A DNA stretch of 64,000 nucleotides. Source: a virus (lineage: Duplodnaviria; Caudoviricetes). The translations under genes and the position numbers were made by a program. The stretch lies in IMG/VR virus record IMGVR_UViG_3300006922_000005. One strand, given 5' to 3'. Positions within the stretch are counted from its first letter, which is position 1; the number at the start of each line of letters is the position of its first letter. Of the stretch, positions 1 to 64,000 are shown in pieces. The notes beneath the pieces are model-generated. The model was not told the origin of the DNA. It searched no databases and worked only from the letters and a program-made list of their open reading frames with translations.

Positions 1-869
1 GGATTATCTCCACTCTTTGCTGGTACTTGTTTAGTTTTTCTTGTTGCCGCACCTGCATCTTTTGCATAGTCTGGATCATAACCTTTGTATGTAGGTTCTT
101 CTTTTTCGTCACCCATTGAGTTAGCAAAACCTTCTGCAGTATCTTCGTCTTCGTTTTCAATACCTGCTAAATGTGCTAAACGTTCTTGTTCGCTATAACT
201 CATGTCTGGCTCGCCGTCTTGGTCTAAATCAAAATCTATACCTGTATCTGTTTTTGTAACAACTGCATTATCGTCATCTTCGCAACCACAATCGTCATCG
301 TTGTTAGCGTTAATGTCATCATCTGATTTCATCATTGGAACATTATCTGCATCTGGCATCATATCAGGTGTTACAGTTTTCATTCCTGCAAGTTTCATAA
401 TCTGTGCAATCATCGGTAAGTCTGATTCGCTGTCAGCACTAATAGTAATTGACTCATTAACAGATTCTGCAACATCTGGAATACCATTACCATTTTCGTC
501 TTTCCAATATGATCCTAATTCATCATGTGAATCATTTTTGCAATCACAATCTTTATCGCACTTGTGCATTTCACAACCACAATCTTCGCAAGTATAAGTT
601 TTACCTGCCATTAATTTTTTTACTGCTGGTGGAGCAGTTCTTGATTCTTTAACATCTTCTTTTTTAAGATCGTCTTTGCCTTTACCGTCTATAGCATAAT
701 CCGGAACCATTTTACCTGTCTTAGGATCTTTTACCATCTTCTTTTTTGCCTCTTCGACTGGAGGATTTAATTTCTCTGTATTTTCTAATGCATCTGAATG
801 TACATTAGGATTAACTTTATCTAGATCTCTTAAACGGTCTAGTACGTCGATCATTTCACGTGATGCCAT
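1..869 (-). CDS. Acidic low-complexity protein, probably an internal head protein; runs off the left edge of the window
   Basis: Not in the ORF track; hand-translated. ATG at 869-867 overlaps the upstream TAA (TAATG) and the frame is open to base 1 (MASREMIDVLDRLRDLDKVNP...TCEDCGCEMHKCDKDCDC...MKLAGM...RLAHLAGI...SGDN). Confidence 0.8.
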   Translation of the reverse strand, partial: MASREMIDVLDRLRDLDKVNPNVHSDALENTEKLNPPVEEAKKKMVKDPKTGKMVPDYAIDGKGKDDLKKEDVKESRTAPPAVKKLMAGKTYTCEDCGCEMHKCDKDCDCKNDSHDELGSYWKDENGNGIPDVAESVNESITISADSESDLPMIAQIMKLAGMKTVTPDMMPDADNVPMMKSDDDINANNDDDCGCEDDDNAVVTKTDTGIDFDLDQDGEPDMSYSEQERLAHLAGIENEDEDTAEGFANSMGDEKEEPTYKGYDPDYAKDAGAATRKTKQVPAKSGDN

Positions 870-1378
870 TATTCTGCTCCCTTGTGACGCTCTTTTTGTT
901 CTTTTGCTAACTGTTGTAAAAACGTCTCTTTACCTTTTTCAGTTGCAACTAATTCATCTTTATCCACTTTAGGTGCATCTTTATATTCACCATCTAAAAG
1001 TTTATCTTCATACGGCTTATCTTCATCTCGTTCTGCTTGATATTCTTCTGTTGGTTCACCTGGTTTACGTACACGGATCATATCATCTTGCATATTAAGT
1101 ACGCTTGATAGATACGCTCTAAGTTCGTGCTGTGTAGTTGGATAGTTTACTGTTGTTTCGTATACTGTAACTTCTGTATTAGTTAATTCAGGGAAGTCTA
1201 ATGGAACACTTTGTATTGGTGTTTTCTTACCTGCAGTTAAATTTGCAACATCAAATTTCTTTAATGCTACCTCTAAACTATCTTCAAAATTTTCATCTAA
1301 AACGCCTGCAATTTTAATAACAAAGTCGTATTGCTTTGATGCTTCTGCTAGGTGTTTTTTAAATGTGCCTGCCATCAT
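869..1378 (-). CDS. Hypothetical phage protein
   Basis: 169-aa ORF with GGAG Shine-Dalgarno upstream; stop overlaps the next start. Confidence 0.75.
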   Translation of the reverse strand: MMAGTFKKHLAEASKQYDFVIKIAGVLDENFEDSLEVALKKFDVANLTAGKKTPIQSVPLDFPELTNTEVTVYETTVNYPTTQHELRAYLSSVLNMQDDMIRVRKPGEPTEEYQAERDEDKPYEDKLLDGEYKDAPKVDKDELVATEKGKETFLQQLAKEQKERHKGAE

Positions 1379-1396
1379 ATTCTCCTTTAACTACGT

Positions 1397-1891
1397 TTAT
1401 TTATCTTGATCATTGTTTAAAATCTTATCTAAGATGGCGTTGCGATCCATAACTACATAGCCCTCAGCATCAACTGTGTCTGCATTATCACCTTGTTTTT
1501 GATCAATATTTGCTTTTTTAAGTTGTAATTCAACCATTTTAAGTTTTTTATCAAGTTTTTGACTTTTAGCATCAATAGCATTTTTAAGCATATTACTTGC
1601 TGTTTCAAAAACTCTACCCGCATAACGGGACTCAACATTCATGCCCAAATCCATTAGATCTTCATAACTTTGTTTGGCTTTCTCTGCTAGATCATCTAGT
1701 TCTTTATCTGCTAATTCTCCAAGTCCTTTTACCATGGGTAAAGCGGCAGATATTTTATCAAATTCTGCTATACTCCGCTCAAGGTTGTCAGTTTCTTTTT
1801 TGACCTCAACGACGGCTTTTGGTTCTTCAACCTGCTCCATAGTTTGTTTAACTTCTGGTAGATCTAACAATTCTTCTAATTTCTTTGTCAT
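1397..1891 (-). CDS. Helical protein, putative terminase small subunit (gp16-like)
   Basis: 164-aa helical/coiled-coil protein. GRVFETASNMLK...KLDKKL resembles the RAYEV...LIK segment of T4-like small terminases. Preceded by TAAGTA. Function is inference. Confidence 0.45.
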   Translation of the reverse strand: MTKKLEELLDLPEVKQTMEQVEEPKAVVEVKKETDNLERSIAEFDKISAALPMVKGLGELADKELDDLAEKAKQSYEDLMDLGMNVESRYAGRVFETASNMLKNAIDAKSQKLDKKLKMVELQLKKANIDQKQGDNADTVDAEGYVVMDRNAILDKILNNDQDK

Positions 1892-1899
1892 ATTAATAC

Positions 1900-2346
1900 T
1901 TATCTTCTTTTGCCAGTGTGGAATAAATCTTTTTCAGTAACTACTCTAAATTGGATGCCTTTTTGTTTACAATACTTTGCGGCCGCTTCCCACTTTGCTT
2001 TATTTTTAATATATTGTGCTTGGTTGTAAACACTCTTTCCAACACTTTCTTTTACAGTATGATTTTCTGGTTTAATTTCAATCACTTCTGCTTTAGTTTT
2101 ACCTTTACTGTTTGCATATACAATAAAGAAGTCTGGAACATATATAGTATACTTACCGTCTAAGGGATTTCTATAAGGAATCTTGATACTTTCACTTGCC
2201 CATTTTGCAATAGCAGGATGATCATCGCACATCTTCATAAAGTGCCATTCCCAACTTGATCTATAAGTTGGAGTTTTAGTTCCTATGTATTTTTCTGGGT
2301 TCTTGAGTTCGTACCTACCACGGGCAAAGTTTCCTAATCGTGCCAT
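1900..2346 (-). CDS. gp4: Head completion protein / PD-(D/E)XK nuclease, T4 gp4-like
   Basis: NPEKYIG..YRSSWE..FM..CD.HP....WASE...IPY..P.DGK...Y.PDF...EIKP, the gp4 signature. Confidence 0.85.
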   Translation of the reverse strand: MARLGNFARGRYELKNPEKYIGTKTPTYRSSWEWHFMKMCDDHPAIAKWASESIKIPYRNPLDGKYTIYVPDFFIVYANSKGKTKAEVIEIKPENHTVKESVGKSVYNQAQYIKNKAKWEAAAKYCKQKGIQFRVVTEKDLFHTGKRR

Positions 2347-2732
2347 TATGCAATGATATTCCTCTTAGCCGGGTTATCGCCTGTATCAAGTTTTGCAGTA
2401 CCTAATGCTGAAACATTTATTCTATTGATATTTAAAATTTCACCTAGTACATTATCCAATTGAGTTACTTCTAAACTTCTTAATTGGTCAAGTAATTCAA
2501 ACGGACTAACTTCGTCAAGTTTGCATTGTTTTAAAAAAATAAATGCAACACTTTTTGCCGCTGGTTCTTCCATTCCTCTTTTTAAAAAGAATGCAATGGC
2601 CGCATCACTTTCACTGGCTTTAAATTGTAGTTCTGCCTTGTTGAGTGCATCAAAATATAAAATAGAATCTTCGTTACTATCTTTCTTTTTAATTTGTACA
2701 TCCAATGGTAAGTTTGAAAAAGTTTCTTTCAT
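2346..2732 (-). CDS. Hypothetical phage protein
   Basis: 128-aa ORF whose stop overlaps the gp4 start (TAATG). Confidence 0.7.
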   Translation of the reverse strand: MKETFSNLPLDVQIKKKDSNEDSILYFDALNKAELQFKASESDAAIAFFLKRGMEEPAAKSVAFIFLKQCKLDEVSPFELLDQLRSLEVTQLDNVLGEILNINRINVSALGTAKLDTGDNPAKRNIIA

Positions 2733-2743
2733 TATTTTTCCTA

Positions 2744-4126
2744 TTAGTTTTCTAGTGGAATAACAGTAATGATCAATTGTTCAGCACCACCACCTGGTTC
2801 CCACTCTGCAGGTTTACCGGAATTGATCCAAGCATAATAATCTGTAGTATTTAGGAACTCTGTTTTCCGTCCAGTGTTAGGATCTATAGGATCAACTATT
2901 TTTCCACCAGTAGTTGTGGTACCTTCTCCTGTGTTATTACCTGCGTTTACGCTTTTTTGAATAGTCGTAGTATCTGCAACTTCTTCTTCACCGTCTTGTT
3001 TTGTTAATGCTACTTGTGTTGCTTTAGTATCATTTACTTTATTAAGTCCAAATATTTGAACACTGTCTTCTATAGTATTTGTTATAGCACCTGTTGCAAT
3101 ACTTGATACTTCGTTTTTAATTCCTGCTTTAGTAAGTTGTTTAGCATTGTCTATTGTGTTTTTTGCTTTGATTGCAGTTCCTAGTAATGCTAGTGGATTG
3201 CTTGTTACATTTGGATCTAACAAATCACCAAACACATCAAGTCCACCTGCAACTACACCATTTTGTCCAAATAGTGTGCTACTACCTCCGCCCATGATAC
3301 TTAATGGACTTGGAGATTTATCATAATGTAATTGTGCAAAGCCATCTGGATTATCATTTCCTACTCTACCTTGAGCGTACTTGATACCTTCGTATATTAA
3401 TACCATTTGGTTTTCAGCAGGCTGACTACTTGAAGAATTTAATTGTGGTCCTTGCCAACTTTGAATTATTGGATTAATTAATGTGTACTCAAAAAAGTTA
3501 TGTCTACTTAATTGATATATACTAATTTTGTTAAAGAAGTGTCCTGGAAAATCACTGTTAATACCAAACCCTACTTTTTGACTTTGTATAGGAGATGTTC
3601 TATAAGGACCTGCACCTGATGTATTTCCGGTTGGATCATCGCCTTGTGCGTCTGCACCACCTGGTCTGCTGTAAGTTGGTTGTACTTTCAACTCTTCTGG
3701 AAATACAGAATCAGCATAATAATTTTTAAAATATTGTTGCCACATACCACTAATTAAATTTACATTATCATCATGGAATGTTATATTAATCGGAGTGTAT
3801 TGTACTTGGGTTTGAATATTAGTCTTCTTACCGTATTGATTTTTAGTTTCAGTGTTAAGTGTTACTCCTGGAACTTGACATGCTTTAACTAGCATACCTA
3901 CTTCGATGTTTGGTTCAGATTTTGACCAACCTACAGGGCCACCTGGACTACGTGCCGCGGCCTTATTAATATCAAAATGTACATGATATAAAAATTCAAC
4001 CTTGGGTGCAAGACGCATGTAATCGTCTGTAAACAATCTTGCGGCATGTTTATAATCTTTCATGTCGCCTTCAGAACCAAATATTCCTCCGACTACACTT
4101 CCTAAAAATTTAGTTACTTTGCTCAT
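2744..4126 (-). CDS. Tail-tube-fold baseplate protein (tube initiator/cap, gp48/gp54-like)
   Basis: VKACQVPGVTLNTETKNQYGKK..Q..VQY.PINITFHDD is a tube-protein-like fold; directly downstream of gp19; TAAATA box upstream. Confidence 0.65.
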   Translation of the reverse strand: MSKVTKFLGSVVGGIFGSEGDMKDYKHAARLFTDDYMRLAPKVEFLYHVHFDINKAAARSPGGPVGWSKSEPNIEVGMLVKACQVPGVTLNTETKNQYGKKTNIQTQVQYTPINITFHDDNVNLISGMWQQYFKNYYADSVFPEELKVQPTYSRPGGADAQGDDPTGNTSGAGPYRTSPIQSQKVGFGINSDFPGHFFNKISIYQLSRHNFFEYTLINPIIQSWQGPQLNSSSSQPAENQMVLIYEGIKYAQGRVGNDNPDGFAQLHYDKSPSPLSIMGGGSSTLFGQNGVVAGGLDVFGDLLDPNVTSNPLALLGTAIKAKNTIDNAKQLTKAGIKNEVSSIATGAITNTIEDSVQIFGLNKVNDTKATQVALTKQDGEEEVADTTTIQKSVNAGNNTGEGTTTTGGKIVDPIDPNTGRKTEFLNTTDYYAWINSGKPAEWEPGGGAEQLIITVIPLEN

Positions 4127-4142
4127 ACTATTATTTAGCCAT

Positions 4143-4174
4143 AAAAAAAAGGCCGAGTTTTACCCCGGCCCTTT
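4143..4174 (-). terminator. Rho-independent terminator after the tail tube gene
   Basis: Minus strand GGCCG-GGGTAAAACT-CGGCC followed by T8. Confidence 0.85.
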
Positions 4175-4200
4175 GTAAACAGATGACTACTAATTAGGTA

Positions 4201-4827
4201 TTAGCCTGTTGCTAAAGTTCTAATTGTTCTTCCGATAGCACTACCAATACCGTTTGGCTGACCAGCACCATTAGTTTGGATTGCGTTATCGTATTGCAGT
4301 GACATAGTAATGTCAACTGGATTTGAATCTGAGTATGTTAACTGATTGTAGTTAATGTCTTGTACAAAACAACCAACTAATTCAAATGTCTCAAGTACGC
4401 TTGGTGTGTTAGCACCGTTACCACCGTCTAAGATTTCAATTCTAGTTTTGAATTTGTAATCTATTCCGGAAGCCGCACTCGATTGTTCGAAGAAATCGAA
4501 TTGTTTCTGTAATTGTTGACCTGCACTCTTACTCACAGCGTTGTTTACATCATCACGTAATGTGATTGTAATCGGTTGCCATGTGTGTTTACCAGCATAG
4601 TAAACTTTTGAGTTGTAAACATCAATCGCAATTGATTCGAAGTTTACATTTGGTCTTGTAACATCAATTACCTGTTTTGTTAGTTCAATGTTAGGAGCCC
4701 CAGCACCAAAATTTTCAAGGCTCACTCTAAAGCGATACTTGAGTTTTGGCATCAACAAGCCTTGTGAACTTGCTGATTGGTCACTCGCCAACGGAACTGT
4801 AAATTTGCTTAAACTTGAAATAGCCAT
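4201..4827 (-). CDS. gp19: Tail tube protein
   Basis: PKLKYRFRV...V.RP.V.F...I.VYNSK.YYAGK.TW..IT.T.RDD; follows the sheath gene. Confidence 0.9.
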   Translation of the reverse strand: MAISSLSKFTVPLASDQSASSQGLLMPKLKYRFRVSLENFGAGAPNIELTKQVIDVTRPNVNFESIAIDVYNSKVYYAGKHTWQPITITLRDDVNNAVSKSAGQQLQKQFDFFEQSSAASGIDYKFKTRIEILDGGNGANTPSVLETFELVGCFVQDINYNQLTYSDSNPVDITMSLQYDNAIQTNGAGQPNGIGSAIGRTIRTLATG

Positions 4828-4862
4828 CTAATTTGCTCCTTGTATAGTTTTATTTATCCACA

Positions 4863-7800
4863 TTATTGATTGCCCAAAGTTGCAATTTCACCTGTGTTCT
4901 TTAAGCGTAATGGAATGTATATAAACTCCACACTCTTCACTGGTTCAATTGCTACGTCAACGTATAACTCGTTGCGATCAATTCTTGCAGATGTGTTGTT
5001 AGTGTCATCACATACAACTAGGAAGTCATAAAGTGCTCTTTGACCTACAAGTTCAAGTAATAAACTTTCAGTTGCTTGTTTGATTTCATCACGTGTAATC
5101 TTATCGTTTGGTTCAAACATGAACGGTTTAGCAAGTAGCGTCATTTGACGTCTTAAGTATGCAACTAATCTTGCAACGTTAATTCTATCTAATGAACTTG
5201 CGTTCTTTGCTCTAGTGTGTTGACCAAAGTTAACTAATCCGCTACCAGTAATAAATGTTAGTGGGTTAATTTTAACTCCTGCCATTGTTTCACGTACACC
5301 GTCATTTAATGCAACTGCGTTAAATTCGCCTTCGTTATCAATGTAACCTACACTTGATGCATTACTAATGCCACCACGTCTTGTTCCTGCTGGAGCAAAC
5401 CATGGAAACGATACTGCATCACTTACTGCAATAGTACGTAGCATCATGTGACTTGGTGGAACAACAATGTTCTTACCTGACACATCAGTTGTTAAACCTG
5501 CTGGATAAAACGCCGCCATATACTCATCATATGATACTAAGCCATCTTCTCCGTCTGCACTTGCGCCTGCTGTATTATTACCGTAGTTTTGTAGTGATGT
5601 TGCATTTGGTGCTAATCTAAACGGAGTATCAGCAACAACAAATCCTGTTAAGCCTCTGTCTACGTTTAGTCCAATTAAGTTACTTGCAAGTTCTGGATAT
5701 CCAGGAGCACTTAACAATGTAAAGTTACGTGTTTCTTCATCACGTAGTAACTCATTTGCATCTACTGCACTTTTAAGTCCTGCAACAATAGTTTGACGTT
5801 GTGAATGTCTACCAAACAATCCTGAACCGTCTGCATTAACTGTGTTCCAGCCAATCCAACGTGCAGTTTTATAGTTTGCCATTGCTTCATCGCCAAAGCG
5901 TTTGTTTAGTCCACTGTTTGCTGTTATATCAATTTGATTTGCTACAAATTTCTTAACATTAAAACCTGAACGTCTTGTATTCCATAATAACATACCTCTT
6001 GGGTATAAGTCTGGATCTGGAGCATCTGGATCAACATAGTTTGAACTTAACAACGTTTCAATTGTTGCCGCTGTGTCACCTGTTGCACCACTTGAACCGT
6101 AACGTGCATCTGCAAAAAGAATTCCATCTTCTGTAGTTTGATCTGTTACGTCAATTAATACCCATTCAGTTGCTGAATTATCCCAACGGTAAACTTTTGC
6201 ACCGTATTGGTCAACGTCAGCAGTTGAAATCCAAATATCGCCTTCAACTAAATCACTAGCATCTGACTGTCCACCTGTTTTTAATGGAGCAGTTGCTGAT
6301 ACAATAGGTCCTTTAGGATCAGTTGCACCTGCTAATGGTGTGTAGTTTAAATAACCTACCCACTTGCTTCCATCATGTACCATAATGTCTGCTTCGTCTA
6401 ATGTAGTGTTATACCATAACGTACCATCTGCTGGAGTTGCTGTTGGAGCATTATCACTTGCTTCATATACAAGTGGTTTCCAGTTACTAATGATATGTGA
6501 ATGATTGTCATCTGCGCCTGCTGTGTAATAATTTGCTGTACCTGTTTCAACACCTGCACTTGAACGTGCCCATGCTGTGTAACCTGCACTTGCTAAAATA
6601 CTTGACGCATCTGTAATTTTAATTTCGCCACCTAATGCATGACTAATTGAAAGGTAACCATTACTTACTGTTGCAGTAATGTGTTCAAAGCCTGCCGCAC
6701 TAATTGCTGACGCAACTCCTTCAACTGTCGCTGTTGATACTGTTACAGTTTTAGCAGTTTGATAAACGTTACTACCGTTATCTGTTTCTGCCATTGTAAG
6801 TGTTCCTGTTGCAACAACTGGATTTGCACCTTGTTCAATACCTGTTACGCTAGTTGGTGAACTTGTTACTCTTCTGTATAATTTAAAGTTTACAAGTTTT
6901 TCAACACCTGTTGTACTATCTTCTGATGTTCCTCTACCTGTAATGTTTGCAAGAGCAAATACTGTACCTGCAGGTATAAGTGTTCCACCAGTAGCATCAA
7001 TTGTGTTTACTGCTTCTTCTCTAGTGTTGTAAAGTGGAGCAACTGTTGTTGACCATACACCTAAACTGTCATTCCAAACTTGAACTTTAAGATTAGCACC
7101 TAAGTTTGGTGAAGTAGTTTTCATCCAAACACTTCCGCTTGGTTTAATTCCGCTTCTAGAAGTTCCTGCTACTGTTACAGTATCAGTTGACTTCCATGTT
7201 GGAACATTTGAGTGTTTTGAAATTTGTACAGCCGCACCTGAATAATAAGTTGCTGTAATTCCAGTGTCTGCTTTTAATGTACTTCCTACTAAATCTTCAA
7301 TAACAATAGCACCATCATCTGTAGTACCATCTGAAGTTGAAGTTCCGTCACTGTATATTTCTAAAATGCCTGTGCTTGTAACTTTTGCACCAACACCTGT
7401 TATACTTGCACCGTTAATTGCGTTTGCAAGTGCAGTAACAGTTGTACCTGAAAGTGTAACACTTGTTCCGTTAATTACAAGTCCTTGACCATTTCCTAAT
7501 GTTGGACTTGCTACTGTGCCTTGTATTGTTGGCCAACTTGATGCCCAACTATCTGAAGTAAAAGTTGAATCACCACTTGTTAAAGCGGCAATGTTTGCAC
7601 TAGTTGTTGAACCTACTTTAACCCATGCATTATCTGCATTTTTATAGTAAGCATCGTTTGATGTTCTAGCAGTTACGATTGCGTAATCACCTTTTGCACC
7701 TACGCTTGGTTTTGGATCACCGGAAGATAAATTACTAACAAGTTGTGTAGCGGAGTTAAGAACTAAAGGAATCTTGTTTGTAAATTTTTGTGTTGCTCGG

Positions 7801-8249
7801 TTCCATTCAAATATACCAAATAATGAATCGTTTGTATCTAACCAATATGTGCCATCTGCTGGCGTACCTGCTGGTGCTGATGCAGAACCTTTAAGTTCTC
7901 CTAAGTCAGCATCTGCTCTTACAATGTATGCTCTATTTGCTACACCTAAGAATGAATATGCAGATTGTAGTCCGTATTCATTTAGTTCATTGCCGTGTAA
8001 TGGATTGTTAGATGAATCTGTATAAAACGTTGGATTACCAAACGTTTCTGTTAATTCTCTTTGTGATGTAATTAGGTATGGTGTACCAGCATTAGATTTA
8101 ATTGTTCCTTGTGCTGTTCCTGTACCTGCGCCGTTTGGCTTATTAGCGGCAGTTGCTACGATAATTAGTGGTACCGTTGCGGCCGCGGCTGGCGTATAAA
8201 AACTTTCGTCTATTACGCTAACTTCAACTCCTGGTGATGTAAGTGCCAT
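4863..8249 (-). CDS. gp18: Contractile tail sheath protein, large (1128 aa)
   Basis: N-terminal SPGVEVSVIDES; C-terminal WFAPAGTRRG, INP, RINVARL, FEPND..TR, PVKSVEFIYI. Confidence 0.95.
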   Translation of the reverse strand: MALTSPGVEVSVIDESFYTPAAAATVPLIIVATAANKPNGAGTGTAQGTIKSNAGTPYLITSQRELTETFGNPTFYTDSSNNPLHGNELNEYGLQSAYSFLGVANRAYIVRADADLGELKGSASAPAGTPADGTYWLDTNDSLFGIFEWNRATQKFTNKIPLVLNSATQLVSNLSSGDPKPSVGAKGDYAIVTARTSNDAYYKNADNAWVKVGSTTSANIAALTSGDSTFTSDSWASSWPTIQGTVASPTLGNGQGLVINGTSVTLSGTTVTALANAINGASITGVGAKVTSTGILEIYSDGTSTSDGTTDDGAIVIEDLVGSTLKADTGITATYYSGAAVQISKHSNVPTWKSTDTVTVAGTSRSGIKPSGSVWMKTTSPNLGANLKVQVWNDSLGVWSTTVAPLYNTREEAVNTIDATGGTLIPAGTVFALANITGRGTSEDSTTGVEKLVNFKLYRRVTSSPTSVTGIEQGANPVVATGTLTMAETDNGSNVYQTAKTVTVSTATVEGVASAISAAGFEHITATVSNGYLSISHALGGEIKITDASSILASAGYTAWARSSAGVETGTANYYTAGADDNHSHIISNWKPLVYEASDNAPTATPADGTLWYNTTLDEADIMVHDGSKWVGYLNYTPLAGATDPKGPIVSATAPLKTGGQSDASDLVEGDIWISTADVDQYGAKVYRWDNSATEWVLIDVTDQTTEDGILFADARYGSSGATGDTAATIETLLSSNYVDPDAPDPDLYPRGMLLWNTRRSGFNVKKFVANQIDITANSGLNKRFGDEAMANYKTARWIGWNTVNADGSGLFGRHSQRQTIVAGLKSAVDANELLRDEETRNFTLLSAPGYPELASNLIGLNVDRGLTGFVVADTPFRLAPNATSLQNYGNNTAGASADGEDGLVSYDEYMAAFYPAGLTTDVSGKNIVVPPSHMMLRTIAVSDAVSFPWFAPAGTRRGGISNASSVGYIDNEGEFNAVALNDGVRETMAGVKINPLTFITGSGLVNFGQHTRAKNASSLDRINVARLVAYLRRQMTLLAKPFMFEPNDKITRDEIKQATESLLLELVGQRALYDFLVVCDDTNNTSARIDRNELYVDVAIEPVKSVEFIYIPLRLKNTGEIATLGNQ

Positions 8250-8281
8250 CTTGTTACTCCTTTAAATTAAGTTCTTAAACA

Positions 8282-8352
8282 TATTTAGCCATGTTAGGCA
8301 AATTTGCGGTATTACATATGGCGAAAAAGGTAAGGAAAAGGGCTGGTAAATA
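8282..8352. promoter_or_regulatory. Back-to-back T4-late-type promoters (TAAATA on each strand)
   Basis: tattta at 8282-8287 (minus strand, for the sheath) and taaata at 8347-8352 (plus strand, for the HNH ORF). Confidence 0.65.
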
Positions 8353-8696
8353 TGTATATGACTAGACCTTTATGTAAAACATGCAACCGTAGGCCCTGTG
8401 CAGTCAATTATAAGAAGGCTCGCAAGACCTATTATAGAAGTAAATGCGAACAATGTGCAAGGGGTAGAACACCTACAGTTCCACTATGGCATCAACTTGG
8501 TTATAGACAAAAGGATAAATGCGATAAGTGTGGATTTACAAGTAAGCATGAAGAACAGTTTGCAGTATATCATATTGATGGTAATCTAACAAACTGTCGA
8601 CATAATAATCTTAAAACAGTATGTGCTAATTGTCAACGTGTATTACACAAGGAAGGATTTACTTGGAAGCAAGGTGATTTAACACCCGATTTCTAA
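8352..8696 (+). CDS. Small Cys-rich HNH-motif protein (start may be the ATG at 8358)
   Basis: Several CxxC pairs plus HIDGNLTNCRHNNLKTVCANC, a Zn-binding HNH motif. Confidence 0.75.
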   Translation: MYMTRPLCKTCNRRPCAVNYKKARKTYYRSKCEQCARGRTPTVPLWHQLGYRQKDKCDKCGFTSKHEEQFAVYHIDGNLTNCRHNNLKTVCANCQRVLHKEGFTWKQGDLTPDF

Positions 8697-9309
8697 GGAA
8701 TTCAACAGTACCATTATTTTCAATAGTAGCATCAAAATCAACATTACACCATGCCCATTCTGATATGTGTACTTCAGGATGATTTTCTTCCATCTTATGT
8801 GCAACTACAATATTCTTAGCACCTTTGTTACTATTAACTTGACGCATTTGATGTTGTGCAGTACTCCACCATTCAGGGTCATCTCCACGTTTTACACGCC
8901 AAAGATATCCGCCTATTGAACGTAGCATATTTGCTTCGTTTTCAAAACGCACATCTGGAATTACAAATTTTCCTTGTGGATTATCTAATAGTTGTTTTTT
9001 AACTAAACTAACCCATATGCCATCGTAGAATCCGTTACGCATACAATCAGTTCCAAATAGTTGTAATACTAGTCTTGGTGTAACAGGACTTCCTGTTTCA
9101 GTACTCCAATAAGGATCAACTTTTTCACGCCATGCACGAGAGTCTGGGTTATTGCCTTCAAGCATTTCTCTGTCCCAGCCAAATACACTAGCAACGCCGT
9201 CTTTGAGTTTGTCTGCAAAAGATAGTTTTGTAAATCCCTGTTGTTCAACTAAAAAGTCTGCAACAGTTCCTTTACCTGAACCTATAAGTCCACAAATACC
9301 AATTATCAT
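8659..9309 (-). CDS. Deoxynucleoside monophosphate kinase (T4 gp1-like)
   Basis: MIIGICGLIGSGKGT P-loop, SFADKLK, TPR.VLQ.FGT, IPDVRFENE. Start reassigned to the Met at 9309. Confidence 0.9.
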   Translation of the reverse strand: MIIGICGLIGSGKGTVADFLVEQQGFTKLSFADKLKDGVASVFGWDREMLEGNNPDSRAWREKVDPYWSTETGSPVTPRLVLQLFGTDCMRNGFYDGIWVSLVKKQLLDNPQGKFVIPDVRFENEANMLRSIGGYLWRVKRGDDPEWWSTAQHQMRQVNSNKGAKNIVVAHKMEENHPEVHISEWAWCNVDFDATIENNGTVEFLRNRVLNHLASK

Positions 9310-9338
9310 AAAAGATTCCTTATTAAAAGTATCTCTAA

Positions 9339-9367
9339 ATTGTATAGTCATTGTGTAGGAAAGTCAA
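9339..9367 (-). promoter_or_regulatory. Sigma70-like promoter for the dNMP kinase
   Basis: Minus strand TTGACT-N17-TACAAT. Confidence 0.65.
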
Positions 9368-9374
9368 GTGTTTT

Positions 9375-10136
9375 TTAGCCAATTACGAATGATAATGGTT
9401 TAGAACCATCTACGTAATTTGCCAAGTCCATTTCCAATTTCTCCATTTCGGCCATTGCATCTGCTTTGAGAGCATCACCGTTGAGTGAAGTTCCGCCTTG
9501 CGGTGTTGATATGGTTGCAAATTTGCTTCTTGCTTCACCTAGCATATATTTACATACTGCTAGTGTGTAGTCTTTAAGCCATTGTCCAGCATAAGGATCA
9601 CTTAATAGATTAAAGTCTGGACGATAATTGTATAGTTGCATTAATACTTGTTCGTCTGATCTAGGACGTTGCATAATTGTAAGTTTCTTACTTACAGGAT
9701 CAAACTTAAAGTTAATAAAACTACCAAACATTTTACCAACTAATTCTTGATATCCTGCAAAAGCATAATACGTACCAAGTCCACCCATTTGTGATGAACT
9801 TAAAAGATATGAATTTGAATAAGCCAAGTTAAACGGTTCGAATAATGTTCCACCATCTCCGCCACCTGAACGTGAACCAATTGAACGTCTAAAAAGTTCT
9901 CGTACTTCTATTACTTCATTAGGTAAAATATAATCGTTTGTGTCTTCTTGAAACTCTAGTATAGCATATGATTCTTCTACAGCGTTTTCACTACGTTGTC
10001 TAAGTTTGCCAAGTGCTTTTTCTAATGCTACATCATAGTGGTTAGGATCAAGTTCAACGTCGATCATACCATCGCCGAGCATTGTTCTAACGTAATTAAA
10101 GACTGCCTGTTTCTTATTTTCTAAATCATTGCTCAT
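9375..10136 (-). CDS. gp13: Neck protein, T4 gp13-like
   Basis: LG...IDVELD, W.KDYTLA.CK..LGEARSKF..I..PQGG.SLNG. Confidence 0.8.
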   Translation of the reverse strand: MSNDLENKKQAVFNYVRTMLGDGMIDVELDPNHYDVALEKALGKLRQRSENAVEESYAILEFQEDTNDYILPNEVIEVRELFRRSIGSRSGGGDGGTLFEPFNLAYSNSYLLSSSQMGGLGTYYAFAGYQELVGKMFGSFINFKFDPVSKKLTIMQRPRSDEQVLMQLYNYRPDFNLLSDPYAGQWLKDYTLAVCKYMLGEARSKFATISTPQGGTSLNGDALKADAMAEMEKLEMDLANYVDGSKPLSFVIG

Positions 10137-10158
10137 ATAAAGTTTCCTCTGTTAAACA

Positions 10159-10175
10159 TATTTATTCTATAAATA
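10159..10175. promoter_or_regulatory. Divergent late promoters between gp13 and gp14
   Basis: tattta at 10159-10164 (minus strand) and TATAAATA at 10168-10175 (plus strand). Confidence 0.75.
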
Positions 10176-10183
10176 CAATTACT

Positions 10184-11332
10184 ATGCCCAGACTCAGTTT
10201 ATATAAACCGGAGAAATCCGCAGATTATCGCTTTATAGACAGGAATGTTAACGAATCCTTTCAAGTAGGCGGTACAGACATATTCATACACAAGTACGAA
10301 GGTCCTGTCGATCCTGGTGCTGATAAAAGCACCCCAAGTCAACCTTATGGAACAAACGATATACCTGAGACAAAAATACAAGATTTATTGTTTTTAGAAA
10401 ACAGAGATAGAAAATATTCAGATGATGTGTATGTTATCCGCGGCATTTACAACGTACAAGATTTAGACTTTGATCTTTCACAATTTGGAATGTTCTTACA
10501 GAATGATACTATTTTTATAACATTTCATATGAATTCAAGTGTTGAAAATTTAGGGCGTAAATTAATGAGTGGTGATGTATTAGAACTACCACACTTAAAA
10601 GATGAATATGCACTTAATGATTATGGTGTTTCACTTAAACGTTTTTACGTAATAGAAGATGTAAGTCGTCCAAGTGAAGGATTCAGTCAAACATGGTATC
10701 CACATTTATTAAGAGCAAAATGTAAACCAATACTTGATAGTCAAGAATTTAAAGAAATATTTGATAAAGATAGTGGCGAAGGAACAGGATCAACAATACG
10801 TGATGTACTATCAACATATGAAAAAGAAATGCAAATTAACGAAGCAGTTCTTAACCAAGCAAATGAAGATATTACAGGCGATCCTGAACAACCAGTAATT
10901 AGTGGTTATGATACAAAGCAATACTTTGTAGTACCAACTGATGATAAAGGTAACATTGATATTAATGATGACGGGTCAAGTACTCCAACATTAAAAACTG
11001 CAAAAGGAAACTTTTATGTTGGTTATCTTACTGAACAAGGAGTTCCACCAAACGGTGCTTTATACAGTTTTGGATCTCAGTTTCCACAAGCGGCCAGTGA
11101 TGGTGAATTCTTTTTAAGAACTGATTACTTTCCAAATAGACTTTTCCGTTACAACGGTAATAGATGGGTTAAATATGAAGATGCTGTAAGAGTTGAAACA
11201 CCTAGCAGTGATACTGCTAAAAATCAAATTGGTACATTTGTTAATAACAAAAGTAAAAATACTATTAACGATAAAGAAGTTGATGAACGTCAAGCATTAT
11301 CACAAGTACTTAAACCAAAGGCAGATAATTAA
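10184..11332 (+). CDS. gp14: Neck/head-closure protein, T4 gp14-like, with C-terminal extension
   Basis: LLFLENRDRKY, DLSQFG.FL..D...ITFH, GDVLELPHL; position between gp13 and gp15. Confidence 0.75.
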   Translation: MPRLSLYKPEKSADYRFIDRNVNESFQVGGTDIFIHKYEGPVDPGADKSTPSQPYGTNDIPETKIQDLLFLENRDRKYSDDVYVIRGIYNVQDLDFDLSQFGMFLQNDTIFITFHMNSSVENLGRKLMSGDVLELPHLKDEYALNDYGVSLKRFYVIEDVSRPSEGFSQTWYPHLLRAKCKPILDSQEFKEIFDKDSGEGTGSTIRDVLSTYEKEMQINEAVLNQANEDITGDPEQPVISGYDTKQYFVVPTDDKGNIDINDDGSSTPTLKTAKGNFYVGYLTEQGVPPNGALYSFGSQFPQAASDGEFFLRTDYFPNRLFRYNGNRWVKYEDAVRVETPSSDTAKNQIGTFVNNKSKNTINDKEVDERQALSQVLKPKADN

Positions 11333-12759
11333 TGCAACATTTTTATGATGGACAAATAAGACGCTTTGTAACACAGTTTGTTCGTGTTATGAGTAACTTT
11401 AGTTACAAAGATAGTGCAGGCACTTTACGTAAAATACCAACAAGTTACGGAAATCTTACTAGACAAGTAGCACATATTATTAGAGATAATAGTGAAAATA
11501 AAGTTGTTAGTGCGCCTCGTGTAAGTTGTTACATTACAGGTTTAGAATATGCACGTGATAGAGTACAAAATCCAACACATGTTAGTAAAGTACATTTACG
11601 TGAAAGAGATTACGATTCAGCAACAGGTGAATATTTAGATACCCAAGGACCTGGTTATACTGTTGAGCGTGTTATGCCAGTACCATTTAACTTACAAATG
11701 AAATGTGATGTATGGTCAACTAACACTGATCAAAAATTACAAATTATGGAACAAATGCTAGTATTGTTTAATCCTAGTTTAGAAATACAAAGTACAGCAA
11801 ACTATGTTGATTGGACAAGTTTAAGTTTAATTGAACTTCAAAGTGTAAACTTTAGTACTAGATCTATTCCACAAGGAACAGAAACAGAAATTGATATTGG
11901 AGAACTTACATTTACAATGCCTATATGGATTACACCTCCAGCAAAAGTAAAACAGTTAGGTGTAATTGAAAAAATTGTAATGAGTGTATTCGACGAAACA
12001 GGAAGTATTTCAGACGGTATTATTGACGCCGCTGATCCAATGGCAACAGTAAATGTTACACCAGGAAACTTTGGCTTGTTAGTATTAAACAATACTGCTA
12101 AATTATTAGCACCTGCTGAAGGAGTATCAGAACCAACACCAGGTAACTTTGATAGAACCGGAGAGGCTGTTAGTTGGTTTAAACTATTAGATCAATATCC
12201 AGGCAAATTTAGAGCAGGATTAAGTACAATAAGATTAGCAAAAGCAGACGGCAATGAAATAGTTGCAACAGCAAGTGTAAATCCAACTGATGACACACAA
12301 ATAGTTTTAAACTTTGATAGTGATACAGTACCTGGAAATACAATTCTTACAGACAGTGTTGCTAGTAGAGGAACTATTGATGCTATAATTGATCCATTAA
12401 CATTTAATCCAGACTTAGACAACCTAGCACAAGGTACACGTTATCTAATTCTAAATGACATACATCAACACTTAAAGAATGACAGTTCAGATTCTAACAT
12501 GAATGCTTGGCAAAATGCAGATGGTACAGTTGTACAAGCAAGTACAAATGATATCATTACATGGAATGGAAGCAACTGGGAAATTACTTTTGATGCAGGC
12601 TCTAATGATGAGCGTGCCGATTCTAGCGTAGCACAGACCCCTGTCTACATAACTAATACATATACAGGAGTACAGTACAAGTTCACAAATGATGCTGGCG
12701 CCTGGTTAAAAAGTTATGAAGGTGAGTATTTAAAAGGGTCATGGCGACTAGTACTATAA
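11332..12759 (+). CDS. gp15: Tail terminator / sheath stabiliser, T4 gp15-like, with C-terminal extension
   Basis: FYD.QIRRFVTQF...FS, MPVPFNL, QKLQIMEQ.L.LFNP, FT.PIWI.PP. Confidence 0.8.
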   Translation: MQHFYDGQIRRFVTQFVRVMSNFSYKDSAGTLRKIPTSYGNLTRQVAHIIRDNSENKVVSAPRVSCYITGLEYARDRVQNPTHVSKVHLRERDYDSATGEYLDTQGPGYTVERVMPVPFNLQMKCDVWSTNTDQKLQIMEQMLVLFNPSLEIQSTANYVDWTSLSLIELQSVNFSTRSIPQGTETEIDIGELTFTMPIWITPPAKVKQLGVIEKIVMSVFDETGSISDGIIDAADPMATVNVTPGNFGLLVLNNTAKLLAPAEGVSEPTPGNFDRTGEAVSWFKLLDQYPGKFRAGLSTIRLAKADGNEIVATASVNPTDDTQIVLNFDSDTVPGNTILTDSVASRGTIDAIIDPLTFNPDLDNLAQGTRYLILNDIHQHLKNDSSDSNMNAWQNADGTVVQASTNDIITWNGSNWEITFDAGSNDERADSSVAQTPVYITNTYTGVQYKFTNDAGAWLKSYEGEYLKGSWRLVL

Positions 12760-13187
12760 AAGATAAAAACATTGTTTGCAGTGGAGCATTATTTTATGCT
12801 CGTAATACCAAACGATTTCTATTCTTAGAACGCACTAAAACAAAAACTGCTGGACAGTGGGGACTTGTTGGCGGAATGGCTGAAGGAAATGAAACTCCTT
12901 GGACAGCACTTGAACGTGAAATAAGTGAAGAAGTTGGAAAAACTCCAACAATTAAAAAAGTTATTCCTTTAGAAATGTTTACATCAAACGATAGTAAATT
13001 TCATTTTCATACATATCTTGCTATTATTGATAATGAATTTATTCCTATATTAAATGACGAACATAGTGGTTATGCTTGGACTAATGTTAACTGTTGGCCT
13101 AAACCATTACACATAGGATTGCGTAATACATTACAAAATCGTGTAATAAAAGATAAGTTACAAACAGTTTTAGATTTAATTGTTTAA
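12741..13187 (+). CDS. NUDIX hydrolase
   Basis: Complete Nudix box G-MAEGN-E-TPWTALE-REISEEVG. Confidence 0.9.
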   Translation: MATSTIKDKNIVCSGALFYARNTKRFLFLERTKTKTAGQWGLVGGMAEGNETPWTALEREISEEVGKTPTIKKVIPLEMFTSNDSKFHFHTYLAIIDNEFIPILNDEHSGYAWTNVNCWPKPLHIGLRNTLQNRVIKDKLQTVLDLIV

Positions 13188-13783
13188 GTTACGTTTGATA
13201 AATCAAGATAGTTATAATCCATCTTAATACCTAAACTTTTTGGAAGTATGTTGAACGCAATAGTTACACGTTCTTTATCGCTTGGCTGACTATCATGTAC
13301 TAGATAACTTGGAAATAATAATAATCTTCCAGGCATAGCATTAATAGTAAATATTTCACTTGTAAATGCAGTATTTTCTGCACTGCTAGTTTTTATAATT
13401 TGTCTTGTTTTATCGTGATTGTAAATTCTAGTTGGAGTATTTTCTTCAAAATATAATACACCACTTATTAAACTGTTTGAGTGAAAGTGTGAATAGATAT
13501 TTCCACCTGCTTTTTCGTCAGTGTTTGGTGCATACTTATTACCCCACATCTGAGTAATAAAATATTCTTCTTTCCTCCAACCTACTGTTTCACTAAATGC
13601 ACATGCACTATCTAAAATACTTTTTACAGTATCTTTCATATAATCTTTTTTATGTAAGTCATCTTCACTTTGTAAGAAACTATCACCTTGTACCCAATTT
13701 ATTTTGGATATATCTGGAAGATCAATAGTTGTAGTTGCAATTGGTATTGGAAAGATACCGCTAATGTTCAGTTCATTCTTCAT
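13184..13783 (-). CDS. 2OG-Fe(II) oxygenase-like protein (HxH type)
   Basis: W.N....HFHSNSLISGVLY...LLFPSYLVH...R.TIAFN. Confidence 0.8.
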   Translation of the reverse strand: MKNELNISGIFPIPIATTTIDLPDISKINWVQGDSFLQSEDDLHKKDYMKDTVKSILDSACAFSETVGWRKEEYFITQMWGNKYAPNTDEKAGGNIYSHFHSNSLISGVLYFEENTPTRIYNHDKTRQIIKTSSAENTAFTSEIFTINAMPGRLLLFPSYLVHDSQPSDKERVTIAFNILPKSLGIKMDYNYLDLSNVT

Positions 13784-13813
13784 ACAAATAGTTATATAAT
13801 AAGTACTATTACA

Positions 13814-14539
13814 ATGGACAAACTGAAGATTAAATTTACTAAACCCCCCGGAGCAATTAATAGTTTAACAGCACAACAAGTAGTTGTTGATAAATTTGAA
13901 GATTGGGAAGAAATTCCTGATCCTATGCCTGCTACAAAGATGGTACCTGATTGGTTTAAACAAACTAAACCATTAGGAGGTCCTATTGATACTATGCCTA
14001 CTATTAAGAAATGTCCACCATTTTTAGATGCAATAACATCAGGATATATAATTAATTTTTGTTCTACACTTAATGTTAAACACATTACAGATTCACAAGT
14101 TTCTAAAACAGGTAAAGGGTCAATGTTTATGAGTTCACATGCTATTGGACAGTTTGAAAATGCTCCGTGGTATGGCAAACCTGTATTAAAATTTGCTAGT
14201 CCGTGGATTATTGAAACTCCGCCAGGTTGGAGTTGCTTTTTTACTCACCCATTAAATGTTCCAAATGATCAATATCATATGTTGAGTGGTATAGTTGATA
14301 CAGATACGTACAGAGTTCCTGTTAATTTTCCTTTTGTAATGAACACGCCGTTAGGAGGAGAATTTAATTTTGATACTAAAACTCCAATGGTACAAGTTAT
14401 TCCTTTTAAAAGACAAGATTGGGAAATGGAAGTTGGTACAACAGATTGGGACGAATGGAAGACTCACCAAGGAGTATTAGGAAACTCTGGTGACGAGGCT
14501 TATAAAAAGAACTTTCATATAAAGAAAAAATTTACTTAG
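13814..14539 (+). CDS. Conserved phage protein of unknown function
   Basis: Start reassigned to MDKLKIKF at 13814. Motifs [47 protein letters not shown]. Confidence 0.7.
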
Positions 14540-14840
14540 GAGTAACTGTAACAGTGCCCATGCCCTGTTTTACTTCAAACTTAACACCTTTATCATCGCC
14601 TACAATTTGAATGTCAGGACCACTAATACGCACAAGGTTAATCATTATATCGTAACGACTGCGTTTATCAGGGTTACTTAATATATCATATGCTTCTTTA
14701 ACTTTTTGAAAAACTTTTGGATCACCTTTTCTATCAGGGTGAGTTTTCATAGACAATTTTCTGTATGCTTCTTTAATTTCACTTTGAGAAGCACTAGCGT
14801 TAACGCCTAAAACTTTATATAAATTATCTTCTTGCGTCAT
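14532..14840 (-). CDS. Stand-alone J-domain (DnaJ-like) protein
   Basis: YKVLGV...[12 protein letters not shown]...HPD...F..VKEAY.ILS.P.KR.RYD. Confidence 0.9.
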
Positions 14841-15168
14841 AGAGCAAATCGATTTCAGTAATTGAAATTTTAGCGTCTACAAACGTACTATCTTCGCCGT
14901 ATTTAATTGGCTTAACTGCAATAAACCCACCGCGAACGTTTGGCATTATTTCAACACAGTTAGGTGGAATAATAAGATCATAATTTTCAGCAGTAATCAA
15001 TTCGTTTTGTGAATTTTCATCTGTTGTAAATCTTAAATGAAATGCCGAATTACTTGTTGCTACTCTTACTTGTTCAGTAAAGAATGGCCCCATTCTAAAA
15101 CTTGCATCACCTGTGACGTCTGTTACTTCATATACGTTGGTTGTATAAAATCTTTTAATCATGCTCAT
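14824..15168 (-). CDS. Hypothetical small beta-rich protein
   Basis: 114-aa ORF with a perfect TATAAATA at 15174-15181 immediately upstream. Confidence 0.65.
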
Positions 15169-15176
15169 ACAACTAT

Positions 15177-16673
15177 TTATATGTTCTTATACCATTTTGT
15201 GAGATAGTCATAATGGTTGTCTAAGTCACGCATTGTACGATCTATACGATAGTTTTCACTATCAACATAACTTTCTGAATATTTCAAATAATCATCGCTC
15301 ATAAAAGAAATACTTTTGTCATAAAAGTCACTGCCGTATAACATTTCAAACCATTGTCCTGTATGAAACATACTAGTGATTCCAGGTAGGAACATACTAT
15401 CTTTTGGACCGGGTACAAACATTTCTAACCTTTTCTTACATGTATCTGGAAGTTCTTTGCTTGTAACATCTCTCCAAAATTGTGTGTCTTTTCTAGAAGC
15501 AAATTTATAGTGTGTAAAAATAAAATCTCTAATTTCATAGTACATTGATAACCATTGATTATTAATATAATGTAAATTATCCTTACCCCATGCACCGTCA
15601 CTAAATCTTAAACTTTCTACTAAAAATTCAACTGACTTTGTAGTAAATGTTATTCCTGTTGCTTCTAATGGTTCTACAAATCCTGCACTTAATCCTATTG
15701 CTACTACATTATCGTGTGCAATACCTTCGTGTGTACCAATACGCATTTCTAAATGATTTGCAGGAGCATCAAACTCACCAATTGCTTCACGTAATTCTGC
15801 TTCTGCATTTTCTTTTGAACAGTATGCATCACTGTAAACATAGCCATTACCAATACGATCATAAGTTGGAATAGTCCAACGCCAACCGTTTTTCATAGTA
15901 GTTGCTTTTGTATAAGGATGACATTCTTCTTGTGGATTTTTATATTGTGTAGGAATAGCAACTGCTCTATTACATGGTAAATTTTCACTTTCGTCTATAT
16001 ATCTAACACCTAATGTTTTTCCTAATAATAAACTTTTAAATCCACTACAGTCTATGTATAAATCTGCGTGGTATTCAGCACCAGAAGCATCACGTAAACA
16101 TTTTATACCTTGTTCAAATGTATCTACTTCAGTAATTTCTGTGTCAACAATATCAATTTTATCTTTAATATTTTCTTTTACTGTTTCGCCAATTTTATGT
16201 GCATCAAAGTGTACAGCGTCCCATGATGGTGTAAGGAACCCGTGTGTAAAATCCATAACATGACTTAGTTTTGGAGATTTATTTGCTTTAGCAAGTTTAT
16301 AACTTTGTACAAAGTTGAAAAATTCTTTTTTACTTTTACCTAACCAATAATTAAATGTTGGAATTTCAGGACCTAATACAAAACTGCCATAATCGTCATT
16401 GTCTACAAAATAAGGTTCATCGCTCCAGCCGTTAAATTCTACACCTAACTTATATGTTGCTCTTGCAGATTTCATCCAATCAACTGGCTGTAATCCACAC
16501 TTACGTAAAAACTCTGTAGTGTAAGGTTGTGTACCTTCTCCTACTCCAACAATACCAATCTTACTACTTTCAATTAGTTGTATCTTTACTGCACCTGGTA
16601 TCGTGTTTCTTAAATATGCGGCTGTTAAGTATCCACTTGTTCCGCCACCTAATATACAAATATTTTTAATCAT
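15177..16673 (-). CDS. Flavin-dependent halogenase (tryptophan halogenase family)
   Basis: GGGTSG FAD motif, IGVGEGT, ATYKLG (position of the catalytic Lys), WRWTIP (WxWxIP), FVEPLEATG. Confidence 0.9.
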   Translation of the reverse strand: MIKNICILGGGTSGYLTAAYLRNTIPGAVKIQLIESSKIGIVGVGEGTQPYTTEFLRKCGLQPVDWMKSARATYKLGVEFNGWSDEPYFVDNDDYGSFVLGPEIPTFNYWLGKSKKEFFNFVQSYKLAKANKSPKLSHVMDFTHGFLTPSWDAVHFDAHKIGETVKENIKDKIDIVDTEITEVDTFEQGIKCLRDASGAEYHADLYIDCSGFKSLLLGKTLGVRYIDESENLPCNRAVAIPTQYKNPQEECHPYTKATTMKNGWRWTIPTYDRIGNGYVYSDAYCSKENAEAELREAIGEFDAPANHLEMRIGTHEGIAHDNVVAIGLSAGFVEPLEATGITFTTKSVEFLVESLRFSDGAWGKDNLHYINNQWLSMYYEIRDFIFTHYKFASRKDTQFWRDVTSKELPDTCKKRLEMFVPGPKDSMFLPGITSMFHTGQWFEMLYGSDFYDKSISFMSDDYLKYSESYVDSENYRIDRTMRDLDNHYDYLTKWYKNI

Positions 16674-17293
16674 TTTATCTCCGCATAGTTAAAGTGTTCT
16701 TGATTTCCTAATTTAGTCGGTAACATATTAAAACTAAGAGTATAGCGAGGCTTAGGTGTTATATTTTTTTCACTTCTGTGTTCAATATAACTAGGCCATA
16801 ATATTAATTTATTAGGCTCTGCTTTACTGCTTATTCTGTCTGTTAAAAACGGACTATTTCCATCTCTAGTAACACTAATTGTATTTCTCATTTTACTTAT
16901 CGGATTATAAAACTCTGTACCACCTTGATCAGGCGTACTATTCAAATAATATACTCCACTTAATAAACTGTTAGTATGTGTATGTGGTCCAATACTTTGA
17001 CTATTGCTAAATTTATTCATCCACATACTAGTAATGTATAAATTTTCAGGTTGATAACCTATTTTATTACAATATTCTAATCCACACTTAATAATTGTTT
17101 TAGTAAAGGATTCAAATGCTACATCTTCTTGTAGATTTTGTTTAGAAATCTGATACATAGGAAATTCTTCAAATCCTTGCTTATGATTTGTCCACTCTAC
17201 AGCATCAATCATATTATGAATATCCTGATCTGTAATATCAAGTTTAAATTCTACAAATCCTGTTGGAAATAATCCAATAGTATTAGATTCCAT
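16670..17293 (-). CDS. 2OG-Fe(II) oxygenase-like protein (HxH type)
   Basis: W.N...HTHTNSLLSGVYY...LWPSYIEH...RYTLSFN. Confidence 0.8.
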   Translation of the reverse strand: MESNTIGLFPTGFVEFKLDITDQDIHNMIDAVEWTNHKQGFEEFPMYQISKQNLQEDVAFESFTKTIIKCGLEYCNKIGYQPENLYITSMWMNKFSNSQSIGPHTHTNSLLSGVYYLNSTPDQGGTEFYNPISKMRNTISVTRDGNSPFLTDRISSKAEPNKLILWPSYIEHRSEKNITPKPRYTLSFNMLPTKLGNQEHFNYAEIK

Positions 17294-17924
17294 AATGTCT
17301 ACCTCTAGAGTTTTTACCTAAATTCTTTAGATTAAAAGTATATGGTATAACAATACGTTCTTGTAACTCTATTCTATTTGTAAAATTGTTTTGTCCTGTC
17401 ATATGCGGGATATCACTTCTAAAAATTACGCACTGTCCTGTTTTAGCAGGAACATAAAATTCGCCTTCAGTATCTACAGTTCGTTGTTTAAAGTCAGGTT
17501 GCCATGGTTGCCACTTTATATCAGGTTGAAGTAATCCTAGTGGAGCAGAACCTTCAGGTGCATGTAAATAATAGACTGTACTTAATAGTGTATTTGCATG
17601 TATGTGCGGTTTATGTGTACTTGCTCCTTGTTTACTTAACACTGCCCAACTGTTTGCAACAAATATATCGTCAACATCGATATCCCAACCTATACTGTCA
17701 GAAAATTTATGTACTTGTTCTATAAGCCAAGTATTCAGATGTTGCATTTCATCATGTTGATGAATACTTTCGTCAGTTACGTAACCTAAACCTTCACCGT
17801 TATCAATACTATTGTCTTTTTCAAGACGTTTTATTAAATTGTAAATATCTTTATGGTCATTACATTGATCAACAGAGCGTTGTGCAATACCAACATTAGT
17901 AGGCCATATAGAATTTACTTGCAT
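17283..17924 (-). CDS. 2OG-Fe(II) oxygenase-like protein (HxH type)
   Basis: HIHANTLLSTVYY...IFRSDIPH...R.VI.YTFN. Confidence 0.8.
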   Translation of the reverse strand: MQVNSIWPTNVGIAQRSVDQCNDHKDIYNLIKRLEKDNSIDNGEGLGYVTDESIHQHDEMQHLNTWLIEQVHKFSDSIGWDIDVDDIFVANSWAVLSKQGASTHKPHIHANTLLSTVYYLHAPEGSAPLGLLQPDIKWQPWQPDFKQRTVDTEGEFYVPAKTGQCVIFRSDIPHMTGQNNFTNRIELQERIVIPYTFNLKNLGKNSRGRHYGI

Positions 17925-18505
17925 TATAGAAACTCCTTGATATCTTTTTCAAAAAAGATTCCTTTATCATAGTATCCGTCATATCGTTGATCAGCATAAG
18001 GACCATTTGCGTCTACATAATGTAAAAATACTTGACCTAATTTATAATCCTCAATTTCGCATTTATTACGCCAATGCATTACTTCACAACCTTTGTATAA
18101 AACAGCATCTCCATCTTCTAAAAACACTTCTTTATCTTCAATAACAATAGGCCAGTTGCCTTTTCCGTTATCACGTAATTTTACAGTTAAACTATATTCA
18201 CATGCAGGTCTATCCCTATGCTTAGGCATAGCATTTCCAGTAGTATACAAACGTGCATATGTATATGTTGGAAATAATGATAAACCTGTAAGACCTTCTA
18301 CTTTTTTATGCATAAAATTTAGAAAAGCATCAAATGTTAAGTCTCCACTTCTTGGACCTAAACACCCAGGAACCATTTCGTCTCCTGTTTTTGCTTGTGG
18401 ATCTCCTTCTTTAATATAAACCTTAGTACTAAACTCTAAGTATTCATATAAGAAATGTGCTGTTTCAAGTTCAACAAAGTTTTTTATAAGTTTATACTGC
18501 TCCAT
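17924..18505 (-). CDS. 2OG-Fe(II) oxygenase (HxD type)
   Basis: TYARLY...KHRDRPACEYSLT...GDAVLYKGCEVMHWR...QVFLHYV. Start reassigned to MEQYK at 18505 (TAATG overlap). Confidence 0.8.
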   Translation of the reverse strand: MEQYKLIKNFVELETAHFLYEYLEFSTKVYIKEGDPQAKTGDEMVPGCLGPRSGDLTFDAFLNFMHKKVEGLTGLSLFPTYTYARLYTTGNAMPKHRDRPACEYSLTVKLRDNGKGNWPIVIEDKEVFLEDGDAVLYKGCEVMHWRNKCEIEDYKLGQVFLHYVDANGPYADQRYDGYYDKGIFFEKDIKEFL

Positions 18506-20211
18506 TAAGTAATATTTTCCCTTTTCTTTCTTAAAACAAAGATACCTAATCCATTCCAATAATCATCTGGATCTTCTCCAGTAGTTTGTAATTGTTTTTG
18601 AAATAATATTTTGTAATCTTTCTCTTTTATATGCTCATTGGTAGCATTTTGTATTTGTATCCAGTTCCAGTCATCCATAATCAATACAAAGGTCTCTTCA
18701 AACTTATCATAGTACCTTGATAAAAAGTTTTTTGTTTGTTCATATGTGTGATCTCCATCATAAAATACTATATTACTAGTATGTGGAATATTTGTCAAGT
18801 CTAAACTTTCAACAGGCTCATTAAAACCTAATACTCTATTTGGTCCTTTTACTTTGGACATATTATGTTGGAAGATCTTTAATGGATTACCATCTTTTCC
18901 TTGCCAACCATCTACTTCACGCATTGGTTCTATATCATTAGTGTGCCAACTATCAATACACACTGCTTGTATATTGTTTCCTTCTAATGCACTACAAAAT
19001 GTTGCACCATGCCATGTACCAATTTCTAAATATCTTACATCTTTTGTTTCACACAAGTTGTTTAAGAAATGCTTAATCTTATGACTAGTTAATCCTTCAA
19101 TTTGTAAGGTATTTTCAGACAACTTACTTGTATGGTCCATGCTTTTTTCAATAGCATTGTTAATTGAACTTATAAACTTATTTTTTGTTTTAGCACTTAC
19201 TACATCTTCGCAATAATGACATTTCCAGCAGTCAAATTTGCAATTTTTAATTTTATCACGCCATACTTTAATTGGTTTATTATCTAAATCACCAACATCA
19301 ATAAATTCATTAAAATTATCGAACAATATGTCTTGCTTACTTGCAAACCGTTCAACTAAATCCACTGTTTCCCATAATCTTTCAATTGACTCTCTGCCAT
19401 GCATCTTAAAAACATCAATTCCAGCGTCCATTAGTTCTACCCAGTCTTCTCTCCACGGAGTAAAGTTTGCTACTTTTAGTTGAGCGGCTGGATCCATAGC
19501 GTCCCATCTAGGACATGTAGGTTTAGATATTGGATCCATAAAGAAAGTAGGCGACATTGCTTCTTGTCTACTAAAATTAAACTCAAAATGTTCATCTTGT
19601 ACAGGACAATTACCCCAACACCCTTCATTGGCTAGTAAACTTATTTTAAAGTCAGGACAAATGTTCTTTCTTACGTATTCTTTGGCTTCTTTTATTTCTA
19701 AAAGTTTGTCTTTATCACGCATTAAGTCTCTATCTAAGTTTACGTAATAAAATCCTGCTTCTGCAAGTTTTACAACTTCGTTTGCACGTTGTACATTACG
19801 TAAAATTGTGTTTTTTACACGTAACTCAGGATATGCTTTTTGAATTGCTCCTTGTAACATCCACATAGTATGAGGAAGTGTTGCTATACGTACACCTGCT
19901 TCGTATAACGGTGCAAAGTTTTTAATCCATGTTTGTAAATTCTGCATAGTTGGTGGCACATTAATATTATTAAATGTTGCACTAACAGGTATGCCGATTA
20001 TTTCTTGTATTTGAACTGCGTTATCACTAATTGCTCCCCAATCGCCTTGATGGAAAACATCACCCATAGCGTCTTGGCCAAAAGGAGGTATACGACTAGT
20101 AAAGTATACATCATATATATACTTTTTATTTTTTTCTAAAAACGGAATAAATCGTTTTGTAAAACTATCGTAATCTAGTTTTGGATTCAGGGGAATCGAG
20201 AAGTTTTGCAT
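18505..20211 (-). CDS. Fusion of a U32-family (Fe-S hydroxylase-type) domain and a class I SAM-dependent methyltransferase
   Basis: N-half: NLDRDLMRD, LLANEGCWGNCP, GIDVFKMHGRE (compare U32 GVDSLKIEGR), CKFDCWKCHYC. C-half: YLEIGTWHG, FYDGDH, IMDDWNW. Start reassigned to MQNFSIPLNPKL at 20211. Confidence 0.7.
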   Translation of the reverse strand: MQNFSIPLNPKLDYDSFTKRFIPFLEKNKKYIYDVYFTSRIPPFGQDAMGDVFHQGDWGAISDNAVQIQEIIGIPVSATFNNINVPPTMQNLQTWIKNFAPLYEAGVRIATLPHTMWMLQGAIQKAYPELRVKNTILRNVQRANEVVKLAEAGFYYVNLDRDLMRDKDKLLEIKEAKEYVRKNICPDFKISLLANEGCWGNCPVQDEHFEFNFSRQEAMSPTFFMDPISKPTCPRWDAMDPAAQLKVANFTPWREDWVELMDAGIDVFKMHGRESIERLWETVDLVERFASKQDILFDNFNEFIDVGDLDNKPIKVWRDKIKNCKFDCWKCHYCEDVVSAKTKNKFISSINNAIEKSMDHTSKLSENTLQIEGLTSHKIKHFLNNLCETKDVRYLEIGTWHGATFCSALEGNNIQAVCIDSWHTNDIEPMREVDGWQGKDGNPLKIFQHNMSKVKGPNRVLGFNEPVESLDLTNIPHTSNIVFYDGDHTYEQTKNFLSRYYDKFEETFVLIMDDWNWIQIQNATNEHIKEKDYKILFQKQLQTTGEDPDDYWNGLGIFVLRKKRENIT

Positions 20212-20902
20212 TTTCTTGTACTGTGTCCTCAAGTTTTGGAACAATATCTACATTGTCCTTTTCTTTTAGCATGTTAATTAATTTCTGTTCAACATCTTTT
20301 TCAATAGCAACAATACCAGTTTCAAATTGTTTAGTATATTCTAATGCTCCGCGAATAATTTTATCTTGATCTGCATGAGGCATATGCATAATACTTTCAA
20401 GATTACCTGTACCAATTTTACCATATGAAAGCATTTCCATTGCCGCTTGTTTTCCCATACGTGAAATCCAATATTCTCGTTCTTTGGCTTCTTTATCATT
20501 TGACATGTCTAACATAGCATCTTTGTTAGGCATTAATGTTTTAAATTTCTTTAAAAATCGATCACGTTCTAAACGTACACCAGCAATCCTACGCTTGTTA
20601 CGTTCTAAATGATTTTCAAATTCTTCAATTTCAATCTCTAATAATTTTGATTTAGCAGGAGAAGTTTCTTGTTCAAGTTCTTCTTTTTTAATGTCAATTT
20701 CTGCTTGTTTTTTTCTGTCATCGAATGTACGATCTTCGATGGTTTGTGTTCTATGTTCAATCTCAACTAAACACTGTTTTGCTTTACGCCAATCAGTAAT
20801 GTTAGTATCTACAACATAACTATCCATTTGGTACTTACTGTACGCATAGTCAAAACCTAGCGAAAAGTCTATAATTTCATCGTTTGATAGTTCGTCAGAC
20901 AT
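20165..20902 (-). CDS. Coiled-coil protein, probably fibre-associated or a chaperone
   Basis: 245 aa with a long charged heptad region; GGAG SD; TAAATA at 20937-20942. Confidence 0.65.
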   Translation of the reverse strand: MSDELSNDEIIDFSLGFDYAYSKYQMDSYVVDTNITDWRKAKQCLVEIEHRTQTIEDRTFDDRKKQAEIDIKKEELEQETSPAKSKLLEIEIEEFENHLERNKRRIAGVRLERDRFLKKFKTLMPNKDAMLDMSNDKEAKEREYWISRMGKQAAMEMLSYGKIGTGNLESIMHMPHADQDKIIRGALEYTKQFETGIVAIEKDVEQKLINMLKEKDNVDIVPKLEDTVQENAKLLDSPESKTRLR

Positions 20903-20948
20903 GTTAACTCCTTATTAATAACATTAGTTATCAGAGTATTTAATGTGA

Positions 20949-21704
20949 CTAGATGTTCTTGAATAGTGTACGCATTGGAGTTACTTCTGCAACATCTTTA
21001 CCAAAATCAACTTCTAAGTATTTTTCAACAAATGCTTGTACTTGTGCTATTGTTGTACAGTTGTTTAATTCTTTGCGTAATTTTGTAGATACTGCTAACA
21101 CTTTGGCTACTTTTGTTTGATATTCTTCATTGTTTTTAATGATACTATCAGCAAAATTAGACGGTGTTACACCTTTTGCGTCAGCAAGTAATTTAAGTAA
21201 TGTACCTGTACTTCCGGATTCTTTGTATGCTAGTGCTTGTTGATATTGTAAATCCCATGTTTCTTTTTCAATAGGACCTCTATCTACATCAATTGCAGTG
21301 TATGCCATGTATGCAAATGTTGCAATTTTTCCTGTAATCCATGATTTATCATAATCTATAATCCAAGCCGCTTCAGAATTTGTCCATGGTAGTTTAGTTT
21401 TTTCCCATGTGTTACCTTCAGGGTCTCTGTCAGGCATTCCTGGTGCTGGTGTTTTAGTTGGTTTCCATGTATCAGAAATTTCACCAGTTTGATCACAAGT
21501 CCAATATTCGTTATAGGACTTCATAGAATTCGTTACACCTTTCTCATATGCTTCATCAGTAAACTTTTTAGCATATATAAAACTTGACCAGTCGATGTAT
21601 TCTAATGTTGCATCATTAATCTCTGCAACAATTCCACCAAACTCAGTTTTAATTGTTCTTATGTAACCGTTTTCTTGTTCTCTTCCAAAATATAATAATT
21701 TCAT
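20949..21704 (-). CDS. Putative tail-fibre assembly chaperone
   Basis: ETWDLQYQQALAY...LLKLLADAKG....FADSII resembles the helical domain of phage fibre-assembly proteins; starts 2 nt after the fibre gene stop. Confidence 0.55.
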   Translation of the reverse strand: MKLLYFGREQENGYIRTIKTEFGGIVAEINDATLEYIDWSSFIYAKKFTDEAYEKGVTNSMKSYNEYWTCDQTGEISDTWKPTKTPAPGMPDRDPEGNTWEKTKLPWTNSEAAWIIDYDKSWITGKIATFAYMAYTAIDVDRGPIEKETWDLQYQQALAYKESGSTGTLLKLLADAKGVTPSNFADSIIKNNEEYQTKVAKVLAVSTKLRKELNNCTTIAQVQAFVEKYLEVDFGKDVAEVTPMRTLFKNI

Positions 21705-21706
21705 TT

Positions 21707-24700
21707 TTAAATCCCTGTACTAAAGCACGCCCCTGATGAACATCCAGGCTGGCCTTTTGGTTGTAATGCACTTTGTCCACTTGATCCGTTACTCATACTA
21801 TCATTTGAATATGTAAGTTTCCAACTGTCGTTAGCCTGACCATTTGAACCCTGCCACATACCAACTGAATATCCTGCATCTTGACCCATTTGCATGTTAT
21901 GCTCACCCTGTGTGTTCTGACCATTCGGGAAGTTACCAATTGTACCTTGCGAACTGTCATTACTTGAGTTGACTTTTTCTAAGTTACGTGAGTTGTTTGG
22001 TGGCCCAATGTAGTAGTAACCATACTTACTTGTTAAGCCTTTTGAGTGAGTACCTTGTGTACCAAACATACCACTCCATGATTCTGTACTAAACGAAATC
22101 TTTCTGTGTGTACCATTCCAGTGATAACCAGCAGTACTACTCCATGCCGCTCCAACATAGTCAGAACTTAAACCTGAGTTGTTAACGTTTGTACGCATTG
22201 TTTCTGTAGAGTGATTCATAATGTCTGTATTAGCACTACCACCACCTGTGATTACACTAAACTGTGTATCATAGTTTGAAACACCGTGGTCATTACGTCC
22301 AGTACTCATGTTCAACGAACTATTATTGTAACCCTTACTACTATCGTTAGTCATATTAAATGCCCAACCTCTGTTAGAGTTTGTAGGATAACTTGGATCG
22401 TTACCCCATGACCAACCTGTTACATCACTATGTCCACCGTCCATATATGTACCTGGTTGACTCATTATGTTACCTAAGTTATTTGAAGTATCATTTGAGT
22501 GACTTGTTCTGTTAACGTTTGACCATGGAACTGAACTCTTATATCCACCTGCCATATAACCTCTGTTAATAACAGTTCTATATCTCCAAGTAGTTCTACC
22601 TTTAATATTAAACGTTACATCATCACTTGCTGGGAACGCCGCATCGTCTGTAACTCTAATAGTTACTGAACCTGTTCTGTCGTATGCTCTGTTCAACCAA
22701 CTGTGATTAATTGTACCACTAATCAAACCTGTTCCTGCATTTAAACTTAGACCGTTACTGAATAATCCTTCAGGGTCTGCTTGTACACTGTAACTAACTG
22801 TTTGTCCTGGATCTGGTTCATTTGCTGTAAGTTGGATACTTGTTGTACCGTATGTACTATCACTTGTTGTACCATCGTCACCACCCGGTGTTGTACCTGC
22901 TGTTGGTGATGTAAATGTTGGTGCAGTATTCTGTAAAATCTCTATTGAGTAAATTACATCAGTGTTTGTTGTACCATTTGTACCTTGTGAAGCAAATCTA
23001 ACTGTAAATGTTTTAGTTGTTGTACTTGGAACACTTGGTAATGTACCTGTAATTGCACCAGTTGCACTGTTCATTGTTAACGGACCGCCTTGGTCTGCAA
23101 ATAAACTTCCTGCATCAAGTATAACAGTGTAAGTAATTGTATCACCATCTGCATCTGTTGCTGTACAACTTGTAATATTAACTGTTGTAGTTTCTGAGAA
23201 ACTACCTAAACTACCTGCTGGTGTATTAGCAGTAGGAGCATTATCAATTTCAATACCTCTTGGTAATGTTGATTTAGATCCGTTTGTAGTTGTAAGTTCT
23301 ACATTGTATCTACCTGCCGCTAGTCCACTAAACACGCCTGCGCCTGTTTGTACTGTAATTTCCTGTTCACTTACATATGTAACTGAACTCAATGGAACTG
23401 TAATAGTACCAAATTTAACACCTGTTGGATCACTAAATTTATCACCTAAGATTTCAATTGTAGTGTCTACATCTGGATCAAATATGTTTGGTGTAATACT
23501 AACAATACTTAGACCAGCACCGCCTGATGTTGCCCATTCTGTACCGTTATAGAATTCAATTGTTTTTAAAGTAGTGTTATAACGTAACATACCTTCAATT
23601 GTTTCTGTTGGACGTTGGTTAGTTGCACCACGTGCAAGTACCAAAGCGTCTGTACCCATAAATCCTGATTTAACAAATTTGTATACAGCACCTTCTGTTG
23701 GCACACTGTTATCTGAAATATCTGTTAAGTTTGGATCTGTACTAAATTCGTTAATAGTAGCACCAGTTTTACCTGCTGTAATACTACCAAGTTGTAGTTC
23801 GTTCAAACCTGTTAAGTCAAATTCTTCTGACGATAGTGTTGCTCTACCAGTGGCCTGTTCAACCTTAAAGTAGTCACCAACTCTAAAGTTACCATCTTGG
23901 TCAGTGGTTACGTAGAATACTCTACCACCGTTTTGTGAAACAGTTTCTGCTTCTTGGTTTGGTGTTTGTCCGTAGTCTGCTTTAATAATAACTGGATAGT
24001 TAGTATCAGCAAATCCACCTGTACCAATGTCTAAGAAGTCATGTCCTGTCATACGTACCTGACTAAATGCTTCACGTATTGTTACTCTTGCACCTTCGTC
24101 TGGTGTTTTGTTACTTGGAACTTTTGGATCAACAGCAATGTTTGATGTACCATAATTTATTTTTGCTGGAGCCGCCGCTTTACCAATATTAATAATATCA
24201 ATTACTACTTGTACAAGTGCCTGTGCTCTAGCATCTGATCCTGCTTCTCTAACAAGTCCTGCGTCTGTAACCTGTGAAACTGCACCACGTACTGTTGTTG
24301 GTACTGTTTCGTTAATAACGTTACCAATAATAGTTTTCAAGTATGTGTTTGCCGCAACTGTTTCTGCTTTTTGTGTTGTAATTGCATATCTTGCTGATGG
24401 ACTTGAATAATATGAATAACCAGCATCAACTGATTGACCATTTGATGCTGTGTCTAAATCAAATAGTACTGCATCAATAATTAATCCTGTATCACGTCTA
24501 CATAATGCTGTGTCATACACCAATGATGGATATGTTGCATCAATATATTGAATAACTTCTTCTTGTAAGAATTCTTTGTTAGCATTAAGCAATGCATAAG
24601 CATTTGGATCATTTCCAGTTACAAATGTAGGTTGTTGGTAACCACTTGTAGAAATAATAAAGTAAGTTTCACTATCTCCATCAATAAATGCTACCGAACC

Positions 24701-27700
24701 ATCTTTAATTGGTCTTGTTAAACCGTCAACTGTGAAACTAATACCTGTACCAATACTAGCAAAACCTTGTCTAGTTGCTTGGATCGATAATACTTTTTCT
24801 GGTGAGTTATCAACAACACCGTTTGTATCTGTAAGTGCAAGTGTTGCATCACTAAAGTCCATATCATGGAATTTGTAATCTAAAATAGTTGCATCTTCAA
24901 TAGTAGGTGTAACTGTAATATAATTGTATGCTCCACTTGAATCATCTAGTGTACCAAAGCCACCACCTGTTCTTGTAAAGTTAAAGTAACCTGCATTATT
25001 ACCGTTAGTCATACCTGCCATAATCAAGTTTACACCATCAATGGAGATACTGTTTAATTCTACACCTGAATCGTTATCTGATAATTCTCTACTAAATGCA
25101 TGTATACCTGTTGAATCAAAACTTGAAATCAAACCATTGTATACATTAGATCCTGCAACTGTTTCAATAGAACCAACTGCATAAAGTTCATCACCTAATG
25201 GAGTAACTGCTTTATAACGTCCTGTTTTTAATGAAGCATATTGTTTTTGCCACGCAACTTCACCATCTAATCTAATTCTTGCAAGAATTGGGTTATCATA
25301 TGTGTTAACTGTTGGAGGTGATCTCATCTCTGCATTTTCACCATTTACAAATGTTCCACTTGTAATGTTAACATCAATAATGTGCTGGTTACCTGTAACA
25401 CCTTGGTTAGCAACTATTGTTGCAACTCCAGTACCACTACTGAATAAACTATAACCTACTGTAATATTAGCATCTTGATCTAGTGTTGCTCCACCTGTAT
25501 CAAAAGCAATTCTAACAGATCCACCTTGACCACCGCCAATGTTTACGTTAGCAACTGTAGTTGCTGTTGATCCTGAATATGTTAACTGTGTTTGTGGGTA
25601 AGCATATGAAGTAACACTTCTTACATACTGTCCACCAACTGCAAAGTATAAACCATCTTCACCAGTATTGTCAAATTTCATATCAAACATACTATAGTCG
25701 CCTAAGTGGAAACTCTTAACGTAGTTTCCGTTTGAATCATATGCTACAATACCTGTTTCGTTTGCAGTAGTATCGTTAAATCCTAAAAATACTTTTCCTT
25801 CTAAGTCTGCCGCACCTTCTGTTACGTATGTTACGGTACTTGATAAACTTTCTCTACCAAATGCTAGACTTACAACGTCAATTGAGTTAGTTGTACTACC
25901 ATCATAGTTGATAGTTTCACTCCATTGTATTACACCACCATTTGATAATTTAGCAAGTGTTGCACCTGCTGTTGAGTGATTACCTGCTATGTATAATGCT
26001 TGACCTTCGTCATGTACCATACCTGTAATATTATCTGTAGCAGAAATAACTTTCTGCCATTGTATTTCACCTAGTCTTGTAAACTTAACAATAAAACCTT
26101 TGTATACACTGTTTTGATAAATTCTACCTGCCGCATAATATCCGCCTGCAGTATCTTCACATACACAATTAAGTTCTCCTGGGAAACCAACGTTATCACT
26201 TGTTGGAGCACCTAGTGTTTGTTGCCAATCTAATGTGTTACCTGTCCATCTTGCAAAATACATGTAAGATGATGACTGTTGGAAAGTTGCATAGTTTGTA
26301 CCTGAGTACCCTGGTGCTGTATGACCAACTGCAAAAATATCACCTGTTGAATCTTTAAACGAAGTATTAAATGTTACATCATGTTGTACTTCTTGAATAG
26401 CGTTTAGTTCTTGTGTTGCTAATCTAATATGTCCTGTTAATGGTGTTTCTGCTTGTGAAAAACCATCTGCTCTAACAGCAAATTCTCCATATGCACTTGA
26501 ACCGTTAACTGAACGAATCTTACCACCGCTTTCTGCTAGGTAACCTACATCACAATAATATGTAAACACTGACACAAGTTCTGAACGTCCGTCATTTAGT
26601 GCGTGTACACCAATACCATCGGAGTTAATTTGTGTCCAGTCATTTGCAACCATACTCTTATAACCACCATTGTGTAGAGCACCGTCAATTTTCATTCCAG
26701 TACCACCTGGTGTAAAGTTTGTACAGTTTTGTACGTATGGCGACTGTGAAGTAATCCATACGCTAGTATCGTTTGGTCCAGTACCTGGATCTAACTGTGC
26801 TTGTACACTACCAGTACTAAAGTTTCTAAATACAATGTTACGTAATCTTGCACCATTGTTCATTTGGAATACTGCGGAGTTAGCATTTGGAGTAGATCCG
26901 TCATCGGATATACCAACACCAAAACCATTGTCATTTGTTGTATCAGGTTGTACATCAACAGCACCTAAGCCGCCGCCTTCTACAACAATACCTTTACCAA
27001 CTCTAATTGGACATTGTTCTGTATATGATCCAGAAGCAATAGCAATAATACTTTGGCCTCTGTTGAATACTGTATCACAAGCATGTCTAATTGTTTTCCA
27101 TGCTGTTGCTGGTGTTCTACCATCGTTTGAATCATCACCTTGTGGCGATACAAAATAATCTTGTTGTGGAGTTTGAGCACCCCATTTTACATCAGTTCCA
27201 TCACTGTATAAGTATGAACCTGCTGGTCCAATTGCTAGTGGAACGTTTCCAACTGTACCTCTAACAACCATGTCACCACGTGTTGTAGTAATAGTACTTG
27301 CATCACCTTGTGCAACTAGACTCCAATCACTTGCTGAAACATTAGGAGTATCACCAATTGTTTCTCTTAGTGCGATATAAGAACTTAAATTATATTCTAC
27401 AACATCATCTGTATAGTATGTTGTTGTTGCATTATATTGTCCATTCCATTTCATACCTGGAAGGAATGTTGACCATATACCGCCACCACTTGCTGGATCA
27501 CTTGGGTTATTAGAAAGTGTAGAAGTGTGTACTACTTGTGCTTCCCATAATCTACCACCTTCTAATACAATATCACCTGGATAGTATTCTGTAGTATCTT
27601 GCCAAATTCCTTTATATTCAAAGGCTTCAACAAACACATCATAATATTGTGTAGTTGTTGGTGTTGTACCTACTGGTGGAGTTTGTCCTTGTTTAACAAT

Positions 27701-28843
27701 ATATCTTTTTGCTCCATACTTAATAACGTCACCAGCGGAGTAAACTGTAGTATTATCCCATGTACCTCTTTCATTATAAGAAGTTGCAAAGATATCCCAG
27801 TTGTTTGTTTCTGTTGGTGCTACGCCTGCAGAGTCATTTTTAGCAATGTAAAGATAACCACCGTATGTAACAATGTCTTGGAAGAAATAACTTTCTGAAG
27901 AATTATAAGCACCTCTCCAACCTGCGCCTGCGGCAACTAATGCCCAGTAAACTGAACTTTCACTAACAGTAATTGTTGACCAATCATCGTTAGTTGCTTG
28001 TTCAGTCATGTCAGGATGGTTATGACAGTACCAATATAAAGTATCTGGTGAACTTTGTGGTACAGTAATTCTTACTTGTCTTGTTGTTGCGGCATCAAAG
28101 CCTGCTAGGTATTGTGTTCTACCTAATTGTAATTGTCCGTCTAAATAATATTCAACACCTTCTTCGTATACTGCTCCACCTGCGTGTGAACCATTTCCTG
28201 TTCTTGAAAATAGTATTGGGTGTCCGTTGTTAGTACCACTATCTTGATTAAAGATATAAGTGTTACCTTCAGTAAACGCTAAGTCTGGTGCTTGTGTTCC
28301 GTCTACAAAATATCTGTTACCACCTGTGCCACCTAAAGTATCAACATTAACAGTAATAGTGTATGTAGTAGCGGATGGGGCGCCACCTGGTTTATTACTA
28401 CCTGTTGTGTGTTGAAGATTTAAGTAAAGTGAATTTCCGTAAGTTACTAGGTTACCAATATTATATTCTGATGCGTTATTATATTCGCCATCATATTGTA
28501 AACCTGAAATATATAAGTTTGAATTTGTACTAGTAGAACTTTCAAAGTTTGCTCCCGCAGTGTGTCCTGTAAGTACAATATAAACGTTTGATTTATATTT
28601 TACAATATCACCTGGTTTGTAAACTGTTGCTGTTACCCAATCACCTTTCCAGTCAGTACCGCCTGCCATTTTTTCAAGTTTATCACTTGATAAATCTGCT
28701 TCGACATTTGAAGAAGTGTGATTTTCTTTTACTACATATGATATACCACCATGTAGTACTACATCGTCTTTAATGTATGAGTAGCCTGTTACCCAAGCGC
28801 CTCTCCATTTAAACTTAATTCTACCTAGATTAAAATCTGCCAT
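21707..28843 (-). CDS. Giant tail fibre/spike protein A (2378 aa)
   Basis: N-terminal W...T.Y..GD.V.Y.G..Y repeats; YFVSPQGDDSNDG plus a probable beta-helix; propeller-like region; FSQVRMTGHDFLDIGTG; Ig-like domains; Asn/Gly/Ser-rich tip. Confidence 0.85.
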   Translation of the reverse strand: MADFNLGRIKFKWRGAWVTGYSYIKDDVVLHGGISYVVKENHTSSNVEADLSSDKLEKMAGGTDWKGDWVTATVYKPGDIVKYKSNVYIVLTGHTAGANFESSTSTNSNLYISGLQYDGEYNNASEYNIGNLVTYGNSLYLNLQHTTGSNKPGGAPSATTYTITVNVDTLGGTGGNRYFVDGTQAPDLAFTEGNTYIFNQDSGTNNGHPILFSRTGNGSHAGGAVYEEGVEYYLDGQLQLGRTQYLAGFDAATTRQVRITVPQSSPDTLYWYCHNHPDMTEQATNDDWSTITVSESSVYWALVAAGAGWRGAYNSSESYFFQDIVTYGGYLYIAKNDSAGVAPTETNNWDIFATSYNERGTWDNTTVYSAGDVIKYGAKRYIVKQGQTPPVGTTPTTTQYYDVFVEAFEYKGIWQDTTEYYPGDIVLEGGRLWEAQVVHTSTLSNNPSDPASGGGIWSTFLPGMKWNGQYNATTTYYTDDVVEYNLSSYIALRETIGDTPNVSASDWSLVAQGDASTITTTRGDMVVRGTVGNVPLAIGPAGSYLYSDGTDVKWGAQTPQQDYFVSPQGDDSNDGRTPATAWKTIRHACDTVFNRGQSIIAIASGSYTEQCPIRVGKGIVVEGGGLGAVDVQPDTTNDNGFGVGISDDGSTPNANSAVFQMNNGARLRNIVFRNFSTGSVQAQLDPGTGPNDTSVWITSQSPYVQNCTNFTPGGTGMKIDGALHNGGYKSMVANDWTQINSDGIGVHALNDGRSELVSVFTYYCDVGYLAESGGKIRSVNGSSAYGEFAVRADGFSQAETPLTGHIRLATQELNAIQEVQHDVTFNTSFKDSTGDIFAVGHTAPGYSGTNYATFQQSSSYMYFARWTGNTLDWQQTLGAPTSDNVGFPGELNCVCEDTAGGYYAAGRIYQNSVYKGFIVKFTRLGEIQWQKVISATDNITGMVHDEGQALYIAGNHSTAGATLAKLSNGGVIQWSETINYDGSTTNSIDVVSLAFGRESLSSTVTYVTEGAADLEGKVFLGFNDTTANETGIVAYDSNGNYVKSFHLGDYSMFDMKFDNTGEDGLYFAVGGQYVRSVTSYAYPQTQLTYSGSTATTVANVNIGGGQGGSVRIAFDTGGATLDQDANITVGYSLFSSGTGVATIVANQGVTGNQHIIDVNITSGTFVNGENAEMRSPPTVNTYDNPILARIRLDGEVAWQKQYASLKTGRYKAVTPLGDELYAVGSIETVAGSNVYNGLISSFDSTGIHAFSRELSDNDSGVELNSISIDGVNLIMAGMTNGNNAGYFNFTRTGGGFGTLDDSSGAYNYITVTPTIEDATILDYKFHDMDFSDATLALTDTNGVVDNSPEKVLSIQATRQGFASIGTGISFTVDGLTRPIKDGSVAFIDGDSETYFIISTSGYQQPTFVTGNDPNAYALLNANKEFLQEEVIQYIDATYPSLVYDTALCRRDTGLIIDAVLFDLDTASNGQSVDAGYSYYSSPSARYAITTQKAETVAANTYLKTIIGNVINETVPTTVRGAVSQVTDAGLVREAGSDARAQALVQVVIDIINIGKAAAPAKINYGTSNIAVDPKVPSNKTPDEGARVTIREAFSQVRMTGHDFLDIGTGGFADTNYPVIIKADYGQTPNQEAETVSQNGGRVFYVTTDQDGNFRVGDYFKVEQATGRATLSSEEFDLTGLNELQLGSITAGKTGATINEFSTDPNLTDISDNSVPTEGAVYKFVKSGFMGTDALVLARGATNQRPTETIEGMLRYNTTLKTIEFYNGTEWATSGGAGLSIVSITPNIFDPDVDTTIEILGDKFSDPTGVKFGTITVPLSSVTYVSEQEITVQTGAGVFSGLAAGRYNVELTTTNGSKSTLPRGIEIDNAPTANTPAGSLGSFSETTTVNITSCTATDADGDTITYTVILDAGSLFADQGGPLTMNSATGAITGTLPSVPSTTTKTFTVRFASQGTNGTTNTDVIYSIEILQNTAPTFTSPTAGTTPGGDDGTTSDSTYGTTSIQLTANEPDPGQTVSYSVQADPEGLFSNGLSLNAGTGLISGTINHSWLNRAYDRTGSVTIRVTDDAAFPASDDVTFNIKGRTTWRYRTVINRGYMAGGYKSSVPWSNVNRTSHSNDTSNNLGNIMSQPGTYMDGGHSDVTGWSWGNDPSYPTNSNRGWAFNMTNDSSKGYNNSSLNMSTGRNDHGVSNYDTQFSVITGGGSANTDIMNHSTETMRTNVNNSGLSSDYVGAAWSSTAGYHWNGTHRKISFSTESWSGMFGTQGTHSKGLTSKYGYYYIGPPNNSRNLEKVNSSNDSSQGTIGNFPNGQNTQGEHNMQMGQDAGYSVGMWQGSNGQANDSWKLTYSNDSMSNGSSGQSALQPKGQPGCSSGACFSTGI

Positions 28844-28867
28844 GTTCTATTACCCATCCTTATTTAT

Positions 28868-29242
28868 TTATTTTGGCTCGGTGTATGTATAATTCTCATT
28901 GAATCTAACAATAAGATTACCATCATCGTCGATAAAATAAAATTGATCCCTTCCACTAAACTTATATTGATCATATAACGTATTACTATTTGGTTTTCCT
29001 GTTGTATGATTGTAGTTATCAAAACTATAGGTAATACCTTCCCAACTAGAATTTCCAGCATCAGTTGAAACAGTAAGAGTGGTATTTTTATCAATCATAT
29101 CAAATTTTGTATACGTTAGCATTCCGTCGTTGTCGACTGATAACCCGTGAAAACTGTCTTCTCTTGTACCAGCATATTCACCGCCACCGCCGCCGCCTCC
29201 GCCGCCGCCTCCGTCTGCTATAATTCTTGCATTACTTGCCAA
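28868..29242 (-). CDS. Small protein preceding fibre A, with a poly-Gly linker
   Basis: TTG start with GGAG SD and TAAATA upstream; Gly11 tract; FHG...G.L.YT motif shared with 45750..46010. Confidence 0.7.
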   Translation of the reverse strand: MASNARIIADGGGGGGGGGGGEYAGTREDSFHGLSVDNDGMLTYTKFDMIDKNTTLTVSTDAGNSSWEGITYSFDNYNHTTGKPNSNTLYDQYKFSGRDQFYFIDDDGNLIVRFNENYTYTEPK

Positions 29243-29279
29243 AATAGTATCTCCGTTGTAAACTTAAAAGTATTTATGC

Positions 29280-30821
29280 TTATCTGGAAAAACTAATTCC
29301 ACCTGTAAAGTTATACTTTAAACCACTTACAAAGGGTGTTTGTAAATATTTGTTGTTAGCACCATTTAATGCTCTAAAATTTTGATAATCTGTACTAGGT
29401 GTACCAACAGTTGGGTCATTTAGTCTATTATCTACTGCTTGATCTTGTAGCCACGCAAGACAATCTGCTTGTGTATAATAAGGTCTTGCTTGTAATAATT
29501 GAGTTAAAATACCACAAACTTGTGGTGATGCCATTGATGTTCCTTGTAACTTTCTAATTTTGTAACTTGCATTATCAGGGTGTGTTGTACTATTAGCATC
29601 TAAATCTGATCCATTTGGAATTGCCGCTTGGATTGCATATCCAGGAGCAAAAATATCAACTCTTGGTCCTTTTTCGCTAAAGTCTGTAGATTTTTCTTGA
29701 CCTAGTGTATACTCATAATCAATTGCTCCAGTACATATCACATTAGAACTTGCTTGAGGTGTTCCGCCTCGATGATAATATCTATTACCTAGCGTTGAAC
29801 TTGTCCAAAAATTATTATAATCTAATCCAGTTGGTAAGTCCATTTTATGAGCCGCATTACCTGCCGCAGATACTAATATCATTCCTGCTTCAATACAATC
29901 TTCTATATCACTATCAACTGATGTTACTCTTATAGGGTGTGTATAAAGGCCGCCATTTAAGTTTCTTTCTACCATTCCGTATTGTGCTTCAGTCGATGTG
30001 CCTGTCCAAGTTGTACCTCTCCATTGTCCGCCTACAATGTTTGTATATGTTCCGAAATATCCCCAACTCATATTAACTATTGTTGGTCTGTCATTTTTCT
30101 TTAAATTGTGCCATGCTCTCATTAAATTAAAACTTGCACTTACACCATATAAATCTGTATCAAAAATCTTAATAGCATAAATGTCAGCGTTGTTTGCCCA
30201 GCCATATAGTTTTCCTGCTGTTGTACTTGCACAATGAGTACCATGACCATATTGATCAGTATAGTGTTGAGCACCTTGGGTGTAAATACCACTCAATCCA
30301 CTTTCAACTGGCCAATCAATTTGTTTTAATCTTGTAGTTACACCGTCTCTGGTAAGCCATTCAGGATGGCCAACTTCTATTCCACTATCTTGTATTATAA
30401 CATCAACACCTGTACCATCTAAATTATAAGCATGTGTGTAGTCTGATGTTGTTCCTCCAGAATATCTACTTGTGCGTGAAGTACATTCAGCAAATGCCCA
30501 CGGGTAATCAGTATTATCAACTGTGTTATCTCTGTTGTGGTTTCTTACAGGCTCAGTAACATTGTGCATAGGCATTATGCCGTTTTCTGTTTTTGTTCCC
30601 CAACGTACATCTCGTACTCGTGAATCATTTTTTAATGTTTCTGCTTCTTCTTTTGTAAGAACAAAATCAAAGTTACTAATAGAATCTAATTTTTCATTGT
30701 GTAAAGTAATTGAACGTGCAGGTATAGAGTCACTACCAAATGCAGTTGTCATGTTGTTTAAAAATTCGTCAGCGTTTACACCTTTGTGTAGTGTAACTAC
30801 TGCTTTGTTTTCTTCACTCAT
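29280..30821 (-). CDS. Subtilisin-like S8 serine protease
   Basis: Catalytic triad motifs DVIIQDSG, HGTHCAST, GTSMASP; oxyanion-hole motif AAGN; roughly 100-aa N-terminal prodomain-like segment. Confidence 0.92.
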   Translation of the reverse strand: MSEENKAVVTLHKGVNADEFLNNMTTAFGSDSIPARSITLHNEKLDSISNFDFVLTKEEAETLKNDSRVRDVRWGTKTENGIMPMHNVTEPVRNHNRDNTVDNTDYPWAFAECTSRTSRYSGGTTSDYTHAYNLDGTGVDVIIQDSGIEVGHPEWLTRDGVTTRLKQIDWPVESGLSGIYTQGAQHYTDQYGHGTHCASTTAGKLYGWANNADIYAIKIFDTDLYGVSASFNLMRAWHNLKKNDRPTIVNMSWGYFGTYTNIVGGQWRGTTWTGTSTEAQYGMVERNLNGGLYTHPIRVTSVDSDIEDCIEAGMILVSAAGNAAHKMDLPTGLDYNNFWTSSTLGNRYYHRGGTPQASSNVICTGAIDYEYTLGQEKSTDFSEKGPRVDIFAPGYAIQAAIPNGSDLDANSTTHPDNASYKIRKLQGTSMASPQVCGILTQLLQARPYYTQADCLAWLQDQAVDNRLNDPTVGTPSTDYQNFRALNGANNKYLQTPFVSGLKYNFTGGISFSR

Positions 30822-30830
30822 TTACACACC

Positions 30831-33749
30831 TTATGAAATGTTAATTTGACCAACCATGTTGCCATGGAATTGACATTGATAATATAATGTTGATGGTGCA
30901 CCAAATGGAACTTCAAAAATTATTACGCCGTTTGCACTACCTGAAACTCCAGTTGTGTATTGATTTCCTGTACCTGTACCTGCTGTTGTTTTTATTAACA
31001 ACGGATGTGCGCCACCGGTTCCTGTGTTATCAAGGTAATATGTATTACCTCTTCTAAAATATAAATCTGGATCGTTTGGTGTTCCTGTTAAACCAGGTCC
31101 TCCTACTTGATAGTTACTTGCATCAACAGCATTAAATTCATAACGATAACTTGGACCGTTTGCATTAACCCAGTTAGTTCCGTTGTAAACTAACATTTGT
31201 CCTGTTTCAACTGAACTTAGGCTAACATCAGTAAGTTGTGTTAAGTTACTTGCACCGCCACTAGCAGTACTATTAATTGTAACTGTGTCAGTACTATTGT
31301 TAGTAGTAATTGTAATATCTGTTCCAGCAACAAGTGTTAATGTATCTGTTGAAGAGTCTGCTACAACATCATTTTGTCCTGATACTACTATAGTTTCAAA
31401 AGAATTAGAACTACCACCAGAGGCATTAATTGTAATGTTACCTTCAGCATCACTTGCTGTAGTTACATTTGTACCACCTATGATTTTTATACTTTCTCCA
31501 GGACCTACATCTCTAATTGTAGAATCGTCTGCGCCAATACCAAAACTTGTAAGTGTGTTTTCGTCAACGTATTTTTTAGTGGCCGCATCTTGTGCATTTG
31601 TTGGATCTAATAATCTTACAATTTTAGTACCTTGTAAATTAATTTCACCAACAACATCAAATAACAAATCATTTCCAGATTGTAGTGTAGGAGTTCCTGC
31701 ACCGCTACTTTGTATACTAGGTGCATCGATAACTGCCGCTGTAATAGTACCTGTGCTTGTAATAGAGCCCGTTGTGCCGGTGATAGCAACATTTTGTACA
31801 CTTAGAGTGTTTGTACCGTTATTCCACGATAAACCGCTTGATGTGTTTACTAGAGTTGTTCCTGTTGCTGAGTAATAAGCAATTCTACCTGCTAGACCAC
31901 TTGTTACTGTTCCTGAGCCTCCTGATCCTGCACTTGCATTAATTGTAATTTGATCAGTAGTTGGATCAGTTGTAAGTGTAATATTTGATCCTGCTACAAG
32001 TGTTAATGTATCAGTTGTTGAATCTGCAACAACATCTCCTTGACCATTTACACTAATAGTATTAAATGTATTTGCACTTGTGCTTGAATTAATAGTTAAT
32101 GTGTCACCCACAACTGCTGTTGTAATTCCTGTACCACCTGTAATCGTAAGTGTATCAGTTACTGTATTTGCTGTTGCTGTACCACTGTCACTGGCAATGT
32201 TTAACCAGTTAGGTGCATCGTTGTTTATTGTTAGTGTACTTCCTGCAACAATAGTTCCAATTCCTGTACCACCAGCAATAGTAATAGCATCGTCAGTTGT
32301 TGCTGGAGTTACTGTTCCGTTATCACTTACAACACTTGTAAATTTATTTTCATTATCTACAGCAAATGTAATTGTATCTGTAAGATTGTTTGTTGTAATT
32401 GTAAGTCCATCGCCGCCTACTAAAGTTAATGTATCATTTACAACATCAGCGACTACACTATTTTGTCCTGACACAGCAATAGTTTCAAACAAGTTTTGTG
32501 AACCACCTGCTCCGCCTGTGTTTGTAATAGTTACAGTATCGCCTACAATACTTGTAGTGATACCTGTGCCACCTGTAATTGTAAATGTATCAGTTATTGC
32601 GTTTGCAGTTGTAGTTCCTGTATCGGCTGTAAATGTTGCAAATACATTTTGTGAACTAGCAACTGTTCCTGGTTTCCATTTACCTGCAGAACCATCCCAA
32701 ATTAGTGCTTGGTCAGTTAATGGTGCTGTAGTATCTACATTATTAAGATCACTTAATACTGCGGCCGCAACTCTTAAATCTGCTCTAGCATCTGCTCTTG
32801 TGTTTGTAAAATATAAATTATTTGTACCTTCAGATAAACCATCTGTATCTGCAATATTGTTAGGTGCTACAAAGGCAAAGTTTCCTGCGCCATCTGTGCT
32901 TAATAAATCTCCTGACGAACCGTCAACAACATCTACTTTTTCTATAGTAATTAAACTGTTGGGTATTTGTGAATAAGCAATTTGACCACTTAGATCAAAA
33001 AAGTTTGCTACTGTTCCTGCACCGCCACTACCACTGGATACTGTAATAAATGACAAGTTTCCTGATCCGTCTGTAGCAAGTACTTGCCCCATGGTACCAT
33101 CACTAACTTGGAGTTCATTAACTCCAACAGTGTTTGCTTTAAGTTGTACATTATCTGTAGTACCTGTTACATCGCCACCTACATTATAATTAGAAGGAAA
33201 AGTAACATCACCAAAACTTAAAACTCCACTACCATTAGTAGTTAAAAATTGGCCTGCACTGCCATCTGAAAAATTTAGTTCATTTAGTGTAACACTTCCT
33301 GCTGGAACACTTGCACTTGTAATAGGTGAAAATCCTCTAACATTGATTTCAGCACCATCAATTGGTGGACTTTGTGAACTATCTTCTTCAGTAAAACTTA
33401 ATACGTTAGAGTCAAATATTCTAAAATCTTTATTTGCTCTCATTTGAACACCATTGTTTGTTACAATAATGTCATTAGCGTTTGCTACTTCGGTTGTTAA
33501 AATAAATTCGTATGTTGTTCCGTCACCTATAAAGTATTCTGTAAAAGCAAACGGAAATGGTCCCATGCTTCCCCATGCAGATCCGTTGTAAATTTCCATT
33601 ACATTTAAATCTGTGTTATATCGAATTTCACCTTGATTTGGCGAAGGGTTTCTATTTGCTGTATTACCACGCGGTACTGTTATACCCGTGCTACCGTCAA
33701 ATACTAAACTCCCTGATATTTGTCCACTTGATACTCTAGTTCTTGCCAT
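30831..33749 (-). CDS. Repeat-rich tail fibre protein (972 aa) with a C-terminal cupredoxin-like domain
   Basis: Repeats of F.TI.V.GQ..VVAD..TDTLTLV.G..IT.TT; GQ.L.T.G.G.LSF repeats; ends HP...LYYQCQFHGNMVG. Confidence 0.8.
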   Translation of the reverse strand: MARTRVSSGQISGSLVFDGSTGITVPRGNTANRNPSPNQGEIRYNTDLNVMEIYNGSAWGSMGPFPFAFTEYFIGDGTTYEFILTTEVANANDIIVTNNGVQMRANKDFRIFDSNVLSFTEEDSSQSPPIDGAEINVRGFSPITSASVPAGSVTLNELNFSDGSAGQFLTTNGSGVLSFGDVTFPSNYNVGGDVTGTTDNVQLKANTVGVNELQVSDGTMGQVLATDGSGNLSFITVSSGSGGAGTVANFFDLSGQIAYSQIPNSLITIEKVDVVDGSSGDLLSTDGAGNFAFVAPNNIADTDGLSEGTNNLYFTNTRADARADLRVAAAVLSDLNNVDTTAPLTDQALIWDGSAGKWKPGTVASSQNVFATFTADTGTTTANAITDTFTITGGTGITTSIVGDTVTITNTGGAGGSQNLFETIAVSGQNSVVADVVNDTLTLVGGDGLTITTNNLTDTITFAVDNENKFTSVVSDNGTVTPATTDDAITIAGGTGIGTIVAGSTLTINNDAPNWLNIASDSGTATANTVTDTLTITGGTGITTAVVGDTLTINSSTSANTFNTISVNGQGDVVADSTTDTLTLVAGSNITLTTDPTTDQITINASAGSGGSGTVTSGLAGRIAYYSATGTTLVNTSSGLSWNNGTNTLSVQNVAITGTTGSITSTGTITAAVIDAPSIQSSGAGTPTLQSGNDLLFDVVGEINLQGTKIVRLLDPTNAQDAATKKYVDENTLTSFGIGADDSTIRDVGPGESIKIIGGTNVTTASDAEGNITINASGGSSNSFETIVVSGQNDVVADSSTDTLTLVAGTDITITTNNSTDTVTINSTASGGASNLTQLTDVSLSSVETGQMLVYNGTNWVNANGPSYRYEFNAVDASNYQVGGPGLTGTPNDPDLYFRRGNTYYLDNTGTGGAHPLLIKTTAGTGTGNQYTTGVSGSANGVIIFEVPFGAPSTLYYQCQFHGNMVGQINIS

Positions 33750-33826
33750 ACGATTTTCCTTGTTATGTATATTTAGCGTGTAGCCAAAGATACGCTTTAC
33801 GTAAAGTATATAACATAATTAAGTAT

Positions 33827-34582
33827 ATGCTGTTAAAACACAATTATTGGTTCTATACGTCTGCACTATCAAACGAGTTTTGCGATAGTGTACTTGCGTT
33901 AGGCAAAAACAAAATAGAAGAAATCAAACAGAATGAAGGTTCTGCAGAAGGCTGGACGTGGGGAGGCGGAGAAAAAAGTAATAAACCAAAAGCAACCCCT
34001 CAAACAGATAAAACCCGTAGTGAGTTATTTGAACAAGGTGTTGAGCCAGAATCTACTTACGTAAGAGATAGTGAAGTATCTTGGTTAGATGATGAATGGG
34101 TTTATGACGAAATTACTCCATATGTAGAACTAGCAAATTACAATGCAGGATGGAACTTTGATATTGATTTCCACGAATCTTTTCAATTTACAAAATATAA
34201 TCCTGCAGGATTTTATGGTTGGCACAGAGACGGAAACAGCGACCATTTAGGAAAATTTAAAAGATTTATTCCAGGCATAACACAAGAAGATGAAGGTAGA
34301 ATTCCTACAGGACACACACTTAATCCAGATATGGTAGGAAAAGTAAGAAAGTTAAGTGTAACAATTAATATTGCTGAACCTGACAGTTATGAAGGTGGAG
34401 ATTTAAAGTTCGATTTTGGTGAACATACAGACAGCGGAGATCGTTTTCATACATGCGAAGAAATACGCCCACGGGGAAGTATAATTGTATTTCCTAGTTT
34501 TTTACCCCATTGTGTTACTCCTGTAACAAAAGGTACAAGGTACAGTTTAGTACTATGGAGTTTAGGAAGGCCATTTAGATGA
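33827..34582 (+). CDS. PKHD-type 2OG-Fe(II) hydroxylase
   Basis: WHRDG...RKLSVT...YEGGDL.F...IVFPSFLPHCVTPVTKGTRYSLVLW. Start reassigned to MLLKHNYW at 33827 behind TAAGTA. Confidence 0.88.
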   Translation: MLLKHNYWFYTSALSNEFCDSVLALGKNKIEEIKQNEGSAEGWTWGGGEKSNKPKATPQTDKTRSELFEQGVEPESTYVRDSEVSWLDDEWVYDEITPYVELANYNAGWNFDIDFHESFQFTKYNPAGFYGWHRDGNSDHLGKFKRFIPGITQEDEGRIPTGHTLNPDMVGKVRKLSVTINIAEPDSYEGGDLKFDFGEHTDSGDRFHTCEEIRPRGSIIVFPSFLPHCVTPVTKGTRYSLVLWSLGRPFR

Positions 34583-35247
34583 GCGACGAAATTCAAAAAT
34601 TTTTTAAAGATAATAGTTATGTTGTAATCAACAACTTTATAGATAAGCAATTAGCACACTTGCTTTATGAATATATAAAAATAAATGTACAACGTTCAGA
34701 TTACAAATATCAAAATGATATAGATTTATACAACGAGCATTGGGACGGTAATTGGATTGATCCACAAGCACCCGGGGCATACAGTAGGTATGGAGACCCA
34801 ATGTTTGATACAATTTTAAATGAAGCATCTAATACGATGCAAAATTATACAGGCGCTAATACTATTCCTACCTATAGTTATTATAGATTGTATACACAAA
34901 ACGATGAACTAGTAAGACACAAAGATCGACCTAGTTGTGAAATTAGTACAACACTTTGTATTGGTTATGATGTTGAAAATGTAGATCAAAATACATATCC
35001 AGATTATAATTGGCCTATGTGGGTACAAAATAAAAACGGTGAGGAACTACCTGTAAAACTTTATCCAGGTGATATGATTATATACAGAGGTCATGATATA
35101 GATCACTGGCGTGAACCTTTTAAAGGACGTAATCATGCACAGGTATTCTTACATTACAACGACGAAGATGGTCCTTTTGCTAAAAAATGGGATGGCCGTC
35201 CTATTTTAGGTATACCAAGAGGGTTCCAAACAAGGAGAGAAAAATGA
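34579..35247 (+). CDS. 2OG-Fe(II) oxygenase (HxD type)
   Basis: RHKDRPSCEISTT...GDMIIYRG.DIDHWR...QVFLHY. Confidence 0.8.
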   Translation: MSDEIQKFFKDNSYVVINNFIDKQLAHLLYEYIKINVQRSDYKYQNDIDLYNEHWDGNWIDPQAPGAYSRYGDPMFDTILNEASNTMQNYTGANTIPTYSYYRLYTQNDELVRHKDRPSCEISTTLCIGYDVENVDQNTYPDYNWPMWVQNKNGEELPVKLYPGDMIIYRGHDIDHWREPFKGRNHAQVFLHYNDEDGPFAKKWDGRPILGIPRGFQTRREK

Positions 35248-35588
35248 GTTTTAATTTAAACAACCTAAGTGAAGAATTGTTTAATTACGATAATTTAAAT
35301 GATGAACATAAAAAAGCGGCAGTTGAAATATTGCGTCTTATGCAACAACACGGTGACCCTTTAATTGTAAACGAACTAGTTAAGAAAAACTTTGCTTTAG
35401 ATCCTATGCCTAAGATAAACCCTGAAGAAAGTTTATTTGTAAAAGCATGTAAAGAAGGTGGACAATATGTCAACATACAAGGACATGTAGAAGATAATGG
35501 GGTTTTATATCCTGTTTGTAGTATAACAGATGACATAAGAAAATTAGATCAATTATTTGGTGTAATTAAAGATTTTAAAGTTGAATGA
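35244..35588 (+). CDS. Hypothetical protein
   Basis: Start reassigned to MSFNL at 35244 (GGAG SD); ATGA overlaps at both ends. Confidence 0.65.
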   Translation: MSFNLNNLSEELFNYDNLNDEHKKAAVEILRLMQQHGDPLIVNELVKKNFALDPMPKINPEESLFVKACKEGGQYVNIQGHVEDNGVLYPVCSITDDIRKLDQLFGVIKDFKVE

Positions 35589-37246
35589 AAGTAGTAGGTA
35601 TTAATCGTATCCATAATAGTGCAGTGACCTATTTAGAAAATGGGGAACTTAAATTCCATTTGGAAAATGAAAGACTATCAAACATAAAATACGATTCATA
35701 TCCTTTTTTAACATTAAACAAACTAAAAACATATACAAAAGATATTAATAGTCTTGCTATTGCAGGATGTAATAATCTAAAAACTTTTGAAGATTTTACT
35801 TCAAGTGATGTGTATAGCGAATATGTACAAGGTCTAAATAAAAGTTTTTTAGACAAAGGATTTGATGTATGTGATTATGGAATGGACCATCATTTCTTAC
35901 ATGCCGCACATGCTTTTTATAACAGTGGGTTTGACACTGCATTATGTATAGTAAAAGATGGTATGGGCAGTGAGTATCCTATTACAGACAGCAATTTTAA
36001 ATCAGGTAGTTATGGTAGAGAAATATCAAGTGTATTTGAAGGTTCCTATCCTGACATGTTTTATCAAGTTGAAAGAGAAGTTTATGTTCCGTTTGACTGT
36101 AACTATACAAGCGACAATGTAACTTATACAAACACTATAAGTGAAGGATTAGCATTTCAAAAAACAGCAAAACATTTTGGATTTCACGAATTAGATGCTG
36201 GAAAAGTAATGGGAATGGCAAGTTACGGTAAGTCTGATCCTAATGTTCCGCCTATATATGTAGATAATAAAATTAATCCAACATTGTTTAATAATGAATT
36301 ATCAACTACAAAAGAAGTTACATTAAACGTAAAAAATTATCCATATTTAGATACAGATGATTTTCAAATACAAGCAAATTTTGCTCGTGCTTTACAAGAA
36401 GCAACACAACATAAAGTACTGAATGATATAATTAGATTGGTAGAAAAAACTGGACACAATAATGTTTGTTTATCAGGTGGTTATTTTTTAAATTGTGTTG
36501 CCAATTATTATTACAAAAAACGCTTACCAAAAAATATTAATTTATACATAGAACCAATTAGTAGTGATGCTGGAACAAGTTTTGGAGCGGCCAAATACTT
36601 ACATCATACAAGTACTAAAGACACTACTAAAAGGCCTCTTAAAACGCTATACACGGGCCTACAGTACACGTTAACACTTAATGACATACAAACTACTACA
36701 TACGAAAATACAGATGCTAAAACAGTCGCAAATCTAATTGCTGACGGGAATATTGTTGCTATGTATCAAGGTAGAAGTGAAGGCGGGCCTAGAGCATTAG
36801 GTAATAGATCAATACTTTTTGATCCACGCAATCCAAAAGGAAAAGATATTGTAAACACTGTTAAAAACAGAGAATGGTTTAGGCCTTTTGCAGGAACTAT
36901 ACTTTTGGAAAAAGCAAATGATTGGTTTGATATGGCAGGATTAGATGAATCTCCATATATGATGTATGCTGTAGATACAATAAAAAGTAAGATAGATAGT
37001 ATACCTGCAATTAATCATATAGATAATACATGTAGAGTACAAACACTTACACAAAAACAAAATCCAAATTTTCATAAACTAATAAAAGAATTTGAAAGTA
37101 TAACACAAGTTCCTATACTGTTTAATACAAGTTTTAATCTTGCAGGTGATTGTATAGTTGAAACAATACAAGATGCTATAGATACTGTACAAAAAAGCAA
37201 AATTGATTATTTGTATGTTCCTGAATTAGGAGTATTAATAAAATGA
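35585..37246 (+). CDS. Carbamoyltransferase (NodU/CmcH family)
   Basis: HHFLHAAHAF, DG.GS, GKVMGMASYG, LSGGYFLNCVAN, GPRALGNRSIL.DPR, KNREWFRPFA, NTSFN. Confidence 0.92.
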   Translation: MKVVGINRIHNSAVTYLENGELKFHLENERLSNIKYDSYPFLTLNKLKTYTKDINSLAIAGCNNLKTFEDFTSSDVYSEYVQGLNKSFLDKGFDVCDYGMDHHFLHAAHAFYNSGFDTALCIVKDGMGSEYPITDSNFKSGSYGREISSVFEGSYPDMFYQVEREVYVPFDCNYTSDNVTYTNTISEGLAFQKTAKHFGFHELDAGKVMGMASYGKSDPNVPPIYVDNKINPTLFNNELSTTKEVTLNVKNYPYLDTDDFQIQANFARALQEATQHKVLNDIIRLVEKTGHNNVCLSGGYFLNCVANYYYKKRLPKNINLYIEPISSDAGTSFGAAKYLHHTSTKDTTKRPLKTLYTGLQYTLTLNDIQTTTYENTDAKTVANLIADGNIVAMYQGRSEGGPRALGNRSILFDPRNPKGKDIVNTVKNREWFRPFAGTILLEKANDWFDMAGLDESPYMMYAVDTIKSKIDSIPAINHIDNTCRVQTLTQKQNPNFHKLIKEFESITQVPILFNTSFNLAGDCIVETIQDAIDTVQKSKIDYLYVPELGVLIK

Positions 37247-37839
37247 GTATTCAATTAGAACATTGGTTTCCTACTACTATAGGATATGTGTTTAATCCTC
37301 ATCATGATAAAATAGAAAAAGATTTAATTGAGCATTGTAAAAATTTAAAACTGTCTGTAGAGCCGGGTGGACAAGACTGGTTGTCTAAAGATACATATAA
37401 TACTAGTGACGGGAAACATGATTGCTTTGAAGATGAGAAATTTTCTACACTTAATAAATGGGTATCTGAACAAGTTAATAATTATGCTCAAATGCTTAAA
37501 ATTAAAAATACACTAATCCCACACTGTAGTTGGTTTAATATATACGATAAAAATGATTTCCAAGAATTTCATGTACATCCTGGTCTAACTATAAGTGCAA
37601 TTTACATGTTAGCAGGAGACAAAGATAGTGCAAAAATATATTTTAAAAGTCCTAAAAATGAAATGTTTCATATAGAATATGAAGAATTTTCTAGTAACAC
37701 ATTTGGTACTATTAACTACAATGTTGATGCAGGTAAACTATTAATGTTTACTAGTGATACTAGTCATAGTGTAGAACGTCATAATAACAGCAATGATAGA
37801 ATAACAATATCTTACAACTTTATACAAGAAAGAAGTTAA
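37243..37839 (+). CDS. 2OG-Fe(II) oxygenase-like protein (HxH type)
   Basis: SWFNIY...HVHPG..ISAIY...MFTS...HSV...RITISYN. Confidence 0.8.
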   Translation: MSIQLEHWFPTTIGYVFNPHHDKIEKDLIEHCKNLKLSVEPGGQDWLSKDTYNTSDGKHDCFEDEKFSTLNKWVSEQVNNYAQMLKIKNTLIPHCSWFNIYDKNDFQEFHVHPGLTISAIYMLAGDKDSAKIYFKSPKNEMFHIEYEEFSSNTFGTINYNVDAGKLLMFTSDTSHSVERHNNSNDRITISYNFIQERS

Positions 37840-37840
37840 A

Positions 37841-38497
37841 ATGAGTTTTAAAAAGGATTTATATAAAGAAATTAAAAGTGCAGTTCCTAAAGAAGTTTGC
37901 AGAGTAGCGGCTAGAGAATTTGAAATGGCCAAAGACATTGCTACTGCGGCTGTTAGAGACGGACATAAATTTCCATATCAAGACGAGATGGTCGAAAACA
38001 GTTTTAGTTGGTATAGTGCTTTAGCATTTGAAAGTTTAAGTGATACAATAATAAAAGACATTGTTGAAAAAGAAATAGGAGAACCTGTTTTTCCTACATA
38101 TACCTACGCAAGAATATACTACACAGGTGCAGAAATGAAATATCATATTGATAGAAGTAGCAGTGAATTTAGCGTGTCATTATGTGTTAAAACAGATCCA
38201 AACCATCCGTGGCATTTAGGAATGGAAACGTTAAAAGGCGAAAAGAAATATATTATACAAGAGCCAGGTGATGCAGTATTATATAAAGGTAATGAACTTT
38301 TTCATTGGAGAGATCCTTATCCGGGAACAGAACAAATAAATGCTTTTTTCTTTTTTGTAAGAGCAAAAGGACCTAAAGCAGTTTTAAAATATGATACTAG
38401 ACCAATGCTTGGTATGGGTCCTGAAACTCGTAAGTGGGATAGTGATAAACAATGGAAATTATTTCCAGGTCCAAAAGAGAATCCAAACCATGAGTAA
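37841..38497 (+). CDS. 2OG-Fe(II) oxygenase (HxD type)
   Basis: TYARIY...YHIDRSSSEFSVS...GDAVLYKG...HWR. Confidence 0.8.
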   Translation: MSFKKDLYKEIKSAVPKEVCRVAAREFEMAKDIATAAVRDGHKFPYQDEMVENSFSWYSALAFESLSDTIIKDIVEKEIGEPVFPTYTYARIYYTGAEMKYHIDRSSSEFSVSLCVKTDPNHPWHLGMETLKGEKKYIIQEPGDAVLYKGNELFHWRDPYPGTEQINAFFFFVRAKGPKAVLKYDTRPMLGMGPETRKWDSDKQWKLFPGPKENPNHE

Positions 38498-39113
38498 TTT
38501 TATAGAAGTAGGAGAAGTAGGAGTTATTCTTTCTGATCTGCCTCCGGAACTAAAAACTAAACTTGATAATATTACTGATAACTTACAACAAGATTTTACA
38601 AAAGGAAATAGTTTTAATAACAATTTAGTAGGACATATTAAGCATGAATATTCTTTGGACTATGACGCAGATTTAGATATTTGTTTGAATGATCTTATTG
38701 CAGAGTATAATGAAAAATATCCAGATTATCTTAAAGATTATAATGTTTTATTCAAAGATGCTCCGTTAGGACTAAACAATCATTGGGTTAACTTTCAAAA
38801 GAAACATGAATTTAATCCACCTCATTCTCATAGTGGTGTTTTTAGTTTTGTAATATGGTTAAAAATACCCTATGATTTACAAAAAGAATTAGACTACTTT
38901 AATAATGTTAACCAAGGAAGTAAAACAAGTATGTTTAATTTTTTATATACAGATGGTTTAGGTAAAATAAAAACTTACAATATACATGTAGACAAAAACT
39001 TTGAAGGGAAAGTATGTATGTTTCCTTCAGATATGTTACACTATGTAAATCCTTTTTACACATCAGACGAATATAGAATTAGTTTAAGTGGAAATATAAA
39101 ACTACAAAACTAA
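38490..39113 (+). CDS. 2OG-Fe(II) oxygenase-like protein (HxH type)
   Basis: WVNFQ..HEFNPPHSHSGVFSFVIW...MFPS..LH.V.PF....RIS.SGN. Start reassigned to 38490. Confidence 0.8.
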   Translation: MSNFIEVGEVGVILSDLPPELKTKLDNITDNLQQDFTKGNSFNNNLVGHIKHEYSLDYDADLDICLNDLIAEYNEKYPDYLKDYNVLFKDAPLGLNNHWVNFQKKHEFNPPHSHSGVFSFVIWLKIPYDLQKELDYFNNVNQGSKTSMFNFLYTDGLGKIKTYNIHVDKNFEGKVCMFPSDMLHYVNPFYTSDEYRISLSGNIKLQN

Positions 39114-39619
39114 TAGCATTTATACCATACTAGCACATTATATCTAATACCTTCTACAACAGGCAAAACTTCGTGCTGTATTTTATTACCTTGAAAAGTT
39201 ATAATAGTACCTGCTTTAGGTTGTATTATTTCATCTGCTACTTTTGTCTCTCCGCCAGTAAAGTTATCATTTAAGTATATTATACTAGTAAGGGTGTGAT
39301 AATCAAAATCTAAATGAGAAGGTTGATAATTTCCTTTTTCTCGTCTAGTTATATGCGAATAGTTTGTATATGCTTGTGGGTCAATACTGTTTATATTAAT
39401 GTCAATTTTTTTTGAGAAAAACTTAAGATAATCTGCATCATTTTTTGTATCATTATTGCTTAATTCTACACATGCAATCGGAATGTGTAAAATTTTTCTA
39501 TCATCAAATACAGTTCCTACAGAAGAATAATGTTTGTCAAACAGATCTATAAGTGTTTGACATTCTGTCTTGGTTATAAAATTATCTTTAAGATATACTG
39601 GTAATGGTTCTGTACTCAT
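39110..39619 (-). CDS. Prolyl-4-hydroxylase-like 2OG-Fe(II) oxygenase
   Basis: HLD...LTSIIYLNDNFTGGET...HEV.PV.EG.RY...W. Confidence 0.82.
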   Translation of the reverse strand: MSTEPLPVYLKDNFITKTECQTLIDLFDKHYSSVGTVFDDRKILHIPIACVELSNNDTKNDADYLKFFSKKIDININSIDPQAYTNYSHITRREKGNYQPSHLDFDYHTLTSIIYLNDNFTGGETKVADEIIQPKAGTIITFQGNKIQHEVLPVVEGIRYNVLVWYKCY

Positions 39620-39637
39620 GTACAGATAGTTATTGCT

Positions 39638-41230
39638 TTAATATCTTACAATAACAATACCTGGTCCACCACGGCCACCTGCACCACCACCTGATGGGTT
39701 AGCGCCTGCGCCACCTCCACCGCCAGCGCCACGGTTAGTAGTTCCGTCGCCTCCGTTGTTACCTGGCTCCGCACCTGAGCCGCCTCCTCCAGAGCCGCCT
39801 CCTGCACCAATACTAGTAGAAGAACCTGATCCTCCACCACCGCCTCCAGCGTATGTTACTGTTGAACCTGAAATATCTGAGTTACGTCCTGAACCACCTG
39901 GTGCTCTACGTCCATTACCACCAGTACCGCCAGTGCCTCCAGCACCACCACCACCTGAACCTGAATATGGTGATTGGTTTGGATTTGGTCCACCAGCATT
40001 ACCGTAACCATATGTTCCTGAATCGCCTGGTTGTCCTGGCTGTTCTGCAGATCCTGTAGGTCCACTTGGAGAACCTCCGCCTCCACGTCCACCGCCTGAT
40101 CCGCCTGGTCCACCGTTTGCTACTGGTCCTCCAGGACCACAACCACCGTAACCACCGCCAATTGCTGTAAGTGTTCCAAATGTTGAATTAGTTCCTTTTT
40201 CTCCTGGTGTCTGTCCACCTGAGTATCCGTTAGCACCACCAAAGCCACCACGTCCTATTGAACCTGATACACTACCGCCTGGACTAACTGGGAAACTAGG
40301 TACATCAATCATACCGCCTGCTCCTGCTCCAGCACCTCCGTCAGTACCTCCTGAGTTAGCACCACCATTACGTGTACCGCCGCCTCCACCGCCTGCAACT
40401 ACAAGTACTCTAACTGAACTAACGCCAGTTGGTACGTTGAAAGTAAATCCGCCGTTGGATGTATAAGTTGATGTTACTGGTGCTTTAACTGTAATAGAAA
40501 ATGCTCTATCTAGTGTGTCACCTTCGTTGTCTGTTGCTCTAACAGTAAAGTTTGAAGTTGTGTCTGATCCTTGTGAACTTGCTGTACCTGTAATTGTACC
40601 GTTAGCATTAAAAGTCATTCCTGACGGAACTGATCCACTTACTACTGAGTATGTAGGAGTTCCACCGTCAGCATCTGTTGCTGTAAGTGTAATTGTAGGA
40701 TAACCTGATCTACCACTATCATAAATTGTAGCAACACTTCCTGCTCCTGTTGACCAAACTGGAAATGTATTAACTGTTCCTGCTGGTTCTAACACTGCTG
40801 AAAGTCCTGATGGATTAGTTACTTTTATTCCATAACTCTGTGCTGGAACAAAGTTAACAGATGCCGCATTTGTTGCACAAGTAAGTTCACCTGAGTTTAC
40901 AAAAGTTGTTGAAAGTGTTCTGTCAATGTTACTAACACCTGCACCAGTTACTTGTACTTGTGATCCAGTTTTAAAATTTGATCCTGTAATAGTAATAGTA
41001 GCATCTTGTGCTTCATAAATTGTACCAGTTTGATTACTAACAGTTGGCGGAGCATCAATACCTGCCCAACCTGTTGAATTGTACTGCTCTAAAAAACCTA
41101 AAGTAGAATTATATCTAAGTTCACCTACTGATCCAGTTGGCCGTTGTGCTGATGTGCCTCCCGGAACTTTAATACTTCCAGTACCAGTAAACTTTCTATT
41201 TTTTCCAGTAAAATCTCTTAAATCACTCAT
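39638..41230 (-). CDS. Fibre-tip/adhesin-like protein: Ig-like domains plus a glycine-rich C-terminus
   Basis: PGGTSAQRP...LRYN module, IPT/Ig-like segments, VLVVAGGGGGG...GGPGIVIVRY glycine-rich domain. Confidence 0.8.
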   Translation of the reverse strand: MSDLRDFTGKNRKFTGTGSIKVPGGTSAQRPTGSVGELRYNSTLGFLEQYNSTGWAGIDAPPTVSNQTGTIYEAQDATITITGSNFKTGSQVQVTGAGVSNIDRTLSTTFVNSGELTCATNAASVNFVPAQSYGIKVTNPSGLSAVLEPAGTVNTFPVWSTGAGSVATIYDSGRSGYPTITLTATDADGGTPTYSVVSGSVPSGMTFNANGTITGTASSQGSDTTSNFTVRATDNEGDTLDRAFSITVKAPVTSTYTSNGGFTFNVPTGVSSVRVLVVAGGGGGGTRNGGANSGGTDGGAGAGAGGMIDVPSFPVSPGGSVSGSIGRGGFGGANGYSGGQTPGEKGTNSTFGTLTAIGGGYGGCGPGGPVANGGPGGSGGGRGGGGSPSGPTGSAEQPGQPGDSGTYGYGNAGGPNPNQSPYSGSGGGGAGGTGGTGGNGRRAPGGSGRNSDISGSTVTYAGGGGGGSGSSTSIGAGGGSGGGGSGAEPGNNGGDGTTNRGAGGGGGAGANPSGGGAGGRGGPGIVIVRY

Positions 41231-44200
41231 TATAATACCTCAATCAATTTCCAGCCATGTGTGGCATTTGTATATACAAGACCTATTGCTGAATTTTCTG
41301 TAGACAGTGTCAAATCTTCTGCTAGTCCCATTATGTTATTTCCATTTCTTCCTAATACTAGGTTATTGCTATCAAAAGTTCCTGCTAGATCTAAAATTCT
41401 TACAGCATCGCCCATTGCTGGTGACGCCGGAAGTGTTATAATAAATCCGCCGCCTGTTGTATCACACATATAGCCTTCGCCTTTTGTGATTGCACTTGCG
41501 GTAGAAACTTCTGACCATTTAATACTTCCTGCTGGTTCCCAACTAGATGCTCCGTAAACTTCTAAACTATTTGTAGTTGTGTTATATCTAAACATACCTG
41601 ATGTTGGAGTACCGGGTCTGTTAGCAGTTGTACCACTTGGTAATTTAAAGTGGTAACTACCAATTTCTGCTACTTCAACACCTGCAATATCAAAGTCAAT
41701 TGTATCTGTAGCCGCGCCAGTTCCGTTTACTTCTACTTTAGATTGTGAAGGACTATTACCTGCAACAATAGTACCTTGGCTTGCACTTAGACTTGTAATT
41801 TCTTGATCAACATAAGTTTTAACTGCTTTTTCTGTTGGTACTGATTCATCTGAATTATCAGCAAAAGTACCATCAGTACTAAATTCGTTTACTGTAGCAC
41901 CCTGTCTACCTGCTGTAATACTACCAAGTTGTAATTCATTCAAACCAGATAAGTCAAACTCTTCAGATGAAAGTGTTGCTCGTCCTGTTGCTTGTTCAAC
42001 TTTGAAGTAGTCACCTACTCTAAAGTTACCGTCTTGGTCTGTTGTTACATAGAACACTCTACCACCATCTTCAGCAAGTGTTTCTTTAATCTGATCTGGT
42101 TGCTGTGGATAATCTGCTTGAATAATAACTGGATAATTTGTATCTGCAAATCCGCCAGTACCAATGTCTAAGAAGTCATGTCCGCTCATTCTAACTTGAC
42201 TAAATGCTTCTCGGAATACAACTGACGTAGCATCGTCTGGTGTTTTGTTACTTGGAATAGCAGGATCTATTTGTATTGTACCAATACCTGTGTTTGGATC
42301 AAAATTACTTACACCAATAACAAAATATGTTTCTGTATCTCCTGTAATTTGTAATACAGAACCTTCTTTTGGTGATCTTGATAAATTATCAATTGTAAAA
42401 ATTACTCCAGTTCCAATACCTGCAAAACCTTGTCTATTCGCTACAAGTGTTCTTGTTTGACTAGGTGATTGGTTAAGTGTAAGTGTTGAGTCAGTACTTC
42501 CTAAAGTAAGACTAGCCGCTGTTATTTCTTCAATTGATTTAGTAACCACTGTGTTTGTAGTTTGTGTTTCACCAGCAATCGCCGCAAACACATAATTTCC
42601 AGATGTTACAGTACCAATTCCTGAGGCAATGTTACGTTGTACATTTAATATAACACTATTACCTTCTTCTAAACCTGCCGTAATAACATTAACACCGTCA
42701 AGCATTACACCATTAAGTGCTACATTGTTAGTTCCGTTATCAAAAACTTGTGTCCATGTTTCTACTCCAGCACTTGAATATCTTGCTAACAATCCAGCAT
42801 TATTATTGTTAGTACCTTCGTTCATGTAACCTACAAGGTATATATCATTACCAAAAGGTAAAACATCTTTCCACTCGCCTTCTTCTGTACTTAATGCTAT
42901 TTGTTTTTGCCATGCAATATCACCTTTTACATTTATTCTAAATGCTAAAGGATTTTTGTTTACTGCACCAGCATCATAATAACCTGCCGCTACCAAATAG
43001 ATACCGTCACCGTTACCTGTGTCTAATCTTAATTTGTTTATTCTTACATCACCATAAATGTATGATGCTACGTAAGCACCGTTTGATTCAAGTCTTGTAA
43101 TAACTGATTGGTTAGCAGTTGAATCATAACTTGCAACATATAAATTTCCTTCTGCTGTAGCATCACCTGCAAGAGTATAAGTGTCAACGGATGTAGTCGG
43201 GGTTGCCGCTACACATGCAGAACTTGCAACAAGTGTATTTGCCGCGGCACTATCATTATATTCTAATGTTCTTGACCATTGTTCTATGCCTGATGGATTT
43301 AATTTTGTTACACTTGATCCTGTTGTTGTGTGTGTACCGATAGCATATAAGTTATTACCATCTGTTGTTACATCAGCAATTTCTGAAGTGTCACCAATAG
43401 TTTTCTGCCACTGTATTTCGCCTGCTTTTGAAATTGCTAAAATGAATCCTTTATTAGTTGCACTATCATATATAACACCACCTGCATAATATCTGTCACT
43501 TACTTCTACAACACTATGAACTGCTCCATAACTGCTTTCGTAAGTGTACACCCAGTCTAAACTTCCTGCTGAATTAAATTTACAAATAAATGGATAACTT
43601 GCTGTGTTTGACCAACTTGAAGTTACGTCTGTACCTGTAGGATTTGTATGTCCTACAAAAATTCTATTACCAACACTATCTCTATAACTTGTAAACACAT
43701 GTACATTTGAGCCTAATTGTGTAACTGAGTTAATAGTTTGATCGGTTAACTGTAATGTTCCTGTTAGTGGTGTTTCTAATTGTGAATATCCACGGGCAAC
43801 AGCACCATATTCTCCATATGAGTTGTTACCAACAATAGCACGAATTTTACCACCGCTTTCTGCTAGGTAACCAATATTACAATAGTATGTAAAGCATGAT
43901 ACAATCTCAGTTCTACCATCATTTAGTGCATGTACACCAACGCCGTCACTGTTAATCTGTGTCCAGTCATTTGCAACCATACTCTTATAACCACCGTTAT
44001 GTAGAGCACCGTCAATTTTAAATCCAGTTCCTCCTGGAGTAAATGAAGTACAGTTTTGTACATATGGTGACTGTGAAGTAATCCATACAGTTGTATCATC
44101 AGGACCAGTACCTGGATCTAATCCTACAATAACACTTCCTGTTGAGAAATTTCTAAACACAAAGTTACGTAATCTACAGCCGTTGTTCATATGGAACACT

Positions 44201-45753
44201 TCGGAGTTAGCATTTGGTGTTGATCCGTCATCGGATATACCAACACCAAACCCATTGTCATTTGTAGTATCTGGTGAAAGTGTAACAGCACCTAAGCCAT
44301 TACCTTCAAGTACAACACTGCGTCCAACTTTGATTGGACATTGTTCTGTGTATTGTCCTGCTTGAACATTAATACGACACTGCCCTAAACTAAATGTTTG
44401 GTCTGTTGCATGTCTAAGTGTTTTCCAAGACGTAGTAGGTGTTCTACCATCGTTTGTGTCATCTCCTTGTGGAGATACATAATAATCATTTTGTGGAGTT
44501 AAGTGACCCCATGTTGGTTCACCATCTTTAACTGTTAAGAAAGAACCACTAGGACCAACTGGCAATCTTGTAACTTGTGTTGCATCTCTAAAGATTATAT
44601 CACCTTTGGTTGTTACAACAGCATTTGAATCACCTTGTGCCATCATCTGCCAAATAGCATTATCAGTACCTGGTGTTGTACCTGTATTGTCTGCTGTTAA
44701 TGAAACGTAACTTGAAGTAGCATATTCTACAACATCGCCTATTTCATATTCAGTTGCAATATCCCAAGCACCTCTCCAATAAAAACCATCTGAAAATAAT
44801 TCCCAATAATCTGCATTTGGTGGTTCAGGGGAAGTAGAGCCATCATTTTCATACCCTTCAGTACAAATATATGATCTACCATTTAATCTAACTACATCTC
44901 CTGGTTTATAACTAGTGGAGCCATCGTATCCACCTTTCCAATTAAATCCGTCTACTAGTAGATCCCATCCACTAGTATCGATTGTTGGTGGTGTTTGTGG
45001 GTTTACATTATCATAAAAAATTGCACTTTTACAAACATAAATTTTACCACCATATTTTACAACATGGTTTGGTCCATAGTCTGAAATATTATTCCAATCT
45101 TGTAGCCATTTTAAACCTGTTGATAATATATCCCAAAAAGCAGTGTTACTTGGATTTTCAGTATTACCTAACGGTCTTTTTGTTGCTTGTACAACATATT
45201 GATTACCACCGTAATTAACAACGTCACCCGGTCTATACTGTGTAGCATCTCCCCATGCTCCTACATTTTCATATCCTTTTGAATAGACATCCCAATATAC
45301 AGTATTTGTTGGATCGTTGTTTAATGAATTTTGTTTACATACATATAAGAAACCACCATAATAAACAATATCACCTTTTTGATAATTTGTAGAAATACTA
45401 TAGTCGCCTTCAAATTGTTGGCCATCTACAAACTTGCTCCAGTAACCTGGCTGATCATATGGATTTTGATTTGTACTTTCTTGTAAAGCAATATATACTG
45501 CTCCACCGTATGTTACTGTTTGTCCTTTTTTGTATAGTGTTGAGGTTCCCCATACTCCTGCACTTTCAAGTCCTTCTGACATTACCTCGAATTTTGATGA
45601 ATTGTTAACAAAAACTGTGTCACTTGTATGAGCGTCAATACAAACATAGACACTAGGACCGTATTTTACAATATCGTCTTTGTTATATGTAGTGGTAGGA
45701 GCCCAGTCGCCCTTCCACGTAAATTTTAAATTTCCTAGGTTAATAACTGTCAT
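41230..45753 (-). CDS. Giant tail fibre/spike protein B (1507 aa), paralog of fibre A
   Basis: Same N-terminal repeats, YYVSPQGDDTNDG, near-identical QSPYVQNC...SGGKIR block and FSQVRMSGHDFLDIGTG; ends in a TLPASP.GD...RNG domain. Confidence 0.85.
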   Translation of the reverse strand: MTVINLGNLKFTWKGDWAPTTTYNKDDIVKYGPSVYVCIDAHTSDTVFVNNSSKFEVMSEGLESAGVWGTSTLYKKGQTVTYGGAVYIALQESTNQNPYDQPGYWSKFVDGQQFEGDYSISTNYQKGDIVYYGGFLYVCKQNSLNNDPTNTVYWDVYSKGYENVGAWGDATQYRPGDVVNYGGNQYVVQATKRPLGNTENPSNTAFWDILSTGLKWLQDWNNISDYGPNHVVKYGGKIYVCKSAIFYDNVNPQTPPTIDTSGWDLLVDGFNWKGGYDGSTSYKPGDVVRLNGRSYICTEGYENDGSTSPEPPNADYWELFSDGFYWRGAWDIATEYEIGDVVEYATSSYVSLTADNTGTTPGTDNAIWQMMAQGDSNAVVTTKGDIIFRDATQVTRLPVGPSGSFLTVKDGEPTWGHLTPQNDYYVSPQGDDTNDGRTPTTSWKTLRHATDQTFSLGQCRINVQAGQYTEQCPIKVGRSVVLEGNGLGAVTLSPDTTNDNGFGVGISDDGSTPNANSEVFHMNNGCRLRNFVFRNFSTGSVIVGLDPGTGPDDTTVWITSQSPYVQNCTSFTPGGTGFKIDGALHNGGYKSMVANDWTQINSDGVGVHALNDGRTEIVSCFTYYCNIGYLAESGGKIRAIVGNNSYGEYGAVARGYSQLETPLTGTLQLTDQTINSVTQLGSNVHVFTSYRDSVGNRIFVGHTNPTGTDVTSSWSNTASYPFICKFNSAGSLDWVYTYESSYGAVHSVVEVSDRYYAGGVIYDSATNKGFILAISKAGEIQWQKTIGDTSEIADVTTDGNNLYAIGTHTTTGSSVTKLNPSGIEQWSRTLEYNDSAAANTLVASSACVAATPTTSVDTYTLAGDATAEGNLYVASYDSTANQSVITRLESNGAYVASYIYGDVRINKLRLDTGNGDGIYLVAAGYYDAGAVNKNPLAFRINVKGDIAWQKQIALSTEEGEWKDVLPFGNDIYLVGYMNEGTNNNNAGLLARYSSAGVETWTQVFDNGTNNVALNGVMLDGVNVITAGLEEGNSVILNVQRNIASGIGTVTSGNYVFAAIAGETQTTNTVVTKSIEEITAASLTLGSTDSTLTLNQSPSQTRTLVANRQGFAGIGTGVIFTIDNLSRSPKEGSVLQITGDTETYFVIGVSNFDPNTGIGTIQIDPAIPSNKTPDDATSVVFREAFSQVRMSGHDFLDIGTGGFADTNYPVIIQADYPQQPDQIKETLAEDGGRVFYVTTDQDGNFRVGDYFKVEQATGRATLSSEEFDLSGLNELQLGSITAGRQGATVNEFSTDGTFADNSDESVPTEKAVKTYVDQEITSLSASQGTIVAGNSPSQSKVEVNGTGAATDTIDFDIAGVEVAEIGSYHFKLPSGTTANRPGTPTSGMFRYNTTTNSLEVYGASSWEPAGSIKWSEVSTASAITKGEGYMCDTTGGGFIITLPASPAMGDAVRILDLAGTFDSNNLVLGRNGNNIMGLAEDLTLSTENSAIGLVYTNATHGWKLIEVL

Positions 45754-46010
45754 TGTGGGTTCTCTCTATACGTATATATTAGTTGTCCATTGGTATTTAT
45801 CGAATACTTTCCATCATCGTCACCAATGTATTTTTCAGTAAACAAATCAACATTGTTACCGTCTTTAAGTTTAACTTCTCCGCTAGTAATTCTAGTATAT
45901 TCTAAATTACCATTTGAATTCTTATTAAATCCATGGAAACAACTACGTCCTTGACCGCTTCCTGCAGGACCGCCCTGTGGATTTCCAATAAAATTAGGTA
46001 TAGTTGCCAT
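45750..46010 (-). CDS. Small protein preceding fibre B
   Basis: 86 aa; FHGF....G.L.YT motif shared with 28868..29242. Confidence 0.7.
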   Translation of the reverse strand: MATIPNFIGNPQGGPAGSGQGRSCFHGFNKNSNGNLEYTRITSGEVKLKDGNNVDLFTEKYIGDDDGKYSINTNGQLIYTYRENPQ

Positions 46011-46011
46011 A

Positions 46012-46344
46012 TTACGTTATCTCCAATACACTTACAATGCTATCTAAACTATTTGCAGTATCTGATCTAACGCATAGTTCTTGATTAGGCTTAATAACAA
46101 GTTTTTGTTCTCCACCTACTGGTACAGTTGCCGCACCCGCATTTAATGTTGTTCCTTTAAGTAGATATACCTCTGTACTATCTACATCACGCACAAATAT
46201 ATCTAATACAACACTATTTGATGTTCTATTTGATACTGTAAACCCAATAATTGTAGTGTAAATTACACTAGCACCAGGGGTATATACAGTTACATCTGCT
46301 GTTCCTATTCCTGCATTTAATTTGTTATCAAAACTGTTTGCCAT
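46012..46344 (-). CDS. Small beta-sandwich virion protein
   Basis: 110 aa; similar pattern to 51651..51998 (T.YT...I...N...KLV/RLV). Confidence 0.7.
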   Translation of the reverse strand: MANSFDNKLNAGIGTADVTVYTPGASVIYTTIIGFTVSNRTSNSVVLDIFVRDVDSTEVYLLKGTTLNAGAATVPVGGEQKLVIKPNQELCVRSDTANSLDSIVSVLEIT

Positions 46345-46352
46345 ACTATTAA

Positions 46353-49300
46353 TTATCCTAACGCTATCGAATATGTTATTGCTTCATCTACTGCTTGTGC
46401 CCTTGTTATTACATTTGGAGCAGGTATAGTACTATAATTTACTACACTTATTGCTACTGTATCACTTGGAGCAGTATCAAATGTTAATGTTGTACCACTA
46501 ACACTAAATTCACTTGGGTTTGTATACACACCATTTAAGAACACTAACACTCCGTACTTATCTAATGCTTCGTTTGTCATTGTAAAAGCGACAGTACTAC
46601 CATCACCTATAAACGAATCTACATTAGTTGCCGGAACACTCGGACTGCTTAAATGTCTTACATCAACTATCGCACCATTCTCAACTGGATATGCAGTTGA
46701 TGTACCATCTATAAAGATTAGTTCTTTTCCAGCAATAATATATGCTTCGCCCGGAGTCTGTACAACACCGTTAATAGCAACCATAAGTGATTCTGCTGAG
46801 TTTGGTGTAGTTGAAAGTGTAAAGGCGTATTCTGTGCCATCACCTGTAAATGATTGTTGTGTTACCGGAGTACCATAACCAATACCTAAATAACTCCATC
46901 CGCCATTTGCAAAGTATGCTTCAAATTTATCAGTTTCAGTGTTTAATCTTACTTCACCAGTTGTTGGAGAAACTGCACGTTCTGCCGTTGTTCCTCTTGG
47001 TAATATAAGCCTACCATCTTCAAAATCTATAGCACCGTCTGCTTTAGCAGTAGTTCCGTTGTCACTTGTAATTGCTTTTTTATCTGTATCAGTTACTACA
47101 AGTTTACTTGCAGAGTAACCTTTAAGTTTTACTGTGTTAGCAGATATAGTTTCGTATCCACTAATTGTAATGTCGCCAACTTGTGTACCTTGTTCAATTG
47201 ATCTTATTGCCGCAAATTCATCTTCGCTTTCGTCGTAAACAAAACCAACGTTAATATCATTTCCTCTTTCAAGGATTATACCCATGTCAACTGTGTTGGA
47301 TCCACTTGCACTTTGGTTAAGTGAAATCAAAGGATCTGTAAAGAATACGTTACCTGAACTACTTGGCGCACTTGATCCGCCGTCAATTAAAACTCTACCT
47401 GTTCCGTTTGCACGTAAAATTAAATCTTCGTTTGTATTAATGTTTTCAATAACATTATCATTAATGCTAACTTTGTTATCAACTACTAATCCACCTCTTG
47501 AAATTATTACTTTTGGATAATCCGGAGGAGTTTCGCCGTAGTTGTTACCTACATAAAATGTAAATTGGTCTGAGTCATCATTTGCAGTTTCAACAGTTAC
47601 ATATGTATCACCGTCACCATCTGTAATTGAACCACCGCCAATTAATTCCCATGCACTACCCGACCATGCTTCAATTGATCTTAAATTACTGTTGTACCTA
47701 ATGATACCTGTATCACCTGTTCCATACCCAACATGTCTTTGTAAAGTTGTACCTGTTGGAATTTTAATACCATTAGTTCCTGTAAAGTCAACATACGATC
47801 CAGCAGTAGTATCTAATGCTTTTATTTTATCAATTCCAAGTCCGTTTGTTGAATCTATTTCTGCGGCCTTTGTACCACCTGTGTAAAAATCTAATCTATC
47901 TTCATCAGCACCAGGAACACTTTCTGGAATAATATAAGTGTCGTTATCAACATCACGTACTCCGCCTAAACTTGACCAAGCAGTTCCGTTAAAGCCTTCA
48001 AACTGTGTTGTATCAGTATTAAATCTTACTGTACCTTTTAATAAGTTTACATTTCCTGTCGGACGTTCTGCATCTGTACCAACTGGTAATTTAATAGCAG
48101 TTGTATTATCAAATTTAATAAAGTCATCTGTTAGTGGTTGTAAAATATTTGTTCTAAAACTTGTTGTGTCTAACTGTGCAGTTTCTGTACCACCTGTAAA
48201 GAATTGTAAAATATCTTCATCATTACCTGGACCTGTTTCTGGTTGAATATATGTATCACTGTCAACATCTCTAACACCTCCTAAAGAACTCCATGCGTTA
48301 GTTGCATATCCTTCAAACTGTTGTGTTGTTGTATTAAAACGTATGTGTCCTGTAACTCCAGTTGGTCTTTGTATTGTTGTACCAGTTGGAATATTAAGTG
48401 CTTCATTACCAACAATATCAACATAACCTGTTTGGTTACCTTGCAATTCTAAGTTTGCACCTGATATAGTTGTTTCTAAACCATTGTTTCTAATTAATAC
48501 GTTGTCAACTTGTATTTGTGTTGCGTTAACTTGATTTTCTTCTAGTATCATAATCAAGTTAGAAGTTGAACCATCACCTCCGTAGAAGTTTTTAATGTGT
48601 GCATTTCTCCAACGTTTTGTAGTTTTACCTACATCGTATGTAATGTCTGCATCAGGAATTAAATTACTGTTAAGATCTGCATTGATTGTAATATTATCTG
48701 TATCTTGGTTACCTAGTGTAATGTTACCTTCTAAATCAATGTTACCACTTACATTTAAGTTTCCTGTAATATTAGTTTCGCCTGTAGTTGGAGAAATAAT
48801 AACATCTCCGGAAACTGTTGAAATAGTGTTTCCTGATAATACAAGGTTTCCTGTTGATACTTGTGTAGGATCAATTATAGTTGTATTTGGACCATTTGTA
48901 AAATTAATACCTGTTAAAGAACTAACATCAAAACTTCCGCCACTAAATGTAACAGCACCTGTGTCTTGGTCTACATAAAATAAATCACCAATTCTATAAT
49001 CGCCATATTGGTCAGTTGAGTTATAAAATACTCTACCACTGTTTGCTTCTGTAATTTCGTTTGCTTGTGCTACATCATTGTCGTTGTTGTTAAACTTTTT
49101 ACCTGAACCAATGTAACCAAAATCATGTGAACTCATTCTTAGTCTTACATCTGGACCATCTGCTCTAACACCAAATTGTCCATAAACGTTTGCACTAGAA
49201 ATAGAGCGTAGTTCAGCACCAAATTGTTTTCTATCGTATCTAATTACTGACGTTGCAGTTGCATTAGATGTTTGTCCTTCAATACTTGCAGTATCGTCTG

Positions 49301-51044
49301 TAAATGTTAAATCTGCAAAGTTTGCTAAATTATCAAAGCGTCCATCGATGGTTAAAGTATTTCCATCAACACTTTCAATAGTTGCAGTTGCAGTTGTTGA
49401 CCCATCAGTCGATGTAAAGACAACGCTTTCTCCTGCTTGGAATGGACCATTTGTAACACTTGCAAACTCAATTAAAGTTTTACCGTCGCCATAAAGTCCT
49501 GTTGTTCCTGCAACACCTTCAATACCTTGTTGTGCAAAATATACAAAACTGTTTAACCATTCTGCTCTTGCACCTTCTGTAATAATAAGTCCTTTTGAAT
49601 TAGGTACAATACATGTAACACTATCAAATAACATTGCCGCTTCTAAAGAACCATTATTTAAAACACTACCGTCAATTAGTATACCACGACCTGCATCACC
49701 TGCATCATATCCATATGGATCATCTGATGGATTAGTACCAAGCCTTACTGTTGAACCTAAGTTTAAAATTGTTATGTGTCTTAAGTATGCACTACGTCTT
49801 GTAATTAATGCATTGTTTGCATATTTAAAAGCATACCCTGAAGTTCCGTCCCATTCAATTTCTCTAACAGTTAAGTTTTCAATAGTTACTTCACCGTTTA
49901 GTAAAAAGAAATCATTTGTTCTAGTTGCCGCTGTTGGTTTAAGTTGTGTTGAACGAAGTCCTTGTCCAATAATACTTACACCTTTTGGAACTGTAAGTGG
50001 TGCTACTTCTTCAAATGTACCACTACCTAAATAAATTGTATCGCCTGATGTTGCAACGGTTAATGCTTTTGCAAGGGTTAAGAATGCTTCATTCTCTGCT
50101 CCACCGTTGTTTGTATCATCACCGTTTGTATGTACAAAATAACTGTTGCCTTGCTGTAATAATAAATTTGTACCATTAGCAAGTACTAGTCCTGTACCAG
50201 AACTGTTTATGTTAATATTTGTATTTGAATTAACTGCAAAAATACCTGTGTTGTCAGCATCACCGTCAACTAGGATATTACCAAATCTTAATTCTTCACC
50301 AGTTAGGTTTACGTTACCACCTGAAGTAACTTCAAGTCCATAAATGTTTACAACGCCTGTACCGTTTGCACGAATAACTAAATTTTCATTTGTATTTTGT
50401 GGTTGTATTACATTGTCAGTAATTTGTAGATCGCCAATGTTTGCTTGATTCGAATCAATAGTTTTCCAACGCTTACTTGGATTACCTAAAACATATTTGT
50501 TTGATTCATCTGGTAAAATATCACTTACAACGTCTGCATTAAAAGTAATGTTGTCTGTGTTTCCATCACCTAGTGTAATATTTCCTGCCGCAGTAATCGT
50601 TCCTGTAGCAAATAAGTTACCTGTAATATTTGTGTTACCAACTAATTCAATTGTACCAACACCGTTTGGTCTTAATTCAATTGGAGCATTTGAATCTAAA
50701 GTTGTAATATAGTTGTCATTAATTTCTAATGAATCAACATGAATTTTTGAATGATAGATAACAGGATCATTACCTGCTGGTAACAATTCAATTGTTCCAA
50801 GGTTTGATGAAATTGTGTTGTTTTGTAAGTTTAAATTACCAACTGAAACTTGGTTTGTTGCTTGTAAATTTGTTGCGTTTATAGTGCCGTTAACATCTAC
50901 GTCATAGGCTGGACTGTTGGTCTTAACACCAATTCTATTGTTGCTTACATCTAAATATAATAAATCCGTTTCAAATGCTAAATCTACTCCATTACGTAGC
51001 AAATTTGCCTTCAACAACGGACCTGAAATTCGACCGACGGCCAT
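46353..51044 (-). CDS. Large baseplate/fibre-scaffold structural protein (1563 aa)
   Basis: MAVGRISGPLLK start; YFVHTNGDDTN.G beta-helix-type domain; tandem P.GT...RP...RFNT...WSSLGGVRDVD modules; C-terminal GDG..F repeats. Confidence 0.8.
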   Translation of the reverse strand: MAVGRISGPLLKANLLRNGVDLAFETDLLYLDVSNNRIGVKTNSPAYDVDVNGTINATNLQATNQVSVGNLNLQNNTISSNLGTIELLPAGNDPVIYHSKIHVDSLEINDNYITTLDSNAPIELRPNGVGTIELVGNTNITGNLFATGTITAAGNITLGDGNTDNITFNADVVSDILPDESNKYVLGNPSKRWKTIDSNQANIGDLQITDNVIQPQNTNENLVIRANGTGVVNIYGLEVTSGGNVNLTGEELRFGNILVDGDADNTGIFAVNSNTNININSSGTGLVLANGTNLLLQQGNSYFVHTNGDDTNNGGAENEAFLTLAKALTVATSGDTIYLGSGTFEEVAPLTVPKGVSIIGQGLRSTQLKPTAATRTNDFFLLNGEVTIENLTVREIEWDGTSGYAFKYANNALITRRSAYLRHITILNLGSTVRLGTNPSDDPYGYDAGDAGRGILIDGSVLNNGSLEAAMLFDSVTCIVPNSKGLIITEGARAEWLNSFVYFAQQGIEGVAGTTGLYGDGKTLIEFASVTNGPFQAGESVVFTSTDGSTTATATIESVDGNTLTIDGRFDNLANFADLTFTDDTASIEGQTSNATATSVIRYDRKQFGAELRSISSANVYGQFGVRADGPDVRLRMSSHDFGYIGSGKKFNNNDNDVAQANEITEANSGRVFYNSTDQYGDYRIGDLFYVDQDTGAVTFSGGSFDVSSLTGINFTNGPNTTIIDPTQVSTGNLVLSGNTISTVSGDVIISPTTGETNITGNLNVSGNIDLEGNITLGNQDTDNITINADLNSNLIPDADITYDVGKTTKRWRNAHIKNFYGGDGSTSNLIMILEENQVNATQIQVDNVLIRNNGLETTISGANLELQGNQTGYVDIVGNEALNIPTGTTIQRPTGVTGHIRFNTTTQQFEGYATNAWSSLGGVRDVDSDTYIQPETGPGNDEDILQFFTGGTETAQLDTTSFRTNILQPLTDDFIKFDNTTAIKLPVGTDAERPTGNVNLLKGTVRFNTDTTQFEGFNGTAWSSLGGVRDVDNDTYIIPESVPGADEDRLDFYTGGTKAAEIDSTNGLGIDKIKALDTTAGSYVDFTGTNGIKIPTGTTLQRHVGYGTGDTGIIRYNSNLRSIEAWSGSAWELIGGGSITDGDGDTYVTVETANDDSDQFTFYVGNNYGETPPDYPKVIISRGGLVVDNKVSINDNVIENINTNEDLILRANGTGRVLIDGGSSAPSSSGNVFFTDPLISLNQSASGSNTVDMGIILERGNDINVGFVYDESEDEFAAIRSIEQGTQVGDITISGYETISANTVKLKGYSASKLVVTDTDKKAITSDNGTTAKADGAIDFEDGRLILPRGTTAERAVSPTTGEVRLNTETDKFEAYFANGGWSYLGIGYGTPVTQQSFTGDGTEYAFTLSTTPNSAESLMVAINGVVQTPGEAYIIAGKELIFIDGTSTAYPVENGAIVDVRHLSSPSVPATNVDSFIGDGSTVAFTMTNEALDKYGVLVFLNGVYTNPSEFSVSGTTLTFDTAPSDTVAISVVNYSTIPAPNVITRAQAVDEAITYSIALG

Positions 51045-51154
51045 TGTGTTCTCCTATAAACGGGCATCCTGTGCCACTAACCACATTACATAGCGGGTTA
51101 ACCACTGTTTGTCCTGTAAACCTAATTCGGTCAAGTTTACATTAACAGTATTTA
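51045..51154 (-). promoter_or_regulatory. Late promoter plus a long structured 5-prime leader
   Basis: TAAATA at 51149-51154; 11-bp stem at 51115-51141; hairpin GGCA-CAGGA-TGCC at 51063-51075; SD AGGAG. Confidence 0.5.
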
Positions 51155-51183
51155 GTCTTTAATGGAAAAAGGGTATAGTTGGC

Positions 51184-51651
51184 TTAGTCAAAACCGTGTA
51201 TTACAACAACATCTTTACCCAAAGGTACAGCACTATCAAAGCGTAGGTATTGTCCACCTTGTCCTTGTACCATAGTGTAGTTTACGCCTGCGATTTGAAC
51301 AACGTTTTCTACTAATACTAAAACGTTTGCGGCTGTTGCTGGTGTAGGACTTAAAGGTCCAAACTCTTGATTTGTTGCATCTCCAGTACCTAAGTTTTGT
51401 ACTGTGATTGTATTAGGACGCATAGTTCTTGCTTGTTCCCATGCGTTGTTTACATAAAATTCAAATTCATTTTCTTCTGTGTTATATCTTATCTGTCCAT
51501 TCTCAGGATATGCTGGACGTTCTGCATTTGATCCCATAGGAACTTTTACTGCATAATTTGTACCAAGAACAACTTGACCATTCGCTTCAACAGAAACACT
51601 AGGATCTGTGATAAGTTTAGAGTTCAATTGTTGTTTTTTAACAAATCTCAT
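51184..51651 (-). CDS. Small virion structural protein
   Basis: PMGSNAERP...IRYN module plus a GD...F..VENVVQ..G.NY domain. Confidence 0.7.
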   Translation of the reverse strand: MRFVKKQQLNSKLITDPSVSVEANGQVVLGTNYAVKVPMGSNAERPAYPENGQIRYNTEENEFEFYVNNAWEQARTMRPNTITVQNLGTGDATNQEFGPLSPTPATAANVLVLVENVVQIAGVNYTMVQGQGGQYLRFDSAVPLGKDVVVIHGFD

Positions 51652-51998
51652 TACACTGCTACCGTACTAATTGTTGCACTAATCGTAGCCGGTGATGTTG
51701 TTTGTGCTACAATAGCATCTCCGTTTTCAAGGACTAATCTTTCACTATCCATAATAAAAGTTTCTCCTCCAGGAATTTTTAATTGATGTAATATTTTATT
51801 TTCATCACCTGCTGAACCACCATTTGGTACAATATGTAAATCTAAAAATGTATCTGCATCTGTTAAAACGTTTCCTGCACCAGTAATATTATCTGTGTCT
51901 TGATAGTTACAAAATATCATACTTGTAACTGCCGAGTCACCACTGCTGGTGTAAAGTGTTGTTAATGTAGCATCTATAAAGTTGTTTGTAATCGCCAT
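51651..51998 (-). CDS. Small beta-sandwich virion protein
   Basis: 115 aa; paralog-like to 46012..46344; TAATG overlap with the next gene. Confidence 0.7.
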   Translation of the reverse strand: MAITNNFIDATLTTLYTSSGDSAVTSMIFCNYQDTDNITGAGNVLTDADTFLDLHIVPNGGSAGDENKILHQLKIPGGETFIMDSERLVLENGDAIVAQTTSPATISATISTVAV

Positions 51999-52006
51999 TG
52001 TTTTTC

Positions 52007-52948
52007 CTAAAATAACATGCTATAAAGCAATGCTTTCTTTTTACTTACTAATTCATCTCTAGTACTAGATGTATTTACAAAATATAGTCCAGAACCGCCT
52101 TCTGCTTGGGTTTGAGAATATAGTTTAATTCTACCACTATCTGCACTTGGAGCCGTTGGACTTACAACACCTTCAATACTTAATACATCACGTACAACCA
52201 CTTCTCCTGTGCCGTTAGTTTCTAAAAATAAACTATTATTTGATGTTTTTGGACGTATTGTAGTTCCGTCTATTTGTAGTTCTTGTAATTCTGTAGTAAT
52301 ACCGTTTACACTAAATCTTTGTGTTCCGTCTACATTAATAGTAAACTGTGATAGCGGATCGCCGTCACTAGTATCAAACACTTCAGCAATAGTATTGCCT
52401 GCTGTCATTCTACTAATAGCCGCTCCTGCAACCGCAGTATCTACATACTTCTTATTTGGAATATCATCATCGTCTGTTACGTTAGTTTCATAGTCACTTG
52501 TTCCTGTAACACTAACAACAGCATTAGGAGCATTTTGTCCTAGCAATAATAAATCTTCACCTGAAGTTTCAACTACGTGTGCTTGGATTGCTCCAAGACT
52601 TGATCCTACTTTAAATGTAAAAACACCTTCTCCTGTACCACCATTTGGTTGTAAGTATGATAATGTGTCATCAAATAACATAGTAGCCGCTGAACTTGAA
52701 GGACCTCTGTATATATTAAGTCCTGCTTGTCCTAAACTTATGCCACTAGGTGATGTTTCACCTGAGTTGATAATAATAATATTATCTTCAATCGACATGT
52801 TTGCAGTTTGAATTGTAGTTGTAGCACCAAGTACAGTCAAATCTCCAGTAATTCTCACTTCTGGAGTATCCATAGTAAGTCGTGTTCCGGTACTAGTGGA
52901 AGTTACGATTTTGTAATCACCTGTTACTTTAAGTACATCTACTGCCAT
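52007..52948 (-). CDS. Virion structural protein (fibre-like, beta-rich)
   Basis: 313 aa; DLTV.G.TTTI.T.N..IEDNII.IN.GE shaft motif; TAAATA upstream. Confidence 0.7.
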   Translation of the reverse strand: MAVDVLKVTGDYKIVTSTSTGTRLTMDTPEVRITGDLTVLGATTTIQTANMSIEDNIIIINSGETSPSGISLGQAGLNIYRGPSSSAATMLFDDTLSYLQPNGGTGEGVFTFKVGSSLGAIQAHVVETSGEDLLLLGQNAPNAVVSVTGTSDYETNVTDDDDIPNKKYVDTAVAGAAISRMTAGNTIAEVFDTSDGDPLSQFTINVDGTQRFSVNGITTELQELQIDGTTIRPKTSNNSLFLETNGTGEVVVRDVLSIEGVVSPTAPSADSGRIKLYSQTQAEGGSGLYFVNTSSTRDELVSKKKALLYSMLF

Positions 52949-52990
52949 TTGATTAAGGATCCTTTGTTAATAGTATTATTTAGTCAAGAG

Positions 52991-53015
52991 AAAAGGGCAA
53001 AGCGAACTTTGCCCT
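52991..53015 (-). terminator. Rho-independent terminator
   Basis: Minus strand AGGGCAAAG-TTCG-CTTTGCCCT followed by a T-tract. Confidence 0.85.
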
Positions 53016-53038
53016 CTCCTAATGTTAATAACCAACGA

Positions 53039-53488
53039 TTATGCGTCTTCTGTGAAGTCGTCGTCGTCTGTACCAGTTAATGTGTTATCATCACCTGCTT
53101 CTTCAACTTGTGCCGCACCATCTGATGTAGATGTACTAAAGTTCCACGCTACGCTTTTTCCGTCAAATGCGTTTGCGCCTGTTCCGCTTGGAGCAGATAA
53201 AGTTGCTTTACGTCCAGAAATTTTACTTACTGTGTAAGTTTCTGCATCATCCATTTTGAATGAAATAGCCATTTCGCCTGCCGCTAATGCCGCTGGTAAT
53301 TTACCAGTTGTTAGTGTACAAGTGAATTCGCCTGCTGTTTCAATTTCTTCACATACAAACTTTTTTGAGCCTTTTTGCTTTACAATATAACCTTCTTTAA
53401 CTGCTGTGCCGTTATGAAAGTTTACTTTGATTTCGTTACCACCTGCTGTAGGTGCTCCGAATAATCTTTTGTTTAGTGGTCTTCCCAT
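53039..53488 (-). CDS. Structural protein of unknown function (MGRPLNKR...)
   Basis: Start reassigned to 53488 (AGGAG SD); own late promoter and terminator suggest high expression. Confidence 0.7.
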   Translation of the reverse strand: MGRPLNKRLFGAPTAGGNEIKVNFHNGTAVKEGYIVKQKGSKKFVCEEIETAGEFTCTLTTGKLPAALAAGEMAISFKMDDAETYTVSKISGRKATLSAPSGTGANAFDGKSVAWNFSTSTSDGAAQVEEAGDDNTLTGTDDDDFTEDA

Positions 53489-53591
53489 TTTTTTTCTCCT
53501 ATTAAGTAGTCCTATCTGGGTTCTATCCAGTACGCTGTGGGTACAGCATAAGTCCATTACACTATTGTAATTTCCTATTTGACAGTAATAT

Positions 53592-53879
53592 TTAGTCTAG
53601 CCTAGTAAACAAATGCATAAGATGTACAGAACTAAAATCTTTTACAAGACGGTTAATTTTAGCACATTGATCTTTGTGTTCTAATATTACACTATCACGT
53701 CTTTGTTGTCTGTACTTTAATTCTATATTACTGAGTTTGTTTATTTCACTACGCATTCCACTACAAAACTTTGCAATGTCAAATTTAAACTCTGGGGCTG
53801 TTTTTCCAAGAGTACGTATCTGAGTTTCTATGTCGGGCCAGTCTAGACTTGATGTTATTTCTTTAATACTCTCTTGCAT
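53592..53879 (-). CDS. Hypothetical protein
   Basis: 95-aa ORF with TAAATA immediately upstream. Confidence 0.6.
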   Translation of the reverse strand: MQESIKEITSSLDWPDIETQIRTLGKTAPEFKFDIAKFCSGMRSEINKLSNIELKYRQQRRDSVILEHKDQCAKINRLVKDFSSVHLMHLFTRLD

Positions 53880-53898
53880 ACAAATATTTATCAGTCAT

Positions 53899-53927
53899 AA
53901 AAAAAGGGCGACCAAAGCCGCCCTTTT
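53899..53927 (-). terminator. Rho-independent terminator after the major capsid gene
   Basis: Minus strand AAAAGGGCG-GCTTTGGT-CGCCCTTTTTTT. Confidence 0.88.
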
Positions 53928-53948
53928 CTGTGTTTTGTAACTAATCTC

Positions 53949-55142
53949 TTACGAGAATGATACGTTTGCTGTTGTAATAGCAACTTTACCTAAGTAGTCA
54001 CCAGCGTTACCTAAAGATGACGCAGTGTTAGTAAGTTCTACATAACCATAACGTGTCATGAAGCCTACTACTGGCTCAAAAGTTTCAGGATCTAATACTA
54101 CACCTGAACTCATTAGTGGAATGTATGGGCAATAAAACGCCGCCGCATCCGCTTCTGATGAACCTTTGTAACCAACAAGTACTTGGTTGTTGTCTTCTGC
54201 AGTTGTATCAGCCATGTAAGCGTCAACATATACTCTCATAGCGTTATTCAAAGTACCTACAAATTTAGTATTTGTTGGTGCTTCAAAAGTACCTTCAGTT
54301 GTTCTTGCAAACGCTGAAGTTGTAGCAGATTGTAGGATAGTTAATGCTTGGTTTGAAACCACTGCAAAGTTACCTGCACCTCTACGTGTACGCTGTGCGA
54401 TTTTGTTAGCAGTTCTGTTGATTTGAACAGCAAGTGCCGCATGTTCATCACCAACAAAAGTTGCTGTACCGCTTACAGCCGCTTGGTCGTAAGTTTCTTC
54501 AACTGAAGCAAGTGAACGAAGAGATGTTAAAATCTCTTGGTCAATCTCAGCAGTAATCTCTTGTGCAAGAGCCGCCATGATTTCCGCTTCAATATCGATA
54601 CCTTGTTGTGCTTGAGCATCTTGTGCCGCTTCAAATGTCCAACGTGCAGATAGTTTTCTTGACTTCGCTTCTACTGCTTGTTTTAAGATTTGAATTGACA
54701 ATCTGTTACCTGCACTACCTTCTAAAGCCGCTGTTGAAGCCGCTTTACCCGCAGTACCGTCACCAGCATATGCTTGACCGATTTTGAATGGTGATAAAGC
54801 CTCATCACCTGCAGTCACATCATTTGCAGTTCCTGTAGCGTTGTTAGTGTCTGAGTAACGTACTCTTAGTGTGTGAATTTGTGACACTGGTCCAGTCATT
54901 GGTTGTACACCTACGATTTCATTTGCGATAACCGTTGGCATTACACGTCTAATTACTGGAAGAATCACTCTGTTTAGTGTTGCAACATTTCCTGCGGAAG
55001 TTGCACCAGCAGTTGCCGACTCAGCGAGATAACGTCTAGTATTCTCGAGAGTGACGTCCATTACGCTTTTCTTGTGTCCGTTAAGACCTTCTAGAAGTGC
55101 GCCTTTGGTAGCCTGCCAATTTTCATTGATCATTTCTGACAT
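53949..55142 (-). CDS. gp23: Major capsid protein
   Basis: IRRVMPTVIANEIVGVQPMTGP, KSRKLSARWTFEAAQD, EIDQEIL, FYCPYIPL, GFMTRYG. Confidence 0.96.
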   Translation of the reverse strand: MSEMINENWQATKGALLEGLNGHKKSVMDVTLENTRRYLAESATAGATSAGNVATLNRVILPVIRRVMPTVIANEIVGVQPMTGPVSQIHTLRVRYSDTNNATGTANDVTAGDEALSPFKIGQAYAGDGTAGKAASTAALEGSAGNRLSIQILKQAVEAKSRKLSARWTFEAAQDAQAQQGIDIEAEIMAALAQEITAEIDQEILTSLRSLASVEETYDQAAVSGTATFVGDEHAALAVQINRTANKIAQRTRRGAGNFAVVSNQALTILQSATTSAFARTTEGTFEAPTNTKFVGTLNNAMRVYVDAYMADTTAEDNNQVLVGYKGSSEADAAAFYCPYIPLMSSGVVLDPETFEPVVGFMTRYGYVELTNTASSLGNAGDYLGKVAITTANVSFS

Positions 55143-55157
55143 TTTGTCCTTCTCCTT

Positions 55158-56249
55158 TTAGTTTAATCCCGCTAATTTGCGGAGTTGTATTAAGTTTGAC
55201 TTTTCTTCTACCGGTTGAGTAGTTTCTTTATTGCCTGTTACTTCTGTGCTTTCATTAAGTGCCTTTTTAACAGTTTTAGAAGTTTTTCTGTCTTCCATTA
55301 CTGCTGGTAGATATTTGTCAAATGCTGTGTGCAATTTTTCAGTTTGCACTGACTCTAATAGTTCAGACATAATTTCACTTTTGTCTTTACCTAGCGGAGT
55401 CAATAACTCATTCATCACTGCAACACGTTTCGCGGAATCTTTAGCAACATTAATTTCTGCTTCCTTAGACTCAACTAGAGTATCCTTCTCTGTGATGGTT
55501 TTCTTAGCCTCAGCCAATTTTTCTTCTTTCTCAGCAACAAGTTTCATTAACTTCGCAGTTTCTGATTTCTCGTTTAAGTATGAGTTAGAATATTCATTAG
55601 CAAACGCTTCGAATAGTTTTCTACCAAAATTGTTTTCACGTGCTGAATGAATATCTTCTTTCAATTGTGAAATCTCATTTGCTAGTTTAGTACTTACAGT
55701 TTCCTTAACAATTTCTGCTGACTTAGCAACAAATTTTGCTTTGACTTCTGCAAATTTAGTTTTGGCTTCTTTTACAAGTTTAACCTTGGTTTCTGCCAAA
55801 TCTTTTTTGTCCTCTGCGAACTCGTTGATTTCGTTTGCAAGTTGTTTGACAACAAAGTCTTCCAATTTTGAAAAGTTTTCTGAAACCTTATTACGGTCTT
55901 CATGCAACTCTCCAATTTCTTTAGTTAATTGCTTGAGCATAAACTCTTGCAATTTTTCAGAGTGTTCACCGACTTTCTTCTTATAAGATACAGTTGCTTC
56001 CGCAAGTGCCTTCTTATCTTCAGCAATTTCAGCAATCTCTGATTCTAAACGTTCGGAAATCATTTTGTCAATCGCTTCAACCATGTTTGATTTATCATGC
56101 TCATAACGATTTGCAAATTCCTCACGGAGTTCAGCAGTAACAGTGTCTTTGTTTTCCTTGATCTTCGCGTCCCACGCTTCTTGTAAGTCAGAACGTACTT
56201 CCTCACCTAGAATACCTGTTTCGAAAAGTTTGTTAAACATATCACTCAT
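55158..56249 (-). CDS. gp22: Prohead scaffolding/core protein
   Basis: Long E/K-rich coiled coil between the protease and the MCP; FGRKLFEAF motif. Confidence 0.8.
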   Translation of the reverse strand: MSDMFNKLFETGILGEEVRSDLQEAWDAKIKENKDTVTAELREEFANRYEHDKSNMVEAIDKMISERLESEIAEIAEDKKALAEATVSYKKKVGEHSEKLQEFMLKQLTKEIGELHEDRNKVSENFSKLEDFVVKQLANEINEFAEDKKDLAETKVKLVKEAKTKFAEVKAKFVAKSAEIVKETVSTKLANEISQLKEDIHSARENNFGRKLFEAFANEYSNSYLNEKSETAKLMKLVAEKEEKLAEAKKTITEKDTLVESKEAEINVAKDSAKRVAVMNELLTPLGKDKSEIMSELLESVQTEKLHTAFDKYLPAVMEDRKTSKTVKKALNESTEVTGNKETTQPVEEKSNLIQLRKLAGLN

Positions 56250-56263
56250 TTGCTTCTCCTTTG

Positions 56264-56890
56264 TTACTCCAAGCCTTTTATGACTCGTAGCATCTGTTCT
56301 TTGAGATACTTCTGTGCTTTAGCATCTTTCGATACTTCGTGTGCCGCCCTAATTGCACTATAACCACCCTTTGTATTCATTAAGTGTTCATAGATTGGTG
56401 TCGGGTAAGCACCCGGCGCACTTGGTTGTGCTACCACATCAACTGTGATAATTTCAAATCCGTTAACTTCTCCAGTGGATTCATTAACTTCACCTGCTCC
56501 TCGTGAACTGACTCCCAGTTTCACACCTGACTGTAACATGGTTTTTACAAGATTACCCATCGGGGTAGGCAAAATTTTCATCTTACCAAACCCGTTAGGG
56601 CCATCCATCCACATATCAGTAATCATATGCGATACACGATCTAAATTGACCTTTAAATCATCTGGGTGATCAACTTCACCTAGTACAGAATAACCGCCGT
56701 CGATCTGATCCTTGAGCGTTTTAACAGCGTTGCCTATCTCGGAGACAGGGTAGATTCGCTGGTTAGCGTTTTTAACACCACCCTGAATACAGATGCCTTT
56801 TAGATAAAGATCTTTTTCAGTACCTTCACCTATTGACTCAAGTGTGACTTTCGCCTGATCGAACGTAAGATGTTCTCTTAAGTATGCCAT
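56264..56890 (-). CDS. gp21: Prohead protease
   Basis: N.NQRIYP, LGEVDHP, GVKLGVSSRG.G, TVDVVAQPSAPGA. Confidence 0.93.
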   Translation of the reverse strand: MAYLREHLTFDQAKVTLESIGEGTEKDLYLKGICIQGGVKNANQRIYPVSEIGNAVKTLKDQIDGGYSVLGEVDHPDDLKVNLDRVSHMITDMWMDGPNGFGKMKILPTPMGNLVKTMLQSGVKLGVSSRGAGEVNESTGEVNGFEIITVDVVAQPSAPGAYPTPIYEHLMNTKGGYSAIRAAHEVSKDAKAQKYLKEQMLRVIKGLE

Positions 56891-56906
56891 ATTAGCAAAC
56901 TCCTAA

Positions 56907-57761
56907 TTATTCAGCACTCTTTGGTGCAGATGCCTTCTTATAAGTGTCTCCGGCTTTTGAACCTGGTTCATTCTCGAAAGATTTTCCCATGTCTTTTGGC
57001 TTTTGAGCACTACCGCCCTTTTCTTCACTACCGCCGATAGCATGTGCTTTAGCATCGTTAGGTGCTTTAGCGTTACTTGCTACTGGTGAAGTAGTTGCAT
57101 CAGCGCCTTCGGAATTGGATGGAGCAGAAACTTTTTCTACGTATTCACGCATAGTTTCGCCAGCGGATTTTGCTTCTGTTGCTTCATCTACATTTTCTAC
57201 TTCTTCGTCTGTTGACTCAATAGCAGGTTCAAATGCTTCCTTATCGGCTTCTTCTGATTCTTCTTCGTCGCCTTCTTCTGCATCATCTTCGTCTTCTGGT
57301 TTGTCGTCCATCATGGCTTCAAACTCATTTTTAAGATCGTCTAATGCATCTTCAAGGTCTACAACGCGGTCTTCAATATCATCATGCTCTTCTTCATGAT
57401 CATCCATTTTACCGTCATCGTCGAAATCCATTTTGTCTTCTTCATCACCGGATACTGCTTTCATCATCATATCTGTTGCATCTCCGCCGACTTCCTCGAC
57501 TGATTCGTCTTCAAAGTTTTCTTCAACTTTGTCTTCTTTTTCTTCTTTTGCTTCTGCGTCAGTTGCTTCTTCAACTTCGTCTTCTTTTGACTCTTCAGTT
57601 GCTTCTTCAACTTCGTCTTCTTTTTCCTCAGACTCGATAAGTCCTTGGTAAATTTCTTTTGATTTCTCTACCACGATATCGTGGAAAAGTTCTTCTGCTT
57701 TATCTTTATCTTCATTCACTAGAAGATCAAGCAGTTGTTCAAATTTGCTTGTATCTGACAT
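56907..57761 (-). CDS. Highly acidic prohead core-like protein
   Basis: D/E-rich 284 aa in the gp67/gp68 position between portal and protease. Confidence 0.65.
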   Translation of the reverse strand: MSDTSKFEQLLDLLVNEDKDKAEELFHDIVVEKSKEIYQGLIESEEKEDEVEEATEESKEDEVEEATDAEAKEEKEDKVEENFEDESVEEVGGDATDMMMKAVSGDEEDKMDFDDDGKMDDHEEEHDDIEDRVVDLEDALDDLKNEFEAMMDDKPEDEDDAEEGDEEESEEADKEAFEPAIESTDEEVENVDEATEAKSAGETMREYVEKVSAPSNSEGADATTSPVASNAKAPNDAKAHAIGGSEEKGGSAQKPKDMGKSFENEPGSKAGDTYKKASAPKSAE

Positions 57762-57860
57762 TGTTTTCTCCTTAATTTATATTAGTTGGCAAGGCTGTCC
57801 CTTGTATTTACGATAAAACCACTTTTACCGGTGAAAATAGGCTCATTTCTTACATTCTTG

Positions 57861-58454
57861 CTAATCATGTGGTTTTTTGAGTCTAAATTCGAGTTCATCA
57901 TAGTCAATATTGCGTATATTATCGTAACTGTTAAGTTGTGCTGGACAAAAATCTCCAACGTTAGTTACCCTTAAAAACTGTATATCAGTATTAGTTCTGA
58001 TTACGCTTTCAGTTTGTCTAAGCCAATTGCCATAATACGTTGCTGGTTCTTTTGATTTCTTATAATTGTTAGTGTCTGCAAACAAGTTATTAAACTTCTT
58101 GCCGCCATTTAATCCCATATAATCAAATCCTAGTATGTAGATAGTTTTATGCTTGTCGTCAGCCGCTTTTGCTAGTGCTGTAGGACCACTGCTCCATCCT
58201 CTGCTAGGTTGAAAGTAATTAAGATTAGTATATTCTTTGTATCCGTTATTATAGTTTGTCCATACTACATGATTATGATGATAACCATCTGCTACAATCT
58301 CATGTACCATTTTTGGATCAACTGCAATAAGAACATCAGGTTCAAAACTTCGATAAACGGCATTGCAGGCATAGATGTTTCCTTTGCCACGCAACTTTTC
58401 TACATCAAAATGTTTTCTGGAGGTACCGTTACCCATTACGAATGCTGTGTTCAT
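57861..58454 (-). CDS. Maf/DUF115-like (sialyltransferase-like fold) protein
   Basis: AFVMGNGTS, YACNAVY, DVLIAVD, SSGPTAL, IYILGFD. Confidence 0.6.
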   Translation of the reverse strand: MNTAFVMGNGTSRKHFDVEKLRGKGNIYACNAVYRSFEPDVLIAVDPKMVHEIVADGYHHNHVVWTNYNNGYKEYTNLNYFQPSRGWSSGPTALAKAADDKHKTIYILGFDYMGLNGGKKFNNLFADTNNYKKSKEPATYYGNWLRQTESVIRTNTDIQFLRVTNVGDFCPAQLNSYDNIRNIDYDELEFRLKKPHD

Positions 58455-58475
58455 AATGGTATTTAAACAGTTTTA

Positions 58476-58721
58476 TTAAAGGGTAGTATCTTCTTGAGCA
58501 GGTTGTCCATACATCAGTTGCACAAACTCTAATTCTTTTGCTTGTTCAACTTCTCTTGCTTCAGATGTACGTCTAATTTGATTAAGTTGTTCTAGTGTAA
58601 GTCTAGTTTTTCTAGTATCCGCGGGTTTAATTACAGAAATATCTCTCTGAGCACTATAACGTTTATCGTCCTCAAAGTCTTGTCCGTCTTTATCAAAATA
58701 AAAAAATTCTTTTAACAACAT
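58476..58721 (-). CDS. Small hypothetical head-module protein
   Basis: Start reassigned to MLLKEFF at 58721 behind TAAATA; RKTRLTL.QLN.IR...YG. Confidence 0.65.
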   Translation of the reverse strand: MLLKEFFYFDKDGQDFEDDKRYSAQRDISVIKPADTRKTRLTLEQLNQIRRTSEAREVEQAKELEFVQLMYGQPAQEDTTL

Positions 58722-58734
58722 ATTATTATTTACC

Positions 58735-60432
58735 TTAAACTGTGTCGCCACCAGGAGTAGTATCAGGCTCTGACACATCTATTTCTGGTTCAGGAGCATC
58801 TGCTCCAGGCTCTGTAGTACCAAGATCATCTAAGTCTGATTGTATACCACTTGGTGTAACACCTGCACTACGCATTTCTGCACCAGCACTTGCGTTATTG
58901 AAGTTTTCATTTGTGTTTTCTTCACGCCACATTGCTTCGTTCTCTGCAAGTTCTTCTTGTGAAAGACCTAAGAAACGTTTAAGTGCAAATCGTTTACTCA
59001 TGTAAGGTACTTCTTGTAGTGAAGCAAACGTGTTAACTCTGGCATTATCCATTTCACTTTGTCTATATGAAGCAAAGTTTTGTGGTGGATTCATTTTTAA
59101 ATCAAATAAGTTGTTGTCAATGTTTACACCTTTAGCGTTCATAAACATTTTAAACTCTCTATCAAATACATATGCACATAAATTTTGTAATCTAACACAG
59201 TATTTGTTGAATCTTAGTTCTTGAATATAAGCAGTGCCTACCCTACCGTCGTTATACTGTGCGGCAGAATCATCTGCACCGGTAGGTAAGTAAGAACTTG
59301 GAATACGTAAACCACGGAATAACTTGTTAGTAAAATATTTTAAGTCATCTATTTCGCCTAGGTTAGTTCCGCCTGGTAGTGTTTCTACTTTAGAACCACG
59401 TCCTTCCGCTGTTTGTGGAAAGAAGTAATCTTCATTAATTGATAGTGGATTGAAACTAGCGTCAATAACGTTAGTACCACCTCCAGTTGCTGACGGAATT
59501 CTACGTTGATGAATTTCATTTTTAATTCTTTCAACAAATCCCATAGCAAGGTGAGTAGGCATGTTACCTACGTCGATGTAAAATACTCTTCTTTCAGGTG
59601 CTCTTTGCACACGATAGATAATAATTGCATCTTCAAGTAATTCTTTCTGCTTATAAACTTTGAAAACACTTTCTAATAGACTGTTACCAAAAGGAAAGTT
59701 TCTATCTAACCCTTCACTTAAACTTAAATGTACAACATGCTCTGCTTCAATTGTTGCTTGGTTTTGTGTTTTATCAAATCTTGTACCAACTGAACCCGAA
59801 TTAGCACCAACATACCCTTTTCCTTGGCCTCCGCCTGAAGTTGTATAATCTATTTGTCCTGTGCCTGCGTTTGGATTCTTTTGTGATACACTTAAATGTT
59901 GAAAGTTTACATTAATATCACTAATAACATATTGTTCAGGTTCTTTACCTTCGCTTTCATTAACAATTACCTTGTTAACTTTAGCAGGATCAATATGAAA
60001 TAATTTAAATGTTTCTGGATCTCTTACAAAAAATGCATCGCCATATTTGAATACATTACGCATTACTCTAAAAATACGTCTGTCAAATTGATTCATGTCA
60101 ACCCATTGTTGCAAATACTGTTTTAATATTTTTGTTTCTGCACCTGTTGCTTGTTGTTTAAAGAACAACTGAAATGGAGTTTTGTTTTCCATGTTTTCTT
60201 GTGTACAAAACTCTGCTAGAATATCTAAGGCCGCATTAACTTCACTGTCAGCGTCCATTGTTTCGTACTGTCCATAACGTTCAATACGATTAGGATGTCC
60301 TGAATAAACATCAGGCAAGAAACTCGAATAGTTTGTCCTTGCAGGACCTGCTTGTCCGCTACCAGATACTGGACTTACTTGTCCTGAAGTATTCTCTGGT
60401 TTGTATTCTTGAAAGTATTTTTTCCAACCCAT
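58735..60432 (-). CDS. gp20: Portal vertex protein
   Basis: YKQKELLEDAIIIYRVQRAPERRVFYIDVGNMP, EDYFFP...GRG..V.TLPGG.NLG.I.D..YF..KL..GL.IP. Confidence 0.96.
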   Translation of the reverse strand: MGWKKYFQEYKPENTSGQVSPVSGSGQAGPARTNYSSFLPDVYSGHPNRIERYGQYETMDADSEVNAALDILAEFCTQENMENKTPFQLFFKQQATGAETKILKQYLQQWVDMNQFDRRIFRVMRNVFKYGDAFFVRDPETFKLFHIDPAKVNKVIVNESEGKEPEQYVISDINVNFQHLSVSQKNPNAGTGQIDYTTSGGGQGKGYVGANSGSVGTRFDKTQNQATIEAEHVVHLSLSEGLDRNFPFGNSLLESVFKVYKQKELLEDAIIIYRVQRAPERRVFYIDVGNMPTHLAMGFVERIKNEIHQRRIPSATGGGTNVIDASFNPLSINEDYFFPQTAEGRGSKVETLPGGTNLGEIDDLKYFTNKLFRGLRIPSSYLPTGADDSAAQYNDGRVGTAYIQELRFNKYCVRLQNLCAYVFDREFKMFMNAKGVNIDNNLFDLKMNPPQNFASYRQSEMDNARVNTFASLQEVPYMSKRFALKRFLGLSQEELAENEAMWREENTNENFNNASAGAEMRSAGVTPSGIQSDLDDLGTTEPGADAPEPEIDVSEPDTTPGGDTV

Positions 60433-60441
60433 ATTTTTTTC

Positions 60442-62709
60442 CTAACTGTATTGTTCAACAGTTGCTATAACCTGTTTAGTTAAATTATTCTGTGTATCCA
60501 TTTTCCTTGTAAGCATATTTAACGCATCTAGTAATTTTACACTACCTTCCCGGTTGCTGTCAACTAGTTTGTTAACCAAATTGCTTGATCCTGACGTTTG
60601 AGTGTTAGTTTCTTGGTTTCCTTGTTGTTTTGCACCTTGATTATACGCATTGGCTACTAAATTATTCAATTGAGGTTCATTTAGTACTGCTTCTTTTCCG
60701 TGTAACGTTGCAACGGTGCCTGATCCAAAGTCTTTTAGTACACTACCATATGCACCCATAGTACCGCCAAACATTGAATTTTCATCTAATGATTTTTGAT
60801 ATGCTTGTAATTCTCTAAATAAATCTATAAGTACTTGATTATAATTTGGACCAAACAAATTTTTTAATTCTTCTTCGTCAGTTCCAGCAAGCCAGTCATC
60901 TGGACTTGTAAATTTCCTCATCAAGTTTTGATAAAGTTGATTTGGTTTTATGCTCAAACCGATCGGCGATGTTCTTGCATCCGCATCAGGTCTTACATAT
61001 TTTTGTAAAATATCTGCGGCACCTGATTGCTCGTTGACTTTTGTAAATATATTATCCTGGACAAACGGAGTGCCCTCCATAACTCTTTTTAAATCATTAT
61101 AGTTAGTGTCTTTACCATCTTTTAATTCACTTTCAATTTTAGCCGCGGCTGAGTCAGCAATTGATTCATCGTCTAAAAATAAAAATCTAATCAATTTTGA
61201 ATTTGCCATCGTCAAATACATCTTATCAAGTAATTCGTTAAACTTTCTTGAAAGGTAAGGAATAAATCCTTCTCCTTCTATATCATCTGTAACATCTGAT
61301 AAAAATGTGTTAAAGGCAGTCATTCCGTCTTGAAAACTTTTTGATGTTACAATTTGAACAAACGAATCTGCTAATTGTTCTCTTAAAGTTTGTAACATAG
61401 AGTTTAGATTATTAAATGCTTCTGCTAGTGGACTTGTTTTACCCATGTCACTTTCTAGATCTTCAGCACTTCCTGTAAATTTTTGAATACCCATTAACAA
61501 ATCACCAAACGTTGGACCAAGTCCATCGCCGGCCATTGTAATTGCCGCACCAAATCTTGCATTACTGTCTACAAATCCTTTTTGACTGTTTGCAAAAGCA
61601 GTAACGTTGTTCAGCAACCCTGCTTCAAACGATTCTAAAGAACCGTTAAAATTTCTAGACGATGCAACAGACTGTCTAAGTGTGTCACTAAATCCTTTAT
61701 TGATGGTCATCATTTGAGCCGCGCCTTCAGTAAGAGGTGCTACACCCATTATCATCGACATTGCCGCTTCTCTACCTGAATCACCAAACTGTCCAAATGT
61801 TCGCATCACTGATTCTGCTCTGGCTTTTTCTTGACCTTCAAGTCCAGACATAAACACTGCAAACGATTTGTTAGCATTTGCTTTATCTACTTCGTCTTGA
61901 ATTGCATCTGCTTGAGTACCTGTTAGTTCAGATAGTCTTCTAATACCTTTTGCATAATCATCACTCATGTCAATTAATTGACTACGTGTCATTGTTTCTC
62001 TTTGCAATGCCATTGAGTTTTGTGCAAAGAATCTCATAAAGGTTTCGTTTTGTTCTTCAAAACTTAAACCAAATCTCTGTAAACTATCTCTGTTTTGATC
62101 AAATGCTATTCCTGCATCTTTAACGGCCATTTCAGCACCACGTGTTGCTGTTCCTAAAAATGCTAGTCTTTCTGAATTTGATGCTATACTTCCTGCAAGT
62201 CCATCTAAACCAATACCTAGTCTAGCCGCCATTCCGTTCATGTATTCTAATTTGTCACCGAATGCTATACCTGATGCTGATAGTTGCTGGAATGTTGTGT
62301 AGTTTTTATATAATAGTTCTACAACTGCATGAACTGCTTCACCTAAAGCACCTAACGGTCCTGGTAAATCTCCTAGTGCTTTAGATAGATCTGTAATTTT
62401 AGGTTGTGTTGCAACAAATCCTGTACCAAGTTTAACAGCACCAGCACCCATTGTCGTAAGTCCTGCTAGAGCACCAGTGGCTAAACCTATGCCTTTGCCT
62501 AAAGCACCAAAAGCAACATTTGCAAAGTTAATTGATTTACCTAATTTAACCATAGGTAATGCCGCGCCACCAACAGTACCTGCTCCGCCTTTGCCGCCGC
62601 CCATGCCTTCCATATCACGTAAAGTGTCTAAGATCTTCTGCATTGTGGCTTCTTCAGCCGCATTATCCAATCTTACATCTGCATCACCAATTTGACCAGT
62701 TACTGCCAT
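60442..62709 (-). CDS. Tape measure protein
   Basis: 755-aa Ala/Gly-rich helical protein; C-terminal ATLHGKEAVL motif; divergent from the gp26-like gene. Confidence 0.75.
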   Translation of the reverse strand: MAVTGQIGDADVRLDNAAEEATMQKILDTLRDMEGMGGGKGGAGTVGGAALPMVKLGKSINFANVAFGALGKGIGLATGALAGLTTMGAGAVKLGTGFVATQPKITDLSKALGDLPGPLGALGEAVHAVVELLYKNYTTFQQLSASGIAFGDKLEYMNGMAARLGIGLDGLAGSIASNSERLAFLGTATRGAEMAVKDAGIAFDQNRDSLQRFGLSFEEQNETFMRFFAQNSMALQRETMTRSQLIDMSDDYAKGIRRLSELTGTQADAIQDEVDKANANKSFAVFMSGLEGQEKARAESVMRTFGQFGDSGREAAMSMIMGVAPLTEGAAQMMTINKGFSDTLRQSVASSRNFNGSLESFEAGLLNNVTAFANSQKGFVDSNARFGAAITMAGDGLGPTFGDLLMGIQKFTGSAEDLESDMGKTSPLAEAFNNLNSMLQTLREQLADSFVQIVTSKSFQDGMTAFNTFLSDVTDDIEGEGFIPYLSRKFNELLDKMYLTMANSKLIRFLFLDDESIADSAAAKIESELKDGKDTNYNDLKRVMEGTPFVQDNIFTKVNEQSGAADILQKYVRPDADARTSPIGLSIKPNQLYQNLMRKFTSPDDWLAGTDEEELKNLFGPNYNQVLIDLFRELQAYQKSLDENSMFGGTMGAYGSVLKDFGSGTVATLHGKEAVLNEPQLNNLVANAYNQGAKQQGNQETNTQTSGSSNLVNKLVDSNREGSVKLLDALNMLTRKMDTQNNLTKQVIATVEQYS

Positions 62710-62736
62710 AATTTAAAAATCCCCATAATATACGTA

Positions 62737-62777
62737 TATAAATACATTTACTAATTATTAGTACAACTGTATTTATA
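62737..62777. promoter_or_regulatory. Two overlapping, oppositely oriented perfect late promoters
   Basis: TATAAATA on the plus strand at 62737-62744 and on the minus strand at 62770-62777. Confidence 0.8.
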
Positions 62778-62790
62778 GAGGATAACAACC

Positions 62791-63657
62791 ATGGAAAATC
62801 AAAGCGTTTTAAACAAGTACAAACGCCAACCAAAAATTTACTTGACACTACCTAGTGGTGGTGCATTTTATCCTTCGAATCCAATGGAAAAAACTGGGTC
62901 TGGAGAATTACCAATTTATTCAATGACGGCCAAAGATGAGTTAATGATTAAAACACCTGATGCATTAATGAGCGGTGAAGCAACTGTAGATGTAATCAAA
63001 TCATGCTGTCCAATGATTGATGATCCGTGGAGTATGCCAAATATTGATTTAGATGCTATTTTAATTGCTATACGTATTGCTACATATGGCGAAAAGATGG
63101 AACTACAAGTTCCTATTAGATATTATGAAGACGATGATCTTAAAGTAGGTAGCGAAACTATTGAAATTGATTTACGTACTATATTAGATAAAATGCAAGG
63201 TAAAACTTGGAACGGTATTATTACTCACGGTGATCTTACATTTCATGTTAAGCCTTTATCCTACAAAGAAACAACTAGTTTCTTTATGACTACATTTGAG
63301 AACCAAAGATTGTCACAAGTAATGCAAGATAGTAAAATTGATCAAGCACAAAAATTACAAGCATTCAAAGAAGGATTTAAAAAATTAAGTCAAATGACGT
63401 TGGATATGGTTATTACAAATGTTACAGGAATTGAAACTCCAGAAGGTACAGAAACTAATGCACAAGCCATAAGACAATTTTTTGAAACTACTGACAAAGA
63501 GACATTTACAGCAGTTCAAAAAGGACTTGAGGATTTAAAAGAATACTGGAGTACACCAAATACCAAATTTCAAGTACCTGCAGATTATGTGGAGAAGGGC
63601 GCCGAGACGGTTATTGATGTACCGATGGTGTTCGACAATGCAAGTTTTTTCGCATAA
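62791..63657 (+). CDS. gp26: Baseplate hub assembly protein / tail chaperone, T4 gp26-like
   Basis: Y.RQPKIY..LPS.G, MTAKDEL..KTPDAL, D.DAIL.AIRIATYGE; ends SFFA. Confidence 0.75.
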   Translation: MENQSVLNKYKRQPKIYLTLPSGGAFYPSNPMEKTGSGELPIYSMTAKDELMIKTPDALMSGEATVDVIKSCCPMIDDPWSMPNIDLDAILIAIRIATYGEKMELQVPIRYYEDDDLKVGSETIEIDLRTILDKMQGKTWNGIITHGDLTFHVKPLSYKETTSFFMTTFENQRLSQVMQDSKIDQAQKLQAFKEGFKKLSQMTLDMVITNVTGIETPEGTETNAQAIRQFFETTDKETFTAVQKGLEDLKEYWSTPNTKFQVPADYVEKGAETVIDVPMVFDNASFFA

Positions 63658-63881
63658 AGGTCGGAACACTCGAACTCTCTGAGATTGATGAATATGTTAC
63701 CGGCCTAGAAAAAGAGTCCCAAGCAATATTAAGTGAATTAGTTAAGTTATGTTGGTACATGCGTGGAGGCATGCAACTTAAAGATGCTTACGGTTCAACT
63801 TACGATGAAAGAAAAGCCATAGGTAAAATGGTTGATGAAAATCTAAAAATTACCAAAGAGTCTGGAATGGCTTTTTTCTAA
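63645..63881 (+). CDS. gp51-like ORF in the -1 frame, probably translated by frameshift from the gp26-like gene
   Basis: Not in the ORF track. The -1 frame reads FFRIKVGTLELSEIDEYVTGLEKESQAILSELVKLCWYMRGG...ENLKITKESGMAFF-stop; no ATG/GTG/TTG before the late internal Met. Confidence 0.65.
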   Translation, partial: FFRIKVGTLELSEIDEYVTGLEKESQAILSELVKLCWYMRGGMQLKDAYGSTYDERKAIGKMVDENLKITKESGMAFF

Positions 63882-63884
63882 AAT

Positions 63885-64000
63885 TTAACTTAAAGTTTTA
63901 ATTAATTGTTTGAGTCTAGCACGACCTTGTGTGCTTTGTAATGCGGCTTGAACAGCATTTATAATTGGTTTAACAGCATTTAATTCATTTTTATTACTAA
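63885..64000 (-). CDS. 3-prime end of a gene entering from the right edge
   Basis: Open frame ...SNKNELNAVKPIINAVQAALQSTQGRARLKQLIKTLS-stop. Confidence 0.55.
   Translation of the reverse strand, partial: SNKNELNAVKPIINAVQAALQSTQGRARLKQLIKTLS

What the first reader, a model, noticed from the sequence alone, without database searches (positions are those of the whole stretch)
15177..28843. Candidate virion-tailoring operon: fibre, chaperones, U32/methyltransferase, three oxygenases and a halogenase in one coupled late unit
Seen: fibre A is followed on the same strand by a fibre-chaperone-like gene and a coiled-coil gene (TAAATA at 20937-20942). Then come the U32/MTase fusion, three 2OG-Fe(II) oxygenases and a flavin halogenase, linked by a 47-nt overlap, TAATG (18505, 17924), an 11-nt overlap and ATGA (16670-16673). 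I saw no terminator in the run. Known: these enzyme families hydroxylate, methylate and halogenate small molecules, RNA or peptides, and such oxygenases and halogenases occur unexplained in marine T4-like phages. Inference: late timing and coupling to fibre assembly genes fit a RiPP-like post-translational modification system acting on the fibre tip or other virion proteins better than host-metabolism genes do.
Basis: partly seen in the sequence, partly recalled or inferred. Interest (0 to 1): 0.82.

Follow-up and report, generated by a model that had tools for sequence, protein, structure and literature searches.

The report
Fibre-linked tailoring enzyme genes, cyanophage
In an uncultured marine T4-like cyanophage, a giant tail-fibre gene is followed, probably in one late transcription unit, by a chaperone-like gene, a helper gene, an unusual iron-sulfur/methyltransferase fusion, three oxygenases and a halogenase. 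This linkage recurs in dozens of related phages, so it gives a testable but unproven guess at what these long-unexplained phage enzymes act on.

Summary
Gene order, the four start/stop overlaps and all enzyme identities are confirmed. The "U32" half is U32-like by fold only, not by sequence.

The core is a conserved cassette: a fibre-tip domain (the last 290 aa of fibre A), a Tfa-like chaperone, a charged helper protein, and a U32-like/O-methyltransferase fusion (T4-GC 351-354).
- In IMG/VR loci, 66/66 have the helper and 51/52 have the tip domain upstream of the fusion.
- In 50,697 phage records, tip, helper and fusion each hit 123 cyanophage records with the same taxon breakdown.
- The P-HM2 orthologues are late genes (published data).
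- A halogenase and/or 2OG oxygenases follow the fusion in 50/58 loci. The nearest halogenases sit beside it in 20/20.

The window has late-promoter motifs only before fibre A and after the halogenase.

The RiPP-like virion-modification reading is only partly supported. No precursor peptide is visible and no chemistry has been shown. The same site also collects ordinary metabolic genes (petE, gnd in S-ShM2). Known U32/O-methyltransferase pairs act on tRNA or quinones.

The enzyme island itself is published (Iyer 2010; Sullivan 2010). This scan has flagged the same pattern on other DNA. Virion-protein tailoring is my best reading (about 0.4). It is a new variant of a known kind.

The parts
28861..28871 (-). 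Late-promoter-like motif (two overlapping ATAAATA) 24-28 nt upstream of the fibre A start
   Evidence: The window holds only 12 ATAAATA against about 45 expected, and nearly all lie 12-70 nt upstream of gene starts.
21707..28843 (-). Fibre A, 2378 aa giant tail-fibre-like protein with three N-terminal CBM_5_12 modules
   Evidence: PF02839 x3; phrog_9851 tail fibre, E 7e-158.
21707..22588 (-). C-terminal tip domain of fibre A (residues about 2086-2378; phrog_1417 / T4-GC 351, 'sericin-like'); a separate gene in most relatives
   Evidence: It lies 1.5-2 kb upstream of the fusion in 51/52 loci.
20949..21704 (-). p251, tail-fibre-assembly-like protein (T4-GC 352 position)
   Evidence: AF2 model pLDDT 88.9. 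AFDB cluster hits are DUF4376, phage tail protein and lambda gpK-type assembly protein. Atlas features point to Caudo_TAP/HI1402_helical. A homologue is present in most relatives, sometimes after CC245.
20165..20902 (-). CC245, charged helper protein (phrog_1409 / T4-GC 353), overlapping the fusion gene by 47 nt
   Evidence: It lies upstream of the fusion in 66/66 loci, with a 29-68 nt overlap in 35/75 loci.
19177..20211 (-). Fusion protein, N-terminal U32-like TIM-barrel domain with invariant Cys198, Cys202, Cys233 and a C-x3-C-x2-C-x2-C cluster (324-334)
18505..19132 (-). Fusion protein, C-terminal class I O-methyltransferase-like domain (Methyltransf_24)
   Evidence: The top structural neighbours are all cation-dependent O-methyltransferases, including TrmR.
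17924..18505 (-). Oxy1, Syn9-gp54-type 2OG-Fe(II) dioxygenase-like protein (mis-named 'ferrochelatase' in PHROGs and RefSeq)
   Evidence: Iyer et al. 2010.
17283..17924 (-). Oxy2, 2OG-Fe(II) oxygenase (PF13759)
16670..17293 (-). Oxy3, 2OG-Fe(II) oxygenase (PF13759)
15177..16673 (-). Flavin-dependent tryptophan-halogenase-family enzyme
15174..15181 (-). Perfect TATAAATA 13 nt upstream of orf114; marks the start of the next late unit, so the run from fibre A to the halogenase has no internal full late-promoter motif
14532..15168 (-). orf114 (unknown) and a 102-aa J-domain (DnaJ) protein, downstream neighbours kept in close relatives
13184..13783 (-). Oxy0, a fourth 2OG-Fe(II) oxygenase-like gene just outside the finding
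33743..39113 (+). Second enzyme island inside the fibre cluster: a carbamoyltransferase plus P4H-like (PF13640) and PF13759 oxygenases. Homologues of its first two genes flank the more distant viral halogenases.

Best explanation
The stretch is the distal-fibre maturation module of a T4-like cyanomyovirus, probably transcribed late as one unit from the promoter in front of fibre A.

Its fixed core is a four-part cassette: the fibre-tip domain, a Tfa-like chaperone, a helper protein, and a U32-like Fe-S / O-methyltransferase fusion. Its variable tail is a set of tailoring enzymes, here three 2OG-Fe(II) oxygenases and a flavin halogenase.

Most likely these enzymes act in the infected cell, late, on a phage-made protein, probably the fibre tip or another exposed virion protein.
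- The fusion would hydroxylate an sp2 carbon and then O-methylate it.
- The oxygenases would hydroxylate side chains.
- The halogenase would halogenate Trp or Tyr.
The result would be a changed surface chemistry of the receptor-binding end.

Shown: gene identities, coupling, conserved linkage, co-occurrence, and late expression of the cassette orthologues. Inferred: co-transcription in this phage, the protein substrate, and every chemical step.
For: 1. Linkage. In 79 IMG/VR loci at 44-100% identity, the helper lies upstream in 66/66, the tip domain in 51/52, and a halogenase and/or 2OG oxygenase within 3 kb downstream in 50/58. The same holds in S-CAM4, S-RIM2 and P-HM2.
2. Co-occurrence. Among 50,697 phage records, tip, helper and fusion each hit 123 cyanophage records with an identical 77/38/8 taxon breakdown.
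3. Retention under rearrangement. The set is kept even though p251 can move and S-ShM2 has a 6-kb insert.
4. Gene fusion. The tip domain is fused to a giant fibre here but is a separate gene elsewhere.
5. Translational coupling. The helper and fusion genes overlap in 35/75 loci.
6. Timing. PHM2_098-101 are Late, whereas AMGs are Middle (Thompson 2016, S1 Table and text).
7. Promoters. Late-promoter motifs occur only before fibre A and after the halogenase. In relatives they lie before the tip gene and the helper.
8. Halogenase placement. The closest halogenases (42-55%) are beside the fusion in 20/20 loci. On the fusion tree the halogenase label needs only 2 changes, so the adjacency is old.
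9. Enzyme type. PF13640 P4H-like oxygenases, a family that includes protein hydroxylases, sit in the same fibre cluster.
10. Active site. VirX1, the characterised cyanophage halogenase, has a large open active site and no known natural substrate.
11. Selection. 2OG oxygenase genes mutate together with receptor-binding genes in two cyanophage adaptation/coevolution experiments.
Against: - No modified residue has been reported in any cyanophage virion.
- Oxygenases and halogenases were not found in the virion proteomes of Syn9, S-SM1, S-PM2 or S-SCSM1. That fits enzymes, but gives no positive support.
- Oxygenase and halogenase content is variable. Syn9-type phages have them without the cassette.
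- The slot also takes ordinary AMGs such as petE and gnd, so position may only reflect tolerance to insertion.
- T4-like structural gene order is conserved anyway, and the co-occurrence may partly reflect common descent.
- Characterised U32 enzymes act on tRNA, rRNA or quinones.
- Ralstonia jumbo phages carry the N-domain alone next to a transporter-like gene.
- No expression data exist for the halogenase or the oxygenases.
Confidence: 0.4

Rival explanations
1. Secondary-metabolite pathway. The oxygenases, the halogenase and the hydroxylase/O-methyltransferase act in series on a free amino acid, a small peptide or an aromatic metabolite in the infected cell, making a halogenated, hydroxylated compound. 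Their place beside the fibre genes is incidental.
For: Iyer et al. 2010 proposed exactly this for the Syn9 cluster of 10 dioxygenases and 2 halogenases. Halogenases and 2OG oxygenases cluster with each other even far from the cassette: 18/29 of the remote halogenase loci have an oxygenase within 3 kb. A NodU/CmcH-type carbamoyltransferase, a family known from small-molecule pathways, sits in the second island. The halogenase is closest in sequence to free-tryptophan halogenases (PyrH, E 3e-75). VirX1 accepts many small aromatics.
Against: There is no scaffold-forming enzyme (NRPS, PKS, ATP-grasp) and no exporter in the unit. Timing is late, when a metabolite has little time to act. This reading does not explain the strict co-occurrence and coupling of the fusion with a fibre-tip domain and a chaperone-like gene.
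Confidence: 0.25
2. Nucleic-acid modification. The fusion is a one-protein version of the TrhP plus TrmR pathway and makes 5-hydroxy- then 5-methoxy-uridine in tRNA (or a similar mark on rRNA or DNA) to help translate AT-rich late genes. The 2OG oxygenases are AlkB-like repair or base-modifying enzymes.
For: The only characterised pairing of a U32-type enzyme with a CCoAOMT-like O-methyltransferase known to me is the tRNA ho5U-to-mo5U route (own knowledge). TrhP, TrhP1/2 and RlhA are among the best N-domain fold matches, and TrmR is among the best C-domain matches. Weigele and Sullivan suggested DNA repair for the cyanophage 2OG oxygenases. The phage is AT-rich, at 32-38% GC.
Against: A translation factor has no reason to co-occur one-to-one with a particular fibre-tip domain or to overlap a fibre-module helper gene. 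There is no sequence-level similarity to PF01136 or to UbiU/UbiV. The window has no tRNA genes. The oxygenases belong to PF13759, PF13640 and the gp54 type, not AlkB. A flavin halogenase has no known nucleic-acid role.
Confidence: 0.15
3. Hitch-hiking auxiliary genes. The oxygenases and the halogenase are independent morons lodged in a hyperplastic slot between the fibre and neck modules. Each has its own host-directed role, for example drawing down 2-oxoglutarate to steer NtcA-dependent expression, and none relates to the others or to the fibre.
For: Sullivan et al. 2010 proposed 2OG and nitrogen signalling roles and list these genes as sporadic host-like genes. Content varies between relatives. 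The same slot holds petE and gnd in S-ShM2. RNA-library contigs from four studies join 17236 to 14702, which suggests natural variants lacking the halogenase segment.
Against: The halogenase has stayed next to the fusion across deep divergence (20/20 loci, 2 changes on the tree). Start/stop overlaps are tight throughout. Published AMGs are middle genes, whereas this block lies in late territory. Unrelated dioxygenase families are repeatedly assembled together with halogenases, which Iyer et al. read as selection for a common pathway.
Confidence: 0.12

Closest known systems
Syn9/Syn10-type cyanophage dioxygenase-halogenase cluster (Syn9 gp41-gp54; Iyer, Abhiman, de Souza and Aravind 2010, PMC2938197; VirX1 of Syn10)
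   Same: Tandem, mutually distant 2OG-Fe(II) dioxygenases plus tryptophan-halogenase-family enzymes on the structural strand of a T4-like cyanomyovirus, directly downstream of fibre and fibre-assembly genes. Oxy1 is a gp54 homologue. The halogenase matches VirX1 at E 2e-59.
   Different: Syn9 lacks the tip/chaperone/helper/U32-like-methyltransferase cassette. The window has only three oxygenases in this run and one halogenase, at 32% identity. The published reading is secondary-metabolite synthesis, not virion modification.
T4-GC 351-354 of cyanomyoviruses (P-SSM4, P-HM2, Syn19, Syn33, S-ShM2; Sullivan et al. 2010, PMC3037559)
   Same: Same four gene families in the same order, at 26-45% identity. 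The same 47-nt helper/fusion overlap is seen in P-HM2. The cassette is late-expressed in P-HM2.
   Different: All four are listed there only as hypothetical proteins or 'sericin-like'. In those isolates the tip is a separate gene and no halogenase follows the fusion. The fusion-plus-halogenase arrangement was seen here only in uncultured contigs.
TrhP/TrhP1-TrhP2 with TrmR (tRNA ho5U to mo5U), RlhA, and UbiU/UbiV with UbiG: U32-type O2-independent Fe-S hydroxylases followed by O-methylation
   Same: U32-like barrel (5d88 Z 14.0; MJ1657, TrhP, TrhP1/2, RlhA by Foldseek) joined to a CCoAOMT/TrmR-like O-methyltransferase. Invariant cysteines are suited to an Fe-S cluster. The chemical logic is hydroxylate, then methylate.
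   Different: No detectable sequence similarity to PF01136 or to UbiU/UbiV. There is an extra C-x3-C-x2-C-x2-C cluster. The two activities are fused in one chain. The setting is a late fibre module, not a translation or quinone operon. The substrate is unknown.
Bacterial operons pairing beta-hydroxylase/PhyH dioxygenases and sulfotransferases with T4 tail-collar or collagen-like proteins (Iyer et al. 2010); giant-virus collagen/fibril hydroxylases (mimivirus L230, PBCV-1 prolyl 4-hydroxylase; own knowledge)
   Same: Dioxygenases are encoded next to fibre-like or collagen-like proteins that are proposed, or for the giant-virus enzymes reported (own knowledge), to be their substrates. This is the nearest precedent for enzymatic tailoring of a fibre-type protein.
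   Different: The enzyme families and the follow-up chemistry differ (sulfation or glycosylation). The window's fibres have no collagen-like G-X-Y runs apart from the glycine-rich p530. None of these systems includes a halogenase or a U32-like enzyme.

Membership tests
Flavin-dependent tryptophan-halogenase family (PF04820) | Full-length match to the family model above the curated cut-off | tested here: met
   357 bits against a cut-off of 21, E 1.8e-106, residues 4-453. PyrH E 3e-75 and VirX1 E 2e-59.
Flavin-dependent tryptophan-halogenase family (PF04820) | GxGxxG FAD motif, WxWxIP motif and the catalytic lysine | tested here: met
   G9-G10-G11-x2-G14, K75 and W264-x-W266-x-I268-P269 are invariant or nearly so across 11 viral homologues. 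Equating K75 with PrnA K79 rests on position, not on a structure.
Flavin-dependent tryptophan-halogenase family (PF04820) | Partner flavin reductase supplying FADH2 | not tested
   None was seen among the window genes that I scanned. The whole genome is not held, and a host enzyme could serve.
2OG-Fe(II) oxygenase superfamily | Match to a superfamily model above the curated cut-off | tested here: met
   Oxy3: 65.3 bits. Oxy2: 51.5 bits. Both against PF13759, cut-off 27. Oxy1 has no Pfam hit but is homologous to Syn9 gp54 (E 5e-20), and one homologue carries PF13640.
2OG-Fe(II) oxygenase superfamily | HxD/E...H iron triad | tested here: met
   Oxy1: H96, D98 and H144 are invariant in 25 homologues. 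Not checked residue by residue for Oxy2 and Oxy3.
Peptidase U32 / U32-type Fe-S hydroxylases (PF01136; TrhP, RlhA, UbiU, UbiV) | Sequence match to the family model or to characterised members | tested here: not met
   No PF01136 hit at E up to 10. hhalign against E. coli UbiU and UbiV gave probabilities of 3.7% and 0.2%. Ten distant members of the N-domain family carry no Pfam domain.
Peptidase U32 / U32-type Fe-S hydroxylases (PF01136; TrhP, RlhA, UbiU, UbiV) | U32 barrel fold | tested here: met
   5d88 (U32 peptidase Mk0906): Z 14.0, rmsd 3.6, 226 of 247 residues, and the only non-methyltransferase in the top 50 of 48,161 chains. MJ1657: E 9e-11, TM 0.71 by hit. TrhP, TrhP1/2, PrtC and RlhA follow. 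The model has pLDDT 83.5.
Peptidase U32 / U32-type Fe-S hydroxylases (PF01136; TrhP, RlhA, UbiU, UbiV) | Four conserved cysteines ligating a 4Fe-4S cluster; prephenate-dependent hydroxylation | tested here: inconclusive
   C198, C202, C233 and C324/C328/C331/C334 are invariant. Their equivalence to the U32 ligands could not be established without a residue-level alignment. The chemistry is not testable with these tools.
Cation-dependent class I O-methyltransferases (CCoAOMT/COMT/TrmR type; PF13578, PF01596) | Family model match and fold | tested here: met
   PF13578: 34.4 bits against a cut-off of 26.3. The eleven best structural neighbours are all O-methyltransferases (Z 14.8-16.6), including TrmR at Z 15.5.
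Cation-dependent class I O-methyltransferases (CCoAOMT/COMT/TrmR type; PF13578, PF01596) | Acidic/Asn metal-binding residues next to the SAM site | tested here: inconclusive
   D485, H488, D513, D514 and N516 are invariant. They resemble the D-x-D and D-N motifs of the family as I recall them. No residue-level superposition was available.
RiPP biosynthetic systems | Short precursor-peptide gene, with leader and core, inside or beside the enzyme genes | tested here: not met
   The run from 28843 to 15177 is gap-free apart from 2 and 46 nt spacers, with no small ORF between genes. The only small neighbour is orf114, which has no family match. No recognition-element domain was found by Pfam.
Tail-fibre assembly proteins (Tfa / Caudo_TAP / DUF4376) | Sequence or fold match, and position directly after the fibre gene | tested here: inconclusive
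   No Pfam hit. The predicted fold (pLDDT 88.9) hits DUF4376 proteins, 'phage tail protein' and a lambda gpK-type assembly protein at E 1.6e-5 to 2.4e-3, TM 0.4-0.6. Atlas features lean to Caudo_TAP/HI1402_helical at 0.88-0.91. The position requirement is met.
T4-type late transcription unit | TATAAATA-type late promoter upstream, and late expression | tested here: inconclusive
   ATAAATA motifs lie at -24/-28 of fibre A and none occur inside the run. The orthologues PHM2_096-103 are Late in published RNA-seq. No timed data exist for this phage. RNA-library contigs cover the run but cannot show timing or single transcripts.
Syn9-type cyanophage dioxygenase-halogenase cluster (Iyer et al. 2010) | Several mutually distant dioxygenases plus a tryptophan-halogenase-family gene in tandem in a T4-like cyanophage | tested here: met
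   Oxy1 (gp54 type), Oxy2 and Oxy3 (PF13759) and the halogenase are in tandem. The phage is T4-like and cyanophage-related.

The most novel reading that the evidence does not exclude
Marine cyanomyoviruses chemically tailor the receptor-binding tip of a tail fibre. A divergent U32-like Fe-S enzyme fused to an O-methyltransferase, held in a cassette with the tip domain and its chaperone, installs a hydroxyl and then a methoxy group on an aromatic residue. The linked 2OG oxygenases and a flavin halogenase add hydroxyl and halogen marks. This would be, to my knowledge, the first protein substrate for a U32-type enzyme, the first halogenated virion protein, and the natural role of VirX1-like viral halogenases.
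Probability: 0.25. Interest if true: 0.9.

Novelty: new variant of a known kind. Interest (0 to 1): 0.6.

Why it matters
Cyanomyoviruses are among the most abundant viruses in the ocean. Their many 2OG-Fe(II) oxygenases (up to 24 per genome) and halogenases have had no demonstrated function since they were first noted in 2005-2010. Current papers still file them as metabolic genes whose function "has not been specifically investigated".

The linkage shown here names a concrete candidate substrate, the T4-GC 351 fibre-tip protein. Several cultured phages carry the core cassette: P-HM2, P-SSM4, S-RIM2, S-CAM4, Syn19, Syn33 and S-ShM2. The question can therefore be settled with virion mass spectrometry and gene deletions.

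If the reading is true, host recognition by these phages would depend on enzymatic surface chemistry as well as on fibre sequence. That would bear on host-range evolution and would give viral halogenases and U32-type enzymes a new class of substrate. If it is false, the block is still a well-defined late gene set whose product, a metabolite or a nucleic-acid mark, remains to be found.

Tried and rejected
- Sequence searches of the fusion and of Oxy1 against PDB chains found nothing. A profile of 25 Oxy1 homologues against PDB gave only a chance hit.
- hhalign of the fusion alignment against single E. coli UbiU and UbiV sequences gave no alignment, so the Cys ligands could not be mapped.
- A profile of the N-domain against 1.84 billion representatives found 411 relatives. 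Many are stand-alone proteins of 330-450 aa. Ten distant ones have no Pfam domain, so there is no sequence bridge to PF01136.
- The contexts of two stand-alone relatives were uninformative: one lies next to an S8 peptidase and Calx-beta proteins, the other next to ribonucleotide reductase.
- Foldseek of p251 against PDB gave nothing below E 0.1.
The converse of the linkage test therefore rests on the 123/123/123 record counts. These have identical taxon breakdowns, but I could not list all the records to prove that the sets are the same.
- No whole genome is held for the window.
- The Syn9 transcriptome paper (Doron et al. 2016) is not held, so no timing data for halogenase or oxygenase genes were obtained.
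- Four metatranscriptome runs were laid on 13000-30000. Contigs cover fibre A at 95-99% identity. In one run (a 90-95% relative) they cover the whole enzyme run and bridge gene junctions. Contigs cannot show strand, timing or single transcripts, and DNA carry-over is possible. I draw no conclusion from the lower cover over the enzyme genes.
- Collagen-like repeats as prolyl-hydroxylase targets: none in fibre A, fibre B or the 972-aa fibre, one short run in fibre C, and several only in the glycine-rich p530.
- The sigma-70-type promoter scan gave fewer sites than shuffles (67 vs 76.6) and was not used.

Full report
**What the window is.** The window comes from an uncultured marine T4-like cyanomyovirus. 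Its sheath, neck, baseplate-connector and fibre genes match PHROG structural families. The best DNA and protein matches among 50,697 phage records are Synechococcus and Prochlorococcus myoviruses, at only 30-45% amino-acid identity. GC content is 30-42%. Identical or near-identical sequence is present in IMG/VR contigs and in marine metagenome runs. No whole genome is held.

**Observation.** The minus strand carries, without real gaps:
- fibre A (21707-28843, 2378 aa)
- p251 (20949-21704)
- CC245 (20165-20902)
- a 568-aa fusion protein (18505-20211)
- Oxy1 (17924-18505), Oxy2 (17283-17924), Oxy3 (16670-17293)
- a halogenase (15177-16673)

I read each junction directly. There is a 47-nt overlap of CC245 and the fusion, TAATG at 18505 and 17924, an 11-nt overlap and ATGA.

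**Enzyme identities.**
- The halogenase is a full-length PF04820 member (E 1.8e-106). It has the FAD motif, the catalytic lysine and WxWxIP conserved. PyrH, Thal, BrvH and VirX1 are its solved relatives.
- Oxy2 and Oxy3 are PF13759 oxygenases.
- Oxy1 has no Pfam match. It is homologous to Syn9 gp54, which Iyer et al. 2010 class as a classical 2OG dioxygenase, and it keeps an invariant HxD...H. The PHROG/RefSeq name 'ferrochelatase' is a mis-annotation.
- The C-half of the fusion is a Methyltransf_24 domain. Its eleven closest structural neighbours are all O-methyltransferases of the CCoAOMT/COMT/TrmR type.
- The N-half of the fusion has no sequence match to anything named. Its AlphaFold model (pLDDT 83.5) picks the U32 peptidase Mk0906 as the only non-methyltransferase hit among the top 50 of 48,161 chains (Z 14.0). 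It also picks MJ1657, TrhP, TrhP1/2, PrtC and RlhA in Swiss-Prot models. It is therefore U32-like by fold, with seven invariant cysteines, but it is not a demonstrable PF01136 member.
- p251 folds confidently (pLDDT 88.9) and resembles DUF4376/tail-fibre-assembly proteins.

Terminator-like sites are not enriched.

ATAAATA, the core of the T4-type late promoter, occurs only 12 times in the window against about 45 expected. Almost every copy lies 12-70 nt upstream of a start codon. Copies lie at 28867/28871 in front of fibre A, at 29277, and as a perfect TATAAATA at 15181 in front of orf114. None lies between 15182 and 28866. By this criterion the run from fibre A to the halogenase is one late unit. 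In relatives the motif sits before the tip gene and before the helper, and not before the fusion when the two overlap.

**Linkage in relatives.** A scan of IMG/VR with the fusion alignment returned 79 loci at 44-100% identity. I mapped the window's proteins onto them.
- The helper CC245 is upstream on the same strand in 66 of 66 loci with enough flank.
- The last 290 residues of fibre A (phrog_1417) are upstream in 51 of 52.
- A halogenase (24 loci), a 2OG oxygenase (37 loci) or both (11 loci) lie within 3 kb downstream in 50 of 58.

In most relatives the tip domain is a separate 450-490-aa gene. Here, and in the closest relatives, it is fused to a giant fibre, which ties it to the fibre. A p251-like gene is nearly always present but can sit before or after the helper. 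The helper and fusion genes overlap by 29-68 nt in 35 of 75 loci.

The same cassette is annotated as T4-GC 351-354, all 'hypothetical' or 'sericin-like', in S-CAM4, S-RIM2, P-HM2, S-ShM2, P-SSM4, Syn19 and Syn33.

Across the whole phage collection, the tip domain, the helper and the fusion each hit 123 cyanophage records with the same 77/38/8 breakdown. The fusion has three extra hits to Ralstonia jumbo phages that carry the N-domain alone.

**From the halogenase side.** The 20 informative loci with the closest halogenases (42-55%) all have it next to the fusion. More distant viral halogenases sit beside homologues of the first genes of the window's second enzyme island (P4H-like PF13640 oxygenases). 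In 13 of 29 of those loci, recognisable fibre pieces lie within 10 kb. On a tree of 52 fusion proteins, the presence of a halogenase needs only two changes. The adjacency is therefore old and has been kept while both proteins diverged to about 45-50% identity.

**Expression.** In P-HM2, PHM2_096-103, which include the cassette orthologues PHM2_098-101, are classed Late in light and dark, whereas the auxiliary metabolic genes are Middle (Thompson et al. 2016, PMC5082946, text and S1 Table). I found no accessible timing data for halogenase or oxygenase genes. Contigs of four marine metatranscriptome runs cover the region and bridge several gene junctions. They cannot show timing, strand or single transcripts.

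**What is known.**
- Iyer et al. 2010 described the Syn9 array of ten dioxygenases and two halogenases and proposed synthesis of halogenated metabolites. For bacterial operons that pair dioxygenases with T4 tail-collar or collagen-like proteins, they proposed that those proteins are the substrates.
- Sullivan et al. 2010 list prnA, the 2OG oxygenases and the 'ferrochelatase-domain' protein as sporadic host-like genes. They suggest roles in 2OG/nitrogen signalling or DNA repair.
- None of these enzymes appears in the virion proteomes of Syn9, S-PM2, S-SM1 or S-SCSM1.
- VirX1 of Syn10 has an unusually open active site and no known natural substrate.
- Two experimental-evolution studies found 2OG oxygenase genes mutated alongside receptor-binding genes (Enav et al. 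2018; bioRxiv 10.64898/2026.10.08.757702).
- In Syn9 the halogenases and oxygenases again follow the fibre and fibre-assembly genes, but without the cassette.
- Earlier follow-ups in this scan reached similar descriptions on other genomes. The pattern has therefore been found before by the scan.

**Reading.** Three points are well supported.
1. There is a conserved, co-inherited, late cassette of fibre tip, chaperone-like protein, helper and U32-like/O-methyltransferase fusion.
2. A variable set of oxygenases and halogenases is attached to it with long-standing linkage.
3. In this phage the whole set is coupled and lacks internal late promoters.

The substrate is inferred. I favour a phage-made protein, most simply the tip domain (about 0.4). 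The fusion's one-to-one co-occurrence and coupling with fibre-module genes is hard to explain otherwise. The timing is late, and the oxygenase families include protein hydroxylases.

Several points count against this reading, and no modification has ever been seen.
- The slot also collects petE and gnd in S-ShM2.
- Structural gene order in T4-like phages is conserved for other reasons.
- Characterised U32/O-methyltransferase pairs work on tRNA or quinones.
- The N-domain occurs alone beside a transporter-like gene in Ralstonia jumbo phages.

'RiPP-like' is not apt, because there is no precursor-peptide gene or recognition element. The rivals are a small-molecule pathway (0.25), nucleic-acid modification (0.15) and unrelated hitch-hiking genes (0.12).

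**Novelty and interest.** The gene families and their clustering near cyanophage fibre genes are published. Two things are not in the papers I could read: the U32-like nature of T4-GC 354, and its strict association with a fibre-tip/chaperone cassette and with the nearest halogenases. They make an old open question directly testable in cultured phages. I rate it a new variant of a known kind, interest 0.6.

Noticed in passing
window 33743-39113 (+) and 39110-39619 (-): A second enzyme island is inverted inside the fibre cluster. It holds a NodU/CmcH-type carbamoyltransferase (35585-37246), two PF13640 P4H-like oxygenases (33743-34582; 39110-39619), two PF13759 oxygenases and two unassigned genes. 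Homologues of its first two genes are the usual neighbours of the more distant viral halogenases.
   Followed up: partly
window, whole: ATAAATA is strongly depleted (12 copies against about 45 expected on both strands), and almost every copy lies 12-70 nt upstream of a start codon. This gives a usable late-promoter map of the window.
   Followed up: partly
window 14702 and 17236: Contigs from four metatranscriptome runs of different studies join 17236 (inside Oxy3) to 14702 (inside the J-domain gene) with three letters between. This suggests related natural genomes in which the halogenase-orf114 segment is absent or differently arranged.
   Followed up: no
window 14532-15168 (-): A 102-aa J-domain (DnaJ) protein and an unknown 114-aa protein lie behind a perfect TATAAATA directly after the halogenase. 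J-domain genes recur near the halogenase/fibre region in several relatives (L006, L058, L059, L096, L099).
   Followed up: no
window 29280-30821 (-); locus L166 7588-10785: A subtilase (Peptidase_S8) gene sits among the fibre genes. In a 110-kb metagenomic contig, a stand-alone relative of the U32-like domain is also followed by a large S8 peptidase and Calx-beta proteins.
   Followed up: no
locus L084 (Ralstonia phage RP12) 6983-9056: Ralstonia jumbo phages RP12 and RP31 carry the U32-like domain alone (40% identity, no methyltransferase). In RP12 it lies next to a DUF401/CitMHS transporter-like gene, a context unrelated to fibres.
   Followed up: partly
window 13892-14539 (+): A DUF6065 protein is encoded on the opposite strand between Oxy0 and the J-domain gene. 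Weak homologues recur just downstream of the halogenase in several relatives (L089, L095, L096, L100, L102).
   Followed up: no
window 28546-28642 and neighbourhood (fibre A residues about 69-100 and two further copies): Fibre A starts with three CBM_5_12 carbohydrate-binding modules rich in Trp and Tyr. Other first-stage notes point to cupredoxin-like motifs in the same N-terminal region. I did not examine those.
   Followed up: no
locus L164 (S-ShM2) 11635-17381: In S-ShM2/S-RIM14, four oxygenase-like genes plus petE, gnd and a zwf fragment are inserted between the helper and the fusion. The cassette's interior is therefore itself an insertion hot spot.
   Followed up: partly

Follow-up and report, generated by a model that had tools for sequence, protein, structure and literature searches.

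A divergent U32-superfamily domain fused to a Methyltransf_24 methyltransferase, a candidate tailoring enzyme encoded beside phage fibre genes

The 64-kb window, the whole stretch of viral DNA that was analyzed, carried a fusion gene of two domains, from a marine T4-like cyanophage, within a run of genes on one strand (Table 1). The open reading frame began with an ATG at position 20,211 on the minus strand, and plus-strand translation of the same interval gave stops throughout. Homologs aligned from residue 1–4 of the protein, which supports this start. The earlier note had placed a gene with eight sequence motifs in this interval and left its strand unstated; the reading frame and the motifs were confirmed, and the strand is minus. 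All eight strings were located in the protein, five of them in the N-half (NLDRDL at aa 158, EGCWGNCP at 196, TCP at 232, GIDVFKMHGRE at 264, and CKFDCWKCHYC at 324) and three in the C-half (LEIGTWHG, DGDH, and DDW). They are not chance strings, because their positions were invariant or at least 90% conserved among homologs: N158, D160, R161, E196, C198, C202, C233, D266, K269, H271, G272, R273, E274, C324, C328, C331, and C334 in alignment A1, and E396, G398, G402, D485, H488, D513, D514, N516, and W517 in alignment A2.

Table 1. Features of the fusion gene and its surroundings (positions in the window; residue numbers refer to the fusion protein).
Feature	Position	Strand	Remarks
Fusion gene, phrog_1458	18505..20211	-	568 aa + stop codon (18505-18507)
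U32-like (beta/alpha)8 TIM barrel, aa 1-295	19327..20211	-	AF2 model, VIA, hhalign
Barrel Cys/His loop, aa 196-233: E196-G-C198-x3-C202-P ... H208 ... C233	19513..19626	-	conserved in A1, A3, A4
C-terminal Cys cluster C324-x3-C328-x2-C331-x2-C334, aa 324-334	19210..19242	-	helical extension after barrel
Methyltransf_24 (PF13578) class I SAM methyltransferase, aa ~373-562	18526..19095	-	Pfam E 4e-8
Motifs in methyltransferase domain			motif I LEIGTWHG (395); acidic DGDH (485), DDWNW (513)
245-aa charged helical protein, phrog_1409	20165..20902	-	upstream, overlaps fusion gene by 47 nt
251-aa protein, phrog_1604	20949..21704	-	second conserved syntenic partner
2378-aa giant fibre-like protein	21707..28843	-	heads same-strand gene run
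Downstream tailoring genes: 211-aa protein (phrog_2954), two 2OG-FeII_Oxy_5, flavin-dependent Trp_halogenase	15177..18559	-	

The gene for the 245-aa protein lay upstream on the same strand in 70 of 72 viral loci. A homolog of this protein (ORF137, E 1e-13) was encoded directly upstream of a standalone U32-like gene in Ralstonia phage RP31, and the family was also found in loci L103 and L105. The ESM Atlas feature search with the 245-aa protein returned only viral hypothetical clusters, below 0.9, and complex prediction of the U32-like domain with this protein scored 0.00, a result that speaks neither for nor against binding. The order of the 251-aa and 245-aa genes differed among genomes. Large surface or fibre-like proteins preceded the module in other genomes too, and in phages and two bacterial loci it came after large fibre or lectin-like proteins, a setting that was counted toward a protein or peptide substrate. 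Its place beside fibre genes could also be a product of late-gene packaging and not of a shared substrate.

The O2-dependent enzymes that the earlier note had reported next to the gene are real, with the two 2OG-FeII_Oxy_5 proteins and the halogenase (Trp_halogenase Pfam match, E 1.8e-106) encoded downstream on the same strand. Its suggestion that the fusion would be useful in low-oxygen water found no support, as the fusion sequence was found in ordinary marine metagenomes and the gene adjoins those of O2-dependent enzymes. A Trp_halogenase also directly followed a distant U32-like relative in locus L110, and this co-occurrence was counted toward a protein or peptide substrate. A DUF401/CitMHS-like membrane protein followed the U32-like gene in phage RP31, in 9 of 80 viral loci, in L010–L012 and in two bacterial loci; no such gene was found in the window. 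The window contained no tRNA genes (the phage may carry tRNAs elsewhere). A phmmer search of the window found no NHLP-like peptide (best E 2.4); with a single precursor as query, such peptides may have been missed.

The AF2 model of the N-half (aa 1–355) comprised eight beta/alpha units, with a pLDDT of 81 and a pTM of 0.79. Compared with 48,161 solved chains, it was closest to the U32 protein Mk0906 (5d88_A), with a VIA Z of 15.5 against 12.4 for the next chain; 225 of 247 residues were aligned at an rmsd of 3.3. Mk0906 was also ranked first by Foldseek, and the ESM Atlas neighbors of the N-half included a bacterial U32 cluster (TM 0.70).

Sequence profiles led to the same family by way of intermediates. 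The A1 profile matched one relative, P0378, end to end (E 3e-18), and P0378, whose family carries the name "U32 family peptidase", scored 38.1 bits against the Pfam U32 model PF01136 (cut-off 22.4). P0378 was the only one of 71 relatives matched by PF01136, and a scan of ten intermediate relatives with this model gave no match. The family of P0378, a sister U32 subfamily aligned as A4 (32 PF01136-positive proteins), itself matched 5d88 with an E of 2.8e-9. When A1 was compared with A4 by hhalign, the two aligned over 304 columns, Cys motifs included, with a probability of 99.6% and an E of 9e-25. Alignment A3 was co-linear with Escherichia coli UbiU, UbiV, TrhP, and RlhA (E 5e-6, probability 70%), and polar residues found across the superfamily were kept in the phage protein, namely K..GR, DR-x-L, and the E before the Cys loop. 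Direct searches were negative: PF01136 did not match the N-half (aa 1–385) even at E <= 10, the NCBIfam search of the N-half gave no significant family, and the PDB sequence search of the N-half gave nothing with either the single protein or the A1 profile. Likewise, hhalign of A1 against the lone UbiU sequence reached a probability of 4%, and phmmer with UbiU and UbiV found nothing among all collected relatives. No Pfam match to Peptidase_U32_C (PF16325) followed the barrel, where a Cys-rich helical segment and the methyltransferase were found instead.

Based on the barrel model, closest to Mk0906, and on the profile match to a PF01136-positive subfamily, the N-half belongs to the U32 superfamily, of which it is a divergent member. 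The earlier note had read it as U32-type, and it does model as a U32 TIM barrel; it lacks both a match to the Pfam U32 model and the canonical four-Cys motif. The phage protein is not an orthologue of TrhP, RlhA, or UbiU/V. It also stands apart from the PF01136 family in being phage-borne, fused to a methyltransferase and encoded in a fibre-gene module.

The signature of U32 Fe-S hydroxylases is CX6CX15CX3/4C (CX6CX16CX38C in UbiU) and binds a [4Fe-4S] cluster. The canonical CX6CX15CX3C pattern, searched as a regular expression, was present in TrhP and RlhA and in none of the 71 phage-family or 32 sister-subfamily proteins. Both subfamilies had instead E-x-C-x3-C, followed some 30 residues downstream by a third Cys, and a C-terminal CX3CX2CX2C. 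The barrel Cys/His loop occupied the place of the canonical Fe-S motif, and the C-terminal pattern was invariant in 71 of 71 relatives and common to A4. In the AF2 model of the N-half, the Cys loops were the regions of lowest confidence (pLDDT 55–75). The seven conserved Cys of the N-half are compatible with a predicted Fe-S binding, which they do not prove. Since the direct Pfam U32 match and the canonical Cys motif are both absent, cofactor geometry and chemistry could differ from those of UbiU/V and TrhP.

The C-half matched Methyltransf_24 above the gathering score, with 34.5 bits over aa 395–515 (cut-off 26.3), and its AF2 model (pLDDT 87.6) had a seven-strand Rossmann methyltransferase topology, in agreement with the assignment first made from the motifs. 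E396, G398, and G402 were invariant in A2 and D420 at least 90% conserved; D485, H488, D513, D514, and N516 were also invariant, and in the predicted topology they came behind strands beta-4 and beta-5. The acidic D-x-D-H and D-D-x-N of the C-half may correspond to the Mg2+/substrate-hydroxyl sites of the COMT, CCoAOMT, and NovP class. The top Foldseek matches were cation-dependent O-methyltransferases, namely Rv0187 (6jcl), 3tfw, TrmR (8k1f, 5zw3, and 5zw4), and MeT1 (6g7d), with the sugar or small-molecule O-methyltransferases MeT1, SpnH (4cdz), and SafC also ranking high. The C-half shares the Rossmann fold and motif I with these class I enzymes, COMT and CCoAOMT included, but only 10–17% identity, and a profile of the C-half gave no match to PDB sequences. 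Fold scores were Z 15–16 to many methyltransferases and tied across O-, N-, C-, and RNA-methyltransferases (Z 15.9–13), so that O-methylation is not proven. The C-terminal domain is thus a Methyltransf_24 SAM methyltransferase, predicted from the model and motifs to be of the cation-dependent O-methyltransferase type.

Fused homologs numbered 1972, and the full-length fusion was present in 121 phage genomes (cultured cyanophages); S-RIM2, Syn19, P-SSM4, and P-HM2 are among the cultured carriers. The fused state was found in 80 of 80 viral loci. Some phages had the fusion split into two genes; in L010–L012, the U32-like and methyltransferase halves were adjacent separate genes, and in a cellular relative (L020) the U32-like gene was followed by a gene for a different class I methyltransferase. 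This recurrence, whether as a fusion, as adjacent genes or with a different class I methyltransferase, shows the two predicted activities to be functionally coupled. No Pfam domains were found in the extra N- or C-terminal segments of longer relatives (P0254, P0340, P0344, P0262, and others). Contigs from RNA libraries of three studies covered parts of the gene, a kind of contig that does not prove transcription.

Members of A4 came from DPANN archaea, CPR bacteria, and Omnitrophota. Genes of this sister subfamily were found in radical-SAM (rSAM)/RiPP clusters, with an NHLP precursor and two TIGR03975 rSAM C-methyltransferases (in the L014-type cluster also a 339-aa protein), with PqqD/SPASM, and with TPR fusions. 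The motifs NEGC-x3-C-P...H-F, DRD-x2-RD, FK-x2-(G/T)R, and a C-terminal CX3CX2C-x-Y-C are shared with the phage family; identity between the phage family and the RiPP-associated subfamily is only ~23%, so that the genomic context may not transfer. The rSAM/RiPP setting of the nearest cellular relatives argues against assuming an RNA substrate; modification of a peptide or protein is no less likely than that of tRNA. A literature search on U32 with RiPP, U32 with cyanophage, or Mk0906 found nothing relevant.

Some known systems resemble the phage fusion in part. UbiU/UbiV, acting with UbiT and UbiG, hydroxylate the ubiquinone ring independently of O2, a step followed by O-methylation, and need accessory proteins; they have another Cys pattern, work as a heterodimer in which both subunits are U32 paralogs, compared with one U32-like domain in the phage protein, and are encoded with partner genes unrelated to those of the phage module. 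Cyanobacteria are not known to make ubiquinone. In Bacillus subtilis, TrhP makes ho5U at tRNA U34 and a second enzyme, TrmR, then O-methylates it to mo5U; their genes form one trmR-trhP2-trhP1 operon (PMC6599085). The earlier note had stated this sequence of steps in general terms. TrhP (YegQ; TrhP1/TrhP2) and TrmR (YrrM) thus parallel the fusion as a U32-type protein genetically coupled to a COMT-like SAM O-methyltransferase. TrhP differs by its CX6CX15CX3C motif and Peptidase_U32_C domain, neither of which the phage protein has, and TrmR by its sequence, being 14–20% identical to the Methyltransf_24 domain of the phage. Lastly, TrhO-TrmR fusion proteins exist in Phytophthora and Phaeodactylum (PMC6599085) and are a natural precedent for a hydroxylase and an O-methyltransferase in one chain, although TrhO is an O2-dependent rhodanese-type hydroxylase and not U32.

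By analogy with these systems, we infer that the phage protein could hydroxylate and then methylate in one chain. It would be a bifunctional tailoring enzyme combining U32-type Fe-S hydroxylation with O-methylation, perhaps on an aromatic side chain of a protein or peptide, a reading to which we give about even odds (roughly 50%). The N-domain would bind one or two Fe-S clusters, of which one could be held by the three barrel Cys and a second by the C-terminal CX3CX2CX2C. Like UbiU/V, TrhP, and RlhA, it would hydroxylate a carbon of an aromatic or heteroaromatic ring in an O2-independent reaction, and the fused methyltransferase would turn the resulting hydroxyl into a methoxy group by O-methylation. 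For UbiU/UbiV, [4Fe-4S] binding by conserved Cys and the use of prephenate as oxygen donor have been shown; direct hydroxylase activity of TrhP and RlhA has not yet been reconstituted in vitro. Prephenate would probably be the oxygen donor here too, and 18O-shikimate labelling has a precedent as a test of the donor (PMC10990095).

The substrate is the less firm part of the proposal. The enzyme may act on aromatic side chains in a protein or peptide, and probably not on tRNA; the most likely candidates would be the adjacent tail-fibre/receptor-binding protein or a peptide on which the conserved 245-aa and 251-aa helper proteins also work. A more specific version, in which the fusion and the two helper proteins form a virion-tailoring system that hydroxylates and O-methylates aromatic side chains of a fibre/receptor-binding protein or a phage peptide, is doubtful on present evidence, if still worth entertaining.

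An RNA substrate would make the protein a phage analogue of TrhP plus TrmR, which would hydroxylate a pyrimidine at C5 in tRNA (U34) or rRNA, then methylate the product (ho5U to mo5U) and so retune decoding in infection. The only known macromolecular substrates of U32 enzymes are RNAs (TrhP, RlhA), in B. subtilis a COMT-like O-methyltransferase from the same operon acts next, and a hydroxylase is fused to TrmR in nature (PMC6599085). Nevertheless, the N-half lies outside the TrhP/RlhA clade, without PF01136 match, Peptidase_U32_C, or canonical Cys motif, and its nearest cellular relatives are found in RiPP/radical-SAM clusters and not in translation loci. TrmR structures, though among the best Foldseek matches of the C-half, were no better as fold matches than many other methyltransferases. 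The gene itself lies among fibre and tailoring genes, the 64-kb window had no tRNA gene, and this analysis found no RNA link for the fusion. RNA modification is therefore an unlikely alternative to the tailoring of a protein or peptide.

It is rather improbable that the N-half is no hydroxylase at all and serves some other Cys chemistry (non-canonical radical-SAM-like), a structural Zn site, or fibre processing or assembly, with the methyltransferase acting independently. The first descriptions of U32 proteins called them peptidases, the solved Mk0906 has no Cys motif at the same position, and the canonical motif is missing here. The CX3CX2C spacing at aa 324–331 is exactly that of radical SAM enzymes, a Radical_SAM cluster was an ESM Atlas neighbor (TM 0.69), and a weak NCBIfam rSAM match covered aa 256–355. 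However, that match was not significant (E 0.05) and PF04055 (Radical SAM) did not match the fusion protein. The motif sits after the barrel, not after beta-1, and is followed by a fourth invariant Cys, which leaves no open iron for SAM. The retained U32 polar residues and the repeated pairing with methyltransferases fit a hydroxyl being made.

Tailoring of a small molecule, in which an aromatic metabolite (quinone, indole, or phenolic) would be hydroxylated and O-methylated as by UbiU/V and UbiG and a DUF401-like membrane protein would bring in or export this metabolite or a co-substrate, draws on the lipid-linked aromatic ring on which UbiU/V act before O-methylation, on the transporter-type gene following the U32-like gene in several loci, on the high rank of MeT1, SpnH, and SafC for the C-half, and on a neighboring flavin halogenase that could equally take a free aromatic compound, but seems quite unlikely with neither a DUF401-like gene in the window nor other recognizable small-molecule pathway genes beside the fusion, and with conserved partners that are not biosynthetic enzymes but fibre-like proteins and a pair of charged helical ones.

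U32 is a large, mostly uncharacterized family, only recently recognized as Fe-S-dependent, O2-independent, prephenate-using hydroxylases, with three known pathways (ubiquinone, tRNA ho5U, and rRNA ho5C). For a "hypothetical protein" of more than 120 cultured marine cyanophages and ~2000 metagenomic proteins, the present analysis provides a fold and makes a chemistry plausible, and it sets apart a U32 branch whose cysteines are arranged differently, in a way common to genes in radical-SAM/RiPP clusters. From the fusion or adjacency to a methyltransferase comes a prediction that can be tested directly, namely that an aromatic carbon of the product would carry a methoxy group. Should the virion-tailoring version be true, no earlier U32 enzyme would have had a protein or peptide as its substrate, and the finding would link the RiPP-cluster U32 subfamily of bacteria and archaea to the chemical diversification of phage host-recognition proteins. 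With the tail fibre as substrate, it would mean that phage receptor-binding proteins are enzymatically modified after translation in the phage–host system that is most abundant in the ocean; with RNA as substrate, a new phage strategy to reprogram decoding. One standalone relative carried the JGI name "sugar phosphate isomerase/epimerase", which was dropped in favor of U32 based on the profile and fold evidence.

The 568-aa product of the fusion gene joins a U32-superfamily barrel with a novel cysteine architecture to a Methyltransf_24 methyltransferase, and the fusion is widespread in cyanophages, within a conserved module beside fibre genes. The plus strand was closed across the interval, which holds a single minus-strand gene, and the eight motif strings read from it in the earlier note were all found, at aa 158, 196, 232, 264, 324, 395, 485 and 513. 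The window came from a marine T4-like cyanomyovirus; the best phage-genome matches of the fusion protein were Synechococcus and Prochlorococcus myoviruses (42–45% identity), and marine metagenomes of many studies contained near-identical DNA.

Coordinates of the fusion gene, its neighbours in the window, and module copies elsewhere
Feature	Location	Strand	Remarks
Fusion gene	18505-20211	-	ATG at 20211, stop 18505-18507; 568 aa
245-aa charged helical protein	20165-20902		Immediately upstream of fusion gene, 47-nt overlap
251-aa protein	20949-21704		Second module family; order relative to 245-aa gene varies
211-aa protein	17924-18559	-	PHROGs 'ferrochelatase', phrog_2954, E 7e-43
Flavin-dependent Trp_halogenase family gene, intact	15177-16673	-	Pfam E 1.8e-106; same-strand run
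102-aa protein, little beyond DnaJ (J) domain	14532-14840	-	Pfam E 7.6e-23
Recurring DUF401 module, phage RP31	L003 4371-7056
Recurring DUF401 module, bacterial MAG contig	L103 2561-6029
Recurring DUF401 module, bacterial MAG contig	L105 2382-6089
Recurring DUF401 module, split-gene phage	L010 7175-10346

For the N-half, Pfam gave nothing even at E 10, NCBIfam nothing significant, and a sequence comparison with the PDB no match. It is tied to the U32 superfamily by three independent lines: fold, a transitive sequence link and profile-profile comparison. The AF2 model, built from a 27-sequence alignment, had eight alternating beta/alpha units (pLDDT 81, pTM 0.79), followed by a helical segment bearing the last Cys cluster. 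The earlier note's expectation of a U32-like TIM barrel was borne out by this model: of 48,161 representative chains of known structure, that of the U32 protein Mk0906 (PDB 5d88) matched it best (Z 15.5, rmsd 3.3 A, 225 of 247 residues), ahead of the next TIM barrel at 12.4; Foldseek also placed Mk0906 first, but by a negligible margin. The closest non-viral ESM Atlas cluster was a bacterial U32 family (TM 0.70); in two close viral clusters a minority of the members were already labelled U32. Among 519 relatives recovered by an exhaustive profile search was P0378 (E 3e-18, full length), which lies above Pfam's own PF01136 threshold. The family of P0378, from DPANN archaea, CPR bacteria and Omnitrophota, was PF01136-positive throughout, carries the NCBI name 'U32 family peptidase', and is treated here as a sister subfamily. 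Its alignment with the phage family by hhalign had a probability of 99.6% (E 9e-25, 304 columns, residues 3 to 342), and both consensuses contained NEGC-x3-C-P...HF, DRD-x2-RD, FK-x2-(G/T)R and a C-terminal C-x3-C-x2-C-x-Y-C. The sister-subfamily profile matched Mk0906 (E 2.8e-9), and a broader phage-family profile was co-linear with E. coli UbiU, UbiV, TrhP and RlhA (E 5e-6, probability 70%).

The cysteines differed from those of the characterised enzymes. The canonical U32 Fe-S ligand motif as defined in the literature, CX6CX15CX3/4C, matched TrhP and RlhA as a regular expression, whereas it was found in 0 of 71 phage-family and 0 of 32 sister-subfamily proteins. Conserved in its place were seven differently spaced cysteines, C198-x3-C202, C233 and C324-x3-C328-x2-C331-x2-C334. 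Since the canonical motif is absent and Pfam detected no Peptidase_U32_C domain in the fusion protein, it is a superfamily member outside the TrhP, RlhA and UbiU/V families. Of the earlier reading as a U32-type Fe-S hydroxylase, the U32 barrel was borne out by fold and profiles, and Fe-S binding and hydroxylation are putative. A radical-SAM-like mechanism is unlikely: the C-terminal Cys motif has radical-SAM spacing, but it is placed after the barrel and includes a fourth invariant Cys.

The C-half was rightly read as a SAM methyltransferase, with Pfam Methyltransf_24 at aa 395-515 exceeding the curated cut-off and class I topology in the AF2 model of aa 371-568 (pLDDT 87.6). Cation-dependent O-methyltransferases (Rv0187, 3tfw, MeT1, TrmR) topped the Foldseek list, the TrmR matches coming from two species and including one structure with tRNA bound. 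In the exhaustive VIA search many methyltransferase classes tied at Z 13–16, and the fold alone therefore leaves the methylated atom unfixed. Invariant residues were E396, G398 and G402 (motif I), D485 and H488 (DGDH), and D513, D514 and N516 (DDWN); they follow the predicted beta-1, beta-4 and beta-5 strands and probably correspond to the sites for SAM, Mg2+ and the substrate hydroxyl in enzymes of the COMT/CCoAOMT/NovP class.

A large protein database contained 1972 fused relatives, and the halves were fused in 80 of the 80 best IMG/VR loci. Full-length copies occurred in 121 phage genomes, every one annotated 'hypothetical protein', and neither the PHROG of the fusion (phrog_1458) nor that of the N-half alone (phrog_36869) has an assigned function. 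One uncultured phage, present in three samples (L010-L012), encoded the halves as separate overlapping genes in unchanged order, and a Margulisbacteria genome had a sister-subfamily U32 gene followed by a class I methyltransferase of another family. Standalone N-halves were present in Ralstonia jumbo phage RP31 and bacterial MAG contigs. That the U32-like domain recurs together with methyltransferases, and that these come from two families, speaks for successive reactions on a single substrate: the N-half would bind Fe-S and hydroxylate an aromatic carbon without O2, and the C-half would O-methylate the hydroxylated product. Such a sequence fits the literature, in which O-methylation likewise comes after the UbiU/V hydroxylations, the COMT-like TrmR of B. 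subtilis shares an operon with the U32 proteins TrhP1 and TrhP2, and TrhO-TrmR fusions exist (PMC6599085).

Members of the 245-aa family preceded the fusion gene, in the same orientation, in 70 of the 72 viral loci that were long enough to show it; a homolog immediately preceded the standalone U32-like gene in RP31 (E 1e-13) and in two bacterial loci. A DUF401/CitMHS-like membrane protein, none of which is encoded in the window, followed the U32-like gene in RP31, L010-L012, 9 of 80 viral loci and two bacterial loci. In this version of the module a member of the 245-aa family comes first, then in some copies one of the 251-aa family, then the U32-like gene and last the membrane protein. Jumbo phage RP31, the cyanophage-like phage with the split genes and the two bacterial MAG contigs all carry it; transporter-like membrane proteins are unusual in phages. 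The module was headed by a large surface or fibre-like protein: a 2378-aa fibre in the window, a Laminin_G_3/DUF2341 protein in L105 and an LVIVD beta-propeller in L103. The L103 copy had behind it genes for a DUF6519 protein and for a tail sheath of phage type (5918-10357), and this locus may be a prophage, tailocin or extracellular contractile injection system. Downstream in the window were two 2OG-Fe(II) oxygenases and the flavin halogenase; a halogenase also directly followed a distant U32-like relative (L110 2692-4488). The 'ferrochelatase' label of the 211-aa protein looks doubtful, as Pfam had no match for it, and the true start of its gene may be an ATG overlapping the fusion gene's stop.

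Radical SAM genes were abundant at five of seven sampled sister-subfamily loci; the two archaeal contexts were uninformative. A Gracilibacteria locus with TGA recoded (L013 3015-5984) had three tandem U32-like paralogs (322, 324 and 327 aa; 41–63% identical) among eight radical SAM genes. Bacterial loci L014/L015 (1860-8106) encoded a U32-like protein, a 339-aa protein and a 75-aa NHLP-type precursor (TIGR03793, E 1.3e-11, under the trusted cut-off) with a short core ending in GCW; the precursor gene lay between those of two 'RiPP maturation radical SAM C-methyltransferases' (TIGR03975; 460 and 428 bits, cut-off 282). This cluster is a candidate for a new RiPP pathway using a U32 enzyme; a literature search found no paper connecting U32 proteins with RiPPs. 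The Omnitrophota locus combined PqqD and rSAM-SPASM with a U32-like enzyme fused to TPR repeats, the Margulisbacteria locus had rSAM/B12-rSAM genes and small ORFs, and a recoded CPR-type genome had carbamoyltransferase C-terminal fragments in an rSAM-rich/U32-like cluster (L018 9642-10433).

The favoured substrate is an aromatic residue in a peptide or protein, in view of these RiPP contexts and TPR fusions and of the neighbouring fibre and halogenase genes. Second comes tRNA or rRNA, which analogy with TrhP/TrmR would suggest, and third a small aromatic molecule, to which UbiU/V by analogy and the transporter-like DUF401 protein might point. The idea of an enzyme serving in low-oxygen water found no support.

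Homolog gene models in S-CAM4 (L001 6001-7719) and P-SSM4 (L002 5001-6689) began about 41–45 codons downstream of the start of tblastn homology (CDS 6136 versus match 6001, and 5124 versus 5001), and PHROG 1458 begins at query residue 49. Owing to these late starts, the annotated proteins and the PHROG alike miss the barrel's initial beta/alpha unit.
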